This document shows positions 1 through 64,000 of a stretch of 64,000 nt of DNA, one piece after another. The notes below the pieces were generated by a model. The model made no database searches. It saw only the letters and a list, made by a program, of their open reading frames with translations, and was not told the DNA's origin. The first letter of the stretch is position 1; each line of letters begins with the position of its first letter. Source of the stretch: Fidelibacterota bacterium (lineage in GTDB: Bacteria > Fidelibacterota > UBA2242 > JAOZSR01); NCBI GenBank assembly GCA_029939575.1, contig JAOZSR010000003.1:8981-72980 (forward strand), given 5' to 3'. Made by a program: the position numbers and the translations under genes.

Positions 1-1326
1 ATATCCTGCTCCATAACATACTGCCCTAACCACAACTCCCGGATTTTGTCCCCTCTGACCTGCTGTTATTAAAGGATTAATTGTTATTGTGGCTGGTGAT
101 TGACTGATAATTGCATTAGTTGAGGTTTTCGGATTTGAGCCATCAAGAGTATATTTTATTTTAAGGTTTTCAGGAGAATTAATCACAAGTTCAAAAGTTG
201 ATTCATAAAATCCCCTGGTTTTAGAAAATTCCGGTTCAACCGCAAACCCCGTAATACCAGAAGTATTATTTTCACTGTTAGGAGTAGGTTCATCAAACAT
301 AACCCAATTTTCTGCTCCATCAGGTTTACGGCCATAAGATATATCTGCCGGAATTTTACCCATAACCACTTCATCCAGAAGTTCGTTCTCATTATTGGTT
401 AAGAAAATCGTCTCGCCATTGGAGTTTATTTTGAAATTTGTATGTAAAAAGGAAGTAGATAAGTCAATTAAATTATGAGTTCCCTGAGCATTGTTTGGTA
501 CAGTTGTCATTCCAAGGGTCAAAAAAGGTATCAAAGTCATATCCGATGAATTAGTGTCAGAATTATGGATTTGAATTGCCAGGACATTTTCGCCTTGTAC
601 AAGGAAATCACCGAAATTTTCAATAGCAAATTCTTCTGGAGGTTGGCCGGATACAATCAGGGGTTCAAGATAAGTATCAGCTGATTGATCCCAGGATGGA
701 TTGGTACCGGAAATATTTTTTCTGGCGATTTCTACACCATTGATATAGGCCACAAAACCATCATCATAATCTATATGAAACATGGCACCTGTTATATTAT
801 TAATATTTTCTATCTGAAAAATTTTCCGTGCGTAAACAGATATAGTATTTTCAGGGATTTCGGTAGCATCATCGTCGTCTCCATATCCGATTCCGGTTGG
901 GCCGCTATTCCATTCTGAATCATCAAAATCGATAGATTTCCAGTCTCCTGATACTTCAGAATTATTTACCCGAAATGTCCAGATATCGCCCCATGTAATA
1001 ATTGTTTCCCAATGATTTGTGTTTTGACGATCTTTTGAGGATGCGAAAATCAATAAATAGTCATTGGGTTCTATTGTAATATTTGGAAAAGTCCATTTTG
1101 ATAAATCGCTTTCATCGTCAGAAATTCCAAATCCTTCCAGGTTTACAGGGGAATCATTATTGTTAAAAAGTTCAATCCAATCCGAAAAATCACCGTCTTC
1201 ATCCTGAATCCTATTATTATTCATAGACATGATTTCATTAATTTTGATCGTTCCTGAAAATAAAGTATGGCATAAAACTAACAGAATTAGAATTATGAGG
1301 TTGATAGGTTTTTTATTTTTTTCCAT
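1..1326 (-). CDS. Partial secreted lamin-tail-domain (LTD) protein. The N-terminus is in the window (ATG at 1326) and the C-terminus lies beyond position 1.
   Basis: The six-frame track omits this ORF because it has no in-window stop. The reverse strand reads open from 1326 to 1, and I verified the frame at several points. It opens with a signal peptide (MEKNKKPINLIILILLVLC). An LTD-like core follows (TIKINEIMSMNNNRIQDEDGDFSDWIELFNNNDSPVNLEGFGISDD...). A second LTD-like tail follows (ETIFLTNNENELLDEVVMGKIPADISYGRKPDGAENW). Confidence 0.55.
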   Translation of the reverse strand, partial: MEKNKKPINLIILILLVLCHTLFSGTIKINEIMSMNNNRIQDEDGDFSDWIELFNNNDSPVNLEGFGISDDESDLSKWTFPNITIEPNDYLLIFASSKDRQNTNHWETIITWGDIWTFRVNNSEVSGDWKSIDFDDSEWNSGPTGIGYGDDDDATEIPENTISVYARKIFQIENINNITGAMFHIDYDDGFVAYINGVEIARKNISGTNPSWDQSADTYLEPLIVSGQPPEEFAIENFGDFLVQGENVLAIQIHNSDTNSSDMTLIPFLTLGMTTVPNNAQGTHNLIDLSTSFLHTNFKINSNGETIFLTNNENELLDEVVMGKIPADISYGRKPDGAENWVMFDEPTPNSENNTSGITGFAVEPEFSKTRGFYESTFELVINSPENLKIKYTLDGSNPKTSTNAIISQSPATITINPLITAGQRGQNPGVVVRAVCYGAGY

Positions 1327-1537
1327 TTTTCCTTTTCTATTTAAAGAGTAAACATTATCGTTAAATATATGTATTGAAACACAAAGTAACAATTTTATTT
1401 TCAGGGATTATTGTCTTGTAATATTCAGAAGAAATTATAATTATTTATATCTCAATATTACACTTTTCCCAAAAAATATTTTTTCTTTTTTTAAATGAAT
1501 ATTATCTTCTATATTTATATGATATTTTATATTAAGA

Positions 1538-1710
1538 TGATTTGGGGAAACTCGTGAAAATCGAGTACAGTCGCGCTACTGTAATCGGCACCAATTCCGG
1601 AATTTTGCCACTGAACTAATAATAGTTTGGGAAGGCTCTGGAAAAGATTAAGTCGTAAGTCAGGATACCCATAAAACAATAAACCTTCGCAGAAAAGGGA
1701 GTTTTTTTGA
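1538..1710 (+). ncRNA. Cobalamin (B12) riboswitch in the 5' leader of a TonB-dependent receptor gene
   Basis: B12-box GCCACTG at 1607-1613. Conserved core GGGGAAACTCGTGAAAATCGAGTACAGTCGCGCTACTGTAATCGGCACC. Motif AGTCAGGATACC at 1658-1669. U-run at 1701-1709 ahead of the ATG at 1784. Confidence 0.7.
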
Positions 1711-1783
1711 ATATACCACTACCTAACAATCAAATTTTTACCAAATTTCTTATAAATAAATAATTCATATATATTAAATCCTT

Positions 1784-3898
1784 ATGGCTAATAAAAATAA
1801 ATATTTTATTTTCATGATTTTTGTTCTTATTTTAATATTTCCTCATTTTTCTTTTTCAAATATTCATTATTGGAGTGGGAAAATAATTCAATCTAATCTT
1901 GAACCATTATCAAATACATATATTCATAATTTAAATTCTGATATCTGGATAATAGCTGATAATAGAGGTGATTTTTTTCTTAATAAGGATTTCTCTGAAG
2001 ATGATACTATTATTTTTACTCATATTGGTTATAAACCAGTCAGAATTATTTTATCTTCAAAACAAAAATTCTTCACAGTTATTATGCAACAAGATACAAT
2101 TAACATGGAAAGCGTAACAATTACCGGGTCCGGTTCATTTCATCAATTATCTGGCGGATTCTCTAAGGAAGTTCAGAATATTTCAAAATCACAGTCCATG
2201 GGTGATCTCGAAAACTCCCGATTATTACAGGGAATACCCGGATTGTCGATAAAAGGATATGGTGGCCCCGCTGGAATCTCCACAATTAGTTTGGATGGAG
2301 GTTCGGCTGCGCATACTAAAATTTTAATTGCCGGATTTGATTTAACGAATCCACAAAATGGACAAATGGATATATCCCAAATCCCAGCCCCTTTTGTGGA
2401 AAAAATCAGCTATTATATAAATGGAATAAATCAGCATGGTTCCGGCACTGTTGATGGAGTAATCTCTCTAAATCCATGGCAAAAAAACAATTGTGTCTCT
2501 TTTTCTTTGGGAAATTATGGTCATACAGGAAGTTATGTAACCTTAAGTAAAACCTTTAAAAAAACAACTATAGATTTACTTACAGGTTTTCGGAGAGATG
2601 AAGGAAATTACAAATATTTATCTTATACCGACGATAAAATTCATTATCGTAAAAATAATGATTTTAAACAGAATTATTTTTCTGCCAGGGTTACCAGAAT
2701 TTTTTCTAACCACTTATTTTCGAAATTTTTTTATTTAGATTCTTCCCAGGAACGTGGTGTAGCAGGCCCTTTTTGGGGCATTATTGATACATTGTCATTT
2801 CGGCAAGATCGCTTATATACTTTAGGATTATCTCTGTACTGGATAAATCCAAAAAGTAAAGGATCTTTTGAGATTGTAACCCGAAATTCTGATGAAGAAT
2901 ATTCAAATCCATATTTTTTTATAAATAGTCAGCATAAGCTTAAATCTATTCAATTAATTTTCAATCATGAAATCAGAGTCACTGATTATTTTAATTTTAA
3001 ATTACAGGGAAAAAGTAAGAATGATCATTTAGAAAGCCGAGATACAGGTTCACACTCAAGAAATACTTATACAGGTTCTCTGTTACTTGATTATTCTCCT
3101 TTCCCATTTATGCAAATTTTACCGACGTTGCATTTTGAGAAGTCCCCTAATCTCTTTGATGTTTTGACTTATGAAACATGTATTACACTTGCCCCAAAAT
3201 ATTTTCTGATAGATGAAATTACTCTCCAATATGCTTCCCAATTCAGATATCCGTCTTTTAATGAACTTTTTTGGCAACCAGGTGGGAATCCAAATCTAAA
3301 GCAAGAAAATACGGATTCCTGGGTGGGTTTAATTGGTTTTAAAATACACAATTTGATTAATTTAAAAATCCAGGGGTATTATAAACAAAGTGACAATTTA
3401 ATTCTATGGATGCCACAATCAGCCTACTGGACACCAAAGAATATAAAAAAATCCAATAGAAAGGGGTATAAGACTACTCTTGCATGGGAATATCCTGACT
3501 TTAGATTAGCAGGATCTCTGTATTATGCCAGGAATATTTCTCAAAATCTTCAGCCGGGTTATAATTATAATAAACCACTTCGGTATTCTCCATTTAACAC
3601 TGCTTCATTCAGTTCAAAATGGAATCCTGATTTGCTGGAGTTCTTTTTCCAGGCCCATTATACCGGGGAAAAAATTGTTATGTACGGATATAATCCACAG
3701 GATAAAGAAAATGAAGATGATGTACTCAAACCCTATTTATCATTATCAATAAGTATTGGTTATCATTTTGAAACCAAACATCTGGAAATTGTTCCGGTTT
3801 TCACTATTGACAATTTTACAGATAAATATTATGAAACAATAAAAGGTTATCCCGAACCAGGAAGATCTTTTAGAATTACAGTAAATTTTAACTTTTAA
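1784..3898 (+). CDS. TonB-dependent outer-membrane receptor, BtuB-like, under a B12 riboswitch
   Basis: Signal peptide. Plug domain (SVTITGSGSF...LLQGIPGLSIKGYGGPAGISTISLDGGSAAHTKILIAG). Long beta-barrel ending in the aromatic terminal residue (...RITVNFNF). Sits immediately downstream of the cobalamin riboswitch. Confidence 0.7.
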   Translation: MANKNKYFIFMIFVLILIFPHFSFSNIHYWSGKIIQSNLEPLSNTYIHNLNSDIWIIADNRGDFFLNKDFSEDDTIIFTHIGYKPVRIILSSKQKFFTVIMQQDTINMESVTITGSGSFHQLSGGFSKEVQNISKSQSMGDLENSRLLQGIPGLSIKGYGGPAGISTISLDGGSAAHTKILIAGFDLTNPQNGQMDISQIPAPFVEKISYYINGINQHGSGTVDGVISLNPWQKNNCVSFSLGNYGHTGSYVTLSKTFKKTTIDLLTGFRRDEGNYKYLSYTDDKIHYRKNNDFKQNYFSARVTRIFSNHLFSKFFYLDSSQERGVAGPFWGIIDTLSFRQDRLYTLGLSLYWINPKSKGSFEIVTRNSDEEYSNPYFFINSQHKLKSIQLIFNHEIRVTDYFNFKLQGKSKNDHLESRDTGSHSRNTYTGSLLLDYSPFPFMQILPTLHFEKSPNLFDVLTYETCITLAPKYFLIDEITLQYASQFRYPSFNELFWQPGGNPNLKQENTDSWVGLIGFKIHNLINLKIQGYYKQSDNLILWMPQSAYWTPKNIKKSNRKGYKTTLAWEYPDFRLAGSLYYARNISQNLQPGYNYNKPLRYSPFNTASFSSKWNPDLLEFFFQAHYTGEKIVMYGYNPQDKENEDDVLKPYLSLSISIGYHFETKHLEIVPVFTIDNFTDKYYETIKGYPEPGRSFRITVNFNF

Positions 3899-3913
3899 TC
3901 GGAGGGAATTTCC

Positions 3914-5221
3914 ATGAAAAGATTGTTTCCAATAATTATTTTTTTAAGTTGTATTTTGCAGGGAGAAACTAAAGTTTTTGTTCTTTGTGAAGGTAATTTT
4001 AATACTTCAACTGCTGCTCTCTGGCAGTTTGATGATTCCTTTGCTGATATTAATGGCCCTGTTTTTTGGAATACATCTGATAATCCATTGGGTGATACTG
4101 GTCAATCATTGACAATTTTTGGCAATTATCTTTATATTGTAGTTAATAACTCACATACTATTGAGATTTTGGATATATCTAATAATGATCCCGTTTTTCA
4201 TAAAACAATATTGGTACCTAATGCCTCACCAAGGGATATTTGTGTTTATGAAAATAAAGCATATATTAGTTGCTGGCTACTAAGCAGCATTTTGGAATAT
4301 GATTTAAATTCAGAAACTTTTACAGATACAATTCAAACTCCAGGCAAACCAGAAGACGTTCTGTTGTATAATGGTAAATTATATAGTTCAATTATTGAAG
4401 AATCGGGTTCCTGGGACAAAGATAACAAAGTTGTGGAAATTGATTTGGAATCTGATTCCAATGAGATAACAAATACATATGAGGTTCTGCCCGGGCCCAA
4501 TCAAATGGCGATTAATAATAATGAACTTTTTGTAACCTGTACCCATTTTAATGAAAACTGGCAAGCAATGACCGGAACCTCAAAGATTGATTTATCTTCC
4601 GGTGTCGTAACAAGTGTTTCCCATGGTACAACTAAAAATTCGGGAGCGGATATTTGTTATTACAATAATTCTATTTTTAGGACATTAGATTCTATGATTG
4701 TTGAATTAGATGATGGCTTGGAGCCATTATCTGAAAGTGCTATTTCCAATTTTGGTTCACAGAATATTTATTCTATGGCAATGAATGATGACCATATTTT
4801 TGTGGGATTGACTGATGATTTTCAGGCACCGGATGATTTGATGGTCTTGGATATGGGAGGGAATATAGTTAAACAGTATTCAGTTAGTGCTCTGCCCGGC
4901 AGTTTTGGTTTCTTTACAAATGAGAGTTTAATAAAAGAAGACCTGGCAAAATTTTCACCACATGTATTTCTCCATGATAATTATCCTAATCCTTTTAATC
5001 CGAAAACCAATATTTCATTTTCTATTCAGGAAAAATCATTTATTGAAATTAAAATATTTGATATATCAGGTCGTGAATTGGAAACCCTTGCCAGTGAAGA
5101 TTTTTTACCAGGTGTACATTTAATTCAATGGAATGGAGCAAAATATGCTTCAGGTTGTTATTTTTATCAAATAAAGTCAGAAAATTTTTCTAAATGTAAA
5201 AAAATGGTATTGCTCAAATAA
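3914..5221 (+). CDS. Beta-propeller-like surface protein with a T9SS C-terminal sorting domain, co-operonic with the BtuB-like receptor. Possibly a BtuG-like B12-capture protein.
   Basis: RBS GGAGGG 7 nt upstream of the ATG. Signal peptide. N-terminal FVLCEGNFN motif typical of YncE/BtuG-type propellers. C-terminal NYPNPFNPKTNISFSI...YFYQIKSENFSKCKKMVLLK. Confidence 0.6.
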   Translation: MKRLFPIIIFLSCILQGETKVFVLCEGNFNTSTAALWQFDDSFADINGPVFWNTSDNPLGDTGQSLTIFGNYLYIVVNNSHTIEILDISNNDPVFHKTILVPNASPRDICVYENKAYISCWLLSSILEYDLNSETFTDTIQTPGKPEDVLLYNGKLYSSIIEESGSWDKDNKVVEIDLESDSNEITNTYEVLPGPNQMAINNNELFVTCTHFNENWQAMTGTSKIDLSSGVVTSVSHGTTKNSGADICYYNNSIFRTLDSMIVELDDGLEPLSESAISNFGSQNIYSMAMNDDHIFVGLTDDFQAPDDLMVLDMGGNIVKQYSVSALPGSFGFFTNESLIKEDLAKFSPHVFLHDNYPNPFNPKTNISFSIQEKSFIEIKIFDISGRELETLASEDFLPGVHLIQWNGAKYASGCYFYQIKSENFSKCKKMVLLK

Positions 5222-5349
5222 TTTTTTTATTTTTTTAAAATCCATATTTAAAAATAATCAGGAAAATCTACTAATCAGGAGGTGGATTTTTGTATTAGTA
5301 TTTATTTTTGAATTAAAGTATGTTTGCAGGGAAAATATTTTGGAGAAAA

Positions 5350-6087
5350 ATGTTCACAAAAGAAAAAATAGTACAATTTAAAGATATTGGGAAAATAGTT
5401 CTAAAAAACCACACAAAAGCTAAAAATATCAAAATTTCTGTAGCATTCGGAAAAAATGTTCTGGTAACTGTCCCGGAAAGAGTTAGTTTTAAACAAGCAA
5501 TCCGGTTTGTCAATTCAAAAAAAGAATGGATAAAAAAATCCCTGGTGAAAATTAGAGAGCACAGGGAAAAAGGGATGATATTTACTAATAACAAGCCAAT
5601 TTGTACCAGGTTTCATAAAATGAAATTAATACCAATAGATGAAAATATAATTCATTTTTCTATTAAACCGGGAATTGTTGAATTTCGCTATCCAAATAAT
5701 ATTGATATTGCTGATAATATTATCCAGGATGGAATAAAATATACATTACGTGAAACTTATCGGATTGAAGCTAAACAAATCTTACCTGCGAAATTACAAG
5801 CCCTGGCAGTGAAATTTGGTTTTTCATACAATCGCCTTTTCATTAAAGCCCAGAAATCAGTATGGGGAAGTTGTTCAAGTAATAGGAATATCAACCTAAA
5901 TCTACAACTTATGAGACTTCCTGACGAATTAATAGATTATGTACTACTCCATGAATTGACTCATTTGAAAGTACACAAACATGGTCCGGAGTTTTGGAAT
6001 TATCTTTGTTCAATGATGCCCGATGCAAGGGATAGAAATAATAAACTTAAGCAATATAACCTCCATGATCTATTTCCAAATAATTAG
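5350..6087 (+). CDS. YgjP/DUF45-family zinc metallohydrolase (M48/WLM-like, HExxH motif)
   Basis: HELTHL motif (LLHELTHLKVHKHGPEFW). N-terminal region of YgjP type (IVQFKDIGKIVLKNHTKAKNIKISV). I prefer the internal start at 5350 (GGAG 5 nt upstream) over the ORF-track start at 5320. Confidence 0.6.
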   Translation: MFTKEKIVQFKDIGKIVLKNHTKAKNIKISVAFGKNVLVTVPERVSFKQAIRFVNSKKEWIKKSLVKIREHREKGMIFTNNKPICTRFHKMKLIPIDENIIHFSIKPGIVEFRYPNNIDIADNIIQDGIKYTLRETYRIEAKQILPAKLQALAVKFGFSYNRLFIKAQKSVWGSCSSNRNINLNLQLMRLPDELIDYVLLHELTHLKVHKHGPEFWNYLCSMMPDARDRNNKLKQYNLHDLFPNN

Positions 6088-6535
6088 TTTTGGTAATCAC
6101 TGAAACTTGAATAATATTCATTTGTTTGTATTGTGATATTCATTTTAAAACAGTTTTAATGATGTATTGCACAATTGCAATGGAAAATTGTGAATCCTAT
6201 AAAATAGCATTGACTTTGAAATCAAATCAAAAATATAGAGTAAATTTTCGCATTTTATTCTCCTTTCGGATTTTATTTTGATTATTAAAATGCTCTGAAA
6301 GTAATGATTAAAAGGAATGGAGATGTCTCACAATTTAGTTGTTCTGATTGTAATTATTACTTTTGTATAATCCGGAGAATTATATCAGTCTTGCAATTTT
6401 GCAATCTATTAAAAGCATGAAAGAAATAGGTATTTGTAATGCAATTGGTGCGGCCGGTAGTAATTTAATTGTACAATTATCTATGCATTTAAAGTAATTT
6501 TATCAAATTTTGTATAATTTTACGAATTAATTGAT

Positions 6536-7159
6536 TTAATCATTAATATTGAATTCCAGTAATACATTTTCATTGTTTATAAAACATTGATTAACTTTGC
6601 TATGAGTTTGGGTAATGAATTTTTTAAGATGAGCCAGAGAAAGTGATTGGTTTTTCTTTGCATCGTTCTGAACAGATTCTACTTTTTCAATAGTAGCTAA
6701 CACCTCATTTATGGCATTGTGACAGGCAATTAAATTGTAAATATCTTGTTCTGTTATACCTACGGCGGTTAAAGAAATCATGTGGTCAGTTACCAAATCA
6801 ATATTATATGAGATTTCTTTTTGCATTAATTTGATATCTTTTGGAATTCTGGTGTTTACATGAAATTTTTGTAATATACTTTCGTTACCGATGTATACAT
6901 CTCTTGTAGCAGAACGGATTTTTTTTAATAATACTGTGCATATTTTCAGATGATTTTTTTGGATTCTATTTACAGCAATTTTTCTATTTTTTACATTTTC
7001 GAGTAATAAGTGTTTTTGTGACAGGTCTTCTATAGATTCTTTAAAGGCGGTTATAAAAGTATCATTAGCGCCATAATTATTTAGTTCCGGTTGATATTTT
7101 TTCAAATTATCAAGCAGAAGATAAGCAGTTTGAATAGTTTTTGCAATTTTTGGTTCCAT
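6536..7159 (-). CDS. Hypothetical protein, 207 aa, no recognisable domain
   Basis: Clean ORF with AT-rich spacers >400 bp on both sides. No motif recognised. Confidence 0.45.
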   Translation of the reverse strand: MEPKIAKTIQTAYLLLDNLKKYQPELNNYGANDTFITAFKESIEDLSQKHLLLENVKNRKIAVNRIQKNHLKICTVLLKKIRSATRDVYIGNESILQKFHVNTRIPKDIKLMQKEISYNIDLVTDHMISLTAVGITEQDIYNLIACHNAINEVLATIEKVESVQNDAKKNQSLSLAHLKKFITQTHSKVNQCFINNENVLLEFNIND

Positions 7160-8060
7160 GATTGGTCCTTGTTATAGATTGTGATTAGATAAATGTTCAA
7201 GTATATTTGATAAATATCTCAGTAAAATTCTCCTTTTTCCGGGCAATGTCGAATTCCGGGATTTTTAAAATAAACATACTTTTACATATTAAAATACATA
7301 ATTTAACAAATAAGTGAGTTTAAAATCGCTATTTGTTGTGTTTTATTTCGAGGATTTTTTTAAAAACTAAAGAGTGGGAGACCCTTTATAAGTTTAAATG
7401 AGTAAAGAGTATTTAGGAAATCCACGAAATTAAACTTAATTATATGATTGAATAAAACACAAAACATATTTAAAATATAATTGATGGAATCGTAAAAAGG
7501 TTTGAATCTGTCTTTCCGTCGAAAGCCAGACACAGTCTGAGGCAGTGTAGTAATGAAGAATATCGTCGATAATTATAGGAGATTCTTTATTACTACCTCA
7601 TTCAGAATGACATCAAATTTACTTTTTACGGAATTATTATAATTTCTTCAAAAAGCATTTTTTGTGATTTTTATCACTTTTTTGTAATCAATAAATAATT
7701 AGTAATGTTTACCATTTTATTGACAAAATCAAGACTTTTTTTTACAATTGTATAGATATATTCCGATCTTCGTCCATTTATTAGTAAACATAAAAAGGAA
7801 TGTGGTTTCAAAATCACAGATATTAATTGTTTACCAACATTTTGTTTTACTACTATACTACTCTTTGGCTCAGGTTTTGCAAATTTTTGTGTTTTTGTAA
7901 AGAGGTGTGTGATGAAATGAATGAATTTCCAGACTATCCGTCATTATCAAGGTTTATTTATACAGTATTAAAAAAAGAGAAATAGGTATATATTTCCCTT
8001 TTTTGTTACCCTGATTGAGCTATTTAGATTTAACTAAAAATTACAATAGGAATTTTTTTT

Positions 8061-11000
8061 ATGAAATTATCCTTTTTAAAAGAAATATTCAGAAGCAAAT
8101 TGGGCAGATCTATTTTACTCACATTTTTTCTAATAGGTATAACGCCAATAGCAATTGTTAATACAATTAATTATCTGCATATGAGAACAATAGTTCAGAA
8201 CCAGGTTGCTGATTTACTTCAGGAATTGGCAAATAAAAGTATTATGGATATTAATTATCATTTTAATAGGTTGATATTAAACTTAAATTTGCGAGCTGAA
8301 TCGGGTGATAATGTTGAAATTTTAAAAGCTTTTACCAGGGCTTTCAAAAAAAGTAATATTAGTTTAGAGAGATTTGTTAAAAGTCCCCAATGGGCGAAAA
8401 TTTCTACAGAAAAATGTGCTGACCTGAAAGCTATTAATGAGGGAAAAGGGTATTATGATATTTTTCTGATAGATACTGAAGGTAATATCCTGTTTTCAAT
8501 TAAAAAAGAAAGTGATTTGGGTACAAATCTGTTTAATGGTAAATATTCCCAAACCAAATTTTCAAAAGCATGTAAAAAAGTGTTTAACACCGGTAAACCG
8601 GCTTATTCTGACCTGGAATTTTATGAGCCTTCAGGAAATGAGCCAGTCGGATTTGTTATTGACATTATGTATGATGATTTGGGAAACAGAATAGGTTTTA
8701 TTGCCTTTCAGATTGATATAGAACAATTAAATAACTTTGTACAATATGAAAGTGGACGTTATTCCAGTTTTGATACATACTTACTGGGGACAGATTTGAA
8801 AATGAGGTCAAATTCTCTTCTTGATTCGGTAGATAATATCTTGAAATACAAGGTATCAAATACTCTGACACAGCAATTTGAAAAGGAATTTCAAACTCAA
8901 CCTGAACAGATATTCGAAAAAACAGAAGCTCTTTTTTATAATGGAAGAAAGGGGTATAAGGTATTGGGAATTTATAGTTATCTGGAAATAACAGGAATTC
9001 CATTTATACTAATTTCCGAAATTAAAAAATCTGAGATATTTTATGATCTAAATAATATAAAGTTATTTTTTATTGCCAGTCTGGGCATGATTATAATTTT
9101 TATTTTTTTTCTTACAATTTATCAGATAAAAACAATAGTTATTCCAATTATCAAACTATCTGATTGGGCTAAGAGAGTGGCTATCGGTGATTTAACAAAG
9201 GAGAAAATTTTATCGCCTAAAAATGAAATTGGAGAAATGGCAAACAGTTTTGATATGGTAGTTGATTCTTTCTGGGCTATTTCACAGGTCTGTCAGGATA
9301 TTGCACTTGGAGATTTTAAATCAAATCTAGAAATACGTAGTGATAAAGATGATTTAAGCAGATATGTAAACCAAATGTCTGAAATGCTTCAGGATGCTAT
9401 ATTACAGGCTCACAAAATAGCCTGGGGAGATTACGACACTGATGTTAAAATACGGTCTGAGAATGACCAACTTGGTAAAGCTCTGGAGCAAATGACCATT
9501 ACTCTTAAAAATGCTTCAATAGAAACAAAATCTAAATTGGAATATCTCAATAATATTCCAACGCCATTTTTTGTGATTGATAAAGAATACAATGTTTTAT
9601 TCATAACAGAGTTCGGAGCAGATTTTATTGGGAAACCAATAGAAAAATGTGTTGAACAGAAATGTTATAATCTTTTCAATACCGGATTGTGTCATAGTGA
9701 AAAATGTCCTGCAAAGCAGGCGATGGATCAAAATTCGGTGATTATTGCTGATACTATTTCATGTCCTTTTGCAGAAAAAGTTATTTCAATCCGTTCTACT
9801 GCAGCGCCATTAAAAGATGAAAATAATAATATAATTGGGGCAATGGAATATATGATTGACACATCTGTTGAACAAAAGGTTGCGGAAATAGCAGAACGAA
9901 TTTCTCTGGGTGACCTTGATATCAATCAAAATTTACTTGGTTCGGAAAATGATCTGGACGTTGCTCTCAAAAGAATGATAGACAGGTTTAAATCTATTAC
10001 AAATGCGACAAAAAAAATTGTGGCAGGGGATTATAATTTTAAGATTAAAGAAAATAGTTACAAAGATGAACTGGCAAGATCAATTAACCAGATGGCAGAT
10101 ACTCTTAAAGAAAAAGACATTGGCATTAGAGAAACTATTTGGCTCAATGATGTTCAACTTGGATTGGCAGAAATTTTGGATGGTGTTAATAATTATGTAG
10201 ATATTTCCAGAGAGATCAGCAAATATTTGTGTAAGAAATTAGATGCTCAGGTAGGAGCTTTATATATTGTTAATGATAAAGAGATCAAACTCATGGGCTC
10301 TTATGCTTTCAATATTAGAAAACAAATTAATGATTCATTTAAGGTAGGTGAAGGATTATTGGGAGAAGTTGTTTTGGAAAAAGAAACAATTCTTTTGGAA
10401 AATGCACCGGAAGATTATTTTAAAATATCTTCCGGACTTGGTTCATCTTTGCCCAAAAACATAATTGTATCACCTTTTATATTTAATAATCAGGTATTAG
10501 GTGTTATTGAGTTGGGCTCGTTTAAAACATTTCCACCAAAAAGTATTAAACTCTTAAATATAATTTCAGAAACAGTAGCAGTTGAATTAGATCAGATAAG
10601 TAAGCAAAAAAAACTGCATGATTTATTGGAAAAAACTCAAATTCAGTCGGAAAAACTTCAATTACAGCAGGAAGAATTAAAATCCAGTAATGAAGAATTA
10701 CAATCTACCAATGAGCGTATTAAATTACAACAGGAAGAATTACGAATTTCCAATGAAGAATTAGAAGATAAAACAAGAAGTTTAGAAATTAATAAAAAAG
10801 AAGTCGAGAAAAAGAACAGGGCACTGGAGAGAGTAAGAGTTGAGTTAGAAAAAAAGGCCAAAGAACTGGAAACGTCCAGCAAATATAAATCGGAATTTTT
10901 GGCGAATATGTCACATGAATTGAGATCACCTCTAAATAGTCTTTTATTACTCGCAAAAGCACTAAGTAGAAATTCAACCGGGAATTTAACAGAAAAACAA

Positions 11001-12914
11001 AAGGAATCAGCAAGAATTATTTATAATAGTGGAAATAACCTGCTATCTTTGATTAATGAAATTCTGGATTTGTCTAAAGTCGAGTCCGGGAAAATGGAAG
11101 TATTAGTTGAAAAATTGAAATTGAAAGATATACAATACAGTATGGAATATTTTTTCAGACATCAGGCAGAAGAAAAGGGTATTGCCTTTCATATTAATAT
11201 TGATAACAGATTACCGGAAATTATTCTTACTGATAAAAAGAGGCTGGAGCAGATTATTAGGAATTTGTTATCAAATGCAATAAAATTTACTGAAAAAGGA
11301 AAAATTAGTTTTGATATCAGAAAACCTGAATACTCTACCGGTCTGTTTAATAGTAAATTAGATGTTAATAATTGTATAGAATTTTCCGTTACAGATTCAG
11401 GGGTTGGTATTCCTGAAAAGAAACAATCTATCATATTTGAAGCTTTTCAGCAAGCTGACGGATCTACATCAAGGAAATATGGTGGAACAGGACTGGGACT
11501 TTCAATTACAAAAGAATTATGCAAACTACTGGGAGGTGAAATCCATCTCAATAGTATAGAAAATAAGGGCAGTACATTTTCGGTTTTTTTACCTATAAAA
11601 TTAAAAATTGATAAAGAAGAACAAGTAAATACCGATAGCAATGGAAAACATGAAGTTATTAAGACTAAAAATAGTAAAATTAACATAAATGAAGAAGAGC
11701 AAGTGCTTGAAGATGATCGAAATAATTTATCTGATGATGATAAAATTATTCTGATAATTGAAGATGATTTGAATTTTGCTAAAATAGTATTAGAGATGTG
11801 TAATGAAAAGGGATTTAAATGTATCCATGCTGCCACAGGTGAAGGTGGATTGTTCCTGGCTGGAAAATATTCCTTTGATGCGATTATCCTTGATATCAGG
11901 CTTCCCGGCGTTCAAGGTGCGCAGGTATTAGAAATATTAAAAGATAATTTGAAAACCAGGCATATTCCGGTAATGGTGATGTCTGCGCATGATAAACCGG
12001 AAAAATTGATAAAGAAGGGTGCTTGTGGGTTTTTATCAAAACCAGTATCTGAGGAAAAATTATTTAAAGTATTTGATGAAATTAAAACAAGAATCTCAAA
12101 AAATATAAAAGATTTGCTAATAATAGAAAATGATAAAAATCTGCAAAAAGGAATATGTAATTTGCTTGATTTGCCTCATGTCAAAATTACAGTAACTGAA
12201 AAGGGAAAGAAGGGACTGGATTTAATAAAAACAAAATCTTTTGATTGTGTTATTCTGGATTTAGGTTTGCCTGATATTTCCGGGTATGATATTCTGAAAA
12301 CTGTTAAAAAAGATAAAGATTTACAAGACTTACCAGTTATTATTTATACTGGCCAGGAATTATCAAAAAAGGAGCAATTAAAACTCTATAAATATGCAGA
12401 TTCAGTAATTCAGAAAAAGCAGAATAGTGATGAAAGGCTTCTTGATGAAACAACTCTCTTTTTACATTCGGTTTATGAAGAAATGAATATAAAAAATCGT
12501 CATAAAATTGCAAGTTTGCACGATGCTGATAGTTTTATGAAAGGAAAGAAAGTTCTTATAGTCGATGATGATATGCGCAATCTTTTTGCCTTGACAGAGG
12601 AGTTGGAACTAAAAGGCTTGGAAGTAATCAAAGCCACAAATGGGCAGGAAGCCCTTGATGTTTTAAAAGAAAATCCAAATATTGATATTGTTTTGATGGA
12701 TATTATGATGCCGGTAATGGACGGTTTTGAAGCAATAAAAAAAATCAGGGAAGAACTAAAGTATTCATCGTTACCAATTTTGGCTGTAACTGCCAAGGCT
12801 ATGGAAGAAGATAGACAAAAATGTATTGATATCGGGGCAAATGATTTTCTAAGTAAACCATTAGAAATTGAATTATTGTTTTCTATGATGCGTGTTTGGA
12901 TAAAAAAGGATTAA
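8061..12914 (+). CDS. Giant hybrid sensor histidine kinase with a periplasmic sensor, multiple HAMP domains, a Cys-rich PAS-like segment, GAF, coiled coil, HisKA, HATPase and three receiver domains
   Basis: Two TM segments flank a ~300-aa extracytoplasmic domain. There are at least five HAMP-like repeats (IGDLTKEK..., ALGDFKSNLEIRSDKDDL..., AWGDYDTDVKIRSENDQL..., SLGDLDINQNLLGSENDL..., VAGDYNFKIKENSYKDEL...). GAF domain (QVGALYIVNDKEIKLMGSYAF). Coiled coil QQEELKSSNEELQSTNERIKLQQEELRISNEELEDK. HisKA H-box (FLANMSHELRSPLN). HATPase G-box (GGTGLGLSITKELCKLLGGEI). REC1 (ILIIEDD...ILDIRLPG), REC2 (LLIIENDKN...ILDLGLPD) and REC3 (VLIVDDD...LMDIMMPVMDG...SKPL). Confidence 0.85.
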   Translation: MKLSFLKEIFRSKLGRSILLTFFLIGITPIAIVNTINYLHMRTIVQNQVADLLQELANKSIMDINYHFNRLILNLNLRAESGDNVEILKAFTRAFKKSNISLERFVKSPQWAKISTEKCADLKAINEGKGYYDIFLIDTEGNILFSIKKESDLGTNLFNGKYSQTKFSKACKKVFNTGKPAYSDLEFYEPSGNEPVGFVIDIMYDDLGNRIGFIAFQIDIEQLNNFVQYESGRYSSFDTYLLGTDLKMRSNSLLDSVDNILKYKVSNTLTQQFEKEFQTQPEQIFEKTEALFYNGRKGYKVLGIYSYLEITGIPFILISEIKKSEIFYDLNNIKLFFIASLGMIIIFIFFLTIYQIKTIVIPIIKLSDWAKRVAIGDLTKEKILSPKNEIGEMANSFDMVVDSFWAISQVCQDIALGDFKSNLEIRSDKDDLSRYVNQMSEMLQDAILQAHKIAWGDYDTDVKIRSENDQLGKALEQMTITLKNASIETKSKLEYLNNIPTPFFVIDKEYNVLFITEFGADFIGKPIEKCVEQKCYNLFNTGLCHSEKCPAKQAMDQNSVIIADTISCPFAEKVISIRSTAAPLKDENNNIIGAMEYMIDTSVEQKVAEIAERISLGDLDINQNLLGSENDLDVALKRMIDRFKSITNATKKIVAGDYNFKIKENSYKDELARSINQMADTLKEKDIGIRETIWLNDVQLGLAEILDGVNNYVDISREISKYLCKKLDAQVGALYIVNDKEIKLMGSYAFNIRKQINDSFKVGEGLLGEVVLEKETILLENAPEDYFKISSGLGSSLPKNIIVSPFIFNNQVLGVIELGSFKTFPPKSIKLLNIISETVAVELDQISKQKKLHDLLEKTQIQSEKLQLQQEELKSSNEELQSTNERIKLQQEELRISNEELEDKTRSLEINKKEVEKKNRALERVRVELEKKAKELETSSKYKSEFLANMSHELRSPLNSLLLLAKALSRNSTGNLTEKQKESARIIYNSGNNLLSLINEILDLSKVESGKMEVLVEKLKLKDIQYSMEYFFRHQAEEKGIAFHINIDNRLPEIILTDKKRLEQIIRNLLSNAIKFTEKGKISFDIRKPEYSTGLFNSKLDVNNCIEFSVTDSGVGIPEKKQSIIFEAFQQADGSTSRKYGGTGLGLSITKELCKLLGGEIHLNSIENKGSTFSVFLPIKLKIDKEEQVNTDSNGKHEVIKTKNSKININEEEQVLEDDRNNLSDDDKIILIIEDDLNFAKIVLEMCNEKGFKCIHAATGEGGLFLAGKYSFDAIILDIRLPGVQGAQVLEILKDNLKTRHIPVMVMSAHDKPEKLIKKGACGFLSKPVSEEKLFKVFDEIKTRISKNIKDLLIIENDKNLQKGICNLLDLPHVKITVTEKGKKGLDLIKTKSFDCVILDLGLPDISGYDILKTVKKDKDLQDLPVIIYTGQELSKKEQLKLYKYADSVIQKKQNSDERLLDETTLFLHSVYEEMNIKNRHKIASLHDADSFMKGKKVLIVDDDMRNLFALTEELELKGLEVIKATNGQEALDVLKENPNIDIVLMDIMMPVMDGFEAIKKIREELKYSSLPILAVTAKAMEEDRQKCIDIGANDFLSKPLEIELLFSMMRVWIKKD

Positions 12915-12918
12915 TAAA

Positions 12919-13578
12919 ATGGATAAAGAACAGGAAAAAAAGCCGGAAATTCTAATAGTTGATGATAGGGAAGAAAATTTATTTTCCCTGGAAATATTGT
13001 TGGAACAGTTTGATGTTGATTTAGTACGGGCAATGTCAGGACAGGAGGCTGTGAGTAAATGTTTGCGTAAGAATTTTGCACTTATTTTACTTGACGTGCA
13101 AATGCCTGGAATGGATGGATTTACTGCGGCTGAATATATTAAGAAAGACAAGATGAATGAAAATACACCAATTTTGTTTTTATCCGCAATATATACTGAA
13201 GAAGCCTATAAAATCAAAGGTGTTAAATCAGGTGGGATTGATTTTCTCACTAAACCATTGAATGAAGATATTTTACTTGGCAAAATAAGCCTGTTTCTAA
13301 AAATATATAATCAGCAAAAAGCACTTGAAATGAAGAATGTTGAATTAAAGGAGGCATTAGAGAATATTAAAACACTTAAGGGAATTGTCCCAATATGTTC
13401 ATCGTGTAAAAAAATTAGGAACGATGACGGATACTGGGAGAGAGTAGAGGCCTATATTAGTGAACATTCAGAAGCGGTCTTTTCTCATGGGATTTGTCCT
13501 GATTGTATAGAAAAATTATATCCCGATTTAGTCAAAAAAAATCCCAGTTTAATTAAACCTCAAATCAAAAAGGATTAA
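12919..13578 (+). CDS. Response regulator: receiver domain plus a C-terminal Cys4 (CxxC...CxxC) zinc-ribbon-like domain
   Basis: REC motifs (ILIVDDREENL, LILLDVQMPGMDG, TKPL). C-terminal PICSSCKKIRNDDGYWERVEAYISEHSEAVFSHGICPDC. Starts 5 nt after the kinase stop. Confidence 0.8.
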   Translation: MDKEQEKKPEILIVDDREENLFSLEILLEQFDVDLVRAMSGQEAVSKCLRKNFALILLDVQMPGMDGFTAAEYIKKDKMNENTPILFLSAIYTEEAYKIKGVKSGGIDFLTKPLNEDILLGKISLFLKIYNQQKALEMKNVELKEALENIKTLKGIVPICSSCKKIRNDDGYWERVEAYISEHSEAVFSHGICPDCIEKLYPDLVKKNPSLIKPQIKKD

Positions 13579-13579
13579 C

Positions 13580-14425
13580 TTGGATAATTACGGAAATGAA
13601 ATTGAAGATATTGAAGTTAATTTAGTAATTGATGCCATATTTCAAAGTTATGGCTATGATTTTAAAAATTATTTCAGAGCCTCTTTTACAAGAAGATTGA
13701 GAAACTTTAAGGTTTTGAATAATTTTAATCATATTAGTGATATTATCCCTTTTATTTTGTATGATTCCGGCAATTTTAATAAATTGTTGAATGCTATTTC
13801 CGTTACTGTGACTGAAATGTTTAGAGATCCCTTTATATATAAATATATCAGGGAAAAAGTAATACCTTACTTAAATACTTATCCCACGATTAATATTTGG
13901 GTTGCCGGTTGTGCTACCGGAGAAGAGGCTTATTCCATTGCTATCCTTTTAAAAGAAGAAAACATTCTTGATAAAGTAAATATTTACGCTACTGATATTA
14001 ATACTAATTCTCTTGATATCGCTAAAGAGGGAGTGTATTCCAGTGAAGAAATGAAATTAAGTACCAGAAATTATCAACGGAGCGGAGCGAATAGGTCATT
14101 TTCAGAATATTACCATACAAATTATGGTAATTCAATACTAAACAAGGAATTAAGGGAGAAAATTATTTTTAATCAGCATAACCTGGTATCTGATGCTTCT
14201 TTTAATGAAATGCATTTTATAATCTGCAGAAATGTTTTAATCTACTTTAATAAGAAATTACAAAACAGGGTGATAGGACTATTTAATGATAGTTTGATTC
14301 ATAATGGATTTCTATGTCTTGGAACTAAAGAGGATATAAGATATTCAGATTACGCAGAGAAATTTATTGTGAAAGGTAGAGAAGAAAGAATATTTCAAAA
14401 AAAGCAACAAGATGTCGAATTATAA
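13580..14425 (+). CDS. cheR: CheR-type protein-glutamate O-methyltransferase
   Basis: SAM-binding CheR core (INIWVAGCATGEEAYSIAILLKE...IYATDINTNSLDIAKEGVY...NVLIYFNKKLQNRVIGLF). Confidence 0.8.
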   Translation: MDNYGNEIEDIEVNLVIDAIFQSYGYDFKNYFRASFTRRLRNFKVLNNFNHISDIIPFILYDSGNFNKLLNAISVTVTEMFRDPFIYKYIREKVIPYLNTYPTINIWVAGCATGEEAYSIAILLKEENILDKVNIYATDINTNSLDIAKEGVYSSEEMKLSTRNYQRSGANRSFSEYYHTNYGNSILNKELREKIIFNQHNLVSDASFNEMHFIICRNVLIYFNKKLQNRVIGLFNDSLIHNGFLCLGTKEDIRYSDYAEKFIVKGREERIFQKKQQDVEL

Positions 14426-14990
14426 GGCCATAGTAATCGGAGCATCTCTTGGTGGATTTGATGTAATTCTAAAAATTATTGCCCCTTTACCAAAGAATTT
14501 CTCAATACCAATAGTTATTGTCCAGCATTTATCACCAGATCATATTATTGGGGATAAATACAATTTATTAAATACCAGATTTAAGTTAAATGCGAAAGAA
14601 GCGGAGTTGTTTGAAATATTAAAAGCCGGAAATGTATATTTCGCCCCAGCGGGATATCATTTATTAATTGAAAAAAACAGGTCTTTTTCTTTGAATGTTG
14701 ACGAAAAAGTAATGTATAGCCGTCCGGCAATAGATGTGCTTTTTGAAACTGCTGCTGAAGCCTTTGGAAATTCATTGATTGGAATAATTCTAACCGGAGC
14801 AAATAGGGATGGTACTAATGGAATAATCAAAATAAAGGAATTTGGTGGTCTGACAATTGCCCAGGATCCCAAAACCGCTTTAAGTCCTGAAATGGTCGAA
14901 TCTGCAATTGATAGTGGAAAAATTGATCATATATTAACACCAACAGAAATATATAATTTTATTATGCAATTTGCTGATGCAAAAAATTAA
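14412..14990 (+). CDS. cheB: CheB-type protein-glutamate methylesterase, catalytic domain only
   Basis: KAIVIGASLGGFDVILKII, PIVIVQHLSPD, RPAIDVLFETAAEAFGNSLIGIILTGANRDGTNGIIKIKEFGGLTIAQDP. Overlaps the cheR stop by 14 nt. Confidence 0.8.
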   Translation: MSNYKAIVIGASLGGFDVILKIIAPLPKNFSIPIVIVQHLSPDHIIGDKYNLLNTRFKLNAKEAELFEILKAGNVYFAPAGYHLLIEKNRSFSLNVDEKVMYSRPAIDVLFETAAEAFGNSLIGIILTGANRDGTNGIIKIKEFGGLTIAQDPKTALSPEMVESAIDSGKIDHILTPTEIYNFIMQFADAKN

Positions 14991-15019
14991 TCACCGGACT
15001 GGTTTGTTTGCACAACATA

Positions 15020-18000
15020 CTATTTTTTGAGATTTTGTAGCCGTTTTTTTGCATCAATTATTTGGATGGAACTTTTTGGGGCTTTTTTCCATAAATCAAG
15101 GAATTTTTCATAATGTCGGATGGCCTTTGAGTTTTGGTCATTTTTTTCATAGACCTTTCCAATTTCATAATGTAGAGTTGGATGAATTAGTCTGAGATCA
15201 TTCCGATCAGGATTTAGTGATACTATTTTTTCATATTCAGTAAGCGCTAATTCAATATCATCGTTTTCGAGATAGGCCAGGGCTAAGACATTTTTATCGG
15301 GAAAATTATAGACTATAAATTCGTTCGCCCTAGTAGGTGCCTGTATTTTAATTTTATTTTTTGACTGATAAAATTTGATAGCTGTTTTTGCAGAGCCAAG
15401 ATCAATCATGCGCTGGGCAAAGATATTATAATAAAAATAGAGAGCCCATTCTTTACCTGTTCGTAAATTAAAGATTAAGGAAGAATTATTTTGAGCTTTT
15501 TGCAAAATCTCTTCCAGATTAAAATTTTCAACATTGGTTAACATATTAAAAACAATATAGAAAACCTTAGTATAAGCACTTTTATCATTATTAATATAAT
15601 TCTCAATTTTGCTGAAATAAAAGTCACTTTTTTCCATATTTCCAATATCCTGATAAAACATAAATAATTGAAAATTTGATAATACAATTCTATATGTATT
15701 ATTGAGTTCGGTAAATAATTCTATCGATTTTTCTACATCCTGTACCGATTCTTCATATTTCCCAATCCAATAGTTAATAAATCCTCTTAACTGGTAGCGC
15801 TCGGCTTTGTGACCTGTAGTTTTTCCTAAAGTAATAGACAGGTTAATCCATTCAATTGATTTATCATATTCTTCTTGCAGGGCATACATATAGCCAATTT
15901 TATATTCTGAAAATCCTGGTGCCAGCCTGGAAGCGTCTTTGTATTTTTCGATCGCATCTTCGATTCGACCCATTGTATAAAAAATATCAGCCATTGTATC
16001 GTGGGGATTTGCGTCATTTGGATAAAGTTTCATATATTTTTTTGTAAATTCCAGCGCCTTATCATAGTCCAGGATTTCAGGCCTGAGATAATAATAAATC
16101 AACCTATTAATTACAGGTCCAAAATCAGGATCAAGTTCGAGTGCTTTATTTAATTCCTCAATCGCTCTTTTATCTCCAATATTTAAATAGGTTACACCAA
16201 GATTATAATGTATAATTTTATCATTGGGATATTCTTCTACACACTGTTCCAAAAGTTGTAAACTTGCTTTTAAATCATTTTTAATAACAGCATTGTAAGC
16301 GGCATCAATTAGTAGTTTTTCTTTTCCAACAAGGTTTTTTGAAAATTTCTTGGATTTTTCAATTGATGATATTTGTTTTTTTACATTGCCGATTGCACCA
16401 TAAATTTGACTCAGAAATAAATGTGCAGAGGCAAAAGTAGAATCGAGTTCGATAGCTTTTTCCATGTAATTTAGGGCTTCATCATAATAGGCCAGGTACA
16501 TACTTTCCTGCCCTTTAATATAATTTTCATAAGCCTCAATTGATTTTGTTGTCATGTTGGATATTGTTATCTGCTCTTCCTGCTCTCTTGTGATTCCGAT
16601 TTTTTGAACAACTTTTTCAGTAAGTTGGTCAACCATTGTAAAAAGATCGTCGATTTTGTTTCCATCTACCTGCTCGGAACTGATATTCCTTCCGGTTGCA
16701 ACGTCAGATAATTGAGCATTTATCCTGATGCGGTTTCCTATTTCAATAATACTACCCAACATCATTATTTTTACATTGGCTTCTTTTGCGACTTCTGTTG
16801 CCACTTCACGGTCGATTAGTTTGACCTTATCCTTACCTGTGTTTTTTAGAATATCGAATAAACGTTGACTGCTTACAACTTCCAATTCACTAAAACGTGA
16901 TAGGTTTGTGATAAGCATATCAACCAGAATTTTTTCCAAATCTTTTCTATCTGTTCGATTCTCAAAATACATGACGGCGATGGATCTCTCTGAAAGGTCT
17001 ATCTGGGGGGAAGCCTTTTTTTCAAATAGGTTGGAAAGTGTCAGGGTCAGGGCAATTATTACCAACACAAGTACTGATGCCGTGATAATTAATTTTTTTC
17101 GTTTTTGAGGAGTTAAAATAATTGTAGTTGAATCATGAAGAGTTTTATCGTCCTGTTTTTTTTCTGGTTGCATATTTATTACGGAAGATGAAAGATTTTG
17201 TGTTTTGGAAATTTTTTCCGAATCTCTTTTTAATCTTTTAATTTCTGCTAAAAAATCTTCCATTCGTTGGTATCGGTATTCACATTCCTTATCTAATGAC
17301 CGCTTGATAATGCTGGAAAATTCCATTGGTAAATCAGGAATAAAATCCTGAAGTGATTCCGGTTCATTGTTAATAATAGAATAAAGTAATGCCTGAGGAT
17401 AGTCGCCACGAAAAGGTAATGAACCGACGAGCATTTCATAATATAATATACCAAGTGACCAAATGTCGGAGCGGTGATCAACTTTTCCGCCGGTAGCTTG
17501 TTCGGGAGACATATATGCCACAGTTCCCATTGTAGAACCATCGGTAGTCATATCAATACCAGCAAATTTGGCTAATCCAAAATCTAATATTTTTACTACA
17601 CCGTCTTCGGTTATTATGATATTCCCCGGTTTTATATCCCGATGGATTATACCTTTTGAATGGGCTTTGTTTAATCCTTCTGCAATTTGAGTGGAAATAT
17701 CCAGGGTTTCCTTAATATCGAGATGACCGTTTTTAATTTTTTCTTTTAGAGTCTGACCTTGGTAATAGGCCATGGCGATATATAATTCCCCATTATCAGT
17801 TTTATTAATTTCGTAAATTGTGCAAATATTCGGATGATCCAGGGCGGATGCTGTTTTGGCTTCCTGAATAAAACGTTTTTCTTTTTCTTTGTCCTCCAGG
17901 AATTTTGATGGTAAAAATTTTAAAGCAACTGTCCGACCTAATTTTAAATCTACAGCTTTATAGACAACTCCCATCCCACCTTCGCCAAGGTGTTCAGTAA

Positions 18001-18031
18001 TTTTATAATGAGATATCTTTTTTCCGATCAT
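15020..18031 (-). CDS. Hanks-type Ser/Thr protein kinase with one TM segment and a long extracytoplasmic TPR-repeat domain
   Basis: GEGGMGVVYKA...ALK, HRDIKPGNIII, DFGLA, SPE. Hydrophobic segment LIITASVLVLVIIALTLTL. Many TPR-like AYxxxG repeats toward the C-terminus. Confidence 0.85.
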   Translation of the reverse strand: MIGKKISHYKITEHLGEGGMGVVYKAVDLKLGRTVALKFLPSKFLEDKEKEKRFIQEAKTASALDHPNICTIYEINKTDNGELYIAMAYYQGQTLKEKIKNGHLDIKETLDISTQIAEGLNKAHSKGIIHRDIKPGNIIITEDGVVKILDFGLAKFAGIDMTTDGSTMGTVAYMSPEQATGGKVDHRSDIWSLGILYYEMLVGSLPFRGDYPQALLYSIINNEPESLQDFIPDLPMEFSSIIKRSLDKECEYRYQRMEDFLAEIKRLKRDSEKISKTQNLSSSVINMQPEKKQDDKTLHDSTTIILTPQKRKKLIITASVLVLVIIALTLTLSNLFEKKASPQIDLSERSIAVMYFENRTDRKDLEKILVDMLITNLSRFSELEVVSSQRLFDILKNTGKDKVKLIDREVATEVAKEANVKIMMLGSIIEIGNRIRINAQLSDVATGRNISSEQVDGNKIDDLFTMVDQLTEKVVQKIGITREQEEQITISNMTTKSIEAYENYIKGQESMYLAYYDEALNYMEKAIELDSTFASAHLFLSQIYGAIGNVKKQISSIEKSKKFSKNLVGKEKLLIDAAYNAVIKNDLKASLQLLEQCVEEYPNDKIIHYNLGVTYLNIGDKRAIEELNKALELDPDFGPVINRLIYYYLRPEILDYDKALEFTKKYMKLYPNDANPHDTMADIFYTMGRIEDAIEKYKDASRLAPGFSEYKIGYMYALQEEYDKSIEWINLSITLGKTTGHKAERYQLRGFINYWIGKYEESVQDVEKSIELFTELNNTYRIVLSNFQLFMFYQDIGNMEKSDFYFSKIENYINNDKSAYTKVFYIVFNMLTNVENFNLEEILQKAQNNSSLIFNLRTGKEWALYFYYNIFAQRMIDLGSAKTAIKFYQSKNKIKIQAPTRANEFIVYNFPDKNVLALAYLENDDIELALTEYEKIVSLNPDRNDLRLIHPTLHYEIGKVYEKNDQNSKAIRHYEKFLDLWKKAPKSSIQIIDAKKRLQNLKK

Positions 18032-18162
18032 TTTTTTTAAATCTAATTAATTAAAATTCAAAGTTGACTGCCAAAAGTCAGTTATCAAATGGATTTAAAC
18101 CTAATTATTAACTCAGATACTAAAACACAGATTAATAAATTATTTTTTACATTTTAAATCAT

Positions 18163-19461
18163 TTAAGATTTTAGTTGATTCCTTTTAACAACCAATAGGG
18201 TCATATCATCTTGCTGGAAATCATTGCTTGTAAAGTTTTTGACTTCTTTTATTATTTTGTCAATTATTTCCTGTGAGGTTTTATTACTATATTTTTTTAT
18301 AACTTCTTCTAACCGCCATTCATCAAAATCCTCTTCTTCCGGATTCACAGCCTCAGTAATACCATCAGAATATATAACCAAAATATCACCCGGCCGCATA
18401 CTGATAATTTCTTCTTCATAATTAGAATGTTCCAGGAAACCGAGGACAGTACCACCAACATCAAGTTTATTTATTTTCCCATTATCCGATAAATACATTG
18501 GTGGTGTATGACCGGCGATTGAATATGTAAGTTTGTTGGTTTTTGTATTTAAAACAGCATAAAATAGGGTGGCAAATTTTTGAATATCTGTGCTGTGGAA
18601 TAGAAATTTGTTGGATCTCATCAGACATTCAGAACATGATAATGTAGAAAACGCCTGACCCCGTAATGTTGCCTGTAGATTAGCCATTAATAATGATGCT
18701 GGAATGCCTTTGCCTGAAATATCTCCCAGGCAAAAGGCCAGATTGTCTTCGTCAATGGAAATAAAATCGTAATAGTCACCACCAACTTCTTTGGCCGGTT
18801 CACTAAATCCTGCAATGTCGTAACCGTCGATTTTGGGATGTTCTTTAGGGAGTAGTTGGTTTTGAATTTCGTGAGCTACCAGCAGATCTTCTTCGATTGA
18901 CCTTAATTCCTGTTCTTTTTTGTATAATCGGGTACTCTCAATTACCTGTGCAGATTGAGCTGCAATTATTGAGAGTATTCTCTGGTCTGATTGTGTGAAG
19001 CCATTTGATGTGCGTTTATTGAATAAATTCAGACAGCCAATCATATTGCCTTGTACATATAATGGTACGCTTAATAAGGATTTGATAGAAAAATCCATTT
19101 TTCCGATAATTTTAAAACGTGTGTCTGACTGAAAATCATTTACTAAAAGAGCTTTTTTATTCTGCAACATCCAGCCGGAAAGTTGAACACCAAAATGATA
19201 GGGAACTTTTGATTCGGACTTATCCATTTTTCTGATCATTGTCTGAAAGGGTTTGTCCGAAGATTCGTCATCCAAAAGCATGATTACGCCTTGTTGTACA
19301 TTTAAATTCTTAACGCATTTATGAACAATTAAATCCACTACCTGGTCCAATTCCCAGACGCCACTAATAGCAGTTGCGATATCATTTAGAATAGAAAGTT
19401 CCTGAACCGCTTCCCGCAGTCGCTGAACTTCCAACTTATCTCTGTTCATTTCCATTGACAA
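18163..19461 (-). CDS. GAF-domain PP2C-type serine phosphatase (RsbU/SpoIIE-like)
   Basis: N-terminal GAF. PPM core GGDYYDFISIDEDNLAFCLGDISGKGIPASLLMANL...SDGITEA...DDMTLLVV. Confidence 0.8.
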   Translation of the reverse strand: MSMEMNRDKLEVQRLREAVQELSILNDIATAISGVWELDQVVDLIVHKCVKNLNVQQGVIMLLDDESSDKPFQTMIRKMDKSESKVPYHFGVQLSGWMLQNKKALLVNDFQSDTRFKIIGKMDFSIKSLLSVPLYVQGNMIGCLNLFNKRTSNGFTQSDQRILSIIAAQSAQVIESTRLYKKEQELRSIEEDLLVAHEIQNQLLPKEHPKIDGYDIAGFSEPAKEVGGDYYDFISIDEDNLAFCLGDISGKGIPASLLMANLQATLRGQAFSTLSCSECLMRSNKFLFHSTDIQKFATLFYAVLNTKTNKLTYSIAGHTPPMYLSDNGKINKLDVGGTVLGFLEHSNYEEEIISMRPGDILVIYSDGITEAVNPEEEDFDEWRLEEVIKKYSNKTSQEIIDKIIKEVKNFTSNDFQQDDMTLLVVKRNQLKS

Positions 19462-19473
19462 ACAGGTTTCACT

Positions 19474-19827
19474 TTATTCAGCTGTTTTGGTATCTGTAGC
19501 AAAAGCGTCAATTGCTTCCTGAACAGTATCATAGGTAGCAAAGACCTCTCTTAATTTCATTTGGTAAATCAGACTGTAAATTTTTCGTGATGGTCTGGCA
19601 ATTTTCAAATCACCGTTCACACTATTCAAGGAAGTATAAGAAGCCATTAGTGCACCCAGACCGGTACTGCTGAACCATTTAATTTTACCAATATCCACGA
19701 TGATTTTTTTCTTACCCTGCTCAATTAAATTTTTAATATAAGGATGAATATCAATTTTTACATTAATCATTTGTCCCGATAAAATTAATATTGTTACATC
19801 GCCCTCTTGTTGTTCTTCAATTTTCAT
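19474..19827 (-). CDS. STAS-domain anti-sigma-factor antagonist (SpoIIAA/RsbV-like)
   Basis: 117 aa. VTILILSGQM...IIVDIGKIKWFSSTGLGAL (the phospho-accepting Ser lies in the SSTG region). Confidence 0.75.
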   Translation of the reverse strand: MKIEEQQEGDVTILILSGQMINVKIDIHPYIKNLIEQGKKKIIVDIGKIKWFSSTGLGALMASYTSLNSVNGDLKIARPSRKIYSLIYQMKLREVFATYDTVQEAIDAFATDTKTAE

Positions 19828-20147
19828 TGTTTTCTCCGGTTAATTTTTTAGCAGACTGAACTTTTTAAGATGGAAATCAAATTGAGCTCAGAATGCAATG
19901 ATCTACTTATTAAAAAAAAATTACTATAGACACAGATATGTATTTTTTTTATCTGCATCGATTGGTTTGTAAAAGTAAATATTATGTCATTAAGGGTATA
20001 AATAAAGAATCCAGTTGTTAATAATAAAATTCTTAGTACTATTTATTCTTCAGAATGACAGTTTTTGGTTTTTTTCAAGACTTTCTATGTTAATTTCAAA
20101 GATCTGTTAATGAATAATATTTTTATTATTTCATGTAATTTATGTAA

Positions 20148-20573
20148 CTATTTATTATTTTCAGTACAAAATTTTCTTATCAGGGTTACTATATTTTTCC
20201 CATTTATTCTTTCATATACAACATCATCTACAACAGTTTTTATTAACGGAATACCTAGTTTTCCAGCACTATATTGCAAAAAATCCTGATGAGTATTAAA
20301 AGCATTAATATTTTCAAAATCAATCAGGTCACCTTTATTAATAATTTTAGCAACGATTTCTTCATCTTCAAAATAAAGAATTAATTCAGAATTGTTTTCA
20401 CCTGGTTCATCTTTACTGTATTGGATAGCGTTTGTATAGGCTTCGCCTATGGCAACGGAGTAAACATCGGCCTCTTCCTCTTTCATTCCGTGCTGAATAC
20501 ATAAAAAATGGACGAAATCCCAGGTTCTTTCCAATAATGATTCGTCTCCTTTTATTCTAACCGAATAACCCAT
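20148..20573 (-). CDS. RsbW/SpoIIAB-like anti-sigma regulatory Ser kinase (HATPase_c)
   Basis: 141 aa. AIGEAYTNAIQYS N-box-like motif. Size and position next to the STAS gene. Confidence 0.6.
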   Translation of the reverse strand: MGYSVRIKGDESLLERTWDFVHFLCIQHGMKEEEADVYSVAIGEAYTNAIQYSKDEPGENNSELILYFEDEEIVAKIINKGDLIDFENINAFNTHQDFLQYSAGKLGIPLIKTVVDDVVYERINGKNIVTLIRKFCTENNK

Positions 20574-20751
20574 TCAGTTTTATACCTTCCTGCATTTAAA
20601 TAAGAATTGTTATATATCAAAAAAATTTACTATAAAAAACAAATAAATAAAAGCCATTCTTAACTTATCAGATATTATTTATAAATTTTATTCCTATGAA
20701 CATAATATCCCGGGATTAATGGTTTTAACTATCAAATACATAATAATTAGC

Positions 20752-21537
20752 TTAATCCATAACTTTACCCAGGACAACAGAAACATTATCCAGCGAGCCT
20801 TCATCATAGGCTAATTGAACTAACTGTTCGGTTTTTTCTCTTATTGAAATATAATTGTTTAAAATTTCAATAAATTTATCTCCTGGTTGTAATGATTTAT
20901 CAATAATAAGTCCATCGGAACAAACCATTAAAATATCATTAGGTTTTAAATCAAACCAGCCTGAATCATGAGGATAAATATCAATTTTGTCGTCATTATT
21001 AGAAATTGCTTTGGTAACAATATGACTAAGTTTTGTCATAATATAGGAATCAATTTCATCGTTTTGGTATTTTTCCTTGTATTCCCGGATGTAGGAGTTG
21101 TCTTTTGTAATTTGCTGTAACATGTTACTTTTAAACAAATATGCCCGGCTATCTCCGATATTTCCAATAACATATTTTTTATTATAACCCAGAATAACTG
21201 TAAGAGTTGTTCCCATATTTTTTAAATTTGGATTTTGAAGGATATGAGTCTTTATATCTTTTTGGGATTCAGTACAAATATCATTAATAGTTGTCTTTAA
21301 TTTTTTAGTTTCCGGCTGTAAACAAAAATTTTCAAAGCAGGTTTCAGATTGCTTTATAGCTATCTTACTTGCGATTTTTCCCCCTTTGGTTCCGCCTAAC
21401 CCATCAGCCACTGCTAATAAAAAACAACCATTTTGGGATTTGAATAAAATACTGTCCTGGTTTTCTTTTCTGCGACCTTTTATTGATTTCCCAAATAAAT
21501 CCATATCCATCCTGTAATTCTTTATAATATATAACAA
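20752..21537 (-). CDS. PP2C-family Ser/Thr protein phosphatase
   Basis: RRKENQDSILF...LLAVADGLGGTKGGKIAS...GDSRAYL...VCSDGL...DNVSVVL. The true start may be the internal Met near 21510. Confidence 0.7.
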   Translation of the reverse strand: MLYIIKNYRMDMDLFGKSIKGRRKENQDSILFKSQNGCFLLAVADGLGGTKGGKIASKIAIKQSETCFENFCLQPETKKLKTTINDICTESQKDIKTHILQNPNLKNMGTTLTVILGYNKKYVIGNIGDSRAYLFKSNMLQQITKDNSYIREYKEKYQNDEIDSYIMTKLSHIVTKAISNNDDKIDIYPHDSGWFDLKPNDILMVCSDGLIIDKSLQPGDKFIEILNNYISIREKTEQLVQLAYDEGSLDNVSVVLGKVMD

Positions 21538-21899
21538 AAAATGAGAAAATACATCTAATCTAAAGGAATTTTTTATAGTTTTTTATTTTAGGGAAAGTAT
21601 ATAGACTTATAATTCTGTACAATATAATTCAACATGGTTAGAAATAAATCAGTACTCTGATTATAAACTTTAAGTAATTAACTGAATATGTAGTTTCCTA
21701 AAAGGGAAATGGTGACAACTATCACAATTATGGAATTTTAAAAAATAAGGAAATTTTTTATTGACAATCAATAAATTTGTTATATATATTAATATTATAG
21801 TAAATTTTTAGGAGTAATCAAAAATGTAGCAAATTAATTCATTTAAACACATGACAGAAATATTGTTATGGGTTAGGATATGCTGTATATAAAAAGGAG

Positions 21900-24800
21900 A
21901 TGAAAATGAAGAAATGTATTTTAATCTTATGTTTACTGATTTTTTCTGGACTTGGCCATGGTCAGGACTGGAGTTTTGAAGAAGATTTTGTTATTAATCA
22001 CGAAGGATCCATGCCTCATGGTGTGGTAGTTACACCGGATCAGAAAATATGGGTTGGCTATTATGGAAGTACAGATACCATTTTTGGAGAACAGGATACC
22101 ATTCTATATCCCATTCCAATCAGACCAATTTGGGTTTTTAATCCCGATGGATCATTAGATAGAAAGATTAAATTCTTAACCTTTGAAGGTGTCGAAGATA
22201 CAATAGTTAATACCTGTAGAGGATTGAGTCTTGATAATAATGGTAATGTACTTTTTAGTAATTGGGATTGTTTATATAGAATCAATTATCAGACTGATGC
22301 TGTTATGAATAAAATGATACCGGAAGAAGGAGTTAGTATAACTGAAGCGGCCTGTGATGCAAATGGATATATTTATCTTACATATGTTGTTCCCGATGGT
22401 AGACCCATTACAATATATGATAGTAATTTTGATTATTATGGATTAGTTGATGAAAATAATTCAATAATCTCAAGATCCCTGGCTATTTCGGCTGATGGAA
22501 ATGATCTCTATCTTGGAAGGATTTATGGATATACTGATGGTGGTGAAGGTAATGGCGGAATAATCCATTATCACAGTGATAATGGTCCGGATGGCCCATA
22601 CACACAAGGTCAAACATATCATTCTGAAATTTGGGGAGAATGTCTTGATTGGGATAATAATGGTTTACTTTGGGTTGGTTCATTTTGGAATATACCAGAA
22701 GAAGATCTGGATGGATGGTATGGATTAGATGTATCAAATGATTTAAATATTGTTAGGGTATTGGGAAATAATGTAGGTATTAATCCTGATGAAGGTCCTC
22801 AACCACCTCCCGGAGGTACTTATTATTCACCTCGTGGAATGGCCTGGAATGCAGATGGAACAATAATATACACTGCAGATTTTAATGGTGGTGTGATAAA
22901 AAAATGGCAGGGTTTGAATTTAGATTTTACGACACTTCACGATATCAATTTTAATAATTCTGATGCTGGTATCGATGGTAATTGCTACCCTTCAACAATG
23001 TTAGATAACCAGGTAAAGACTCAGGGGATTGTTTTAGGAAATGATCCTTGGGGATTTTATGTTCAGGATGGTTCAGAATCATGGAATGGCATTTATGTAT
23101 ATACTACAAATCAGATAGCGAATTTTCCAGATATTGGTGATTCTGTAATAGTGATTGGTAATGTTGATGAATATGCCGGAGTTACTGAAATTATTAATCC
23201 TGTTGTTTCAAATTGGGGATCTGCCAATACTACTATAGAACCTCTTGACTTAACAACCGGTTTATTTGGCAATGGATGTGATGTAGCTGCGGAAGTTTAT
23301 GAATGTACTTTGGTAAAACTTACTGATGTTACTGTTACACAGGAAGCTAATCAATATGGTGTCTGGTATGTTGATGATGGATCGGGTCAGTGTCCTATTG
23401 ATATTAAAATGTTTCCTTTAGCGCCTTCAGTTGGTGAAACTTTTGATTTTATCATCGGAGTTGTCAGAGATCATTTTGGCGAATACAAAATCACTCCCAG
23501 AAGACGTGAAGATTTTTCACCTATGCCGGTACCGCCTGTAACATTTCAGGCTGATTTAACACAATTTATAAATGAGGGTTGGTTTGATCTGGCAAATCCG
23601 GCAGATTCTATTGTTGTTAATGGTAGTTTCAATGGATGGAATTCTCATATAAAAATGGTTCCTGACGAAGGAAATCCAAATATATATACTCATACAGAAA
23701 TGATAACTGCTAATGTTGGGGATATAATTGAGTGGAAATTCAGAATGTTTCCAATTTATAAATGGATGAATAGTGGCTGGGAAGATGGTAACAATCGGAC
23801 AACAGTATATACTGGTGGTGAAATGGTACTGGAGGCAGAAGTACCAAATTGTGGACCTATAGAAGAGACAATATCCCAGGATGTTACTGTTACATTTTCT
23901 GTTAATATGGCAGGTGCTGCCAGTTTTCAGACAGGTGAGCCTTTTGAAAATTTAAAATCAGTTTTTATGAATGGCGACTTTTGTACTGCAAATGGATGGG
24001 CAGGATGGGCACTTGAAGATACTGTAAACCTGATTCGTTTATATGATGATGGAGCAACCGGGGGAGATCAGGTTGCAGATGATAATGTCTGGACAACCAA
24101 CGTTCTTTTTCTGGCAGGTTCTGGATATGGACATATTTATAAATACGCAGCTTATGATCCTGATAATATGGATCTTGAGGGTACCAACCCTCTGGACAAT
24201 GAAGCTGGATGGGGTGATGACCATAATGTTGTTATAGATGATTCTGGGCCAACATATATACCGCCAACCGATAGATGGGCTACAATAGATATCGATGAAA
24301 TTTCAATTTCTGATGCCAGAGTGCTTAATGATGGGGAAATGGTAAAGATTACTGGTATTGTGACCTCGCCAAATTTTGGTACTCCGGATGCTGTATCCGA
24401 ATATACTATTCAAGATGCTACTGCAGGAATTATTTTGTGGGCGAATTTTTTCGATGCTAAATTAAATATAGGAGATAGTGTTTCTGTTCTCGGTCAATTA
24501 GCTACATATAGTGGAAAAAGGGAAATTGTTCCACAAAATAATGGTGATGTTATTGTTCTTTCGAATGGAAATGGACTGCCTGCTTTTCAAAATTTAACAA
24601 TATTAGAATTATTAACTGATCCGGAGGCTTATGAATCTGAATTAGTCAGGATTTTAAATGTGACAATTATTGATGGTTCCTGGCCTAATCCAGGTGAAAA
24701 TTCTAATTTATTCATTACTGATAATTCCAGTGATACTGTTTTTACAATGAGAATTGATAAAGAAACAGATGTTGATGAAGGGCCTGAGCCTGACGGAGCA

Positions 24801-27800
24801 TTTAATATTCAGGGAATTATAGGTCAATATGATTCATCTGATCCTTATGATGACGGATACCAGATTTTTCCAAGATTTCATTCGGATTTTAATACCATCA
24901 CTACTCAGGATGTAACAATAACATTTTCAGTAGATATGTCGACTTGTGATGACAATCCTGGCAATGTATCTCTTCAAGGTGCTGTCTCTCCTCTGGATTG
25001 GAATCCGGGGTCAACTATAATGTCAGTTTCAAAAGATAACGGTATATATACAATAGATGTTCTGTTTCCAGCAGGTTCCGGTAGAATATTAGAATTTAAA
25101 TATACTGCCTATTATGATGAACAGTGGAATTGGGAAAATTTTGGAGGTAACAGGAAAATAGAGATTGATGATTCATCTCCAACCCAGGTTCTGAATATTG
25201 ATATTTGGGGTAATCCTCATGGTAAGGCTTCTGCTTATTTTGATGGAGTAAATGATCGTATTCGTGTAACAGATAATAATCCGGTAAATCCTGAAGCAAA
25301 TCCCGATGCCTATATTATTACCGGAAATACTATTAGTGTTGAAGCATGGATTTTTCCAATGAGTTTACCAGAACATGGGGATTGTCAAAGTATTATTACT
25401 AGACCCTATTGGAATGCTGAGCCCTGGATGGCCTATGAATTGAGAATCTCAAATTATACTGAATCGGATAATCCCAGATTTGAATTTACCATGACAGATG
25501 GTACTGTTCCATGGAATGGTATTAGTATTTTTGATGATACGCCGGTTCCGATTGGCGAATGGACACATTTAACTGGAACTTATGATGGCTCAATGGCTCG
25601 TTTATATGTGAATGGTCAATTAGTAAATGAAAGTGCATTTACTTCAAATATTGGAGAGGGTACTACTGGTTTATATATTGGAGGTAATTGGGGAGGCTAT
25701 TTTCATGGCTTGATCGATGAGATTAGGTTATGGAATATTGCCCGCACACAGCAGGAAATTCAGGATGGTATGACAACTCCTCCTGATCCTCAGACCGCAG
25801 GACTGGCAGGTTACTGGCCTTTGGATGGACCTGATGAAGTTAATGGTAATTATCCAATAGCAATTGATTTGACTGATAATCATAATGACCTGTGGATTCA
25901 AAATGGTGAATATTTTGTTGACGCTAATCCTCCTGATGGAGAGCCGAATATTCCACCAAGTTTACGTGTGGAAGAGATACATGGTGTATTGGATGAATAT
26001 ATGGAATATTTTCCTCATGCCGGAGGCTGGCCGCTTCCATCAATATCATTGCTGGCAGGTCCTGAGGGAATGACAGTTGAAAATAATGTGCTAAGATGGA
26101 CACCGAATGTAATGCATTGGAATGAAGTAACTCTTCAGGCGATGAATAATGCCGGAACTGTTCAGGAAACTTTTCCGATTTGGATTGATGGTGCGTCATT
26201 AGATTTTAAAGAACACAATAATAATAATATATCCTTCTCCGTTTTTAATAATGGAATTTTGGGAATTGCCCGTGGAAATTTGGGTCAGGGCTTCCAATAT
26301 AACGGAGCAAATGGTCTCTATGAGGGAACTTTGATAGTAGGCTGTGGGAATGATCAGGTTTCCGGAGTGTTATACAACAGGGAATTCAGTATTCTGGATT
26401 CAATCAGAGCAATAAATAGCCAGTTATTCGGATTTGATCAGGCTTATCAGGTAAAATTTGATGATCAGAAAGCCCCAAATCCAATAGGAATTGCGGTTAC
26501 TCAATATTCTCATTCTAAATCTACAGATCCTGATAATGATTATATAATAATGGATTTTGAAATTCAGAACACGTCAGGTAATGATTTGGACAATGTTTAT
26601 ATTGGATTAGAAATGGATTGGGATGTTGGTGAGGCCACAATGAATCTTGGTGGATTTGATTCTGAAAGAAAACTAAGCTATATTTTTGAAGTCGATGGGC
26701 AGAATAATCCTAATTATTATGGCATTACAGCCTTATCAGATGAAATTTCCGGTCATTTTTTATGGGCAAATGGTAGTATTGGTGATGAAAGCTCAGATAA
26801 TTTTCTGTATCAATCAATGCAGACTTTTAATCAAATACCTGTAGATCCAAGTGACTTAAGAGTAATATTGGCTATGGGACCTTATAATATTCCGGCACAA
26901 GGTGTTAAACAAGCTGTATTTGGACTTCTTGGTGGTGATGATCTGGCAGATTTACAGACAAATACTGATGCGGCTCTTGCAGTAGATATTCAGGGACATA
27001 CTCCTGATCTGTCTCACTTTGAACCTGTATATACCGGTAACCCATATCTTGCTATGAATATATATGTAACAAGTGCAATGCTTGAAGGTGTAAGTTTGGA
27101 ATATGGGGATGAAATTGGAATTTTTGATGGTGATGTTTGTGTTGGTGGTGGAGTGGTTTCCGGAAACTTTAGTCCCTACTTTGCTATTGTAGCATCTACT
27201 GATGATCCTTCTACCCCTGAAATTGATGGATTTGTTGCAAATCATAATATCTCTTATAAATTTTGGGATTTTGATGCAGAGGTTGAGATTACTTCGGTTA
27301 TTCCAACTTATACCCTGGGAGATGGAACTTTTTCATCACAGGGCTCTGCACTGGTAGGATTGGAAGGAGCATTGGAACTTCATCAAGATATTAGTTTTAC
27401 TGCCGGTTGGAATATTATGTCATTTTTTACCGAACCCAACGAAATGAATCTTAAAAATATTGTACAACCAATAATTGATGATAATACTTTATTGAAGATC
27501 CAGGATGAAACAGGATCAGCAATAGAGGAATTACCTGTTATCGGCTGGGTTGATAATATTGGTGATATGAGTGTTAGTGAAGGTTATTATATAAAACTTG
27601 CTACAGATAATAATCTTGAACTTGATGGTACACCTGTAACAATGCCCTATAATATCGGCTTAAGTAGTGGTTGGAATATTATGGGTTATCCGGTTTCTGC
27701 CTCTCAAAATGCTATGGATGCTTTTCAACCATTAATAGATGAGCAATCTTTGATAAAAGTTCAGGATGAAACAGGATCAGCAATAGAGGAATTACCTGTT

Positions 27801-28604
27801 ATCGGCTGGATAGATAATATTGGAAATTTAAATCCGGGAGAAGGGTATTATGTCAAAGTTGGCTTTGAAACTGCTATAACCATTCAGCATCCTTCAAAAA
27901 AATCACAACTTGCAAAAGTAACAAAGATGACCAGAAATCCAGCACATTTTATTTATCCCTCTGAGTCTAATCCATATTTGGCAATGAATATTTATGTTTT
28001 AAATGCATTATTAGACGAACAGGAATTAAAGGAAGGTTTTGAAATTGGAGTATTTGATAATGAATTGTGTGTCGGCTCAGCTGTAATTACACAATCACTA
28101 AAACCAAAAGAATCTTATCTTCCTATAATTGTCAGATCGGATGACCCTCTTACAGAAGAAGTTGATGGTTTTATTCCGGGTAATTCAATGAATTTCCGTA
28201 TTTGGGATGGTAATGAAGAATTTTTATGTTCTGCAACTCCAATATTTGCAAACAATGAAAATGTTTCACTTGCTTTTGCTTCACAAGGGAAAATTGCAGT
28301 TGAATTATCAGGTAAAACAATTCCAAAAGAATATAAACTTTATAACTGTTATCCAAATCCATTTAATCCCATGACAACAATCAAGTATGATTTACCAAAC
28401 GCAAACCATGTAAATTTAAATATATTTGATCTTAAGGGTCGCCTTGTTCGAACACTTGTATCTGAAAACAGGGAAGCCGGCACACATGAACTAATTTGGA
28501 ATGGTCAGGATAATAATGGTAGGATGTTACCAAGTGGAATGTATTTTTATCAACTTAATACATCTGATTTTTCCAGGGTTAAAAAAGCTATTTTTATCAA
28601 ATAG
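21900..28604 (+). CDS. Giant (2234 aa) T9SS-secreted multidomain surface protein with a LamG/concanavalin-like domain, internal repeats and a T9SS C-terminal domain
   Basis: RBS AAGGAG. Signal peptide. LamG-type motif (GLIDEIRLWNIARTQQEIQ). Two copies of an NPYLAMNIY...GDEIGIFDGDVCVG...STDDPSTPEIDGF domain. Two GWNIM...QDETGSAIEELPVIGW repeats. C-terminal YNCYPNPFNPMTTIKYDL...YFYQLNTSDFSRVKKAIFIK. Confidence 0.8.
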   Translation: MKMKKCILILCLLIFSGLGHGQDWSFEEDFVINHEGSMPHGVVVTPDQKIWVGYYGSTDTIFGEQDTILYPIPIRPIWVFNPDGSLDRKIKFLTFEGVEDTIVNTCRGLSLDNNGNVLFSNWDCLYRINYQTDAVMNKMIPEEGVSITEAACDANGYIYLTYVVPDGRPITIYDSNFDYYGLVDENNSIISRSLAISADGNDLYLGRIYGYTDGGEGNGGIIHYHSDNGPDGPYTQGQTYHSEIWGECLDWDNNGLLWVGSFWNIPEEDLDGWYGLDVSNDLNIVRVLGNNVGINPDEGPQPPPGGTYYSPRGMAWNADGTIIYTADFNGGVIKKWQGLNLDFTTLHDINFNNSDAGIDGNCYPSTMLDNQVKTQGIVLGNDPWGFYVQDGSESWNGIYVYTTNQIANFPDIGDSVIVIGNVDEYAGVTEIINPVVSNWGSANTTIEPLDLTTGLFGNGCDVAAEVYECTLVKLTDVTVTQEANQYGVWYVDDGSGQCPIDIKMFPLAPSVGETFDFIIGVVRDHFGEYKITPRRREDFSPMPVPPVTFQADLTQFINEGWFDLANPADSIVVNGSFNGWNSHIKMVPDEGNPNIYTHTEMITANVGDIIEWKFRMFPIYKWMNSGWEDGNNRTTVYTGGEMVLEAEVPNCGPIEETISQDVTVTFSVNMAGAASFQTGEPFENLKSVFMNGDFCTANGWAGWALEDTVNLIRLYDDGATGGDQVADDNVWTTNVLFLAGSGYGHIYKYAAYDPDNMDLEGTNPLDNEAGWGDDHNVVIDDSGPTYIPPTDRWATIDIDEISISDARVLNDGEMVKITGIVTSPNFGTPDAVSEYTIQDATAGIILWANFFDAKLNIGDSVSVLGQLATYSGKREIVPQNNGDVIVLSNGNGLPAFQNLTILELLTDPEAYESELVRILNVTIIDGSWPNPGENSNLFITDNSSDTVFTMRIDKETDVDEGPEPDGAFNIQGIIGQYDSSDPYDDGYQIFPRFHSDFNTITTQDVTITFSVDMSTCDDNPGNVSLQGAVSPLDWNPGSTIMSVSKDNGIYTIDVLFPAGSGRILEFKYTAYYDEQWNWENFGGNRKIEIDDSSPTQVLNIDIWGNPHGKASAYFDGVNDRIRVTDNNPVNPEANPDAYIITGNTISVEAWIFPMSLPEHGDCQSIITRPYWNAEPWMAYELRISNYTESDNPRFEFTMTDGTVPWNGISIFDDTPVPIGEWTHLTGTYDGSMARLYVNGQLVNESAFTSNIGEGTTGLYIGGNWGGYFHGLIDEIRLWNIARTQQEIQDGMTTPPDPQTAGLAGYWPLDGPDEVNGNYPIAIDLTDNHNDLWIQNGEYFVDANPPDGEPNIPPSLRVEEIHGVLDEYMEYFPHAGGWPLPSISLLAGPEGMTVENNVLRWTPNVMHWNEVTLQAMNNAGTVQETFPIWIDGASLDFKEHNNNNISFSVFNNGILGIARGNLGQGFQYNGANGLYEGTLIVGCGNDQVSGVLYNREFSILDSIRAINSQLFGFDQAYQVKFDDQKAPNPIGIAVTQYSHSKSTDPDNDYIIMDFEIQNTSGNDLDNVYIGLEMDWDVGEATMNLGGFDSERKLSYIFEVDGQNNPNYYGITALSDEISGHFLWANGSIGDESSDNFLYQSMQTFNQIPVDPSDLRVILAMGPYNIPAQGVKQAVFGLLGGDDLADLQTNTDAALAVDIQGHTPDLSHFEPVYTGNPYLAMNIYVTSAMLEGVSLEYGDEIGIFDGDVCVGGGVVSGNFSPYFAIVASTDDPSTPEIDGFVANHNISYKFWDFDAEVEITSVIPTYTLGDGTFSSQGSALVGLEGALELHQDISFTAGWNIMSFFTEPNEMNLKNIVQPIIDDNTLLKIQDETGSAIEELPVIGWVDNIGDMSVSEGYYIKLATDNNLELDGTPVTMPYNIGLSSGWNIMGYPVSASQNAMDAFQPLIDEQSLIKVQDETGSAIEELPVIGWIDNIGNLNPGEGYYVKVGFETAITIQHPSKKSQLAKVTKMTRNPAHFIYPSESNPYLAMNIYVLNALLDEQELKEGFEIGVFDNELCVGSAVITQSLKPKESYLPIIVRSDDPLTEEVDGFIPGNSMNFRIWDGNEEFLCSATPIFANNENVSLAFASQGKIAVELSGKTIPKEYKLYNCYPNPFNPMTTIKYDLPNANHVNLNIFDLKGRLVRTLVSENREAGTHELIWNGQDNNGRMLPSGMYFYQLNTSDFSRVKKAIFIK
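27024..27380 (+). repeat. Copy 1 of a ~115-aa NPYLAMNIY/GDEIGIFDGDxCVG/STDDPxTPEIDGF domain (four copies across two adjacent genes)
   Basis: PVYTGNPYLAMNIYVTSAMLEGVSLEYGDEIGIFDGDVCVGGGVVSGNFSPYFAIVASTDDPSTPEIDGFVANHNISYKFW. Roughly 75-80% nt identity to the copy at 28725, estimated by eye. Confidence 0.7.
27404..27870 (+). repeat. Tandem in-frame repeat of an ~87-aa unit, with a perfect 48-nt match at 27501-27548 and 27762-27809 (period 261 bp)
   Basis: caggatgaaacaggatcagcaatagaggaattacctgttatcggctgg occurs twice. Protein units GWNIMSFF...QDETGSAIEELPVIGWVDNIGDMSVSEGYYIKL and GWNIMGYP...QDETGSAIEELPVIGWIDNIGNLNPGEGYYVKV. Confidence 0.8.
27955..28320 (+). repeat. Copy 2 (more divergent) of the NPYLAMNIY domain
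   Basis: PSESNPYLAMNIYVLNALLDEQELKEGFEIGVFDNELCVGSAVIT...RSDDPLTEEVDGFIPGNSMNFRIW. Confidence 0.6.
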
Positions 28605-28648
28605 TAGGATAGAAAAAAGAATATTTTTCTTGTAAAAAGGAGGAAAAG

Positions 28649-31087
28649 ATGAAGAAGAATCTATTAATTATATATTTACTGTTAGCTTTTACAATCCCTG
28701 GTTTTTCACAGAATCACTTTCAAACTATTTATGAAGGAAATCCTTACCTTGCTATGAATATATATGCTACAAGTGCAATTATTGAAGGAAATTCATTGGT
28801 AGATGGAGATGAGATTGGAATATTTGATGGTGATTTATGTGTTGGTATGGGAGTAGTAAACGGTGGTTTTGATCCATACATGGCTCTGGTGGCGTCAACA
28901 GATGATCCGGGAACTCCTGAAATAGACGGTTTTATACCAGGCAATGAAATTTCATTTAAAGTCTGGATTTCTGAAACAGAATTGGAGATGTCAAATATTA
29001 TTGCAACATATTCTATGGGAGATGGTATCTTTCAATCACAGGGAACAGTCATGTTAGACCTTGAGAGTGTTAAGCATTATGAACCTATCTATTCAGGAAA
29101 CCCTTATCTGGCTATGAATATCTATATTACAAATGCATCAATTGACGATGATACATTAGTAAGTGGAGATGAAATAGGGATATTTGATGGAGATTTGTGT
29201 GTTGGTTCAGGAATTGTAAACGGTGGTTTTAATCCCTATCTTGCTCTTGTAGCATCTACAGATGATCCGTCAACTCCGGAAATTGATGGCTTCACACCCG
29301 GAAATGAAATTATATATAAACTTTGGAATGCTGGTAATGAAACAGAAAATGATAATGTAACTGCTGAATATTCACAAGGTGATGGGGTTTTTATTTCACA
29401 AGGTACTATTGTAGCGGATCTGGTTGGTTTAACAAATCAGGCGCCAATAGTTATTAATCCCATTCCTGATATAAATATTGATGAAGATGCCGAAAGTTTT
29501 GTATTGGCCGACCTTGATACAGTTTTTAGTGATCCTGATGAAGATTCCTTAACTTTTTCATTTTTATGTGAAGAATCTAATCTAATAATAGAATTAGATT
29601 CCGGGCTGGTTGGAGTAGATGTTACTCCAAATTGGTATGGTTTCGCCATTGTCATTTTTACAGCAACTGATGGAATTAATTCTATAGCAGATACAGTTCA
29701 GATAGTAATTAATTCTGTTAATGATAACCCAACTCAACCTATAATTATTTTTCCTGAAGACGGTGTTGAAGTAACAGGGGAAAACTCCTTTGCATGGACA
29801 TTGTGCACAGATATTGATATAGATGATATAGTTGCTTTTCAGATTCAAATAGACGACAGTCTGAATTTTAACAGTCTTGAAATTAATGATTCTATTCCAT
29901 CTGTTAATGAAAAAATTAAAATGGTTAAAAATGAATGGCAATCTAAAGACGATGATTCTGATACTGCTTTTGTAATTCAAATAAATATGTTAAATGAATT
30001 TGAAAATTTATCCGATGATGTCGTTTATAATTGGCGAGTGAGGGCAATTGATAATAAAACAGGTGCTTCGGAGTGGGCAGGTGACCACAGCTTCTTCTTT
30101 AATAAAATGAACACGGCACCATTGCCGGTTATATCAGGTTTTAATCCGGCAGATTCTATTTCAGTTAGTGATCTTGCACCAACTATATCCTGGAATGCTG
30201 CAGTTGATCCTGACTTGAGTGATAATGCTGATGTCTTATTTTATACTTTTCAATTGTCATCAGGTGTAGATTTTTCAGATACACTTTTCGAATTCCAGAC
30301 GGAAATGGGAATTACCTATGTTGAAACCGGTGAGTTGGTGGATAATTCTCTATATGTTTATAGAATAAAGGTTCATGATGATGAAGGATTGACGTCAGAA
30401 TGGAGTGAAATCCAATTTTTTATTATTAATTCAAAACTTGATCCACCAAATCCATTTTCATTATTGTTACCAGCTAATGGTATAGTTGATACTCTGACTT
30501 CGGGTGAGACACTGGATATTACTTTTGAATGGGAAAGTACAGATGATCCGGATTTAGGAGATTTTGTTTTTACCTATGTCCTGGCCTATAGTACAGATAG
30601 TACATTTATGGATACATCTGTTGCAGAGATCATAGAGACTGGCGCAGATACAACTGTATCAGTTGGTTTGGGTGAAGGCACTTACTTTTGGAGAGTAGCA
30701 GCAGTGGATACAGACAGTTTGTTTACAATTACTCCGGATACCAGCCAGCCAGCCTGGAAAATTATTATTCTAAAACCAGTAAAAATTGATGAAAAGGATA
30801 ATATTATAGAAGAATATTCTCTGGCACAGAACTATCCCAATCCTTTTAATCCCAGTACGAATATTGCCTATTCTCTTCCAAAAAAATCTCAGGTATCGTT
30901 AATTATATATGATATTTTGGGACATGTTGTAAAAGAACTGGTTAATGTAGAACAAAATCAAGGATGTTACACTGTAGTTTGGAATGGCAGAGATGCAAAT
31001 AATAATATTGTATCAACCGGAATGTATGTTTATCAATTAAAAACAGGTGATTTTTCTTCAATTCGAAAAATGGTATTTATGAAGTAG
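28649..31087 (+). CDS. T9SS-secreted surface protein (812 aa) with two N-terminal NPYLAMNIY domains, a cadherin/Ig-like domain, FN3-like domains and a T9SS C-terminal domain
   Basis: RBS AAGGAGG. Signal peptide. TIYEGNPYLAMNIYATSAIIEG...GDEIGIFDGDLCVGMGVVNGGFDPYMALVASTDDPGTPEIDGFIPGNE and a second copy. QAPIVINPIPDINIDEDAESF (cadherin-like). C-terminal NYPNPFNPSTNIAYSL...YVYQLKTGDFSSIRKMVFMK. Confidence 0.8.
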   Translation: MKKNLLIIYLLLAFTIPGFSQNHFQTIYEGNPYLAMNIYATSAIIEGNSLVDGDEIGIFDGDLCVGMGVVNGGFDPYMALVASTDDPGTPEIDGFIPGNEISFKVWISETELEMSNIIATYSMGDGIFQSQGTVMLDLESVKHYEPIYSGNPYLAMNIYITNASIDDDTLVSGDEIGIFDGDLCVGSGIVNGGFNPYLALVASTDDPSTPEIDGFTPGNEIIYKLWNAGNETENDNVTAEYSQGDGVFISQGTIVADLVGLTNQAPIVINPIPDINIDEDAESFVLADLDTVFSDPDEDSLTFSFLCEESNLIIELDSGLVGVDVTPNWYGFAIVIFTATDGINSIADTVQIVINSVNDNPTQPIIIFPEDGVEVTGENSFAWTLCTDIDIDDIVAFQIQIDDSLNFNSLEINDSIPSVNEKIKMVKNEWQSKDDDSDTAFVIQINMLNEFENLSDDVVYNWRVRAIDNKTGASEWAGDHSFFFNKMNTAPLPVISGFNPADSISVSDLAPTISWNAAVDPDLSDNADVLFYTFQLSSGVDFSDTLFEFQTEMGITYVETGELVDNSLYVYRIKVHDDEGLTSEWSEIQFFIINSKLDPPNPFSLLLPANGIVDTLTSGETLDITFEWESTDDPDLGDFVFTYVLAYSTDSTFMDTSVAEIIETGADTTVSVGLGEGTYFWRVAAVDTDSLFTITPDTSQPAWKIIILKPVKIDEKDNIIEEYSLAQNYPNPFNPSTNIAYSLPKKSQVSLIIYDILGHVVKELVNVEQNQGCYTVVWNGRDANNNIVSTGMYVYQLKTGDFSSIRKMVFMK
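28725..29075 (+). repeat. Copy 3 of the NPYLAMNIY domain
   Basis: Near-identical protein and DNA to the copy at 27024. Confidence 0.7.
29083..29440 (+). repeat. Copy 4 of the NPYLAMNIY domain
   Basis: PIYSGNPYLAMNIYITNASIDDDTLVSGDEIGIFDGDLCVGSGIVNGGFNPYLALVASTDDPSTPEIDGFTPGNEIIYKLW. Confidence 0.7.
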
Positions 31088-31107
31088 TCAAAAAATCAAA
31101 GATACTT

Positions 31108-31138
31108 AAAAGCCCGGCATTGTTCGGGCTTTTTTTCG
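31108..31138. terminator. Bidirectional Rho-independent terminator between convergent genes (cargo gene + / recN -)
   Basis: aaAAGCCCGgcattgttCGGGCTTTTTTTcg. GC stem flanked by an A-run upstream and a T-run downstream. Confidence 0.6.
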
Positions 31139-31195
31139 TCTTATTTTCCTAATGACATAACTTTATGAATAATAGAACTTCGGGTTTATAAAATC

Positions 31196-32896
31196 CTAAT
31201 TCATCAATTCTTTTGCTTGCTGAAGACCGGAGTCTGTAATATGTTTACCACCGATAAGTTTGGCAATTTCTCTAAGTCTCTCATGATTATTTAATCTTAC
31301 CATTTTAGTAAAACTAAAATTATTCCTAGTTTCTTTAATAACACATAAATGATCATTCCCAAGACTTGCGATTTGGGGTAGATGGGTGATGCAGAGAATT
31401 TGGTGAGCAGTTGATAATTTTTCAATTTCTTCGCCAACGATTCTGGCAATCGGGCCGGAGATTCCAGTGTCAATTTCATCAAATATCAATACCGGTATTT
31501 GATCTTTTTCGGCTAAAATAGATTTTAAGGCCAACATTATGCGTGAAACCTCTCCGCCTGAAACAATATCTATCAGAGGTCGCATAGGTTCACCGGGATT
31601 TGTACAAATTTTAAATCTGATCTTATCAAATCCAAATGCATCAGCGTCAAATCTTTCATTTTCAATTATAGCCCAGCCTTTATTATCTTTTTTCCTTTGT
31701 ATATCAACGTAAAAGTCACCGTCTTTGATTCCAAGTCTTTCCAGGATAGTAACTATATGTTTACTCATGATTTTTGCCTGATCAGTTCGTTTGGCAGATA
31801 GTTTTAAACAGGCCTTACTATATTTTATTTCAGTATCTTTAATTATTTTTTCCAGGTTAATTATCTCAGATTCCAAATTTTCATCAGTGCTAAGTTTTGC
31901 TTTAATATCTTTTTGATAATTTAATACATCACTAAGTGACGGCCCGTATTTTTTCATTAATTGTTGGAGAGTAAAAATGCGCTGATTAATATTTTCTAAT
32001 TGTTCCGGTTCGAAATCAACATTATTTGCAAAATCGGTAACTTCATTTGATAATTCCTGGAAAAGAAACCTTGAGCCTTCCAGGCGTTCTAAATATTCAT
32101 CGAAAATTGGTTTAATCCTATTTAGTTCGATAAGATTTTTGATTACTCCCTGAATGTTATTATAAAATGTATTATCTCCATCATATAGAGCTTCGTTCAA
32201 TAAAGATGATAATTGGTGTATTTTTTCCCCGTTTTCAAGAATCTTTTTTTCACCCAACAATTCATCATATTCATTTTCCACAGGAGATACATCCTGAATT
32301 TCTTTATATTGGAAATGCCACAATTCTTTTTTTTCTTTTCCCATTTTGTGCTTTTGTATAATCAGGTTTAGTTGTTCTTTTTGAAGTTTGAGAGTATGCC
32401 ATAATTTTTCAACTTCTTCCAGGTTTGTTGAATAATTACCGGTAGAGTCTAAAAAGCCAAGATGATTTTCTTCGTTTAATAATGATTGGTGGTCATGCTG
32501 TCCATGTAAATCAACTAGAAAAGCACCAACTTGTTTAAGCATTGAAACAGAACATTGATGGTTATTTATCCATGCTTTTGATCTGCCATTTGCAGAAATT
32601 TTTCGTTTTAGCACCAATTGGTTATCAAAATTTAGGAAGTTATTTTCATCCAATAGTTTATACAAAGAATTAATTTTATTTTTTCCGGCAAAGCAACATT
32701 CTATTATCGCTTCTTCGCATCCGGTTCGTATCATTGATGAAGAAGCTTTTTCACCAAATGCAAGGTTTAACGCACCAATGATAATCGATTTACCTGCCCC
32801 GGTTTCACCGGTAATAACACTTAAACCTGGCTGGAAATTGATATCTAATTTATCAATAATTGCGAAATTTGTAATTATTAACTTTTTAAGATTCAT
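31196..32896 (-). CDS. recN: DNA repair protein RecN
   Basis: N-terminal Walker A (ITGETGAGKSIIIGAL). Long coiled coil. C-terminal signature/Walker B (ILDEIDTGISG). Confidence 0.85.
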   Translation of the reverse strand: MNLKKLIITNFAIIDKLDINFQPGLSVITGETGAGKSIIIGALNLAFGEKASSSMIRTGCEEAIIECCFAGKNKINSLYKLLDENNFLNFDNQLVLKRKISANGRSKAWINNHQCSVSMLKQVGAFLVDLHGQHDHQSLLNEENHLGFLDSTGNYSTNLEEVEKLWHTLKLQKEQLNLIIQKHKMGKEKKELWHFQYKEIQDVSPVENEYDELLGEKKILENGEKIHQLSSLLNEALYDGDNTFYNNIQGVIKNLIELNRIKPIFDEYLERLEGSRFLFQELSNEVTDFANNVDFEPEQLENINQRIFTLQQLMKKYGPSLSDVLNYQKDIKAKLSTDENLESEIINLEKIIKDTEIKYSKACLKLSAKRTDQAKIMSKHIVTILERLGIKDGDFYVDIQRKKDNKGWAIIENERFDADAFGFDKIRFKICTNPGEPMRPLIDIVSGGEVSRIMLALKSILAEKDQIPVLIFDEIDTGISGPIARIVGEEIEKLSTAHQILCITHLPQIASLGNDHLCVIKETRNNFSFTKMVRLNNHERLREIAKLIGGKHITDSGLQQAKELMN

Positions 32897-32931
32897 TCTA
32901 AAATAATAATCCTTACTTAGTCATTTGTTTC

Positions 32932-33318
32932 TTAGGAAATTTTCAAGATTTTTTGAATAACAGATTTGGTTTTTAAAAAAAAATAGACTCCGCATGCTGT
33001 CCCAATACTATCTGCTATCCAATCATATATTGAGCTATTTCTATTAGATACGAATGATTGGTGGATCTCGTCAAGCCCACCATATAGAATACCTAAAACA
33101 ATACAGGTGAATATAATGTATTTATGAGTTTTTTGAGACGAATTGGAATGAAATGCTAAAATTAACAGAAACCCAAGTACTCCATATTCAAAAATATGGA
33201 TTATTTTATCAAAATTCCAAATTTCGATATCAGGTAAATCATTTAATGGCAATGATGATATTTTAAATATTAATCCGGCATATAACACTACCGGAAGAAA
33301 AAAGTAATATTTTTTCAT
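32932..33318 (-). CDS. VanZ-like small membrane protein
   Basis: 128 aa with four TM helices and the DKxxH...LDEIHQSF motif. Confidence 0.5.
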   Translation of the reverse strand: MKKYYFFLPVVLYAGLIFKISSLPLNDLPDIEIWNFDKIIHIFEYGVLGFLLILAFHSNSSQKTHKYIIFTCIVLGILYGGLDEIHQSFVSNRNSSIYDWIADSIGTACGVYFFLKTKSVIQKILKIS

Positions 33319-34877
33319 TTATTTGATTGTTCTATTTTTTTTAGAGTTAGGGAAATATTTGATAACAAGTCGCTTGCAATCAGACCTCGCATACCCCGAT
33401 CTTGTTTACTGAGATCACCGGCATAACCATGAATAGATACTCCGGCAACCGCTGAATGATAAGAAGAAATACCCTGTGCTCTGAAAGCTGCAATCATTCC
33501 AGTCAGTACATCACCTGTGCCTCCTGTCGCCATTCCCGGATTACCCGTTGGATTTATGGCAATAGTTCCATCTTTATGAACAATGATTGTACGGTAGCTT
33601 TTTAGAACTAAAGTACAGGAATATTTTTTAACAAATTCACGGGCAACATCAATTTTATTATTCATACAGTCGCTTACATTTTGATTTGTCATCCTGGCAA
33701 ATTCACCTATATGAGGAGTTAATATCAGATCATCAATATTATTAATTAAATCCAAATTATTATGAAAAATTTTTAATCCGTCAGCATCTACGATAATTGG
33801 TTTACTGGTGTTTTTTAATAATTCGATTCCAAAATTTTTAACCTCAGGATCTCCGGAAACGCCAGGCCCAAATACGACTACATCGGACCATTCAAGGCGC
33901 TCTTTTGCTGCTTCCAAAGATTTGAGACAAAAGGTTCGGTTTTTGGATTCCGGTAACGGCAGCGTCATTGCTTCAGTCAATTTGATTTCCATAATAGTAT
34001 TCAGACTTTCAGGAATTGCTGCCACAACTAAACCTGCACCGCTACGTAAAGCACCCAATGCTGATAAGGTAGCCGCTCCGGTCATGCCGACTGATCCGGC
34101 GAAAATTAAGATTTTTCCCATTTGATGTTTATAAGTATCTTCGTGTATTTCCCGGAAAATGTTTTTGACGTAATCTTTTCTTAACCAATAAGTTTCATTA
34201 TCTAAAATTTCAAATGATTCCTTGGGATAATCTAAATCAACCAGTGCGATATTTCCTGCATATTGGTGCCCCGGATGATATAAAAGCCCACGCTTGAGAA
34301 AACCCATTGTGACTGTTTTTTGGGCTTTAACTGCTACGCCCCCAATCATGCCAGTGTCACCATCTATACCCGACGGGATATCTATTGAAATTACCGGACA
34401 GTCGGTTGAATTGATTTTTTTTATGGCTTTTGCAATTATCCCTTTTACAACACCTTTAAAACCGGTTCCTAAAAGTCCGTCAATAATTAAATCCGGACAA
34501 AAATTCTCAGGAATATTATCTATCATTTTTTCATCTTCCAAAAACTCTATATTTACATGGAGATCCATGCATCGGTTATAAAAATAAAGGGCATCACCTT
34601 TAATTTTTTCCTCTTTTCCACATATCCATAGAAATACATTCGCTCCCCAATCGTACAAAAATGAGGCTGCTACAAATCCATCGCCGCCATTATTACCGGT
34701 TCCGCAAAAAATATCTATTCTGCTACCCGGAATATGTTTTAGGAGAAGTTTTGCCTTTAATGCAACATAATTACCGGCCTTATGCATTAATTCCTGCCCT
34801 GATATTTTTAATTCATCAATAGTATATCGATCAACTTGTCGGGCTTCATCATTTGATAATACAAATTCTTTCATCAT
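33315..34877 (-). CDS. nnr: Bifunctional NAD(P)H-hydrate repair enzyme Nnr (YjeF-N epimerase plus YjeF-C dehydratase)
   Basis: IDIFCGTGNNGGDGFV (YjeF-N). GPGVSGDP...ILTPHIGEFARM...GTGDVLTGMIAAF (YjeF-C). Confidence 0.8.
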   Translation of the reverse strand: MMKEFVLSNDEARQVDRYTIDELKISGQELMHKAGNYVALKAKLLLKHIPGSRIDIFCGTGNNGGDGFVAASFLYDWGANVFLWICGKEEKIKGDALYFYNRCMDLHVNIEFLEDEKMIDNIPENFCPDLIIDGLLGTGFKGVVKGIIAKAIKKINSTDCPVISIDIPSGIDGDTGMIGGVAVKAQKTVTMGFLKRGLLYHPGHQYAGNIALVDLDYPKESFEILDNETYWLRKDYVKNIFREIHEDTYKHQMGKILIFAGSVGMTGAATLSALGALRSGAGLVVAAIPESLNTIMEIKLTEAMTLPLPESKNRTFCLKSLEAAKERLEWSDVVVFGPGVSGDPEVKNFGIELLKNTSKPIIVDADGLKIFHNNLDLINNIDDLILTPHIGEFARMTNQNVSDCMNNKIDVAREFVKKYSCTLVLKSYRTIIVHKDGTIAINPTGNPGMATGGTGDVLTGMIAAFRAQGISSYHSAVAGVSIHGYAGDLSKQDRGMRGLIASDLLSNISLTLKKIEQSNK

Positions 34878-35239
34878 TCCACCATTGCAATTGCTGTTGT
34901 TAATTTATCTGTCTTAGAGATTGAAATCTCTATTGTTGAGCCCATAAAATTAAAGGAGTACGATGATAAAACCTTAGCGGTTGATCGTCCATTTTTATTA
35001 TTTAATATTTCAATACAATTTATGGGAACTTTTATGTCTGGTCTGATTCCCGCTAAGGCTTTTTGAACTGCTATTTTTGCCGCTAATTTACCAGCATAAA
35101 ATTGCATAGGACTTGTTTTTTTCTGACAATATTTTAGTTCCAATGGTGTAAAATATTGTTTCAGAAACTCTTCACCAGATTTTTCATATTTTTCTTTTAT
35201 CTTATTAATTTCAATAAGTTCTATACCTATTTTAGTCAT
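34874..35239 (-). CDS. acpS: Holo-[acyl-carrier-protein] synthase
   Basis: 121 aa. IGIELIEINKI...FTPLELKYC...ISISKTDKLTTAIAMVE. Overlaps the nnr start by 4 nt. Confidence 0.75.
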   Translation of the reverse strand: MTKIGIELIEINKIKEKYEKSGEEFLKQYFTPLELKYCQKKTSPMQFYAGKLAAKIAVQKALAGIRPDIKVPINCIEILNNKNGRSTAKVLSSYSFNFMGSTIEISISKTDKLTTAIAMVE

Positions 35240-35376
35240 AATACCCTCATATATATTTTAATTAATCCATATCAAAATAGATAGTTTTTTTTTAGAAAGC
35301 AAATATCAAATTGAAATAATAAAAAAAAGGTGAAATTTTTACAAATTTCACCTTTTAAAAATATGAGAAAATAATT

Positions 35377-36669
35377 TTATTTGATAGTACTTAATTCATA
35401 CTCTGCGATTTTTTTCCATCTTGGATCGTTGGCTGCCATTTTAAAAGCATTTCTGGCTTCTTGTTTATTTCCAAGTCTTCTTTCTGCGGCACCAAGTTCG
35501 ATTAATGACGGTGCATATTTAGGTTTATATTTAAGGGAATTTTTGGCTGCAGTTTTAGCTAGTTCAGCCTTTCCTAATTTATTATAGGCTAAAGCAATTC
35601 TATACCAACATTTGTAATTTGAAGCTTTAACTGCAACACTCTTATTCAGGTATTTTATTGCATTTTCGTAGTCTTTTTTCTCAATATAAATAGCCCCAAG
35701 ATTCTCAAGTGCTTTTTCACTTTTTGGTTTGATTTTGGTCACCTTGAGATATGCAGGAATCGCTTCATCATATTGTTTAGTCTTATAATACAGAAGTCCA
35801 ATATTATTCCAGGCATCGTAATATTTATCATCAAGAAAAACTGCTTTTTTAAAACTGGCTAAAGCATCGTCTGTTTTATTTAATTTCATTAAAGATTTTC
35901 CTTTAGTCAGGAATGCCTTTTTATATTTTCCATTAAATTTGATTGAAATATCAAATTCTTTGATAGCATCGGAATATTTTTTGTTATAATAATACACCAG
36001 ACCAACGAAATAATGAGCAAGATAACTTTCCGGATCAAGTAATATAGCCTGTTGAAATTTTTCCAGAGCCCCATCAAAATTATGTCTCTTCATTAGGTTG
36101 TTGCCTTCAAACATCATTTGTGTAAAAAGCCTGTCATAGGTTTCCTGGTATTTTGGTTCATCGGGATTCAGTTCTATAGATTTTTGGAAATATTTTGCAG
36201 CGTTTTTTAATTCACTAAGTTGAGCACACACCTTGCCCAATAAAAAATATCCCTGGGCATAATTTGGATTCTCTTTTGTCATTTCCAATAAAATTTCTTT
36301 GGCTTCTTGAAATTTATGACCGTCAATAAAACGTAAGGCTTCACTTCTTTTGCTAACAAAATTTGACATTTCATTTCTAATTTCTCTGTAATTAGCGTTA
36401 GCTTTATCCAATTGAATCGCCTTATCAATATATTCTCTGGCTTTATCCAAATTTCCAAGTTTAAAGTAAATACGGCTTAGTAGAAAAATAACATTAATAT
36501 CTCCACTATTTAATTCCTCAGCAATTTTGCAAAATTCCAAAGCGTCTTTATATTTGCCATTGTCAAAATTGTTTTGTGCATCTTGTAATTCATCAGCAAA
36601 TAGTCCAACGCATAATACAACTATTATCAGAAAAACACTAATAATTCTTAAAAAGGATAGTTTCAGCAT
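35377..36669 (-). CDS. TPR-repeat protein with an N-terminal signal/TM segment
   Basis: About ten consecutive TPR units (AxxYxxLGxxY patterns). Confidence 0.7.
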   Translation of the reverse strand: MLKLSFLRIISVFLIIVVLCVGLFADELQDAQNNFDNGKYKDALEFCKIAEELNSGDINVIFLLSRIYFKLGNLDKAREYIDKAIQLDKANANYREIRNEMSNFVSKRSEALRFIDGHKFQEAKEILLEMTKENPNYAQGYFLLGKVCAQLSELKNAAKYFQKSIELNPDEPKYQETYDRLFTQMMFEGNNLMKRHNFDGALEKFQQAILLDPESYLAHYFVGLVYYYNKKYSDAIKEFDISIKFNGKYKKAFLTKGKSLMKLNKTDDALASFKKAVFLDDKYYDAWNNIGLLYYKTKQYDEAIPAYLKVTKIKPKSEKALENLGAIYIEKKDYENAIKYLNKSVAVKASNYKCWYRIALAYNKLGKAELAKTAAKNSLKYKPKYAPSLIELGAAERRLGNKQEARNAFKMAANDPRWKKIAEYELSTIK

Positions 36670-36710
36670 CTCTAAAGACCTCCATAGTTACAATCTATTA
36701 TTTGTCACAG

Positions 36711-36794
36711 TGCCGAAGACGGGAGTCGAACCCGTACAGGCAATAGCCCACATGGCCCTCAACCATGCGTGTCTACCAATTCCACCACCTCGGC
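36711..36794 (-). tRNA. tRNA-Leu (anticodon GAG), type II, CCA not encoded
   Basis: GCCGAGGTGGTGGAATTGGTAGACACGCATGGTTGAGGGCCATGTGGGCTATTGCCTGTACGGGTTCGACTCCCGTCTTCGGCA. The 7-bp acceptor stem, 3-bp D stem, long variable arm, T-arm GGTTCGACTCC and anticodon loop TTGAGGG all fold correctly. Confidence 0.8.
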
Positions 36795-36820
36795 GATATA
36801 AAAAACCAAAATCAAAAATA

Positions 36821-37165
36821 TTATTCAGCTGGTTTGGGTTCTATTGGTGTACTTTCCATTGATCCCTGTGGAACCGGAAGTTCTGCAGCAGGGGCGATCC
36901 TCTTGTTAGCCTGCTGTTTAATAATACTTGTTGATTCTCCCTTTGGAGTAGATACAATACTTATTAAGATTGCAAGAACGATAAAAGCTGTTGCAAAACT
37001 TGATGTGATTTTTGATAAGAATGTAGCTGCTCCACGTCCTCCAAATAATGCAGCGCCCTCTCCACCAAAAGTACCGGAAAGCCCTCCTTTACTTGACTGC
37101 ATTAATATCGAGAGAACTAAAATTATTGATACTATTATATGTAAAATAATTAAAAAAGTATACAC
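36821..37165 (-). CDS. secG: Preprotein translocase subunit SecG
   Basis: MYTFLIILHIIVSIILVLSILMQSSKGGLSGTFGG. Confidence 0.8.
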   Translation of the reverse strand: MYTFLIILHIIVSIILVLSILMQSSKGGLSGTFGGEGAALFGGRGAATFLSKITSSFATAFIVLAILISIVSTPKGESTSIIKQQANKRIAPAAELPVPQGSMESTPIEPKPAE

Positions 37166-37180
37166 ATTTTCTCCTAAATT

Positions 37181-37942
37181 CTATTTGTTTTCAACTATTT
37201 GTATTATTTCTGTAAAACTTTCTACTTTCAGACTGGCTCCACCAACCAGGAATCCATCTATATGCTTTGTGTTGATTAATTCCTCTGCATTGTTTGCCTT
37301 TACACTTCCACCATATAGAATCGGCATATTATTGGCAATGTTTTCATTATATTGCTGTTTTACCAGGTTCCTAATAAGGCTATGAGCTTCAGAAGCCTGT
37401 TCCGGTGTAGCTGTTAGTCCTGTACCAATTGCCCAAACTGGTTCATATGCAATAATACATTTACTTGTTTGTTCTTCAGTAAGACCTGCAAATGCTGCAT
37501 TGTATTGGTTTTCAATTACCTGGGAAGTTTTTTCTGCTTTCCGTTCTTCAATTTTTTCACCAACACAAATAATTGGTTTCAACCCAATTGCCAGTGCTTC
37601 GTCAATTTTCTTTTTTATTGTTTTGTCGCTTTCATTAAATACATGACGTCTTTCAGAATGTCCCAAAATTACAAGTTCACAATTCGATGATTTTAACATA
37701 CTTCCTGAAATTTCACCTGTAAAAGCGCCGGATTTTTCAAAATGCATATTCTGAGCGCCTAAAGCAACCGGACCGGTTTTTAAAAGTTCACTAATGTAAA
37801 ATAACGACGTATAAGGCGGGCATAATATAACTTCGGTTTGTTTGATATTCAACAAGTTTTTCACTAAAGTGTCAGTAAATTCAAAAGACTCTTTAATATC
37901 TTTATTCATCTTCCAGTTTGCTGCTACTATTTTGCGCATCAT
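37181..37942 (-). CDS. tpiA: Triosephosphate isomerase
   Basis: IVAANWKMN, AYEPVWAIGTG, GGASLK. Confidence 0.85.
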   Translation of the reverse strand: MMRKIVAANWKMNKDIKESFEFTDTLVKNLLNIKQTEVILCPPYTSLFYISELLKTGPVALGAQNMHFEKSGAFTGEISGSMLKSSNCELVILGHSERRHVFNESDKTIKKKIDEALAIGLKPIICVGEKIEERKAEKTSQVIENQYNAAFAGLTEEQTSKCIIAYEPVWAIGTGLTATPEQASEAHSLIRNLVKQQYNENIANNMPILYGGSVKANNAEELINTKHIDGFLVGGASLKVESFTEIIQIVENK

Positions 37943-37949
37943 ATTTTCC

Positions 37950-39146
37950 TTATTTTTTAGAAATTAAATTAATCGGTATTAATTCCAGACCACCTAACAA
38001 TTCAAGTGAGGCTCCTCCACCTGTTGAGACGTGGGTAACTTCTTTTGATAACCCGAATTTTTTAATAGCCGCTGCTGAGTCTCCTCCACCAATTACAGTT
38101 ACAGTGCCTTTTTTTGTAACTTCGGCTAACTTGCGGGCTATTGATTCTGTTCCGGTTGCAAATTCGGCTATTTCAAATATACCCATCGGACCATTCCATA
38201 AAATGGTTTTGCTATTTTCTATTATTTGGTTAAAAAGCATTGTTGTTTCCGGGCCTACGTCAACTCCAATTTTGTCTTTTGGCATATCTTTCATACTGGA
38301 TATTACTGATTCGGCTCCTTCTTTAATCTCACTTACTGCCAATACATCTACAGGTAATAATAAATTACATCCTTTTTCTTTAGCAGCTTTTATAATGTCT
38401 TTAGCTAATTGAATTTTATCTTCTTCCAGCAGTGATTTCCCAATATTGAACCCTTGAGCTTTTAAAAAAGTAAAACTCATAGCACCACCAATAATCAGAT
38501 TATCAACTTTTCCTAAAAGTTTTTCAATAATTTCAATTTTGCCGGAAACTTTTGCACCACCAAGAATTGCAGTATAAGGTCTTTTTGGATTATCCAGGTA
38601 ATCACCAAGAAAATGTAATTCTTTTTCTAATAAATAACCACTGGCTCGTTGCTCGAAAAGTTCTGCCACTCCAGCCATAGAAGCATGGGCTCTGTGGCTT
38701 GTTCCAAAGGCATCATTAACATAAAAATCTGCTAAAGCGGCAATTTGAGCAGAAAATTTAGGATCGTTTTTCTTTTCCTCTTTATGATAACGTAAATTTT
38801 CCAACAGGAGTACTTCACCACTTTTCAGGTTGTTGGCCATTGATACAACTTCTTCACCAATTGAATCTGGAGCAAAAAGGACGTTATTGTCTAATAATTC
38901 ATTTAATCTGTCAGCTACGGGTTTAAGACTGAATTCTGGTTTTTTCTCGCCTTTTGGTCTTCCTAAATGGGACATAAGGATTAGTTTGGCACCTTCAGAA
39001 AGCATTTTTTTAATTGTTGGTAAAGCGGCCTGAATTCTAAAGTCATCGGTAATATTTTGATTTTTATCCAAAGGAACATTAAAATCAACCCTAATTAAAA
39101 CAGTTTTATTGGTTACATTTAAATCATCAATTGTTAATCTTGCCAT
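37950..39146 (-). CDS. pgk: Phosphoglycerate kinase
   Basis: RVDFNVPL, LMSHLGRPKG, GGGASLELL. Confidence 0.9.
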   Translation of the reverse strand: MARLTIDDLNVTNKTVLIRVDFNVPLDKNQNITDDFRIQAALPTIKKMLSEGAKLILMSHLGRPKGEKKPEFSLKPVADRLNELLDNNVLFAPDSIGEEVVSMANNLKSGEVLLLENLRYHKEEKKNDPKFSAQIAALADFYVNDAFGTSHRAHASMAGVAELFEQRASGYLLEKELHFLGDYLDNPKRPYTAILGGAKVSGKIEIIEKLLGKVDNLIIGGAMSFTFLKAQGFNIGKSLLEEDKIQLAKDIIKAAKEKGCNLLLPVDVLAVSEIKEGAESVISSMKDMPKDKIGVDVGPETTMLFNQIIENSKTILWNGPMGIFEIAEFATGTESIARKLAEVTKKGTVTVIGGGDSAAAIKKFGLSKEVTHVSTGGGASLELLGGLELIPINLISKK

Positions 39147-39355
39147 TGTGCACCTTCTTTTTTTTAATTAAAAATACAACTCTAATTTTAAATTGTTTTT
39201 TATAATTTATCAAGAAAAATAAATTTCAAATTATAATTCTTCATTGGTTTGGAAGTAAATATTTGGACCGTTTTTAAAATTATTCTCAATACTTTTTGCT
39301 GAATGACTCTTTGAACTTATACTTTTTTGTTTTCCTGCTTACCACATTAAAAAAA

Positions 39356-41533
39356 TTAAGATAGGTTTTTCATGCTTAACCCGATTCTCTCCTTTGCAGT
39401 ATCTACTGATAAAATTTTGACGTCTACAATATCTCCCACTGCTACAATTTCATTTGGATCTTTAATGTAGCGGTTTGCTATTTGGCTAATGTGAACCAAT
39501 CCATCATGCTTAACACCAATATCAACAAAGGCGCCAAAATCAACGACATTCCGAACAGTACCTTTTAATACCATTCCTTCTTTCAGGTCTTTCATGGAGA
39601 GCACATCATTTTTTAAAATTGGTTTAGGTAATTCATCCCTGGGATCGCGACCCGGTTTTTCCAAATCCGCCAGGATATCAATTAAAGTTGGTTCGCCTAT
39701 ATTTAGTTTTTTTGACAGTTCTCTGGTACTAATTTTTTCTAGAATCAGTTTCTGGCGTAACATTTTACCGCCGAGGTTAACATCATTTATTGAAAACATG
39801 TTCAATAAAGATGATGTTGCATCATAGGATTCGGGATGAATAGAGGTATTATCAAGCGGATTATCGCCATCGGGAATACGTAAAAATCCGGCAGCCTGTT
39901 CAAATGAGCTAAGACCAATTCCTGCTACTTTATTTATTTCTTTGCGGTTTTTGAAGATACCATTTTTTTCACGGTATTTGACAATGTTTTCAGCTGTGCG
40001 GCTTGTAAGTCCGGAGACAGCTGATAATAAGGAACTTGATGCTGTGTTAATATTTACACCAACTTTGTTAACACAATCTTCAATGACATTATGCAGAGAT
40101 TCATTTAGTTGTTTCTGATTTACATCATGTTGATATTGTCCAACTCCAATGCTTTTTGGCTCAATTTTGACAAGTTCGGCCAAAGGATCCAATAATCTCC
40201 TGGCAATGGATATATTTCCTCGCATACTGGCTTCGAGATCTGGAAATTCCTGTTTGGCTATTCGTGATGCGGAATAAACCGAAGCTCCGGCTTCATTAAC
40301 AATGATATAACTTAATTTATGTGTATCCTGCATATCTTTTATTAATTCTACAATCAATTTTTCTGTTTCCCGACTTGCAGTACCATTTCCGATTGCTATG
40401 GCACGGACATTATATTTAATGGCCATTTTACGAATGATTGATTTGGCCTGGTCAGCTCGTTTTTGAGGAGGATGTGGATATATAGTTGTTCCTTCAAGAT
40501 ATTTTCCGGTTTTATCAATTACTGCGATTTTACATCCGGAAATAAATCCGGGATCAATTCCCATGATTGTTGTGTTTTTAAGAGGTGGTTGCAAGAGTAA
40601 ATTTTTCAGGTTTGTTGCAAATACTTTAATTGCTTTTTCTTCGGCCTGGGCTGACAGATTTTTCCGGATTTCCCGTTCAATAGAAGGAGCGATTAATCTT
40701 TTATAGGAATCATCAATTCCGTTTTGTAGAATTTCAGAAAAAATTGAATTATAATTCCGAATGTAATAGTTATGAAGAAAGTTGAGCATTTTGTCCACAT
40801 CTACTTCAATTTTTACTTTTAGTTTACCTTCTTTTTCACCTCTGTTAATGGCCAGAATTCTATGAGAGGGTATTTTTTTAACAGGCTCTGAATAATCATT
40901 GTACATTTCATAAACAGTTTCCTCTTCAGATTTTGCTTTGCTCGTAATTAACCCGTAGTTTGATGTTTTTTCTCTAATAGTTTTTCGAATATCTGCATTT
41001 TCAGAAATATTTTCAGCAATTATATCTAAAGCCCCCTGAATGGCTTCTTCGGGAGTATTGACCTCTTTTTCCGGACTAACATATTTTTTTGCAAAATCTA
41101 AGGGATTTCCTGTTAAGGTCTCTTGTAGTAAAATCAAATTTGCTAACGGTTCCAGTCCTTTTTCTTTGGCAATTGTTGCCCTGGTTTTTTTCTTGGGTTT
41201 GTAGGGTAAATATAAATCTTCAAGTTCCTGTAACTTATGCGTAGATTCAATTCTGGATTTTAATTCAGGTGTTAGTTTGCCTTGCTCATCAATACTTTTC
41301 AGGATTGCTTCTTTGCGTTTTTCAAGATTGCGAAGATATTCAACCCGTTCCAATACATCGCGTATTTGTTCTTCATCCAGTCCGCCAGTGTTTTCTTTTC
41401 GGTATCTTGCTAAAAAGGGAACTGTATTTCCATCGTCCAGAAGATTTATTGTTTGTTTTACCTGTGATTCTTTTAATGATAATTCTTTGGAGACATTAAT
41501 AATAATTTGTTGTTCTTGCATTTTTAAATCCAT
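39356..41533 (-). CDS. tex: Tex-like transcription accessory protein (YqgF/RuvC-like, HhH and S1 domains)
   Basis: N-terminal FLARYRKENTGGLDEEQIR. C-terminal S1 domain (GMVLKGTVRNVVDFGAFVDIG). Confidence 0.8.
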   Translation of the reverse strand: MDLKMQEQQIIINVSKELSLKESQVKQTINLLDDGNTVPFLARYRKENTGGLDEEQIRDVLERVEYLRNLEKRKEAILKSIDEQGKLTPELKSRIESTHKLQELEDLYLPYKPKKKTRATIAKEKGLEPLANLILLQETLTGNPLDFAKKYVSPEKEVNTPEEAIQGALDIIAENISENADIRKTIREKTSNYGLITSKAKSEEETVYEMYNDYSEPVKKIPSHRILAINRGEKEGKLKVKIEVDVDKMLNFLHNYYIRNYNSIFSEILQNGIDDSYKRLIAPSIEREIRKNLSAQAEEKAIKVFATNLKNLLLQPPLKNTTIMGIDPGFISGCKIAVIDKTGKYLEGTTIYPHPPQKRADQAKSIIRKMAIKYNVRAIAIGNGTASRETEKLIVELIKDMQDTHKLSYIIVNEAGASVYSASRIAKQEFPDLEASMRGNISIARRLLDPLAELVKIEPKSIGVGQYQHDVNQKQLNESLHNVIEDCVNKVGVNINTASSSLLSAVSGLTSRTAENIVKYREKNGIFKNRKEINKVAGIGLSSFEQAAGFLRIPDGDNPLDNTSIHPESYDATSSLLNMFSINDVNLGGKMLRQKLILEKISTRELSKKLNIGEPTLIDILADLEKPGRDPRDELPKPILKNDVLSMKDLKEGMVLKGTVRNVVDFGAFVDIGVKHDGLVHISQIANRYIKDPNEIVAVGDIVDVKILSVDTAKERIGLSMKNLS

Positions 41534-41692
41534 TTGCTTTCTAATTATTTATCGATGAAAAATATTGCATGTTATGATTTATGATTGTGCTTGTATTGAA
41601 AAGTTATATCATGATATATAAATATCTTTGTTATCAGGAAGTATTATTTGGTAGAGAAAATTCAATTGAGTTATGAATTGAAAAATTCCTGC

Positions 41693-42409
41693 TTATTCAA
41701 AATTTTCCCATTTGATCGTTTTTATATAATAGCTTACTTTATTCTCTTTCGGTATTTCTACAGAACATTCAAAAGGAAAAGAATCTCCGGGATTTATTGT
41801 ACAATCTGTTTGAACCCCGGTTTGGTACATATGGTAGGAACCTGAAACGAAAATAGAGTCAGTTGCCAGTACATTTGTATTTTCGTCAAATATTTCGAAT
41901 ATTATCCTTGGAAAATCGGCTCTTCGAATTCCTACATTTTTAAGTTTCCCGGTATATACTCTTTTATCTGGAAAGACCTGTTCAGTTACTGGCCCATCTA
42001 AAGTACATTTTGCCATAGGTTTTTCAGCTTTGCGCGAAATTTTAATATTTTTCTTTGAAATTGTTAATTGACCAATTTGAGTCATGACAATAATTTTGTC
42101 TAAGTCTTCATGAATGATTTTACCCTGGACAACTGTACCATTCTGTAAAATAATTTCATGGGTTATTTCAGGAATTTTTACCAGGCGGTTTATTTCTTCA
42201 CGAATGACCGGAACGGAACTTCTGACTTCAATTTCCCGCACGTCTTTTCTAAGTTTAGCCATCTCTTCCTGTAGTTCACTAATATTCTGTTCTATTTCAA
42301 AAAACTTATTTTTTATTAATGCTTTAGTCGAACTTTGAGTATATCCAAAATTAATAATCAGAAGCAATGTCATTATAAACATTTTTAAATTATTTTTCAT
42401 TTTTAACAC
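41693..42409 (-). CDS. Hypothetical secreted protein
   Basis: Signal peptide. No recognised motif. Overlaps the upstream gene by 20 nt, so the two are co-operonic. Confidence 0.45.
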   Translation of the reverse strand: MLKMKNNLKMFIMTLLLIINFGYTQSSTKALIKNKFFEIEQNISELQEEMAKLRKDVREIEVRSSVPVIREEINRLVKIPEITHEIILQNGTVVQGKIIHEDLDKIIVMTQIGQLTISKKNIKISRKAEKPMAKCTLDGPVTEQVFPDKRVYTGKLKNVGIRRADFPRIIFEIFDENTNVLATDSIFVSGSYHMYQTGVQTDCTINPGDSFPFECSVEIPKENKVSYYIKTIKWENFE

Positions 42410-43490
42410 CTACACTTTTTTGCGCCTGGAAAGCTCTTGCTCTTAGTTGGTTCAGAGAAATTTTGGTATCAAGTTCCAAAGCCATCTCACTCATTTCATC
42501 AAAAAGGACATAATTATCAGGATTTTCCATCATTGGTAATAATTTTTGAAAAATTTCCGGATCTTTGTATTGGATTAAAGCAGAAATGGCATCCTGCCTG
42601 ATTGTCAATGGAAGTTCATTATCCAGTGTAATGTCAATTAAAGCAGGAGCGATTTTTGGATCGGAATAATCTCCCAAAGCTTTTGTTAGCCCATGCATTA
42701 AGGTATAATATTCTTCTTTTCCTGAATTATAACTCTCTAACAATGCGAGAATTACGCGAGATTCTTTTACGTCCCCAATTGCTTCCAAAGCAAAATCCCT
42801 GATTTGTAATTGATCATCAGGATTATTTAACATTCCTATAAAAAACTCTGTAATCATAGGATGTTTTTTCTTGCCTAAAATTTCCATTGCCAGAGATCTT
42901 GTGCCCGGCTTAATTGTTCTGTCTTTTGCAATATTAATCAAAATAGGGATAACTTTATCATCTTTCATTGAGCCAAGTAACATTGTAAAAGAGTTTTGCA
43001 TAGCGATATAGTTTTCTTTTTCTATTTGATAAATTTTTAGAAGCTGGATTGCCTGCATTTCAATATTAGATTTTTCAATTTTCTCAAAAACTGTGGTCCT
43101 AAATTTTATGTATTTGTCTTGGGCAGTTGTTATTCCCTGGATTACAGCATCGGCTTTATCCGGATCCTGATTCTTCATTAACTCTGTTACTGTAGCTGTT
43201 AAAAGTGAATAATTCAATTCTGAACATTGCTTGACATAATCCTTCAGGGCTTCTTTGGCATCCGGATGTTCTGTTTTTGTCAGGGCTTTCATTGCTGCAA
43301 TTCTGGTGGCTGTTGGTTGTGACGGATCCTGGAAAACTGATATAATATCTTCCATAGTTTCCAATTTACCCTTGTTATAATCTACTCGTAATTCTTCTAC
43401 TTTTTCTTCGGTAACCAAGGGCTTTTGGCCTCCGCAGGAGAAAAATAGTACAAGCCCTATAAGGCAAAATATTTTTAAAAAGTTATTCAT
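42390..43490 (-). CDS. HEAT/PBS-lyase-type repeat lipoprotein
   Basis: Lipobox LVLFFSCGG. Repeated ~30-aa HEAT-like units (ATRIAAMKALTK, SLAMEILGKK, DFALEAIGDV, DAISALIQY). Confidence 0.5.
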   Translation of the reverse strand: MNNFLKIFCLIGLVLFFSCGGQKPLVTEEKVEELRVDYNKGKLETMEDIISVFQDPSQPTATRIAAMKALTKTEHPDAKEALKDYVKQCSELNYSLLTATVTELMKNQDPDKADAVIQGITTAQDKYIKFRTTVFEKIEKSNIEMQAIQLLKIYQIEKENYIAMQNSFTMLLGSMKDDKVIPILINIAKDRTIKPGTRSLAMEILGKKKHPMITEFFIGMLNNPDDQLQIRDFALEAIGDVKESRVILALLESYNSGKEEYYTLMHGLTKALGDYSDPKIAPALIDITLDNELPLTIRQDAISALIQYKDPEIFQKLLPMMENPDNYVLFDEMSEMALELDTKISLNQLRARAFQAQKSVGVKNEK

Positions 43491-43645
43491 ATATACCCTC
43501 TTTATCTAATACTGTTAATTTTATAATACTTATCCTCTATGTCAAGTAAAAAACTGAGCAAATTACTAATGATTAAATTAAAGTTACTATTCTTTGTACT
43601 CAAAAGTTTAGAAATGTTTCAGGAAAATATATAATTATACAAGTT

Positions 43646-44386
43646 TTATTTTCCATCTTTCCAATAGCAAAGTGAAATATCATTTTTTTCATAGACAGCA
43701 AAAGTAAAGAACTCCATCCAATCACCAAGATTTAAAAATACATTATTTTGATCTCTGAAATCTGTAGGATTATGAAAATGTCCTGTAATTACATATTTAT
43801 ACCCTTCCAGAAATTTCTTTTTGCCAAACTCAATTACTTCCTGTTGCTCAGATTCACTAATTCGCCCGACACTATTTCCCCTGCTTTTTGATGAAACAGC
43901 CCGGGCAATCCGAAAAGAAAAATCCGGATGTAGTATTTTAAATAAAAAGATACAAATTCTATTTCGAAGTATTTTTTTCAATATCCGATAACCAAAATCT
44001 TTTCTTTTTAATAATCCATCACCGTGTAAAATAAAAACTTTTTTATTGTCAAATTCTGTACTTAGTGGTTCATAATGTATTTTGATATCGAGATCCCTGG
44101 TAAAGAAATCATACATCCAATAATCATGATTCCCAACAATAATATGTATATCACAGCCTTTTCTCCGCGTCTTTTGTAGTTCATGAATCACATCCAGAAA
44201 ATGGCGAGGGATTACAAAGTTATATTCAAACCAAAAATCAAAAAGATCACCAACAATATAAAGATCGGCCTGGTCCTGACGTACCCTTTCAAGAAACTTA
44301 AAAAATCTTTTTTTCTTTATATCTTCATCAGGAGAATTATGTAAATGAAAATGAATATCAGAAATAAAATATATTTTTTTTGTCAT
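43646..44386 (-). CDS. lpxH: UDP-2,3-diacylglucosamine diphosphatase LpxH-like metallophosphoesterase
   Basis: ISDIHF...LYIVGDLFDFW...IVGNHDYW...LHGDG...GHFH calcineurin-like motifs in LpxH order. Confidence 0.6.
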   Translation of the reverse strand: MTKKIYFISDIHFHLHNSPDEDIKKKRFFKFLERVRQDQADLYIVGDLFDFWFEYNFVIPRHFLDVIHELQKTRRKGCDIHIIVGNHDYWMYDFFTRDLDIKIHYEPLSTEFDNKKVFILHGDGLLKRKDFGYRILKKILRNRICIFLFKILHPDFSFRIARAVSSKSRGNSVGRISESEQQEVIEFGKKKFLEGYKYVITGHFHNPTDFRDQNNVFLNLGDWMEFFTFAVYEKNDISLCYWKDGK

Positions 44387-44709
44387 ATTTAAACTATCTC
44401 TATTTAAAACTTTCCTAAACTCATATTATAATAAGAAGTATCTTAATATAAAGGAAAAACAAGACATTTGAAATAGATAAAAATAAAATTACCCTTCAGA
44501 AGGGTGTTTTTGTTCCATTTCCAATAATTGATAATATTATATAGGTAAAGTCAAAATAATTTATAAAAAATGAGAACCAAAAAATCCATATTATAATTCT
44601 CTCTCGATATAAAAAATTAATAATTAATTTGATGGCATTAATTTTGTCTTATTCAAAACTATCTTTATTTTTTGATAATTTATTAACATACCTAATCAGG
44701 AGAAAAAAT

Positions 44710-45783
44710 ATGAAATCAGAAACTGTATTAGTGATTAATCCCGGTTCGACTTCAACAAAACTTGGTCTTTTTAACCGAGACGGAGAAATTTTTATTGAAA
44801 ACGTGGATCATTCAGGTACTGAGATTAGTCAAATGCACTCTATAAAAGATCAGCTTCCCTTAAGATTGGAGATAATTAATAAAATTATTAGGCCGTGGTT
44901 GGAAAAATATAAACTCGTGGCTGTAGTCGGCAGAGGTGGGCTTTTGGGACCGATTGAAAGTGGTGTTTATATAGTCAATAAAGATATTATGGATATTACA
45001 ATTAACTGTACCTATGCCAGTCACGCCAGCAATCTTGGGGCTTCTATTGCCAATGGAATTGCTAAAGAGTATAATATTTCTGCATATATTGTTGATCCTG
45101 TCACTGTAGATGAATTTATTCCTGAAGCCCGTATTTCCGGAATACCTGACTACGAACGCAGATCCCGTTTGCATGCATTAAATATTAATGCCTGTGTCAG
45201 AAAAGCAGCTGAAAAAATGGGTAAAGAAGTTAAAGATTTGAATTTTGTAGTTGCTCATATGGGAGGAGGAGTTTCTATCGCTGCTATTCGTGGTGGAAGA
45301 ATTATTGATTGTAATGATGCTTTAATGGGAATGGGACCTTTTTCACCTGAACGTGCTGGTGCCTTGCCACTGGAAGGCCTGGTAAAACTGGCTCTATCCG
45401 GTAAATATACATTTGAAGATATGGCAAGAAAACTCACTAAAAACAGTGGAGTCAAAGGATACCTGGGAACAAGCAATATGCTCGAAGTAGAGCAGCGTAT
45501 AGATAAAGGAGATAAAAAAGCTGAATTAATATTTTATGCTATGGCCTATCAGATTAGCAAAGAAATCGGAGCTATGGCAACAACTTTGAAAGGTAAAGTT
45601 GATGGAATAATTCTCACAGGTGGTCAGGCTCACTCAAAAAAACTGCTCACTTATTTCAAAAAAAGTGTTGGATTTATTGCTGATACTATTGTATTTCCCG
45701 GTGAGAATGAATTAGAATCACTTGCTGCCGGTGGCTTTATGGCAGTTGATAAAAAGACAGAAATTAAAATTTATAAAAAATGA
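44710..45783 (+). CDS. buk: Butyrate kinase (acetate/butyrate kinase family)
   Basis: RBS AGGAG 8 nt upstream of the ATG at 44710. VLVINPGSTSTKLGLF N-terminus. VAHMGGGVSIAAI. Confidence 0.75.
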   Translation: MKSETVLVINPGSTSTKLGLFNRDGEIFIENVDHSGTEISQMHSIKDQLPLRLEIINKIIRPWLEKYKLVAVVGRGGLLGPIESGVYIVNKDIMDITINCTYASHASNLGASIANGIAKEYNISAYIVDPVTVDEFIPEARISGIPDYERRSRLHALNINACVRKAAEKMGKEVKDLNFVVAHMGGGVSIAAIRGGRIIDCNDALMGMGPFSPERAGALPLEGLVKLALSGKYTFEDMARKLTKNSGVKGYLGTSNMLEVEQRIDKGDKKAELIFYAMAYQISKEIGAMATTLKGKVDGIILTGGQAHSKKLLTYFKKSVGFIADTIVFPGENELESLAAGGFMAVDKKTEIKIYKK

Positions 45784-46691
45784 GGATAATAATGCTAAAA
45801 TCATTTCAGGATATTCAGAATGCTGTAATTAATTCGGAAAAAAAGAAGACTATTTCTATAGCAATGGCTGACGATTTAAGTGTATTAGAAGCGGCAAAAG
45901 TAGTTGAAGAAAGAGGTATTGCTAATTTTTTATTGGTTGGTAATCGCATGAAAATTAAAGAAATATCCCGTGTGGTTGGTTATAATATTAAAGAAGATAA
46001 TATTGTAGAAGCTGAAACTGCAGAAGAGATTGCAGCCAAATCTGTTGAACTGGTTAATGATGGCAAGGCAGATATTTTAATGAAAGGTCATATTTCGACT
46101 CCAATACTTATGAAAGCCGTTCTCAATAAAGAAAAAGGGCTTCGAACCGGCGAAGTGCTCAGCCATGTTGCAGCTGTTGAAGTAGACAGTTATCATAAAT
46201 TAATGCTTGTTGGAGATGGTGGGATTAATATTCTACCAGATCTGGAAACAAAAGCCTCTATTTTGAGAAATATTCTTAATGTTGCAGCCAAACTCAAGAT
46301 AGATGTGCCCAAAATTGGGTTATTATGTCCGATTGAAAAAGTAAACCCTAAAATAGTTGAAACTGTTGACGCAGATGCTTTGGAAAAAATGGCAGGACAG
46401 GGTGAGTTTGGCAATTGTATTATTGAGGGGCCAATAGCAATGGATGTTGCTTTAAATGAAAGTGCCGCTCAAAGGAAAGATATAAAAAGTAAAATATCCG
46501 GAGATACAGATGGTTTTTTGGTACCAAACATTTCAACGGGAAATGCGGTGATCAAAAGTTTGATCTTTCTGGCAAATGCAAAAGTTGGGGGGTTGGTATT
46601 AGGAGCTAAAGTACCGATCATTTTACTATCCAGATCAGACGATCCGGCTCAAAAATTTTATTCAATTATACTGGCTATCCAGGCAAGTTAG
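45780..46691 (+). CDS. ptb: Phosphate butyryltransferase/phosphotransacetylase-family enzyme
   Basis: Pta/Ptb fold (ADILMKGHISTP...MLVGDGGINILPD...GPIAMDVAL...ILLSRSDD). Overlaps the buk stop by 4 nt. Confidence 0.75.
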   Translation: MRIIMLKSFQDIQNAVINSEKKKTISIAMADDLSVLEAAKVVEERGIANFLLVGNRMKIKEISRVVGYNIKEDNIVEAETAEEIAAKSVELVNDGKADILMKGHISTPILMKAVLNKEKGLRTGEVLSHVAAVEVDSYHKLMLVGDGGINILPDLETKASILRNILNVAAKLKIDVPKIGLLCPIEKVNPKIVETVDADALEKMAGQGEFGNCIIEGPIAMDVALNESAAQRKDIKSKISGDTDGFLVPNISTGNAVIKSLIFLANAKVGGLVLGAKVPIILLSRSDDPAQKFYSIILAIQAS

Positions 46692-46776
46692 AAGATAATA
46701 TTAAAACTCTTTATAGGGTATGAATTTACAATCTTACTTCAAAGAGATAAGGGTGTTCCAGCCTGATTAATCAAAT

Positions 46777-47460
46777 TTATTTTACAGGAAAATTAAAATA
46801 GGTTTTGGGAAAGGGTTCATCTCTTAGGGTAAAATGCCACCATTCCTCGCTATAGTTGTTGAATCCATATTTATTCATCAATGTCTGTAAAAGCATTCTG
46901 TGAGACCGTTGTTCCATACTTAAATTTTTCGGAGTATGAATCTGGGACAACTTTCCAAAATAATCAAAATCTGATCCCATATCCAATTTTTTTCCATTCT
47001 TTATATTAATAATGGTAAGATCTACTGTGCTTCCTCTTGTATGGCTTGATTTGAGAGCAATGTACCCCTCTTTGAACAGATTTTTTTTATCTACTGTTGG
47101 ATAAAACTCTGATTTTGTTAAAGTGTCATCCAATACTTTTGCCCATCTAACAAAATGATCAACTGCTTTCTGGGGACGATAGGAATCATAAACTTTAATT
47201 CCAAGTCCATAGGAATTTAGTTCTTTCTGTAAATTTTTTAATGCCATGGCTGCTTTTTTTGAGATAATAGATCTGTTTCCTTCATATCCATCAACACGAA
47301 CACCCAAAAAATTATGATTTGTATAATATCTTAATTCCAGTGTCATATTTGGTATAAATTCATCTAAATAAACAAATCCTTCAGGTAAATTCGAGGCAAA
47401 TATGAATTGACCAATCAATAATAAAATTATGATCTGAAAAGTTTTTTGTCTGGCAGGCAT
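46777..47460 (-). CDS. M15-family D-alanyl-D-alanine dipeptidase (VanX/DdpX-like), secreted
   Basis: SYRPQKAVDHF, HTRGSTVDLTI, EWWHF. I place the start at the MPARQK Met (47460), with AAGAGGG 5 nt upstream and a signal peptide after it. Confidence 0.65.
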   Translation of the reverse strand: MPARQKTFQIIILLLIGQFIFASNLPEGFVYLDEFIPNMTLELRYYTNHNFLGVRVDGYEGNRSIISKKAAMALKNLQKELNSYGLGIKVYDSYRPQKAVDHFVRWAKVLDDTLTKSEFYPTVDKKNLFKEGYIALKSSHTRGSTVDLTIINIKNGKKLDMGSDFDYFGKLSQIHTPKNLSMEQRSHRMLLQTLMNKYGFNNYSEEWWHFTLRDEPFPKTYFNFPVK

Positions 47461-47553
47461 AGGACCCTCTTTTTTATTTATAATTTTATTCAATGCCAAA
47501 AACCACAATGTTAGCACATTACCCAAATTACATATAGCCTTTGTTAGGCAAAG

Positions 47554-48597
47554 TTATTCATTCAGCAAACCATTTAAATCGCTAAATCTTTGTGAGTTAT
47601 ACTTACCATTTTTAAAAATTTCTTTTCTGTAAATTCGTTTTAGTTTAGTATCATCTTCAATTATTGAATTTATCTTATCATCATTTTCGATAAGACTTAA
47701 TTCTGAAATTAAATTCCAATTTGTTAATATTTCCTTTTTTGTCAACAATTCTGTTTCTGAATTGATTAATTTATTATAGTCAGCCTTGAATGTTGGTTTA
47801 GCAATAGAGTTAATTATTTCTAAAATTTGCTGCATTGTATTTTCTTCTGATGATAAAAAATTCCATAATTCTTCCGAAAGCAAAACTTCCGAATAATCAT
47901 AATACTTTTTACCATCAATTATGGAGCCTAAAAATCTATCTTTATCAAATGAAGTTGAATTATTACTTGTAGGGTCAAAAGGGAACCCAATATAAAATTC
48001 AATAGTCTTATTTGAAAATGTGTGGTACAATGCAGATTTACCTTCTAAAATCTTTTGTTTTTCACCTCGCATCTCACCAGCATTGGGTTTTACAGATTTT
48101 AATTCGACACACATTATTTTATCATCATCCTCAATATATACATCAGCAGTAAAACTATTTGCTTCAATTTCATCACCTTCACTAATAAAAAGAAGTTCAT
48201 TCTCTGTTTCTAAATTTGGAGTGTTGTTACTGTTTTTCAAATCAGTTATAATATTTGCAATATTGTCTTTTTGTTGCTTTGTTATTTTTAAAAGAGAATT
48301 ATTTTTCTTTGTGAAATCCTTTTTTTGCCCATCAGATAAGATATGTGCCACTTCTTCAAAAAAGGACTGCCCAAGTGTTGTATTTAAACCGTGTAACCAA
48401 CTACTTAATGAGATGAAAAATGGAATATCCGAAACTTTTCCTTCGAACTTGTCTGTAAAAGCATTTAAAAATGCTTCGTGGAAAGGTGCATTTCTATTGC
48501 TATCTGAATTTTCCGGAAAATTCTCAAATCTTGAATAAAGTATTTTGATTACTTCTCTTGAAATTAGTTCTTTCTTTCTGTTTGAAATTGCCATCAT
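47554..48597 (-). CDS. Putative type II restriction endonuclease (PD-(D/E)xK-like), partner of the adjacent methyltransferase
   Basis: ATGA overlap with the methyltransferase gene. Candidate catalytic motif D...VELK within ADVYIEDDDKIMCVELKSVKP. No similarity to housekeeping proteins. Confidence 0.45.
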   Translation of the reverse strand: MMAISNRKKELISREVIKILYSRFENFPENSDSNRNAPFHEAFLNAFTDKFEGKVSDIPFFISLSSWLHGLNTTLGQSFFEEVAHILSDGQKKDFTKKNNSLLKITKQQKDNIANIITDLKNSNNTPNLETENELLFISEGDEIEANSFTADVYIEDDDKIMCVELKSVKPNAGEMRGEKQKILEGKSALYHTFSNKTIEFYIGFPFDPTSNNSTSFDKDRFLGSIIDGKKYYDYSEVLLSEELWNFLSSEENTMQQILEIINSIAKPTFKADYNKLINSETELLTKKEILTNWNLISELSLIENDDKINSIIEDDTKLKRIYRKEIFKNGKYNSQRFSDLNGLLNE

Positions 48598-50171
48598 TTT
48601 TCCTTTAAATGAAATATTATTTCAGCATAAGCTGATTTATTTTTTTCAGTTCTATTCAAAACAGGTCTTTTATATTGATTCACGATTTTCATTCCAGATT
48701 TTTCGGCAATAGATGGATATATATTGTATTTATCATTTGCTACAAGAAAGATGTCGTAATCTTCTTGAAGATATTTTTTTGAATTATTTAGCACTTGTGC
48801 AATTCCTTCAATATATGAATTCCTTGCTTCTCGCCCTTGCCCCTTATAAAGAGGTCCGATTTCAAATTCATCATTTCGCTTAAAACCAAATAAATCATAT
48901 GCATAAGCGTGTTGCTCGTGATAATCAATTAATCCAACATATGGTGGACTTGAAAATATACCTTTAATTTTTTGCCTTTTAACTAATTGTGCAAATTCAA
49001 AATGATTAATTTCAAGTTGTGAAATAATATTAATATTTCTTGCATCACCTTGTAAACAGACTTGATTTGTATTTGTTCGCAGATTTTCAAATTCAGACAA
49101 ACGCTTAACGGTATCTTTACTATATCTTTCCCACCAAGACAATATTGAGAATAAAGGTTTACAAATTTTACCGTGTTTCCTACAATAATATGTTTTTGTT
49201 ACTGGTTCTTTTAAAGTTGCTAAATCAGCGTGAGTAGTTGCTCTGCAAGAACGAATAGTCCTACTTAAAATTATAGTAATTATTTTTTTTGTAGTTGGAT
49301 GTTTTACTTTTTTTAATTGTTCAAATGTAAAATCAATTTCGTTTTTAACTGGTTCGAGATACCATTTTTCAAGAAAATTACTTGATTTATCTTGTTTTAG
49401 TTTAAGGTCATATTTTTTTCGAAGTTTTTCAAAAGTTTCAAAGAATTCATTTTCTTTTTGTGGTGTGTATTCTCTCTCTATTATTTCTTTCTTACGAATT
49501 TTTACTTTATATTCAGGTGATGGAAAATACCTTTTATTAAAAACATTTAATTCTTCAAGCAACTCATTTTCAAATTGAGCATTTCTATTTTGAGAAATAT
49601 ATTTTTTTAATGAATTTGTAATTCGTTTTAATTCATTATTTAAGTCCTGAAAATCAACTTTTCCTACTTTTACATTTGCAATAAGAGAATTAAATGCAGA
49701 AATATCAATTCCTATTGCGTTCATACCTAATTCATTTGCTTGAACCATTGTTGTTCCACTTCCAGAAAATGGATCAAGAATAATATCGCCTTTATTAAAG
49801 TATGTTTCTTTCTTGAAATTATCTGTATGGTTATCAATAAAATATTCAACTAATTGTGGAATAAATTTACCTTTGTATGGGTGTAGTCTATGTATATGTT
49901 TTGTAGTATCTTTTTCTTTTAAATTATCGAATGATAATGCCCAGTTTAAGTCATTCCCTAATTTTTCTCGCCAATCAGTTTCACGCTGTCCATTAAAACT
50001 TTTATAGTAAGTAATCAATTCATATTTGTTTACGGCAGTTGTCCCATTATCTCCATATTTCTTAACTTTTCCATATTGAATTAGATATGAAATATTTGAA
50101 GGAGTAACATTTTTATTCAAATGGTTACTTGCCCACAAACTTGCTTCTTTTATCGACAATAATTCTGTCAT
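48594..50171 (-). CDS. Type II DNA methyltransferase (N6-adenine or N4-cytosine class, PF01555-like)
   Basis: Motif X/I (RLHPYKGKFIPQLVEYFI...ILDPFSGSGTTMV). Motif IV SPPY (IFSSPPYVGLIDY) about 270 aa downstream. The start at 50171 (MTELLS) has AAGGAT 6 nt upstream. Confidence 0.75.
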   Translation of the reverse strand: MTELLSIKEASLWASNHLNKNVTPSNISYLIQYGKVKKYGDNGTTAVNKYELITYYKSFNGQRETDWREKLGNDLNWALSFDNLKEKDTTKHIHRLHPYKGKFIPQLVEYFIDNHTDNFKKETYFNKGDIILDPFSGSGTTMVQANELGMNAIGIDISAFNSLIANVKVGKVDFQDLNNELKRITNSLKKYISQNRNAQFENELLEELNVFNKRYFPSPEYKVKIRKKEIIEREYTPQKENEFFETFEKLRKKYDLKLKQDKSSNFLEKWYLEPVKNEIDFTFEQLKKVKHPTTKKIITIILSRTIRSCRATTHADLATLKEPVTKTYYCRKHGKICKPLFSILSWWERYSKDTVKRLSEFENLRTNTNQVCLQGDARNINIISQLEINHFEFAQLVKRQKIKGIFSSPPYVGLIDYHEQHAYAYDLFGFKRNDEFEIGPLYKGQGREARNSYIEGIAQVLNNSKKYLQEDYDIFLVANDKYNIYPSIAEKSGMKIVNQYKRPVLNRTEKNKSAYAEIIFHLKEK

Positions 50172-50485
50172 ATTTATCCTTCTATTTATACAACAAAAAT
50201 ACAATCATTTTTTCTTGTTGCCTAAACTATTTTTTAACATCTTACATCTGCCCTAATTGTGCCCAATAAAAGAAATATCGGGAAGTAATAAATCGAATTG
50301 TCGCATAATGTAGAAAACCCAGTATATTATATTTTAAAATTACAATATTAAGAAATTTCTACTGTTGTAATAAACTAAATATATCAATTAAAACAAACAA
50401 AAACTATATTTCTATTTGCTCCTGTTAGTATGTTGTTGGTGATGATATAGAAATATTTCATTATAGTTAATTAATTGATGAACAA

Positions 50486-50761
50486 TTAACCAAATTGATA
50501 ATGTTTACGAACATCTTTTTTAATTTTCCAGGTACATGACATTCCCGAAGGAAAAGTGACTAAATCACCTTGTCCCATTTCTACTTCTTCTCCTGTTTCT
50601 GTTACAACCACAACTTCTCCTTTAAGGAAGTAGCAGGTTTCTTCTTCAGAATAAGTCCAGGGGAAAGTAGATGCTTCTTTTTCCCATATTGGCCAGTTAA
50701 AAATACCAAGTTCGTCTAATTTTTTCTGCTCAGGATTTTTTGTAATTTTAATTTTTTCCAT
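50486..50761 (-). CDS. Small cupin-fold protein (Cupin_3/DUF861-like)
   Basis: 92 aa from MEKIKITKN (GAGGAG upstream). ETCYFLKGEVVVVTETGEEVEMGQGDLVTFPSGMSCTW. Confidence 0.55.
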   Translation of the reverse strand: MEKIKITKNPEQKKLDELGIFNWPIWEKEASTFPWTYSEEETCYFLKGEVVVVTETGEEVEMGQGDLVTFPSGMSCTWKIKKDVRKHYQFG

Positions 50762-50792
50762 TTTTCTCCTCAAATTATTTTGAGTTTTCTGA

Positions 50793-52973
50793 TTAATTTC
50801 TCCCACAGCACTTTTTGTACTTTTTTCCACTTCCACAGGGACATGGATCATTTCGTCCTATTTCATCAGAAGAGGAACCGGTAGTCTGGATTGGAGTTTG
50901 TTGCTTGCCTTGTTCATTTTCAATAAATTGCTGTTGATTATTATTTGCCTGTTCGGCTCTGTGTTTTTCCGCTGTTTCTCTCTGTTCTTTTTTCCAGTCA
51001 CTCGCCATTTGTTTAAATATTTCATCGGAGTATTCAAAAAATATTTTGTAAGCTTCACAAAAATGGCTGACATTATTATCCTGGGGATCGCGAATTCTGT
51101 CTTTGGTACAGCCACCTCTGCACAATTCCAGCCATTTACATGTTAAACATTCTTTTGGCAGGTCAGATTTAAGTTTGGCGAATTTGTCCTGCTTTTCGGA
51201 ATTTAACATATCGAGTAGATTGTCCTGCATCAGATTCCCCAGCTTCCATTCCGGTTCAACAAAGAAATCGCAGGAATAAACATTTCCATTATGTTCGGCA
51301 ACCAAATAAACACCACATTCTTCTTTTAGAAAACATTCAGGTGCATCAAAGCCGGCATATTTATGGAACAAAGCTTCAAAAAAACGAATCGAGATAGTAG
51401 GATGACCCGATTTAAAATCTTTTTGCCAAAGGTCAAAAAGTTTGCATAAATACTGTCCGAATTTCTTTGATGATACCGAGTAAGGAGCTGCTGTCGTTGA
51501 ATTTTTTTTATCAGTTTCTACAATTGGAATAAATTGCATGTATTTTATACCAAGTGCTTTATGAAAGTTATATATTTCTTCACAGTGGTCAACAGAATAG
51601 TCATTAACGACAGACAATGTGTTGACGGCAACATCTTTTTCAAGTAAGAGTTTGGCATTTTCATAGACTTTTTTCCAGGAACCCTGTCCTGCAATATTTT
51701 TGCGATAATGATCATGTATATGTTCAGGGCCATCAATTGATAAGCCAACCAAAAACTTGTTTTCTTTCAGGAATTCTGCCCATTCTGCATTTAAAAGAAT
51801 ACCATTTGTTTGTAAAGAATTACTTATTATCTGGTTATTGCTATATTTTTTTTGGAACTCAATCGCTTTCTTAAAAAAGTCCAGCCCCATTAAAGTAGGC
51901 TCTCCGCCTTGCCATCCAAAGGAGAAGTGTTTGGTACCCTGGGTGAGTGCCTGTTTTATCATCTCTTCTAAAACCTCTTCACTCATTCTATGTTTTTTGG
52001 CTCCAAACAATTTATTTTTTTCAAGATAAAAGCAGTATTCGCAAGCCAGATTACAATCCGGACCTGAGGGTTTTACCAGTAAAAAACTTAAAGGACGGAT
52101 TTGTTTGGGTGGATCATATTTTACCTGTGCTGTTTCTTTTAATTCATCAACAAATTTTTCAATTTGTTCTTCTTCTTTTTCCTTCTTTAGTTTTTCCAAC
52201 AACTTATCTTTTACCTGCTCGAAAGTTAATTGCCTGGAAGGTCTTTTATCATATAGTTTGGCGATATGAAAGCCGAATTCTGTTTGAAATATTTCACTGA
52301 TCTCATTTTTTTTTAGGTTAAATACAACATCTTCAAATCTCTGAACCATTTGACCGCGGGTAAAATATCCCAGGTCAAGACCATCTCCGGGACAATGGGA
52401 CTGCATATTTCCAACCTCTTCAAAACTTTTGCCGGAATTTAATAATTTTTTTGCTTCTTCGATTTCTTTTCTGGCTTGTTCCGCTGTAGTATTTGCATCT
52501 ATATGTTTTACAATATGTTTGGCTCTGATTTGTTCAGGAATCAAAAATTTTGATTGGTTTTGTTTATAATAATCTAATAATTCCTTGTGGCTCACTTCCG
52601 GTGTTTTTTTTCTCAATTCATTGATTAATCTGTCAACTTTTAGTTGAGTTTCTATTTGTTTTTTCATTTCTTCTTCACTGCTATTATTTGAGTCTAACAT
52701 TTCGAAGAATTCTTTCTCGTCTTTATAACTATCTTTAATTTCTTTGAAGGTTTTTTTAAGTTTTTTAGGATCAACCGGGCGTGAATCCTTTTTAGCAACT
52801 TGTTGAATTAATACTTTCTCAGTAACATTTTCTTTTGCCCAATCAAGAAGCTGTGATTGTTGCTCTTGTGGAGTTTGGTCCTGGAACATTTTCTGATACT
52901 CATTACGCATCATTTCTATTTCCTGGTTTATTATTTTGTCATCAATTTTTTCTTTATTCACAAATAAGGGCAT
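50793..52973 (-). CDS. Fusion protein: SurA-like N-domain and parvulin PPIase, an anaerobic sulfatase-maturating-enzyme-type radical SAM/SPASM core, and a C-terminal SEC-C zinc-binding motif
   Basis: Parvulin (IRAKHIV...SFEEVGNMQSHCPGDGLDLGYFTRGQMVQRFEDVVFNL...FQTEFGFHIAKL). Radical SAM CxxxCxxC (KPSGPDCNLACEYCFY). anSME hallmark NSLQTNGILLNAEWAEFLKENKFLVGLSIDGPEHIH. SPASM cysteines (CLTCKWLELCRGGCTKD). Terminal GRNDPCPCGSGKKYKKCCGRN. Confidence 0.7.
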   Translation of the reverse strand: MPLFVNKEKIDDKIINQEIEMMRNEYQKMFQDQTPQEQQSQLLDWAKENVTEKVLIQQVAKKDSRPVDPKKLKKTFKEIKDSYKDEKEFFEMLDSNNSSEEEMKKQIETQLKVDRLINELRKKTPEVSHKELLDYYKQNQSKFLIPEQIRAKHIVKHIDANTTAEQARKEIEEAKKLLNSGKSFEEVGNMQSHCPGDGLDLGYFTRGQMVQRFEDVVFNLKKNEISEIFQTEFGFHIAKLYDKRPSRQLTFEQVKDKLLEKLKKEKEEEQIEKFVDELKETAQVKYDPPKQIRPLSFLLVKPSGPDCNLACEYCFYLEKNKLFGAKKHRMSEEVLEEMIKQALTQGTKHFSFGWQGGEPTLMGLDFFKKAIEFQKKYSNNQIISNSLQTNGILLNAEWAEFLKENKFLVGLSIDGPEHIHDHYRKNIAGQGSWKKVYENAKLLLEKDVAVNTLSVVNDYSVDHCEEIYNFHKALGIKYMQFIPIVETDKKNSTTAAPYSVSSKKFGQYLCKLFDLWQKDFKSGHPTISIRFFEALFHKYAGFDAPECFLKEECGVYLVAEHNGNVYSCDFFVEPEWKLGNLMQDNLLDMLNSEKQDKFAKLKSDLPKECLTCKWLELCRGGCTKDRIRDPQDNNVSHFCEAYKIFFEYSDEIFKQMASDWKKEQRETAEKHRAEQANNNQQQFIENEQGKQQTPIQTTGSSSDEIGRNDPCPCGSGKKYKKCCGRN

Positions 52974-53064
52974 TTTTTCTCCTAAATAGAATTAAATCAA
53001 AGTTACCGGCATATTATGATAGGGGGTGAGGTGTTTTACTTTTACAAAGATTTTATTTTACTTA

Positions 53065-53436
53065 TTAATTTTGGAAATCATCTCGTATGAGAACCAGGAT
53101 TGAAGAATGAGGTACAATGATATATTTTTTCTCATCTATTTCAATTTCAATAGCGGCTTTCCGTAAAAAAATTGCGTAATCACCTTCATCAGCCTGCAAT
53201 GGAATATAATTAGGTTCCTCAATTTCCTGTTCCCATGGTTCAAGTTCAGAATCTTCATGGTAAGGCAACGCATATCCCGGACCGGTTTTAACAATGTATC
53301 CACCCTGAACACGTTCTTTTTCTTTTACTCCGGGTGGTAAATATAAACCGCCGGGGCTTTTTGTTTTATCCTCAACTGGATCGATTAGAACCCTATCTCC
53401 AATTAATATTATTTCACGACTTTCTTTCATAGCCAT
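53065..53436 (-). CDS. Divergent GroES/Cpn10-like protein with a ~25-aa acidic insertion, no adjacent groEL
   Basis: IILIGDRVLIDPVEDKTKSPGGLYLP...GGYIVKTGPG...GDYAIFLRKAAIEIEIDEKKYIIVPHSSILVLI follows the GroES pattern. An extra PYHEDSELEPWEQEIEEPNYIP segment is present. Confidence 0.45.
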   Translation of the reverse strand: MAMKESREIILIGDRVLIDPVEDKTKSPGGLYLPPGVKEKERVQGGYIVKTGPGYALPYHEDSELEPWEQEIEEPNYIPLQADEGDYAIFLRKAAIEIEIDEKKYIIVPHSSILVLIRDDFQN

Positions 53437-53523
53437 AAAATATAAGGATATTCTATCAATTTTGGCAATAAGATTTTTAAGTTTTAATAAGTATATAAAA
53501 AATCAGGATAGAACTATTTATTA

Positions 53524-54621
53524 CTAAAACTTCACACCAAGACTATAGCAGGTATTGGCTCCTAAAATACCTAAATCCCGATATGCAATGTCACAGGAAA
53601 TTTTGGCATTACGTATTAGATTCAGGGAAACTCCACCACCAAGAGTCAGACCAAATTCCGAGGATTCCATAAACAGGGCTTTGTAACCACCTCTAAGAAA
53701 GAATTTACCAAAAGCCGGCATATTGAGGGCGTATTCAGCACCAAGATTAATTGATTCGCTATTGTTATTGGGATGCAGGGCATCTATAGCCAAGTTAACT
53801 TCCTGATTGTTTAAAACCAGTGGTTTGACCGAAACACCTACCCGGAAGATTAAGGGTAATTCCCAGGAATTCAGTCTGAATTGTCCGGGAACATCCCGAT
53901 AATTCCCATTAATACCCGGATCAATATCGATCGGGTTCAGCAAATCAATTCCATCATATCTGAGTTTGGAACCATAATTGGAAACGCTCATTCCGATTTT
54001 CATTCCATCTTCCTGTTTTCCGGTAATAGAGAAAAAATTGGTTTTTATCAGTACACCAAAGTCAAAAGCTACTGCTGCTCCGGATACATGCCAGATTTGT
54101 GATGAAACATATTTTGCACTTGCACCAAAGGCAAACCATTCGGCAATTGCCCGGCTAAAACTAAGAGAAGCGGCAAGTTCATTGGCATCAAACATTTCGC
54201 CTGTTCCATTTTGCTGAGTAAGCGTATTTACTTCCATTTCACCGTAATTCATGTGTATCAGGTTAAATGCAATTGTACCCAGATTTGGAATTGGTATGCC
54301 AACAGCGGCAAAAGCGATATTAGCATCTACCAGCCAGGGTTGAGACATGAACATTGCTTCATTATTTTTCATAAATGCCAATCCTGCAGGATTCCAGTAA
54401 ACCGAAGATAAATCCTGGGCTAAACTAACATAAGCATCACCCATGGCAATACCGGCCGGACCATAACCAATTTCCAGGAAATTGGCTGTAGTTGTTCCAA
54501 CTCTATAGGGTTCTTTTGCTTCAGAATTCCTGACAAAACAAGTAAAAAGAAAAATAATTATTAAGATTCTGTTTAACATTAATAAAACCTCGTTGTTTTT
54601 ATATTTTATTATATTTTTCAT
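53524..54621 (-). CDS. FadL/PorV-like outer-membrane beta-barrel protein (T9SS-associated shuttle candidate)
   Basis: Signal peptide. GYGPAGIAMGDAYVSLAQDLSSVYWNPAGLA N-terminal signature shared by the FadL/PorV/UPF0164 families. Ends in the aromatic ...YSLGVKF. Confidence 0.5.
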   Translation of the reverse strand: MKNIIKYKNNEVLLMLNRILIIIFLFTCFVRNSEAKEPYRVGTTTANFLEIGYGPAGIAMGDAYVSLAQDLSSVYWNPAGLAFMKNNEAMFMSQPWLVDANIAFAAVGIPIPNLGTIAFNLIHMNYGEMEVNTLTQQNGTGEMFDANELAASLSFSRAIAEWFAFGASAKYVSSQIWHVSGAAVAFDFGVLIKTNFFSITGKQEDGMKIGMSVSNYGSKLRYDGIDLLNPIDIDPGINGNYRDVPGQFRLNSWELPLIFRVGVSVKPLVLNNQEVNLAIDALHPNNNSESINLGAEYALNMPAFGKFFLRGGYKALFMESSEFGLTLGGGVSLNLIRNAKISCDIAYRDLGILGANTCYSLGVKF

Positions 54622-54637
54622 GTTTATCGTTATTCCT

Positions 54638-57600
54638 TTATTTTACTATAGCGAATTTACCCATTTTTTCATCATTGGTCTGTTCAGATTTGATGTGATA
54701 GAAATAGACTCCGGCTGCAACATCCAGATTCTCTTTTGATTTCAAATCCCAGTGTACTATTCCATTATCAGCCATATTTTCAACAACAATTTTTTTAACC
54801 AGAATACCGCTTGCTGTGAAAATCTTGATTACACATTGGGCCGGGATATTGGTAAACATTATTCTGCGTCTTTGGTTTAAAAACATATTGGAAACTGCCG
54901 GTTCCATAAGGTTTGTAGCAATATAGGGATTTGGTACAACTCTGACATTTTCCAAATCATTGGCCAGGTTATCTTTATTAAGTGCTTGTTCCGGATTGAT
55001 TTTAAAAGTAATAGAGTCGGTAACATAAAAGGGACGTTCAAAGTTAACCTGATAAACATCTCCATCTTTTGGTAAATCAGACTCAATATCAACCATATTG
55101 AAATCAATAATAAATACTGTTCCTGCCCATTTGTCAGATTCTGTCAGGGCACCAACAAATATCCGATCTTCAATCATATCAAATTCATTATTATCATTAA
55201 GATCCTGGACCACCATATCCAGTTTCTCATATTCACCAAGAGAATCAACAAAGGTTTTGTTGATTACGTAAAAATTAAAATCCAGGTTCATAAGAATTCC
55301 ATCTAAACGGGATTTTCCGTTTTCATCTCGTATTCTACGGTCACTTGATTCAATACCAGTATATGCTGCCGGATTATCTGTGAAAACAATATTATATTCC
55401 CATGGAAAATATTTTGATTCTGCTGCAGTTGGAGTGATCGTAATTGGTGATTCTCCCTGTATCCAATCAGAATTTTCTTCATCATATTTTGCAATCATAA
55501 CCGGGCTGTTAATTCTTAAACGTAATCCATCAAAATTATCGGATATAATTTCTTTAAAATTATTCAAATAATAAAAATGAGAAGTGTCATTATAATTTAT
55601 ATTGTGTCCCGATGGATCTTCGGAATAAACCAGTGAGTTGTTGTCAGTAATATCATAAACATCATAGCCACTTGTGCTATATTTGATTCCCTTACTGTGT
55701 CCGGGAATTGTATTAATTGTGTCATTTTTAAATTTAATTTTGTAATAGTGATTGGTCTTCAGGGCATCATTTGATAATATTTCAGGAGTTACAGTACCTA
55801 TCCCAATCTTAATATCATCGTTGATCAATTCGACTTTCGGAGGCACATATCCGGCTGCATCCTGATGGGGTGAGGCTATTTGGACATTTTGACCGTAAAA
55901 ACGAACATTTTCATTTTCATCAAGTTCTAATACAATGTGATTTTCCGAAGGGCTGATTTTAATATCTTCTATTCCATAATCATAGGCTACCAGAGCATAA
56001 TAATAGGTCATTCCATTTTTGACTTCTGTATCAACATAGTGATGTACTATGCCTGATTCATTACCAAGATAATAGAGCATTCCATTAACATGTCCAAATT
56101 CCGCAAATCCACTGATTTCATCAATTTTATCACATTGGAAAAGTGGCTTAAGTGATGACTTGGTTCCGTAGCCATCTGTAATTACCTGGGGATCGGAAAA
56201 TTTCTTATCGGTAGCACGGAATAATTTATAACCTTCAAAATCATTAATATTCCCGATAAAAGGATCTCTTGTTAACCTATCTGAAACATCGTTCCATGTA
56301 AGTACAACCTTTCCATCGCCGGCTTTAGCAGTAAGAGTTGGCATTTTTGGTGGTTGGGCAAATCGGTAATCTTTTTCATAAATTACCTGGACAATACGTT
56401 TTTGTTCAAAAAGTGCTGGTGAGGAATGACTGGTGGAATTTAATCCGGCCAGGGGATCATAAGAGTGTAATTCAGACATTGAAATTCGTTCTTCTCTGCC
56501 CTGAAATAGCGGGAAAGGGCCGGATGCAAAAGTAAGGATTAAATTATTTAAAGCTCCGGAAAAATCCGGCAGAATCGGGTTTGATATTAAATGCCACATA
56601 GATTCATCACCACAAAACCAATTATGACATTGCCCATGATCGGGAATTGCAAAAAACTGGAAAGAGGTCAAACCAACCATATCAGATTCAGAAACATCAG
56701 TAGCATTAAAATTTGGTTCGCAACCAACTCCCTCCACATAATCCGGTTTATGGTTACATTCTCCTTCATCAGGGCCAAAATAATTTAACTCACCAGGTCC
56801 TACGCCATCTAATCCGACATCATCTCCGGCATTTTCACCAGGTTCATAAACACCACTTTCATTGGCATCATTCCCATCCATCCAATCCTGGTCTTCATCA
56901 GCATCCCAATGTTCATGTAATTCTTCTTCGCTTATTTTATAAAATTTCAAAAAGTCAGTCAAGTTGGTAATGCCGTCGGTGGGACCAATTTTTTCCATTG
57001 CCTCATTATCACGTTGTTCATCAATTAATCCATCCTGATCATTATCAATGCCATCATAGGGAATACCGGGACTTTCTAAATAGGCAAATCCCAGAGTTCC
57101 GGTTGGCCGGCCTCCAAATCCTATTCCATCTACATCCCAGCAATAGGCCATATCAATATAAGTGTCAAAATATCCTACATCATCAGCAGCATCTTCGCCT
57201 CCAAGCCAGGTATCAACCCAATAACCAAAAGCAACTTCCGGCAGATCATAATCAGAAATATTAGCAATAGAATATTCCCAAAAAATCGCATCCCTGGCTT
57301 GTGGATTGTTCCACTGAAAACCACGTTGGGATACTCTGGTTCCGATTCCACCCCAGGGTTTGCCATATTGGATGGACATATCCTCTTTTTTATCTCCAAT
57401 GTAGACTCCGGGTCTGGGGTAATATTTTGTTTCGTCTTCCTGACCTAAATATTCCTGATCATGGGCATCATTAACCACAAAATAAGTTTCGAGATCAGCA
57501 TATATTACTCCTCTGCCAAATCTTCCGTCCCATTCTCCAGGCCATTTTATCTGACGACCAGTAGAAGGCCAACCTGCTACAGGCCAACTGGATGAGCGGT

Positions 57601-58066
57601 TGCTCATTGCCGGATATTCACTATTCTCATTAAAATATCCATGAACAGGATAATAGCCCCATTCCACAGTACCGGAAGGATCTTTATCCATTTTTTGGCG
57701 GTAACTTGTCTGGCAATAATATAATGTGTCAACATTGGTGTCGTCTAGAAGATTAGCAAGATTATCTATGGGAATTGAATCGTTTTCAATATAAACCCGG
57801 GCTCCAACCAATAACCCAATACCATCAAGCATTCTGACTCCTTCATAAGTATTCGGCCAGTATGAAGCATCGGTTCTTGGCCAGTCAGATAATTCTGTTG
57901 TATTTCTGAAATAGATATGAACTCTGTTTCCTGTCATATATCCTTCACGTTCATCTTCAATATCACCGGCGCAATCATCCGGGCCTCGATATATTTTCCC
58001 CTGAGATAATAAACTATTTGAAATACTAAAAAGTAAAAATAAAATCAAGATTTTTGTTTTAAACAT
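54638..58066 (-). CDS. Large (1142 aa) T9SS-secreted protein with thrombospondin-type-3-like Ca-binding Asp-rich repeats
   Basis: Signal peptide. DxDxDG clusters (GIDNDQDGLIDEQRDNE, WDADEDQDWMDGNDANESG). T9SS C-terminal domain (VVPNPYIATN...GVYFYHIKSEQTNDEKMGKFAIVK). Confidence 0.7.
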   Translation of the reverse strand: MFKTKILILFLLFSISNSLLSQGKIYRGPDDCAGDIEDEREGYMTGNRVHIYFRNTTELSDWPRTDASYWPNTYEGVRMLDGIGLLVGARVYIENDSIPIDNLANLLDDTNVDTLYYCQTSYRQKMDKDPSGTVEWGYYPVHGYFNENSEYPAMSNRSSSWPVAGWPSTGRQIKWPGEWDGRFGRGVIYADLETYFVVNDAHDQEYLGQEDETKYYPRPGVYIGDKKEDMSIQYGKPWGGIGTRVSQRGFQWNNPQARDAIFWEYSIANISDYDLPEVAFGYWVDTWLGGEDAADDVGYFDTYIDMAYCWDVDGIGFGGRPTGTLGFAYLESPGIPYDGIDNDQDGLIDEQRDNEAMEKIGPTDGITNLTDFLKFYKISEEELHEHWDADEDQDWMDGNDANESGVYEPGENAGDDVGLDGVGPGELNYFGPDEGECNHKPDYVEGVGCEPNFNATDVSESDMVGLTSFQFFAIPDHGQCHNWFCGDESMWHLISNPILPDFSGALNNLILTFASGPFPLFQGREERISMSELHSYDPLAGLNSTSHSSPALFEQKRIVQVIYEKDYRFAQPPKMPTLTAKAGDGKVVLTWNDVSDRLTRDPFIGNINDFEGYKLFRATDKKFSDPQVITDGYGTKSSLKPLFQCDKIDEISGFAEFGHVNGMLYYLGNESGIVHHYVDTEVKNGMTYYYALVAYDYGIEDIKISPSENHIVLELDENENVRFYGQNVQIASPHQDAAGYVPPKVELINDDIKIGIGTVTPEILSNDALKTNHYYKIKFKNDTINTIPGHSKGIKYSTSGYDVYDITDNNSLVYSEDPSGHNINYNDTSHFYYLNNFKEIISDNFDGLRLRINSPVMIAKYDEENSDWIQGESPITITPTAAESKYFPWEYNIVFTDNPAAYTGIESSDRRIRDENGKSRLDGILMNLDFNFYVINKTFVDSLGEYEKLDMVVQDLNDNNEFDMIEDRIFVGALTESDKWAGTVFIIDFNMVDIESDLPKDGDVYQVNFERPFYVTDSITFKINPEQALNKDNLANDLENVRVVPNPYIATNLMEPAVSNMFLNQRRRIMFTNIPAQCVIKIFTASGILVKKIVVENMADNGIVHWDLKSKENLDVAAGVYFYHIKSEQTNDEKMGKFAIVK

Positions 58067-58100
58067 ATGATTAACCTCTTTTATAAAAAATTCAATAAAA

Positions 58101-60830
58101 TTAAAATTTTATTCCTAAACCAATTTTAATAAATCTTGGCTCGCTATACATAGATGGGTCATGAATAATGTCAGTGTATTCATTAAAATCACTGAAATGG
58201 CTGGCTATGTCACTGGGCTGAATTATTGCAGTATAAGCATGGCCGGTTTTGGAATCAACCCAGTTTTCATTTAAGCGATCCAAAAGATTATAAATTCTAT
58301 AATTCAACTGGATAGAAAATTTTTCTTTAGTAATTAGATTAAAATATCCGTTTAAATCCACAGAATAATTTGAATTCATATAATCATTATTCGGTAACAG
58401 GTTAATATTTGCTACACGGTACACAGAAAGTGGACTCCAGGTATAAGGAGTTCCGGAATTATAATATGCAGTTACAGTTAAACCGTATTTTTGTGTATTA
58501 TATCCGGCTGTAACGTTAAGAGTATGTCTCTGGTCCCAACTCATTGGAATTAGTGATGCAATTGGGTCTTTGCTGTCACCTGCCCGATTGAATGTTTGGG
58601 AAGGATTGTCTGCATTACCGCGAGTATATTGCAAAGTATAATTTATATTGGTTGAAAAAGACCCATATTGAAAATCATATTTCAATTCCAGACCTTTGAC
58701 ATTTCCATAATCTTTGTTAGTATAAAGTCCATATTCAATCTGGTTGAAGGTACTAATTATTTTTGTACTTAAAAGGTCATAGATATCACGATAAAATACT
58801 ACAATTTCCAGTCCCATTCCTTTTGTTAATTCCTGCCAGAGTCCAACTTCATATTGGATTGTTTGCTGGGCTTTCAATTGTGTATTTCCCATAGTAGTTT
58901 CATAATCTGTGGGACTTACCAATAAAGAATGGTTTTGAAACAGGGCATACATTGGAGGCATCTGGAAAAAATGTCCATAACTGAAATGCAAGACCGCCGC
59001 TTCGCCTAATTGGTAGGAAAGTCCGAGGCGGGGACTGATCTGGTATTGTGGTTTCGTTTCCAATGATTTGGACATTTTTTCCGGATTGTTATTGAATGAT
59101 AATTGGTTTGCAGGATTTCTTCTTTGGGAAGGATAAGTTGTATTTGGATCATAATAATCATAGCGTATTCCCAAATTGATTACCATCTGGTCAAATTCCA
59201 TTTTATCCTGTATATATGCTGAAAATTCTTTTGGCTTTACATTATAAACATCAGCATAAACTGTAGAATCACCGTAAATCTTTGGTTCATAATATGGAAA
59301 AACCATCACACTGTCCTCGGCATCGTAAAATGAGGCGTTCTCATTTTCCGGTCTGGTTAAATACCCGTTTTGGATTTCATGCCAGGCCTGATCAATTTCA
59401 TGCTCTGTAAATAAGATCCCGGTTTTAAATAAATGGCGATTATTTGACTGCCAGGTTAAATCAAATTTAATATTTTTATCTTTTACAGTTCGTTCTGTAT
59501 GTCCCTTTTCCTGCCCACCAGTAAAAAAACCCGGGCCATTGCTACTTAAATAGGCTTCATGAATATACCTGATATCTTCCGGGTCTTTAAATTTGTATGA
59601 GCCGTAATAATTATCAATTAATGAAATATTCAGATCATAGAACAGAGAATTGGAAATCATATGATTCATTGACATATTATACATGCCTGCTCTTTTAAAA
59701 TTCGTTGCTTTGCCATAGGGATTGTATTTAAATGCATGGTCATAGTCACCCCATTCTTCATCATTAAGTGTATACATAAATGATAGTCTGATATTACTTA
59801 TGAGATTAGATGAAATTTTTCCCATAAATGAGTTCATTTTGCTGAAACTGGTTGCCACATAACTACCGTCGCCAGTATGTTCAGAGTACCAATATTCGGG
59901 ATCACTTTGAGTAAAATTACTGTAATTATTAACCTTAAATCGGTTTATTGCGTTCAAGTATCCTTTATTATCCTGAACTCTTAGATTTGTCAGGAAAGTG
60001 ATTTTATCTTTCCAGATCGGACCGCTTAATTGAAATTTATAATCTTTTTTTCTATCTATTTCTCCTTTGTCCAATCCGATAAAAATATCATCATTGCCGG
60101 TAAAATAATTCCCGAAATTTGTTGAAAAATTACCATGAAATTCTTTACTACCACTTTTGGTTACCGCATTAACAACACCGCTCATTGCTCTTCCATATTC
60201 AGCATTGAAAGTACCGTTAATGACTTCAATTTCGTCGATAACATCGGTCTCTACATTTATCAGATTATTTTCTCCTCCAAAGGGCTCAACAACCTGTACT
60301 CCGTCAATCATAAAAGAGACTTCATTGGATCGGCCTCCCCGAAAATGACCATCTACAACACCTGCCTGAAGATTTACTACAGAATTGATATCTTCAACAG
60401 CTAACTGAGATATTTTTTCCGATGAAATATTGACAACGGAACTTGTTTGGTCTTTTTTCGACTGTATTTTTTTTGCCTCGACAATTACTGTTTGACCTTC
60501 AAGAATGGTTGGACTTAATTCCAACCGGACGTTTGCGGTTCTGTTTATTGAAACCCGTAGATCATTAACTTGATAATGTGCATATCCCATCATTTGAACA
60601 GAAAGATTATACACTCCGGGAGATACATTGATTATATAAAAAGTACCATCATGGTTTGTTGCCGCACCCATGGTAGTATTTTGAATAATTACATTTGCTC
60701 CCATTAATGGCTCCCCTGTATCTTTATCGATAACAGATCCTGCAATTTTACCCGTAGTTTGCGCAATTAGCAGTGAATTAGCTATGATGATTACAATAAC
60801 CAGGATTCTTAATTTTTTAATTAATTCCAT
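58101..60830 (-). CDS. TonB-dependent outer-membrane receptor with an N-terminal carboxypeptidase-regulatory-like domain (SusC/RagA-style architecture)
   Basis: GKIAGSVIDKDTGEPLMGANVIIQNTTMGAATNHDGTFYI (CarbopepD_reg_2). Plug (VNLQAGVV...FMIDGVQV). The 22-strand barrel ends ...KIGLGIKF. Confidence 0.75.
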   Translation of the reverse strand: MELIKKLRILVIVIIIANSLLIAQTTGKIAGSVIDKDTGEPLMGANVIIQNTTMGAATNHDGTFYIINVSPGVYNLSVQMMGYAHYQVNDLRVSINRTANVRLELSPTILEGQTVIVEAKKIQSKKDQTSSVVNISSEKISQLAVEDINSVVNLQAGVVDGHFRGGRSNEVSFMIDGVQVVEPFGGENNLINVETDVIDEIEVINGTFNAEYGRAMSGVVNAVTKSGSKEFHGNFSTNFGNYFTGNDDIFIGLDKGEIDRKKDYKFQLSGPIWKDKITFLTNLRVQDNKGYLNAINRFKVNNYSNFTQSDPEYWYSEHTGDGSYVATSFSKMNSFMGKISSNLISNIRLSFMYTLNDEEWGDYDHAFKYNPYGKATNFKRAGMYNMSMNHMISNSLFYDLNISLIDNYYGSYKFKDPEDIRYIHEAYLSSNGPGFFTGGQEKGHTERTVKDKNIKFDLTWQSNNRHLFKTGILFTEHEIDQAWHEIQNGYLTRPENENASFYDAEDSVMVFPYYEPKIYGDSTVYADVYNVKPKEFSAYIQDKMEFDQMVINLGIRYDYYDPNTTYPSQRRNPANQLSFNNNPEKMSKSLETKPQYQISPRLGLSYQLGEAAVLHFSYGHFFQMPPMYALFQNHSLLVSPTDYETTMGNTQLKAQQTIQYEVGLWQELTKGMGLEIVVFYRDIYDLLSTKIISTFNQIEYGLYTNKDYGNVKGLELKYDFQYGSFSTNINYTLQYTRGNADNPSQTFNRAGDSKDPIASLIPMSWDQRHTLNVTAGYNTQKYGLTVTAYYNSGTPYTWSPLSVYRVANINLLPNNDYMNSNYSVDLNGYFNLITKEKFSIQLNYRIYNLLDRLNENWVDSKTGHAYTAIIQPSDIASHFSDFNEYTDIIHDPSMYSEPRFIKIGLGIKF

Positions 60831-60916
60831 TTTTACTTTCCCAAATCTAATTAGATTTCCTATTTATATTATTCTCTATGCGTTAAACAAATATTTTATC
60901 AAACTGAAAGTTTTAG

Positions 60917-62740
60917 TTACTTCAAGAGAATACATTTTTTACTTTTTATAAAATTTTCAGTTTGAATTTGATAAATATAAATTCCGCTCGAAAGATCGCT
61001 GCTGTTCAAAGTTACTGTGTAACTACCTCTATTCATATTTTTATTAACCAAAGTTTTTATCCTTTTTCCAGCAAGATTGAACAGGGTCAGGTTCACAAAT
61101 CCCTGTCTTGGAATTTCAAATTTTATTTGTGTGCTGGGATTAAAGGGATTTGGATTGTTCTGATACAATGTAAATCCTTTTATCCTTACCTCTTCGGATT
61201 TGATACTTGTTTCAGTTACCTGTTCCAGCCTGACATTATCATAATCTACAGATGCGTCGGATCCGGCTTGTAGTACAATGCTAATTTGCCAGCAATTTTG
61301 CGGTGCTTTTCCGGAAGAAGAGAATTCCTGCCATTCACTTGTCAGTGTTTTATTTCCCTCAACTGTAGCGGAAGAAATTATATTCTGGCCCTGATCTTTA
61401 AACTCGATTTTTAATTTACCTGATGAACCATTATTTGTTTTCATATATGCTGTAACTTTAAAAGAATCTCCCTGGGCAGCATCATTAGCATAATGAACCA
61501 TCCCACTATTTTTGAGATTCAAATAATAGTTTCCCTCTATAGCTATTGTGGGATTGTTGACCAGATTTATTAACCCCTGCGATCGCCAACCGTCAGGTTC
61601 GCCATTAATAATACTTTTTTCAAAACTTCCGTTATAAACTTTGCCATAATCCGCAAAACTTGATAATTGATTTGGTGTAGGCTGTGGTAACCCAAGTTCT
61701 ACTGCCAAATGATCAGCCAATAGATTGGCAAACCCTGCATGTTCACAGACTACTGCATGTTCCTGTCCCCACAACCATGGAAAACGCAGGTATGAAACAT
61801 TGTTATCACCTGCTTCATTAAGCTCTTCAATTGCTTCATGTACATAATCAGCAGGTTCACCAATTGCCCATCCATAAGAATTTACCAGTACAATATGTGC
61901 ATCAGGATAATAGCTGCGCAAATTATTAGTAATAAAATTCTTCCATCCTAGTTTAATCAAGAGTTTATGGGCATTTGCATAATAATCATTGGCGCCCAAA
62001 TTTATTATTATTGCATCAGGTGAACGGTTCCAGAAGTTATTTTCAAAATCCCAGAGGTTAGCTGGTGATTCTGCATCATTCATGTGAATTAAATGATGAT
62101 AATTCACAAGATTCCACCAGGCCTGATTAGTAACTCCGGCTCCTCCGCCGGAAATATTGGAAAAATCTGCGTTTAGCATTCGGGCTGTTATTCCCGGGTA
62201 AGTAAAATATCCACCGTTATCGCTTATTGCACCGAAATCTTTTGTGTCCCATGTTGAATGTCCGGCTGGATTAGAATCGCCATAAAATTCCAGGAATAGT
62301 TCCTTTTGTTGCGGTTTTTCAGCAAGCCCTTCGCCATCAACTTCAAAACCATGAAATGTAACCTTTGTGTCGAATTGATTTAGTTTTACAATTTCAACTT
62401 TATGGATCGTGTCAGAAAGCCCTGAAACCAATTCAAAACTCTGTTCTGAAGATCCGACTTCCAGAATTTGTCGGTTATAGACATCAACCTGGTCATCAAT
62501 AATCACATAAAGATAGCTTGTATTAGGAGTTGAAGAAAAGTTTGCTGAAATCCCACTACCGGTAAAATATGCTTCAATTGAAACACCATTAAAACTAAAA
62601 ACAGGATTGGAGGGATCGGAGAATTCCACTCTGCCAGTATAAAGAATACCAGTATTGGATGGATCAATGGATGTTTTTGATGAAGCAAATATTAAAAAAT
62701 GACAAATAAAAAATAGTAGTAAAAATTTTCTGAAGTGCAT
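60917..62740 (-). CDS. T9SS-secreted SGNH/GDSL-family esterase with a CBM4/9-like carbohydrate-binding module
   Basis: Start at MHFRKF (62740), followed by a signal peptide. GDS block (LEFYGDSNPAGHS). DxxH-type block (ANLLADHLAVELG). Beta-sandwich CBM-like region (GWRSQG...KLKIEFKDQGQ...). C-terminal YQNNPNPFNPSTQIKFEI...YIYQIQTENFIKSKKCILLK. Confidence 0.65.
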   Translation of the reverse strand: MHFRKFLLLFFICHFLIFASSKTSIDPSNTGILYTGRVEFSDPSNPVFSFNGVSIEAYFTGSGISANFSSTPNTSYLYVIIDDQVDVYNRQILEVGSSEQSFELVSGLSDTIHKVEIVKLNQFDTKVTFHGFEVDGEGLAEKPQQKELFLEFYGDSNPAGHSTWDTKDFGAISDNGGYFTYPGITARMLNADFSNISGGGAGVTNQAWWNLVNYHHLIHMNDAESPANLWDFENNFWNRSPDAIIINLGANDYYANAHKLLIKLGWKNFITNNLRSYYPDAHIVLVNSYGWAIGEPADYVHEAIEELNEAGDNNVSYLRFPWLWGQEHAVVCEHAGFANLLADHLAVELGLPQPTPNQLSSFADYGKVYNGSFEKSIINGEPDGWRSQGLINLVNNPTIAIEGNYYLNLKNSGMVHYANDAAQGDSFKVTAYMKTNNGSSGKLKIEFKDQGQNIISSATVEGNKTLTSEWQEFSSSGKAPQNCWQISIVLQAGSDASVDYDNVRLEQVTETSIKSEEVRIKGFTLYQNNPNPFNPSTQIKFEIPRQGFVNLTLFNLAGKRIKTLVNKNMNRGSYTVTLNSSDLSSGIYIYQIQTENFIKSKKCILLK

Positions 62741-62763
62741 ATATATATTCCAATGTTGTTTAA

Positions 62764-62896
62764 TAAAAAGGAGTGTACATTTAATCTGCCACAAAGTCAC
62801 CTGGACACAAATTTTCGACCTGATTTTTACCTGGTATTTGATTTGTATCTTTGTGTCTTGGTAGCAAAATTTTTCAAACCTGTACACTCCTTTTTA
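62764..62896. repeat. Perfect 16-bp inverted repeat (TAAAAAGGAGTGTACA / TGTACACTCCTTTTTA) enclosing a 101-nt segment with nested 8-bp inverted repeats. It lies in the leader of the GDSL-esterase gene.
   Basis: 62764-62779 pairs exactly with 62881-62896. Inner GACACAAA (62804-62811) pairs with TTTGTGTC (62850-62857). Confidence 0.6.
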
Positions 62897-62916
62897 AAAT
62901 ATTCTCTAAGTTATAT

Positions 62917-64000
62917 TTATTTTATTAACAGCATTTTGTGAACTTTTGTAAAGTTGCCGGACTTTATTTGATAAAAATACAGACCTGATGCTAAATTAGA
63001 AGCATCAAATTTTACACTGTATTTTCCGGCTGACTGGCTTTTATTAACCAGGGTTTTTACTTTTTGTCCAAGTGCATTATAAATGAATAAAGATACCTCA
63101 TTATTTTCCGCAATTGTGTAATCAATAGTTGTAGTCGGATTAAATGGGTTTGGATAGTTTTTCTCTAAACTATATTCAAATGCAACCGGAGCAAGTTCTT
63201 CACTGATATCAGTTGTTGGCATACCTAACCAGGTAAATGTCCAGGCATAGGGATGGTTTGAATTCCAGGGATCTTCGTTGGAATTAGTTCCTAATTGCAT
63301 TCTGGCAACTGCTCCACCATTAGCAACATCAGCGTCATTAACCTGAATTTCCAGAGGGACTTTCATACCTTGCACAGGTGTGAAAGCGCTATCACCATTT
63401 ACACTTTCCATGAAGCTTAAAGGGATCTTTGCTTCACAATAATAATCTGAACCACCACCTGATTCAAAATAATAGTTTTCAGATCCAGCCATTAGGGAAT
63501 CAACAGCAGGCCAGGCGTCAACGTAGAGAACTTCCGGAGTGAATACTATTCTGTAATCAGGTTCAGCAAATCTCTGGTATACATTATGATGGGAAACAAA
63601 ACTGTTAATTTCATATAATCCTATAAAAAATTCAATACTTTCGTCATCCCACCAGTTAACTGTATTTGCAGCATTCCATGAGAAAATATCATCGACAACA
63701 TCAAAACCGATATATAAATTTTCATTGTCAATTGCCATATAACATTTTGCATTGAAATCTACTGAATCGTCAATTGTTCCGGAAACAACAAGAGATTCTT
63801 CGGGTTTAATATTGAAAGGTGCAGATTCATATTCGTCAAAATATCCGTCAAGTTCTAAATTTGGCGGAGTTCCAAAATTTACAATAGCCCGTTTTTTTGC
63901 GAGATTTGTAAATGGACCCGAAGTAGTAAAAGTTTCCGAAATATTATTGCTTGCATCGGTACATATCATAGCATAATAAAAGGTTACTTCGCCATTTGTT
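62917..64000 (-). CDS. Partial T9SS-secreted protein (N-terminus beyond the window end) with a CBM9/DOMON-like beta-sandwich
   Basis: The ORF stays open upstream of the track Met at 63969 (TNGEVTFYYAMICTD...). C-terminal NYPNPFNPTTTIDYTI...YFYQIKSGNFTKVHKMLLIK. Confidence 0.65.
   Translation of the reverse strand, partial: TNGEVTFYYAMICTDASNNISETFTTSGPFTNLAKKRAIVNFGTPPNLELDGYFDEYESAPFNIKPEESLVVSGTIDDSVDFNAKCYMAIDNENLYIGFDVVDDIFSWNAANTVNWWDDESIEFFIGLYEINSFVSHHNVYQRFAEPDYRIVFTPEVLYVDAWPAVDSLMAGSENYYFESGGGSDYYCEAKIPLSFMESVNGDSAFTPVQGMKVPLEIQVNDADVANGGAVARMQLGTNSNEDPWNSNHPYAWTFTWLGMPTTDISEELAPVAFEYSLEKNYPNPFNPTTTIDYTIAENNEVSLFIYNALGQKVKTLVNKSQSAGKYSVKFDASNLASGLYFYQIKSGNFTKVHKMLLIK

Follow-up and report, generated by a model that had tools for sequence, protein, structure and literature searches.

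The locus described here lies in a 64,000-nucleotide stretch of DNA (the window) from an uncultured marine member of the Marinimicrobia/Fidelibacterota. Its features, with a further gene of interest in the same window, are as follows.

1510-1690, plus strand: cobalamin riboswitch aptamer, RF00174 (cmscan, B12 box)
1691-1783, plus strand: leader between aptamer and start codon
1784-3898, plus strand: btuB, predicted TonB-dependent corrinoid transporter, 704 aa (Plug domain, BtuB matches in the PDB)
1874-2122, plus strand: CarboxypepD_reg-like N-terminal extension of BtuB, residues 31-113 (PF13715)
2204-2419, plus strand: Plug domain of BtuB, best-matched stretch, residues 141-212 (PF07715)
3407-3442, plus strand: EL8 motif of BtuB, W542-N553 (WMPQSAYWTPKN), with invariant Trp549 (alignment with BtuB2 and BtuB3)
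3914-5221, plus strand: btuG homologue with T9SS tail, 435 aa (sequence, fold, and sorting-domain matches)
3914-3964, plus strand: predicted signal peptide, residues 1-17, signal peptidase I cut at about ILQG/ETK (inspection and alignment)
3965-4918, plus strand: seven-bladed BtuG-type beta-propeller, residues 18-335 (AF2 model, Foldseek)
4919-4963, plus strand: flexible linker, residues 336-350 (pLDDT below 50 at 339-348)
4964-5218, plus strand: T9SS type A C-terminal sorting domain, a beta-sandwich, residues 351-435 (PF18962, TIGR04183, model)
53524-54621, minus strand: PorV/PorQ-family outer-membrane protein (NF033709)

The riboswitch and the transporter gene

A sequence-only reading of this DNA had proposed a canonical B12 riboswitch beginning at 1538. 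The covariance model recovers the riboswitch, matching over full model positions 1-189 with 87.5 bits (E 3.1e-20; gathering score 31.5 bits), and sets the 5' end of the aptamer at 1510, 28 nt before the proposed start. The B12 box GCCACTG (1607-1613) and AGTCAGGATACC (from 1658) were both located as that reading had placed them. The aptamer lies in the 5' leader of btuB, on the same strand, its end 94 nt ahead of the start codon, and all 22 of the related loci sampled had an RF00174 match. A search of the leader at 1691-1783 gave no terminator-like site, and the fold of 1640-1800 was not more stable than those of shuffled sequences (z +1.06). The sole helix retained in the leader centroid pairs 1651-1659 with 1781-1789 over 9 bp and spans the AUG, an arrangement that is suggestive only of translational control of btuB.

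The first gene encodes a protein whose Plug domain scores 28.6 bits, above the PF07715 cutoff of 23.9, while the CarboxypepD_reg-like match at its N terminus (PF13715, E 1.6e-6, 28.5 bits) falls below the cutoff of 32.2; the same extension occurs in two related BtuB proteins (L019 and L042). In a sequence search of the PDB, its nearest solved relatives were BtuB1, BtuB2, and BtuB3 of Bacteroides thetaiotaomicron, followed by Escherichia coli BtuB. With the profile built for its family (A3), the best 10 PDB matches were all BtuB (5.5e-44 to 4.6e-31), and the next TonB-dependent transporter reached only 1.3e-17. The NCBIfam BtuB equivalogs, which we take to be built around proteobacterial BtuB, were not reached (TIGR01779, 79.2 versus 599.7 bits; NF007926, 71.4 versus 836). 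The segment WMPQSAYW549TPKN aligns with the EL8 tips of B. thetaiotaomicron BtuB2 (WLPTTKGFFSPRN) and BtuB3 (WLPTSKGFYSPVN), and W542, P544, W549, and N553 are invariant across 14 Marinimicrobia BtuB proteins. In Bacteroides, an aromatic residue at the tip of EL8 dislodges B12 from BtuG (PMC10404256). On these sequence relationships, we assign the first gene product as a BtuB-type corrinoid transporter, which agrees with the BtuB-like receptor proposed beforehand.

The second open reading frame (3914-5221) follows the first (1784-3898) after 15 nt, as that reading had it. The pair is found well beyond the window: the two genes occur together in ~75 related genomes, and wherever a Marinimicrobia locus includes DNA ahead of btuG, btuB directly precedes it in the same orientation. 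Downstream of btuG, gene content varies from locus to locus and most genes are convergent; the riboswitch-controlled unit is therefore bicistronic. No btuFCD genes were found within the 64-kb window, and, unlike the Bacteroides loci, this minimal operon consists of just these two genes, and btuFCD, btuH, btuJ, and btuK are absent from it. The gene order also differs, as btuB precedes btuG here and follows it in the three Bacteroidota loci compared.

The BtuG-type propeller and its predicted corrin pocket

The references for comparison were the Bacteroides BtuB1G1, BtuB2G2, and BtuB3G3 systems (PDB 8BLW, 8BMX, and 8P97/8P98; Wexler 2018, PMC6143338; Abellon-Ruiz 2023, PMC10404256). As in B. thetaiotaomicron, the locus combines an upstream cobalamin riboswitch, a TonB-dependent BtuB with an aromatic-tipped EL8, and, next to btuB, a gene encoding a seven-bladed propeller that shares the BtuG fold (TM about 0.8). 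Among solved proteins, those of these systems are closest to the family in sequence and in structure alike. The AF2 model of the propeller has a pLDDT of 90.3 and 26 strands, the number also described for BtuG2 (PMC10404256). When the model was compared with the PDB by Foldseek, the best 16 matches were all BtuG1, BtuG2, or BtuG3 (E 1e-17 to 1.5e-15), with target TM scores of 0.78-0.84 except for a value of 0.44 against the 626-residue BtuG1 chain 8blw_B. The family profile covered the whole propeller of the BtuG1/2/3 structures at 1e-35 to 5e-33; YncE matched at 6.5e-6, and the YVTN propeller of an archaeal S-layer at 7e-18.

Identity to B. thetaiotaomicron BtuG is only ~20%. Most corrin contacts are shared (E-G-x-F, Q, N, S-P-R, W, Y, Y). 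Using the published lists of contact residues (bioRxiv 10.1101/2024.02.16.580637; PMC13616437), we found 11 of 15 positions to be identical or conservative (E26, G27, F29, Q64, N78, S105, R107, W167, F212, Y286, and F303), most of them invariant in 39 relatives. The other four differ: S195 is replaced by D168, Q219 by G194, and W272 by H237, and W149 is shifted by one. The FVLCEGNF start predicted for the protein is present, within KVFVLCEGNF at residues 20-29.

It is also important to consider a generic YVTN/YncE-type propeller, unrelated to B12 and standing beside a transporter for some other substrate. The match to DUF5074 (PF16819) is partial and just under its cutoff (26.0 versus 27.2 bits), covering only profile positions 3-64 in the N-terminal 60 residues, and the transporter scores below the NCBIfam BtuB cutoffs. 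Several relatives nonetheless carry precomputed PF16819 matches. The generic reading is contradicted by the BtuG and BtuB identity of the two proteins, by the gap between the BtuG and YVTN profile scores, by the retained contact residues, and by the synteny with btuB and with a riboswitch in all sampled loci; we regard it as scarcely tenable. Neither of the two outcomes that the sequence-only reading had named as fatal to it was seen: the riboswitch passes its covariance model, and the propeller does not group with generic YVTN proteins. The propeller had previously been described as a possible BtuG analogue. Its seven-bladed BtuG-type architecture is upheld by the structural comparison, but profile, modeled fold, and contacts together indicate a true BtuG homologue rather than merely an analogue, and we infer that it binds corrinoids.

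The sorting tail and its exchange with the lipid anchor

Bacteroides BtuG is a surface lipoprotein in which an export signal for lipoproteins and a linker come after the lipobox cysteine (PMC6143338), and published work calls BtuG a lipoprotein exclusive to Bacteroidetes. In the window protein, lipobox, export-signal linker, and N-terminal hinge are missing, and a C-terminal linker and type A tail are present instead. As in T9SS type A cargo (TIGR04183/PF18962, for example the gingipains of Porphyromonas gingivalis), a Sec signal peptide begins the protein and an ~80-residue beta-sandwich sorting domain follows a flexible linker at its end. The Por_Secre_tail match (residues 357-432 of 435) exceeds both cutoffs (PF18962, 39.1 versus 27 bits; TIGR04183, 41.2 versus 23), and the modeled domain has seven strands across 351-433. 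The Por/T9SS domain claimed to stand in place of a lipobox is thus present, with the nuance of a non-conserved cysteine in the signal peptide. Export through T9SS is probable for such a protein, and it may be anchored at the surface on A-LPS, retention being likelier than release.

That cysteine deserves attention. By inspection and alignment with relatives, the N terminus is of Sec type (MKR, a hydrophobic stretch, then LQG|E), with signal peptidase I presumably cutting at about ILQG|ETK, which would leave ~3 residues before the first strand; tailed relatives have 2-5 residues ahead of [FY][VI]LCEGN. The conserved lipobox and acidic linker of lipoprotein relatives are absent from the window protein, yet the peptide does hold Cys13 (MKRLFPIIIFLSC13ILQG|ETKVF). 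If Cys13, which is preceded by Leu (-2) and Ser (-1), were a genuine lipobox residue, the protein would be doubly anchored, by lipid and tail. Among the relatives there is indeed one clear hybrid that combines a lipobox and an acidic linker with the tail (P0024/L016, recovered from independent sources). Cys13, however, is missing from nearly all ~35 tailed relatives (L009 has a similar non-conserved cysteine in its hydrophobic core), and a close relative, L004, has the same signal peptidase I-type ending (...VLG|NARVF) without it. Only 9 residues separate Cys13 from the first strand, versus 12-20 in true lipoprotein forms, and the ILQGE that follows is unlike their acidic export signal. Nor does the peptide fit the PROSITE lipobox rule, which places the cysteine at 15-35 with six uncharged residues before the box. 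Cys13 most likely belongs to the hydrophobic core of a normal signal peptide, and we consider double anchoring very improbable.

A different doubt concerns the C-terminal domain, which might be no more than a spacer or binding module of Ig-like type (FlgD_ig-like) in a protein that is periplasmic or reaches the surface otherwise. Many relatives score PF13860 (FlgD_ig) as high as or higher than Por_Secre_tail, and the core T9SS genes PorK/L/M/N, SprA, and PorU were not found within the 64-kb window. The window protein itself lies above both sorting-domain cutoffs and has no FlgD_ig match; the domain sits at the extreme C terminus with the usual K-x-x-x-L-K type end motif and is nearly confined to proteins without the lipoprotein module. 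Furthermore, at least seven proteins encoded in the window end in a Por_Secre_tail-type domain, and the window also encodes a member of the PorV/PorQ family (NF033709, 206 bits versus a cutoff of 90; the PorV and PorQ equivalog models were not reached), which suggests that the organism has T9SS components. We therefore give the spacer reading very little weight and continue to read the domain as a sorting tail. In a second transporter locus of the window, all accessory proteins are T9SS-tailed, and a PorV-like gene follows.

The tailed arrangement is not unique to the window: it prevails in a large clade of Marinimicrobia and is seen again in Balneolales. When the Marinimicrobia loci were classified automatically, 33 had the tail only, 27 the lipobox only, 1 both, and 1 neither (Fisher p 2.7e-15); the corresponding counts in the Balneolales-related set were 26, 70, 4 (flagged), and 4 (p 2.7e-16). 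As classified from sequence, BtuG thus comes in two nearly exclusive forms, a tailless lipoprotein and a protein with signal peptide and tail. The Marinimicrobia lipoproteins (P0043, P0058, L034, and L040-L078) belong to the same phylum and operon type and share 33-44% propeller identity with the window protein, but are 332-351 aa long, with a lipobox cysteine, a D/E/N-rich linker, and no tail. One further relative bears a dockerin in place of the T9SS tail. The N-terminal linker of the lipoproteins (median 15-16 residues) and the C-terminal linker of the tailed forms (median 24 residues between the end of the propeller and NYPNPF) are roughly comparable in length. In a neighbor-joining tree, the tailed clade arises from within a basal grade of Marinimicrobia lipoproteins, and at least three groups within that clade have reverted to the lipoprotein form. 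Lipid anchor and T9SS tail have, on the evidence of this tree, been exchanged repeatedly in evolution.

Balneolales and relatives, including one cultured species, provide a second tailed lineage (DUF5074 plus Por_Secre_tail). Its members, such as that of Natronogracilivirga saccharolytica (P0147), have the same architecture and the same order of riboswitch, TonB-dependent transporter, and propeller, and tail and lipobox are again nearly mutually exclusive. They differ from the window in their motif (NEGAF versus CEGNF) and in an operon that runs on into a B12-dependent (NrdJ-type) ribonucleotide reductase. Because the tailed proteins are closer to the lipoprotein forms of their own lineage (43-45% identity) than to the window protein (~26%), the tail was probably gained separately, and the lineage is apparently independent of the Marinimicrobia one.

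A proposed surface-held lid for corrinoid uptake

Taken together, these observations make it probable that the locus is a two-gene, riboswitch-controlled corrinoid uptake unit whose BtuG lid is exported by T9SS and most likely held at the surface. When corrinoids are scarce, the leader would permit expression of btuB and btuG. BtuG would cross the inner membrane by its ordinary signal peptide and then pass through T9SS by means of the sorting domain, which would be removed. The propeller, sitting as a lid on BtuB, would capture corrinoids in its central pocket; on closure, the aromatic EL8 tip (Trp549) would push the corrinoid into the barrel, and TonB-driven import would follow. Lid, hinge, and EL8 mechanism are known for Bacteroides BtuBG, in which the N-terminal linker of BtuG is held by EL2 and EL11 of BtuB and is thought to be the lid hinge (PMC10404256). 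As the window protein lacks this linker, its hinge geometry must differ. BtuG most likely stays at the surface, retained by a C-linker of ~15-20 residues on anionic LPS, as in other type A cargo, and by the large BtuB interface.

Alternatively, the tail could serve secretion only, yielding a soluble, high-affinity "corrinophore" in the medium or on vesicles that would bind B12 away from the cell and later dock on BtuB. Outside Porphyromonas, many proteins with type A sorting domains occur in culture supernatants, and the missing hinge linker would suit such a scavenger. The extremely high affinity of BtuG and its large BtuB interface also make untethered docking conceivable (PMC10404256, PMC6143338). 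A free binder, though, would easily be lost to its producer in dilute sea water, and the repeated exchange of lipid and tail with similar linker lengths fits two tethers better. The dockerin variant, an attachment module, and the hybrid with both lipobox and tail point the same way. We consider release unlikely, if less so than the double-anchor and spacer readings, and prefer the tethered lid.

The window holds the known BtuBG system with a probably altered route of BtuG to the surface. Described type A cargo consists mostly of enzymes, adhesins, and motility proteins, whereas here the cargo would be a transporter lid, and we know of no described T9SS cargo that captures substrate as a lid on a TonB-dependent transporter. 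Our literature search found none, nor any paper describing a T9SS-tailed BtuG.

A broader proposal, which we hold tentatively and at slightly less than even confidence, is that in FCB bacteria beyond gut Bacteroides a transporter lid can be T9SS cargo tethered to LPS, and that lipid and tail tethers are interchangeable and have been swapped repeatedly. By sequence-based tally, the swaps would comprise at least two tail gains, several reversions to lipoproteins, a double-anchored hybrid, and a dockerin variant. The window's second transporter locus, with its T9SS-tailed accessory proteins and PorV-like gene, is a hint of generality. If the proposal is general, T9SS would be directly involved in nutrient import complexes, and BtuBG-type capped transporters would be confined neither to Bacteroidota nor to lipoproteins.

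The riboswitch and the two proteins that follow it

The sequence-only reading of this DNA had placed a cobalamin riboswitch in front of a BtuB-like receptor and a closely coupled propeller protein. A covariance scan with RF00174 bore this out, matching over the full model length at 87.5 bits against a gathering threshold of 31.5 (E 3e-20), and both of the motifs quoted for the riboswitch were found where they had been placed. The two genes lie on the same strand as the riboswitch, 15 nt apart:

1510 to 1690, + strand, riboswitch aptamer (RF00174)
1784 to 3898, + strand, ORF1, predicted BtuB-type TonB-dependent transporter (TBDT), 704 aa
3914 to 5221, + strand, ORF2, BtuG homologue with a type IX secretion system (T9SS) tail, 435 aa

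In the leader we found one weak helix across the AUG; no candidate after the aptamer was convincing, either as an intrinsic terminator or as a hairpin stable enough for sequestration. No btuF, btuCD, or other B12 gene was present among the annotated ORFs of the 64-kb window. The divergent gene 5' of the riboswitch (1 to 1330, − strand), which continues past the window start, encodes a 1308-aa product with lamin-tail, CotH, and Por_Secre_tail domains, another T9SS cargo.

ORF1 carries a Plug domain above the Pfam cutoff and an N-terminal CarboxypepD_reg-like extension that scores 28.5 bits, just under the Pfam cutoff of 32.2. Among proteins of solved structure, those nearest to it in sequence are the three BtuB proteins of B. 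thetaiotaomicron, and E. coli BtuB comes next. When a family profile of 14 Marinimicrobia (Fidelibacterota) orthologues was run against the PDB, the ten top matches were all BtuB (5.5e-44 to 4.6e-31), with the next TBDT at 1.3e-17. Because ORF1 falls below the NCBIfam BtuB equivalog cutoffs, it is a divergent BtuB. The motif of extracellular loop 8 (EL8) is kept, with WMPQSAYWTPKN in the window protein aligning with WLPTTKGFFSPRN of BtuB2 and WLPTSKGFYSPVN of BtuB3, and the aromatic residue at its tip is a tryptophan (W549) that is invariant across Marinimicrobia relatives. Abellon-Ruiz et al. showed that EL8 dislodges B12 from BtuG (PMC10404256).

ORF2 resembles BtuG, the seven-bladed propeller that captures B12 and forms the lid on BtuB, at the level of both sequence and predicted fold. 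Searched alone against the PDB, it matched chains of BtuG1, BtuG2, and BtuG3 (1.6e-15 to 2.6e-8), and a 39-sequence family profile matched the same three proteins over the entire propeller at 1.1e-35 to 5.2e-33, far ahead of an archaeal YVTN S-layer propeller (7e-18) and YncE (6.5e-6), so that the proposed likeness to BtuG holds against generic YVTN proteins. The AlphaFold2 model (pLDDT 90.3) has 26 strands in residues 19 to 335, as many as are described for the seven blades of BtuG2, of which one has two strands only, followed by a disordered stretch at 339 to 348 and a beta-sandwich at 351 to 433. The structural check suggested with the original proposal gave the same identity: the top 16 Foldseek matches in the PDB were all BtuG1, BtuG2, or BtuG3 (E 1e-17 to 1.5e-15), with target TM-scores of 0.78 to 0.84 save for 0.44 with 8blw_B, a 626-residue BtuG1 chain. 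Fifteen corrin contacts of BtuG2, taken from bioRxiv 10.1101/2024.02.16.580637 and PMC13616437, were mapped by full alignment. The window protein keeps eleven of them, identically or by conservative substitution (E26, G27, F29, Q64, N78, S105, R107, W167, F212, Y286, and F303), and these are mostly invariant in the family; four differ. ORF2 is thus a BtuG homologue with its binding site essentially intact.

Related loci and the two ends of BtuG

A protein identical to the window BtuG is present on metagenome contigs, and its closest source-named homologues are from Candidatus Marinimicrobia. Scanning one genome per species with an 11-sequence alignment yielded 80 related loci. Marinimicrobia, Neomarinimicrobiota, or Fidelibacterota account for about 76. 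Wherever such a locus includes upstream DNA, btuG directly follows the gene of a BtuB orthologue on the same strand, in many cases with an overlap, and RF00174 is found immediately 5' of btuB in 22 of the 22 loci scanned with Rfam (11 for each of the BtuG forms described below). The genes 3' of btuG are unconserved and usually convergent, and we therefore take riboswitch, btuB, and btuG to be the whole of the predicted unit. A YgjP-like gene at 5320 to 6087 was considered as a further member and rejected, as it stands beside btuG in no related locus.

The sorting tail that the sequence-only reading assigned to the propeller protein is confirmed, residues 357 to 432 of 435 passing the two curated models for the type A sorting domain of T9SS. 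At the other end, the protein begins with MKRLFPIIIFLSCILQGETKVFVLCEGNF. Cys13 is an unlikely lipobox residue: it is unconserved in tailed relatives, lies too near the protein start as well as the first strand, and is followed by no acidic linker. In relatives the signal peptide stops at the equivalent position, in a typical signal peptidase I site such as ...VLG|NARVF or ...FAQ|SN. Described BtuG is a surface lipoprotein, whereas the window BtuG is not and hence represents a variant.

The BtuG proteins of Marinimicrobia fall into a long class (427 to 453 aa), with an ordinary signal peptide, next to no linker at the N-terminus, and a T9SS tail, and a short class (332 to 351 aa), with a lipobox Cys, a 12- to 20-residue linker rich in D, E, and N, and no tail. 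The short-class linkers read CEDxK, CENLF, or CSDNP and resemble the lipoprotein export signal of Bacteroidota. An automatic count gave 33 proteins with the tail only, 27 with the lipobox only, one with both, and one with neither (Fisher p 2.7e-15). The strict motif patterns of the classifier left about 20 sequences unassigned, which by eye obey the same rule. A neighbour-joining tree built from the propeller core, with Bacteroidota as the root and without support values, has the lipoprotein form as basal, and in it the tailed form makes up one large derived clade, within which at least three groups are back to the lipoprotein form. A single cluster at ≥90% identity holds three end variants:

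437 aa, signal peptide plus tail
453 aa, hybrid carrying the T9SS tail as well as a lipobox and acidic linker, from independent sources (proteins P0024/P0121; locus L016, 5542 to 6903)
332 aa, signal peptide and no tail, possibly truncated (protein P0122; locus L037, 3778 to 4776)

Since these three variants occur in one such cluster, close BtuG relatives are swapping end modules.

Starting from a more remote homologue with a tail (P0060, 26% identity), we reached about 30 clusters combining DUF5074, the BtuG domain, with Por_Secre_tail, from Balneolales, Cyclonatronaceae, and one 'Rhodothermaceae' MAG, the cultured Natronogracilivirga saccharolytica (GCA_017921895.1) being among the carriers. 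Tailed proteins of the Balneolales type are nearer to their own lineage's short lipoprotein forms (43 to 45%) than to the Marinimicrobia proteins, which suggests that Balneolales and relatives gained the tail on their own. In the Balneolales-related set the two ends are again nearly exclusive, with the tail only in 26 and the lipobox only in 70 (p 2.7e-16); the four proteins flagged for both are ambiguous, having the Cys inside the signal peptide and a plausible A-x-A signal peptidase I site after it. Loci carrying these and a further variant are as follows:

L084 and L086 to L088, Balneolales and relatives, second, apparently independent tailed BtuG lineage; the order in L084, L087, and L088 (all three scanned) is RF00174, TBDT, DUF5074 plus Por_Secre_tail protein, B12-dependent NrdJ-type ribonucleotide reductase
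L089, 5001 to 6176, FCB group bacterium, BtuG homologue P0054 with a C-terminal type I dockerin and neither lipobox nor T9SS tail, a single case; in its locus a cobalamin riboswitch scoring 43.5 bits and a TBDT of 713 aa come first

T9SS cargo and other genes in the window

Core T9SS machinery is absent from the 64-kb window. A gene of the PorV/PorQ family is present, scoring 206 bits where the cutoff is 90, and at least seven of the encoded proteins have a C-terminus of the Por_Secre_tail type. Five tightly packed genes at 53524 to 63969 (− strand) resemble a locus for nutrient uptake whose accessory proteins are without exception T9SS cargo:

62917 to 63969, − strand, 350-aa protein with T9SS tail
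60917 to 62887, − strand, 656-aa esterase-like protein with T9SS tail
58101 to 60830, − strand, 909-aa SusC-like TBDT
54638 to 58066, − strand, 1142-aa protein that matches nothing in Pfam and has a sorting-domain-like end
53524 to 54621, − strand, PorV/PorQ-family gene

Two large adjoining T9SS-tailed proteins, of 2234 aa (Laminin_G_3) and 812 aa (Rha78A-like Ig domain), are encoded at 21900 to 31087 (+ strand). Elsewhere, 8061 to 14990 (+ strand) encodes a 1617-aa hybrid sensor kinase (dCache, PAS, GAF, HisKA, receiver) and then a receiver protein, CheR, and CheB, a chemotaxis-like methylation module beside the kinase. There is also a tRNA of 84 nt whose variable arm is long (36711 to 36794, − strand; RF00005, 52.1 bits) and an unusual 726-aa fusion of a SurA-like N-terminal region, PPIase, radical SAM/SPASM, and a C-terminal SEC-C motif (50793 to 52973, − strand).

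Proposed working of a T9SS-tailed lid

Most likely the pair works as in the Bacteroides BtuBG complex, to whose families both window proteins belong. Plentiful corrinoid would turn the operon off through the riboswitch. BtuG would be exported by Sec across the inner membrane and by T9SS across the outer membrane, would shed its sorting domain, and would then probably be attached to LPS via its linker, which in the tailed form is similar in length to the lipoprotein linker. The main rival explanation is that tailed BtuG is released as a soluble scavenger. As a tethered lid, BtuG would catch corrinoid and cap BtuB, and EL8 would pass the ligand into the barrel. In Bacteroides, loops EL2 and EL11 of BtuB clamp the N-terminal linker of BtuG, the presumed hinge (PMC10404256); with the C-terminal tether proposed here, the hinge would differ from that one.

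In the literature BtuG is described as exclusive to Bacteroidetes and a lipoprotein (PMC6143338, PMC10404256, PMC13616437), and lipoprotein-capped TBDTs are described as apparently exclusive to the same group (PMC10404256). Our searches of the searchable literature returned no paper linking BtuG to type IX secretion as an architecture or placing it in Marinimicrobia, and nothing relevant on Marinimicrobia with T9SS or BtuB. Database names go only as far as 'T9SS type A sorting domain-containing protein' or 'DUF5074 domain-containing protein'.

The same propeller is found combined with an N-terminal lipid, a C-terminal T9SS tail, both, or a dockerin, and the swap of anchors amounts to a natural experiment on the tethering needs of a transporter lid. 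Cultured carriers of the tailed form, N. saccharolytica and Balneolales/Balneolaceae strains whose names bear no 'MAG' label, would open the idea to testing. A partner of a nutrient transporter would be a new class of T9SS cargo, and capped B12 transporters would extend to abundant marine lineages. For Marinimicrobia, which are abundant in the ocean and for the most part uncultured, the BtuB-BtuG pair is the standard predicted B12 uptake unit, and as such it bears on competition for scarce marine B12.

Follow-up and report, generated by a model that had tools for sequence, protein, structure and literature searches.

Tuning by methylation is commonly presented as something peculiar to chemoreceptors, and the consensus of the methylation sites in methyl-accepting chemotaxis proteins (MCPs) is established in the literature. 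In canonical CheB, control by CheA acts on an N-terminal receiver domain. Among the kinase-linked relatives of these enzymes considered here, RsbK and RsbM of Bacillus cereus are, to our knowledge, the only members studied biochemically, and they come without an esterase; the primary mapping of RsbK methylation is said to be the 2012 work of Chen et al. The CheR-type enzyme RsbM is reported to methylate the signalling helix (S-helix) of the hybrid kinase RsbK and to repress sigma-B, and 127 RsbK-like kinases have been described in 10 phyla (PMC4574943). The same article presents the receiver domain (REC) of RsbK as inhibitory and RsbM as an orphan methyltransferase with no paired esterase, its authors doubting that demethylation is the activating step (PMC4574943).

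A second relative is the cfcABCDE cluster of Pseudomonas putida, which encodes the hybrid kinase CfcA, a CheR/CheB pair named CfcB/CfcC, and CfcD, which contains a receiver. CfcA is described as having a CHASE3/GAF sensor (PMC6849547) and as signalling to the diguanylate cyclase CfcR. CfcB and CfcC are reported as non-chemotactic and, according to an unpublished remark of the authors, the CfcA-dependent phenotype is kept in mutants of other cfc genes (PMC4951495); CheR and CheB would therefore be modulatory at most in this system. Literature searches found no data on methylation of CfcA.

The operon described here is very probably a module of this RsbK/RsbM (CfcA/CfcB/CfcC) type, in which CheR and CheB tune a kinase via its signalling helix. 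This reading, sound though not new, concerns a known and little-studied kind of system, since RsbK of B. cereus is already known to be methylated by RsbM. Within the window, by which we mean the whole 64-kb stretch of DNA that was analysed, positions 8061-14990 of the + strand hold four tightly packed genes, delimited by open reading frames (ORFs) and independent gene calls:

8061-12914, + strand: kinase gene (ORF list), 1617 aa, membrane hybrid histidine kinase.
12919-13578, + strand: receiver-Cys4 gene, 219 aa, 4-nt gap after the kinase gene; response regulator with a REC domain (one Pfam Response_reg), a long linker helix (116-156) and a C-terminal Cys4 module.
13580-14425, + strand: cheR, 281 aa, TTG start, 1-nt gap after the receiver-Cys4 gene; predicted RsbM/CfcB-type CheR protein-glutamate methyltransferase (Pfam CheR, 2.1e-41).
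14412-14990, + strand: cheB, 192 aa, 14-nt overlap with cheR; predicted CheB-type methylesterase/deamidase, catalytic domain only (CheB_methylest, 7-183; Pfam, 2.2e-49).

A first-pass annotation made from the sequence had described four co-directional genes, the last three spaced or overlapping by at most 14 nt, a kinase of 1617 aa with three receivers, and a window devoid of MCP, CheA and CheW. The gene junctions, the three Response_reg stretches within the kinase ORF and the Pfam scans of the window ORFs bear out this description. Pfam scans of 38 window ORFs with a length of 100 aa or more found neither MCPsignal nor CheW, Hpt or H-kinase_dim domains. Escherichia coli Tsr and CheW queries likewise matched none of the window ORFs of at least 60 aa (phmmer), which counts as a secondary check only. 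Rfam and promoter/terminator scans of positions 6000-15200 returned nothing above chance. Directly downstream of the operon, on the opposite strand, lie GAF-SpoIIE, STAS, RsbW-like and PP2C genes, none with a receiver domain (Pfam). A general tie between CheR-kinase clusters and such neighbouring partner-switch genes was considered and rejected, since these genes are found near only 6/160 related loci.

The kinase combines a sensor region of its own with a core familiar from RsbK:

8061-12914, + strand: order of parts, namely transmembrane segment, dCache_1, transmembrane segment, HAMP units, PAS domain with four Cys, HAMP-like units, GAF, signalling helix, HisKA, HATPase_c and three REC domains.
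8193-9011, + strand: dCache_1, extracytoplasmic sensor domain, residues 45-317 (Pfam, E 7.4e-13).
10914-10916, + strand: codon of His952, the phospho-accepting residue, within the H-box common to CheR-linked kinases.
12552-12887, + strand: third, C-terminal receiver, residues 1498-1609 (Pfam), corresponding to the REC that is inhibitory in RsbK.

The dCache_1 domain is bracketed by two hydrophobic segments (residues about 14-37 and 330-365, from hydropathy) and is followed in Pfam by HAMP, PAS_4 (496-602), GAF (714-843), HisKA (943-1010), HATPase_c (1058-1179) and the three Response_reg matches. Both dCache_1 and PAS were absent from the first-pass description, which had called the kinase poly-HAMP; two HAMP stretches are indeed significant in Pfam, and two further units (417-439 and 656-678) are HAMP-like by pattern search only. 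The domain search proposed there for an MCP-signal or MA domain gave no MCPsignal match in the kinase (Pfam).

The core order GAF, signalling helix, HisKA, HATPase_c and C-terminal REC matches that of RsbK-type kinases, both in Pfam and in a BLASTP comparison with the kinase of locus L079, a complete rsbV-rsbW-sigB-rsbY-dps-rsbK-rsbM locus. The window kinase is colinear with this RsbK-type kinase between its last HAMP unit and the REC (30% identity over 741 aa, E 1e-105; BLASTP). The third REC and its C-terminal equivalent in the L079 kinase share 54% identity (68/125), and the window CheR is 44% identical to the L079 RsbM (E 1e-89). As in B. cereus (PMC4574943), a HAMP-GAF-signalling helix-HisKA-HATPase-REC kinase gene is accompanied downstream by a CheR-type methyltransferase gene. 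The two systems nevertheless differ in several respects. CHASE3, the sensor of RsbK and CfcA, is not found in the window kinase (Pfam), which has dCache_1 in its place as well as extra HAMP and PAS modules; RsbK has one receiver and the window kinase three; the window has a CheB esterase whereas the B. cereus RsbM is unpaired; and the regulator is REC-Cys4 where RsbY is REC-PP2C, with no sigma factor gene in the window operon. N-terminal sensors vary across the family (4HB_MCP_1 in L084, CHASE3 in L079), so that CHASE3 looks like a variable rather than a defining feature.

CheR and CheB most likely modify the conserved acidic helix that lies just before the kinase active site. The helix and its candidate sites are the following:

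10593-10895, + strand: signalling helix, residues 845-945, an unbroken heptad coiled coil from the GAF domain to the DHp helix.
10671-10676, + strand: candidate methyl-accepting pair E871/E872, heptad EELKSSN, which fits EExx[AS][ST]; position kept in the family motif.
10692-10697, + strand: candidate methyl-accepting pair E878/E879, heptad EELQSTN, the heptad that CheB/CheR fusion proteins repeat.
10734-10739, + strand: candidate methyl-accepting pair E892/E893, heptad EELRISN, second motif copy.
10755-10760, + strand: candidate methyl-accepting pair E899/E900, heptad EELEDKT.

Leucine recurs at every seventh residue from L852 to L936, with Asn or another polar residue at the other core position, and AlphaFold2 models residues 826-970 as one helix (block-mean pLDDT about 83-97). 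Taken alone, the helix has no significant sequence match in Pfam, NCBIfam or the PDB. The peptide quoted in the first-pass annotation, QQEELKSSNEELQSTNERIKLQQEELRISNEELEDK, is exact and corresponds to residues 869-904 (nt 10665-10772). Across the family, the alignment yields the motif QQEEL[RK]xxNEELEE, in which the exposed EE pairs are conserved to the same degree as the helix core residues; the small residues of the heptads vary between kinases. The phase of the motif is strict. In the window, the Leu of the four EEL heptads stand 79, 72, 58 and 51 residues from the His, each distance being 2 mod 7, and the same phase is found in 165/165 motif copies from 113 distinct kinases, at 44 to 114 residues from the phospho-His. 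Motif copies are spaced by 14, 21 or 28 residues, and indels in the helix occur in multiples of 7 only. We considered an MCP-like hairpin or four-helix bundle formed by two motif copies and rejected it, because deletions leave the phase of the first copy relative to the His unchanged, all spacings and indels come in multiples of 7, and AlphaFold2 predicts a single continuous helix.

This helix resembles MCPs in some respects only. Both systems combine the same two enzyme families with Glu/Gln pairs spaced by heptads along an acidic coiled coil, and the likeness to MCP methylation sites claimed at first pass holds for the Glu-Glu-x-x-Ala/Ser-Ser/Thr half of the site, which 2/4 window sites fit; the full 10-residue consensus does not fit and was discarded. 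In contrast to MCP systems, the window has no MCPsignal domain, CheA or CheW, its CheB has no phospho-regulated receiver domain, and its helix is predicted to continue into the HisKA kinase rather than to fold into the hairpin of an antiparallel four-helix bundle. The Wsp, Frz and Che3 systems also use CheR/CheB-type methylation to control non-motility outputs, but their apparatus still includes an MCP, CheW and a CheA-type kinase. The window has none of these three, and neither do the related loci, apart from MCP genes at 2/80 of the CheR-anchored ones.

A closer parallel is offered by proteins that carry the JGI label 'two-component system CheB/CheR fusion protein'. One of them, the CheB-CheR-coiled coil-PAS_10 fusion of locus L133, carries EELKSTNEELQSTNEEFQSTNEEL, and seven motif-like heptads were present in 120/120 homologous CheB-CheR fusion proteins examined. 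These heptads, EE[LM]x[ST][ST][N/Q/K], are nearly identical to the window EELKSSNEELQSTNE and lie on one polypeptide with both enzymes. Unlike in the window, the enzymes are joined instead of separate, and the heptads precede PAS_10/PAS domains instead of a HisKA kinase; Pfam detects no receiver domain in the heptad-bearing fusion.

The association of motif, CheR and CheB was examined from both directions. Homologs of the window CheR defined 80 CheR-anchored loci from about 13 phyla, as judged by record titles, and the coiled-coil motif alone defined 80 metagenome loci, of which 49 were informative. A motif-bearing hybrid kinase was located within 3 kb of cheR in 64/80 CheR-anchored loci, most of the remainder being truncated contigs; L013, L035, L047, L050, L067 and L070 have no motif-bearing kinase nearby. 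A histidine kinase of any kind lies within 3 kb in 74/80 of these loci and a CheB within 1.5 kb in 71/80. The motif is rare elsewhere in them, occurring in only 1/77 other kinases and 2/6238 other ORFs. Conversely, 47/49 informative motif-anchored loci have a CheR within 3 kb, and 43 of them a CheB too. MCP genes were present in 2/80 CheR-anchored and 0/80 motif-anchored loci, and CheW in 0/160. The kinase-CheR-CheB arrangement is therefore far beyond chance, as these locus statistics indicate in both search directions. Co-occurrence of cheBR with hybrid kinases in relatives, which the first-pass annotation had suggested looking for, is thus found, and the conserved synteny whose lack it had named as an argument against its own reading is kept (64/80 and 47/49 loci).

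Family members come from taxa that include Pseudomonas, Leptospira interrogans, Nostoc, Chryseobacterium and Bacillaceae. Loci L021-L044, from Pseudomonas, share with the window the trio of kinase, CheR and receiver-less CheB as well as the helix motif, and the P. putida cfcABC cluster belongs to the same family. They differ in gene order: the window regulator, REC-Cys4, stands between kinase and CheR, whereas the Pseudomonas loci have a REC-kinase gene after CheB. More generally, the accompanying regulator is a REC-kinase in most members and a REC-PP2C protein in Bacillota. A query with the coiled coil and H-box against a 5.8-billion-protein collection was uninformative on architecture, the best 120 matches listed being fragments of at most 223 aa, and literature text searches for the motif strings returned nothing relevant.

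Both enzymes look active, as far as retained motif residues can tell. The SAM-binding motifs of CheR, WVAGCATGEEAYS and CRNVLIYF, align to the solved CheR structures 5FTW and 1BC5. Its N-terminal domain is matched only weakly in Pfam (CheR_N, 22.6 bits versus a cutoff of 27), with S35, R38 and R39 invariant in 25 homologs, and CheR is 45-60% identical to homologs encoded as separate proteins in a matching gene neighbourhood. In CheB, the Ser of GASLGG, the His of VQHL and the Asp of GANRDG align with the motif residues of the solved structures 3SFT and 6YMZ; we take these residues of the GASLGG/QHL/RDG motifs to be the Ser-His-Asp catalytic triad. No receiver is present in the window CheB (Pfam) nor in 123/124 cluster-linked CheBs, which therefore represent a catalytic-domain-only variant.

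These data strongly support the first-pass proposal that the Glu/Gln-rich coiled coil of the kinase is a CheR/CheB substrate outside chemotaxis, through the two-way motif linkage, the fusion proteins and the published RsbK/RsbM system. Three other readings deserve consideration. CheR and CheB could be ordinary chemotaxis adaptation enzymes with MCPs encoded elsewhere as substrates, the adjacency of the kinase being incidental or only co-regulatory. Both proteins do match the standard CheR and CheB Pfam families, and our view covers 64 kb of a longer contig. However, the CheR clade, 44-60% identical across phyla, stays beside motif-bearing hybrid kinases in loci nearly free of MCP genes and free of CheW; the window CheR scores 95 with the NCBIfam CheR equivalog against a cutoff of 435; and the window CheB lacks the receiver that is CheA's control point. 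With the P. putida homologs also reported not to be involved in chemotaxis (PMC4951495), we regard this explanation as extremely improbable.

The enzymes could also act on another partner in the cluster, be it the kinase receivers, the REC-Cys4 regulator or the downstream REC-kinase of other members, much as Salmonella CheR is reported to methylate PhoP. CheR is indeed reported to methylate a response regulator (PMC8546571), and receiver-containing proteins are present in every cluster examined. Nonetheless, the regulator varies between members while the helix motif is the constant partner, the CheB/CheR fusions have the heptads and no receiver domain, and the target mapped in B. cereus is reported to be the S-helix (PMC4574943). 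Action on such a partner is thus very unlikely, and the receivers, which the first-pass annotation had offered as an alternative substrate, gained no specific support. Finally, the helix motif might itself be unmodified and serve as a docking or tether site for CheR/CheB, or be a purely structural, co-evolved signature of the signalling helix. Its most conserved residues (Leu, Asn and the Gln-Gln pair) partly occupy coiled-coil core positions, and MCPs are reported to bind CheR via a separate tether, a C-terminal pentapeptide (PMC7390727). Against this stand the exposed EE pairs, conserved like the core, the catalytic residues kept in both enzymes, and the published methylation of RsbK, which falls on the same helix (PMC4574943); we consider an unmodified helix very unlikely.

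If the signalling helix is the substrate, as we favour, the module could operate as follows. The membrane kinase would sense an extracytoplasmic ligand via dCache_1 and pass the signal through its HAMP, PAS and GAF modules to a parallel coiled coil of ~100 residues, continuous with the phospho-histidine helix. The co-transcribed CheR would move methyl groups from SAM onto exposed Glu pairs of this helix, the candidates being E871/872, E878/879, E892/893 and E899/900 at b/c heptad positions. Methylation would neutralize charge on a marginally stable helix, with Leu at d and Asn/Gln at a, and could thereby alter both the balance between kinase and phosphatase activity and, by parallel with RsbK, how the inhibitory C-terminal receiver docks. 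The receiver-less CheB would strip the methyl groups, so that the modification would be reversible; the conserved Gln pairs may in addition be deamidated by it. The output would be phosphotransfer to the REC-Cys4 regulator encoded next to the kinase. We infer the exact methylation sites, the direction of the effect, the adaptation kinetics and the role of CheB from the architecture of the module, and the 'adapting' behaviour attributed to it at first pass has the same footing. A true adaptation loop remains a proposal, because the B. cereus system has no paired esterase and its authors doubt demethylation as an activating step.

The putative output domain of this pathway is a widespread one:

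13384-13524, + strand: Cys4 module, residues 156-202 of the regulator, PICSSCKKIRNDDGYW...HSEAVFSHGICPDC, C-terminal and in output position.

The regulator is modelled by AlphaFold2 with a mean pLDDT of 87.6. Searches with the Cys4 module returned 22,253 cluster representatives at E <= 0.001, and no significant Pfam, NCBIfam or PDB sequence match. A proline, C-x2-C, D-x-G and C-x2-C are invariant across 100 sequences, and the partner domains are PAS, REC, TPR and dCache-HAMP. This output domain, which lacks a family entry despite its more than 22,000 cluster representatives, is under-described, as are the CheB/CheR fusion proteins with the same heptads.

In about 13 phyla, classical histidine kinases are thus directly associated with CheR/CheB-type enzymes, and the window is a clean example of the paired CheR and CheB form. 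The motif QQEEL[RK]xxNEELEE, its strict heptad phase to the phospho-histidine and the four Glu pairs provide experimental handles. It is possible, if rather doubtful at present, that in the CheB-containing majority, including the window, CheR and a receiver-less CheB close a reversible methylation loop of their own on the kinase helix. If so, an ordinary two-component kinase would gain a chemotaxis-like adaptation or memory, beyond the reach of the esterase-less B. cereus work, and the CheB/CheR fusions with seven heptads would be self-modifying sensors. The output of the loop in the window would then run through the Cys4 domain, among the most widespread signalling modules without a family annotation.

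The first-pass annotation described four co-directional genes at 8061-14990, the last three tightly joined, and this arrangement stands. Independent gene calls on three public contigs carrying the operon locus returned the identical four ORFs. The genes, the Pfam domains of the kinase and its candidate acceptor sites are as follows.

8061-12914, + strand: hybrid histidine kinase gene, 1617-aa ORF
12919-13578, + strand: receiver protein gene, 219-aa ORF, 4-nt gap after the kinase gene
13580-14425, + strand: CheR gene, 281-aa ORF, TTG start, 1-nt gap after the receiver gene
14412-14990, + strand: CheB gene, 192-aa ORF, 14-nt overlap with the CheR gene
Kinase residues 45-317, + strand: dCache_1
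Kinase, before PAS_4, + strand: HAMP
Kinase residues 496-602, + strand: PAS_4
Kinase residues 714-843, + strand: GAF
Kinase E871/872, E878/879, E892/893 and E899/900, + strand: exposed Glu pairs of the helix, putative acceptors
Kinase residues 943-1010, + strand: HisKA
Kinase residues 1058-1179, + strand: HATPase_c
Kinase, after HATPase_c, + strand: three receiver domains

The dCache domain is bordered on both sides by hydrophobic segments (two in all), and the kinase is therefore a membrane sensor whose ligand-binding domain is extracytoplasmic. Its sensor part also includes a PAS domain, with four cysteines at residues 530-554, and some four HAMP-type units. The cysteine cluster within PAS_4 (9648-9767, + strand; C-x4-C-x8-C-x4-C, CVEQKCYNLFNTGLCHSEKC) might serve as a metal or redox site, and a fifth cysteine lies about 20 residues beyond it. 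The second protein joins a receiver to a C-terminus with CxxC...CxxC that matches no Pfam family, the third is a CheR and the fourth a bare CheB catalytic domain (Pfam). A 900-nt AT-rich intergenic region (7160-8060) without any Rfam match precedes the kinase gene; it includes a near-consensus sigma-70-like site (TTGACA-17-TACAAT, 7720-7748), a type of site no more frequent than expected by chance.

Both enzymes retain their key motifs. The SAM-binding motifs of CheR are intact and its best alignment is with the B. subtilis-type CheR (5FTW); it scores 95 bits against the NCBIfam equivalog for chemotaxis CheR, which has a cutoff of 435. CheB retains Ser, His and Asp within motifs aligned to solved CheB structures, and we take these residues to be the catalytic triad. 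The restriction of CheB to its catalytic domain, already read from the sequence in the first pass, is a family trait: 123 of 124 cluster-linked CheB ORFs have no receiver (median N-terminal extension, 9 residues).

The coiled-coil peptide quoted at first pass is exact (residues 869-904, nt 10665-10772). It belongs to a signalling helix whose Glu/Gln-rich heptads read, in family alignments, LLEETQRQSEELQxQQEEL[RK]xxNEELEEQ in the first copy, followed 14-28 residues later by QQxELxQTNExLEE and then by the H-box. Indels between and after the two copies measure 7, 14 or 28 residues, and the distance from the motif Leu to the phospho-His is 44, 51, 58, 65, 72, 79, 86, 93 or 114, that is, 2 mod 7 in 165/165 motif copies from 113 distinct kinases. 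In the window kinase, Leu, Ile or Val recurs at seven-residue intervals between L852 and L936, the other core position is Asn, Ser or Gln, and the Glu pairs occupy exposed b/c positions. AlphaFold2 modelling of residues 700-1190 gave one helix spanning 826-970 (block-mean pLDDT ~83-97). This single helix and the heptad phase thus define a continuous coiled coil between GAF domain and DHp helix. An MCP-like hairpin was rejected on the basis of the heptad-multiple indels, the fixed phase to the His and the single modelled helix. The chemoreceptor half-site Glu-Glu-x-x-Ala/Ser-Ser/Thr is fitted only by the first two heptads, EELKSSN and EELQSTN; QQEEL and NEEL are conserved family-wide and the small residues of the half-site are not. 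The likeness to MCP methylation sites, initially proposed from EExxST-like pentads, is therefore real but partial.

As initially noted, the window encodes no MCP, CheA or CheW: a domain search of 38 window ORFs with a length of 100 aa or more, the kinase included, found no MCPsignal, CheW or CheA-type domain. As a secondary check, phmmer with Tsr and CheW sequences matched none of the window ORFs of at least 60 aa. Stand-alone homologues of the window CheR number in the thousands (45-60% identity). An alignment of 25 of these homologues yielded 80 genomic loci, which span about 13 phyla and include Pseudomonas putida, P. fluorescens, Stutzerimonas stutzeri, Sphingomonas, Leptospira interrogans, Nostoc, Chryseobacterium, Flavobacterium, Gemmatimonadota, Acidobacteriota, Planctomycetota, Verrucomicrobiota and Bacillaceae. 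In 71 of them, CheB is no more than 1.5 kb from CheR; 74 have a histidine kinase at a distance of up to 3 kb, and a kinase with the heptad motif upstream of its H-box is present in 64; the other 16 are mostly contigs ending beside CheR. Elsewhere in the same loci the motif occurs in 1/77 other kinases and 2/6238 other ORFs. In the reverse direction, the coiled-coil alignment, with the H-box excluded, was scanned against metagenome contigs. CheR stood 3 kb or less from the kinase bearing the motif in 47 of 49 loci with enough flank, and CheB was present too in 43; at one of the two exceptions (L110), CheR and CheB lie 5-6 kb away, beyond a second motif-bearing kinase. The co-occurrence, for which statistics had been suggested at first pass, thus holds from either anchor, and helix motif and enzyme pair are mutually predictive. 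MCP genes occur in 2/80 CheR-anchored loci and CheW in none, and neither occurs in the 49 motif-anchored loci. This two-way linkage, the near absence of MCP and CheW genes and the report that the P. putida CheR/CheB pair is non-chemotactic (PMC4951495) make MCPs encoded elsewhere very unlikely substrates.

A receiver domain, which the first-pass annotation had offered beside the kinase itself, is a possible but unsupported substrate: the accompanying regulator differs among members but the helix motif does not, and fusion proteins carry the heptads without a receiver. One such protein, from a metagenome (L133, 2312-5194, + strand), has 960 aa with CheB_methylest, CheR_N, CheR and PAS_10/PAS domains, and EEMQTSQEELKSTNEELQSTNEEFQSTNEELTSSKEEMQSLNEELQTVNAEL immediately precedes PAS_10. 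Seven heptads EE[LM]x[ST][ST][N/Q/K] are present in 120/120 of the fusion homologues listed (P0241-P0360), Bacteroidota proteins labelled 'CheB/CheR fusion protein' at source; being 65-76% identical overall, they represent about one independent lineage. Both enzymes and kinase-type heptads are here within a single polypeptide. These heptads are a closer match to the chemoreceptor half-site than the kinase motif is, so the CheB-CheR-coiled coil-PAS_10-PAS proteins may be self-methylating sensors. That the helix motif is a docking site only conflicts with the published methylation of the RsbK helix (PMC4574943).

Systems of this type have already been described. The P. putida cfcABCDE cluster is one: the diguanylate cyclase CfcR depends on the hybrid kinase CfcA (PP_3761), the CheR/CheB pair is encoded by cfcB and cfcC, CfcD contains a receiver, and the CfcA phenotype is retained in mutants of the other cfc genes (PMC4951495). 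In the Pseudomonas loci that we found, a receiver-kinase is encoded 3' of CheB. The B. cereus work is the more decisive precedent. RsbK is a hybrid kinase (CHASE3-HAMP-GAF-S-helix-HK-CA-REC), the CheR-type RsbM methylates its signalling helix, and this methylation plus an inhibitory C-terminal receiver hold off sigma-B; 127 RsbK-like kinases were reported across 10 phyla (PMC4574943). Our CheR scan itself returned a complete rsbV-rsbW-sigB-rsbY(REC-PP2C)-dps-rsbK-rsbM locus in Neobacillus drentensis (L079, 3347-10813, + strand). Over 269 gap-free residues its RsbM shares 44% identity with the window CheR (E 1e-89). Its RsbK and the window kinase are colinear from the last HAMP to the receiver (30% identity, 741 aa, E 1e-105), and the RsbK receiver is 54% identical to the third receiver of the window kinase. 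The window operon therefore belongs to the RsbK/RsbM family. The helix repeats of L079 and of Cytobacillus (L084) read SEELQ[AT]Q and lack the Asn of the main motif, and neither locus has a CheB. The window kinase differs from RsbK in its sensor (dCache_1, about four HAMP-type units and PAS instead of CHASE3) and its three receivers. A regulator gene stands between kinase and CheR, with a Cys4 end where relatives have a kinase or PP2C domain. No esterase is paired with RsbM, and demethylation as an activating step was doubted by the authors (PMC4574943), whereas the window and most family members have the esterase; their CheR/CheB pair may give true adaptation.

The present analysis shows the gene content, the linkage, the geometry of the helix and the homology; helix methylation and receiver repression are taken from the RsbK literature (PMC4574943). 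Combining them, CheR would modify E871/872, E878/879, E892/893 and E899/900, and charge neutralisation would stabilise the marginal Leu/Asn coiled coil, shifting kinase output or receiver docking. CheB would undo the modification and may deamidate conserved Gln pairs, and the phosphoryl group would pass from the kinase to the REC-Cys4 protein.

In the AlphaFold2 model, a 40-residue linker helix precedes the Cys4 module of that protein (13384-13524, + strand; ~65 aa, P-x-C-x2-C-K-K-I-R-x-D-x-G-x-W ... H-S ... F-S-H-G-x-C-P-x-C). The module has no match in Pfam, NCBIfam or PDB and occurs in 22,253 cluster representatives (E <= 0.001), always C-terminal, behind PAS, REC, TPR or dCache-HAMP of signalling proteins. 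It appears to be a major output domain that has escaped annotation. Convergent with the operon (15020-21537, - strand) are genes for a Ser/Thr kinase-TPR protein (1003 aa), GAF-SpoIIE, STAS, RsbW-like HATPase_c_2 and PP2C. The set recalls the RsbV/RsbW sigma-B partner switch downstream of B. cereus RsbK, although its phosphatases have no receiver domains; similar genes lie near only 6/160 related loci.

The host is an uncultured organism with a G+C content of ~32%. It encodes type IX secretion sorting tails, one on a 2234-aa Laminin_G_3 protein (21900-28604, + strand), and a PorV-like protein, and therefore probably belongs to the Fibrobacterota-Chlorobiota-Bacteroidota (FCB) group. The PorV-like gene and a TonB-dependent receptor adjoin a 1142-aa ORF without Pfam match (54638-58066, - strand). 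Genes for a TdeIII-type type II restriction endonuclease and an N6/N4 DNA methylase are neighbours (47554-50204, - strand), and a 726-aa protein (50793-52973, - strand) is an unusual fusion of SurA-like/PPIase (rotamase), radical SAM with SPASM and a C-terminal SEC-C motif.

The linkage, the fusion proteins and the RsbK precedent support the initial proposal that the kinase coiled coil is the CheR/CheB substrate, which appears essentially correct. With the system type known from RsbK/RsbM and the cfc cluster, the remaining interest lies in the form that pairs CheR with CheB, in the phase rule of the site motif and the motif itself, and in the fusion proteins and the Cys4 output domain.
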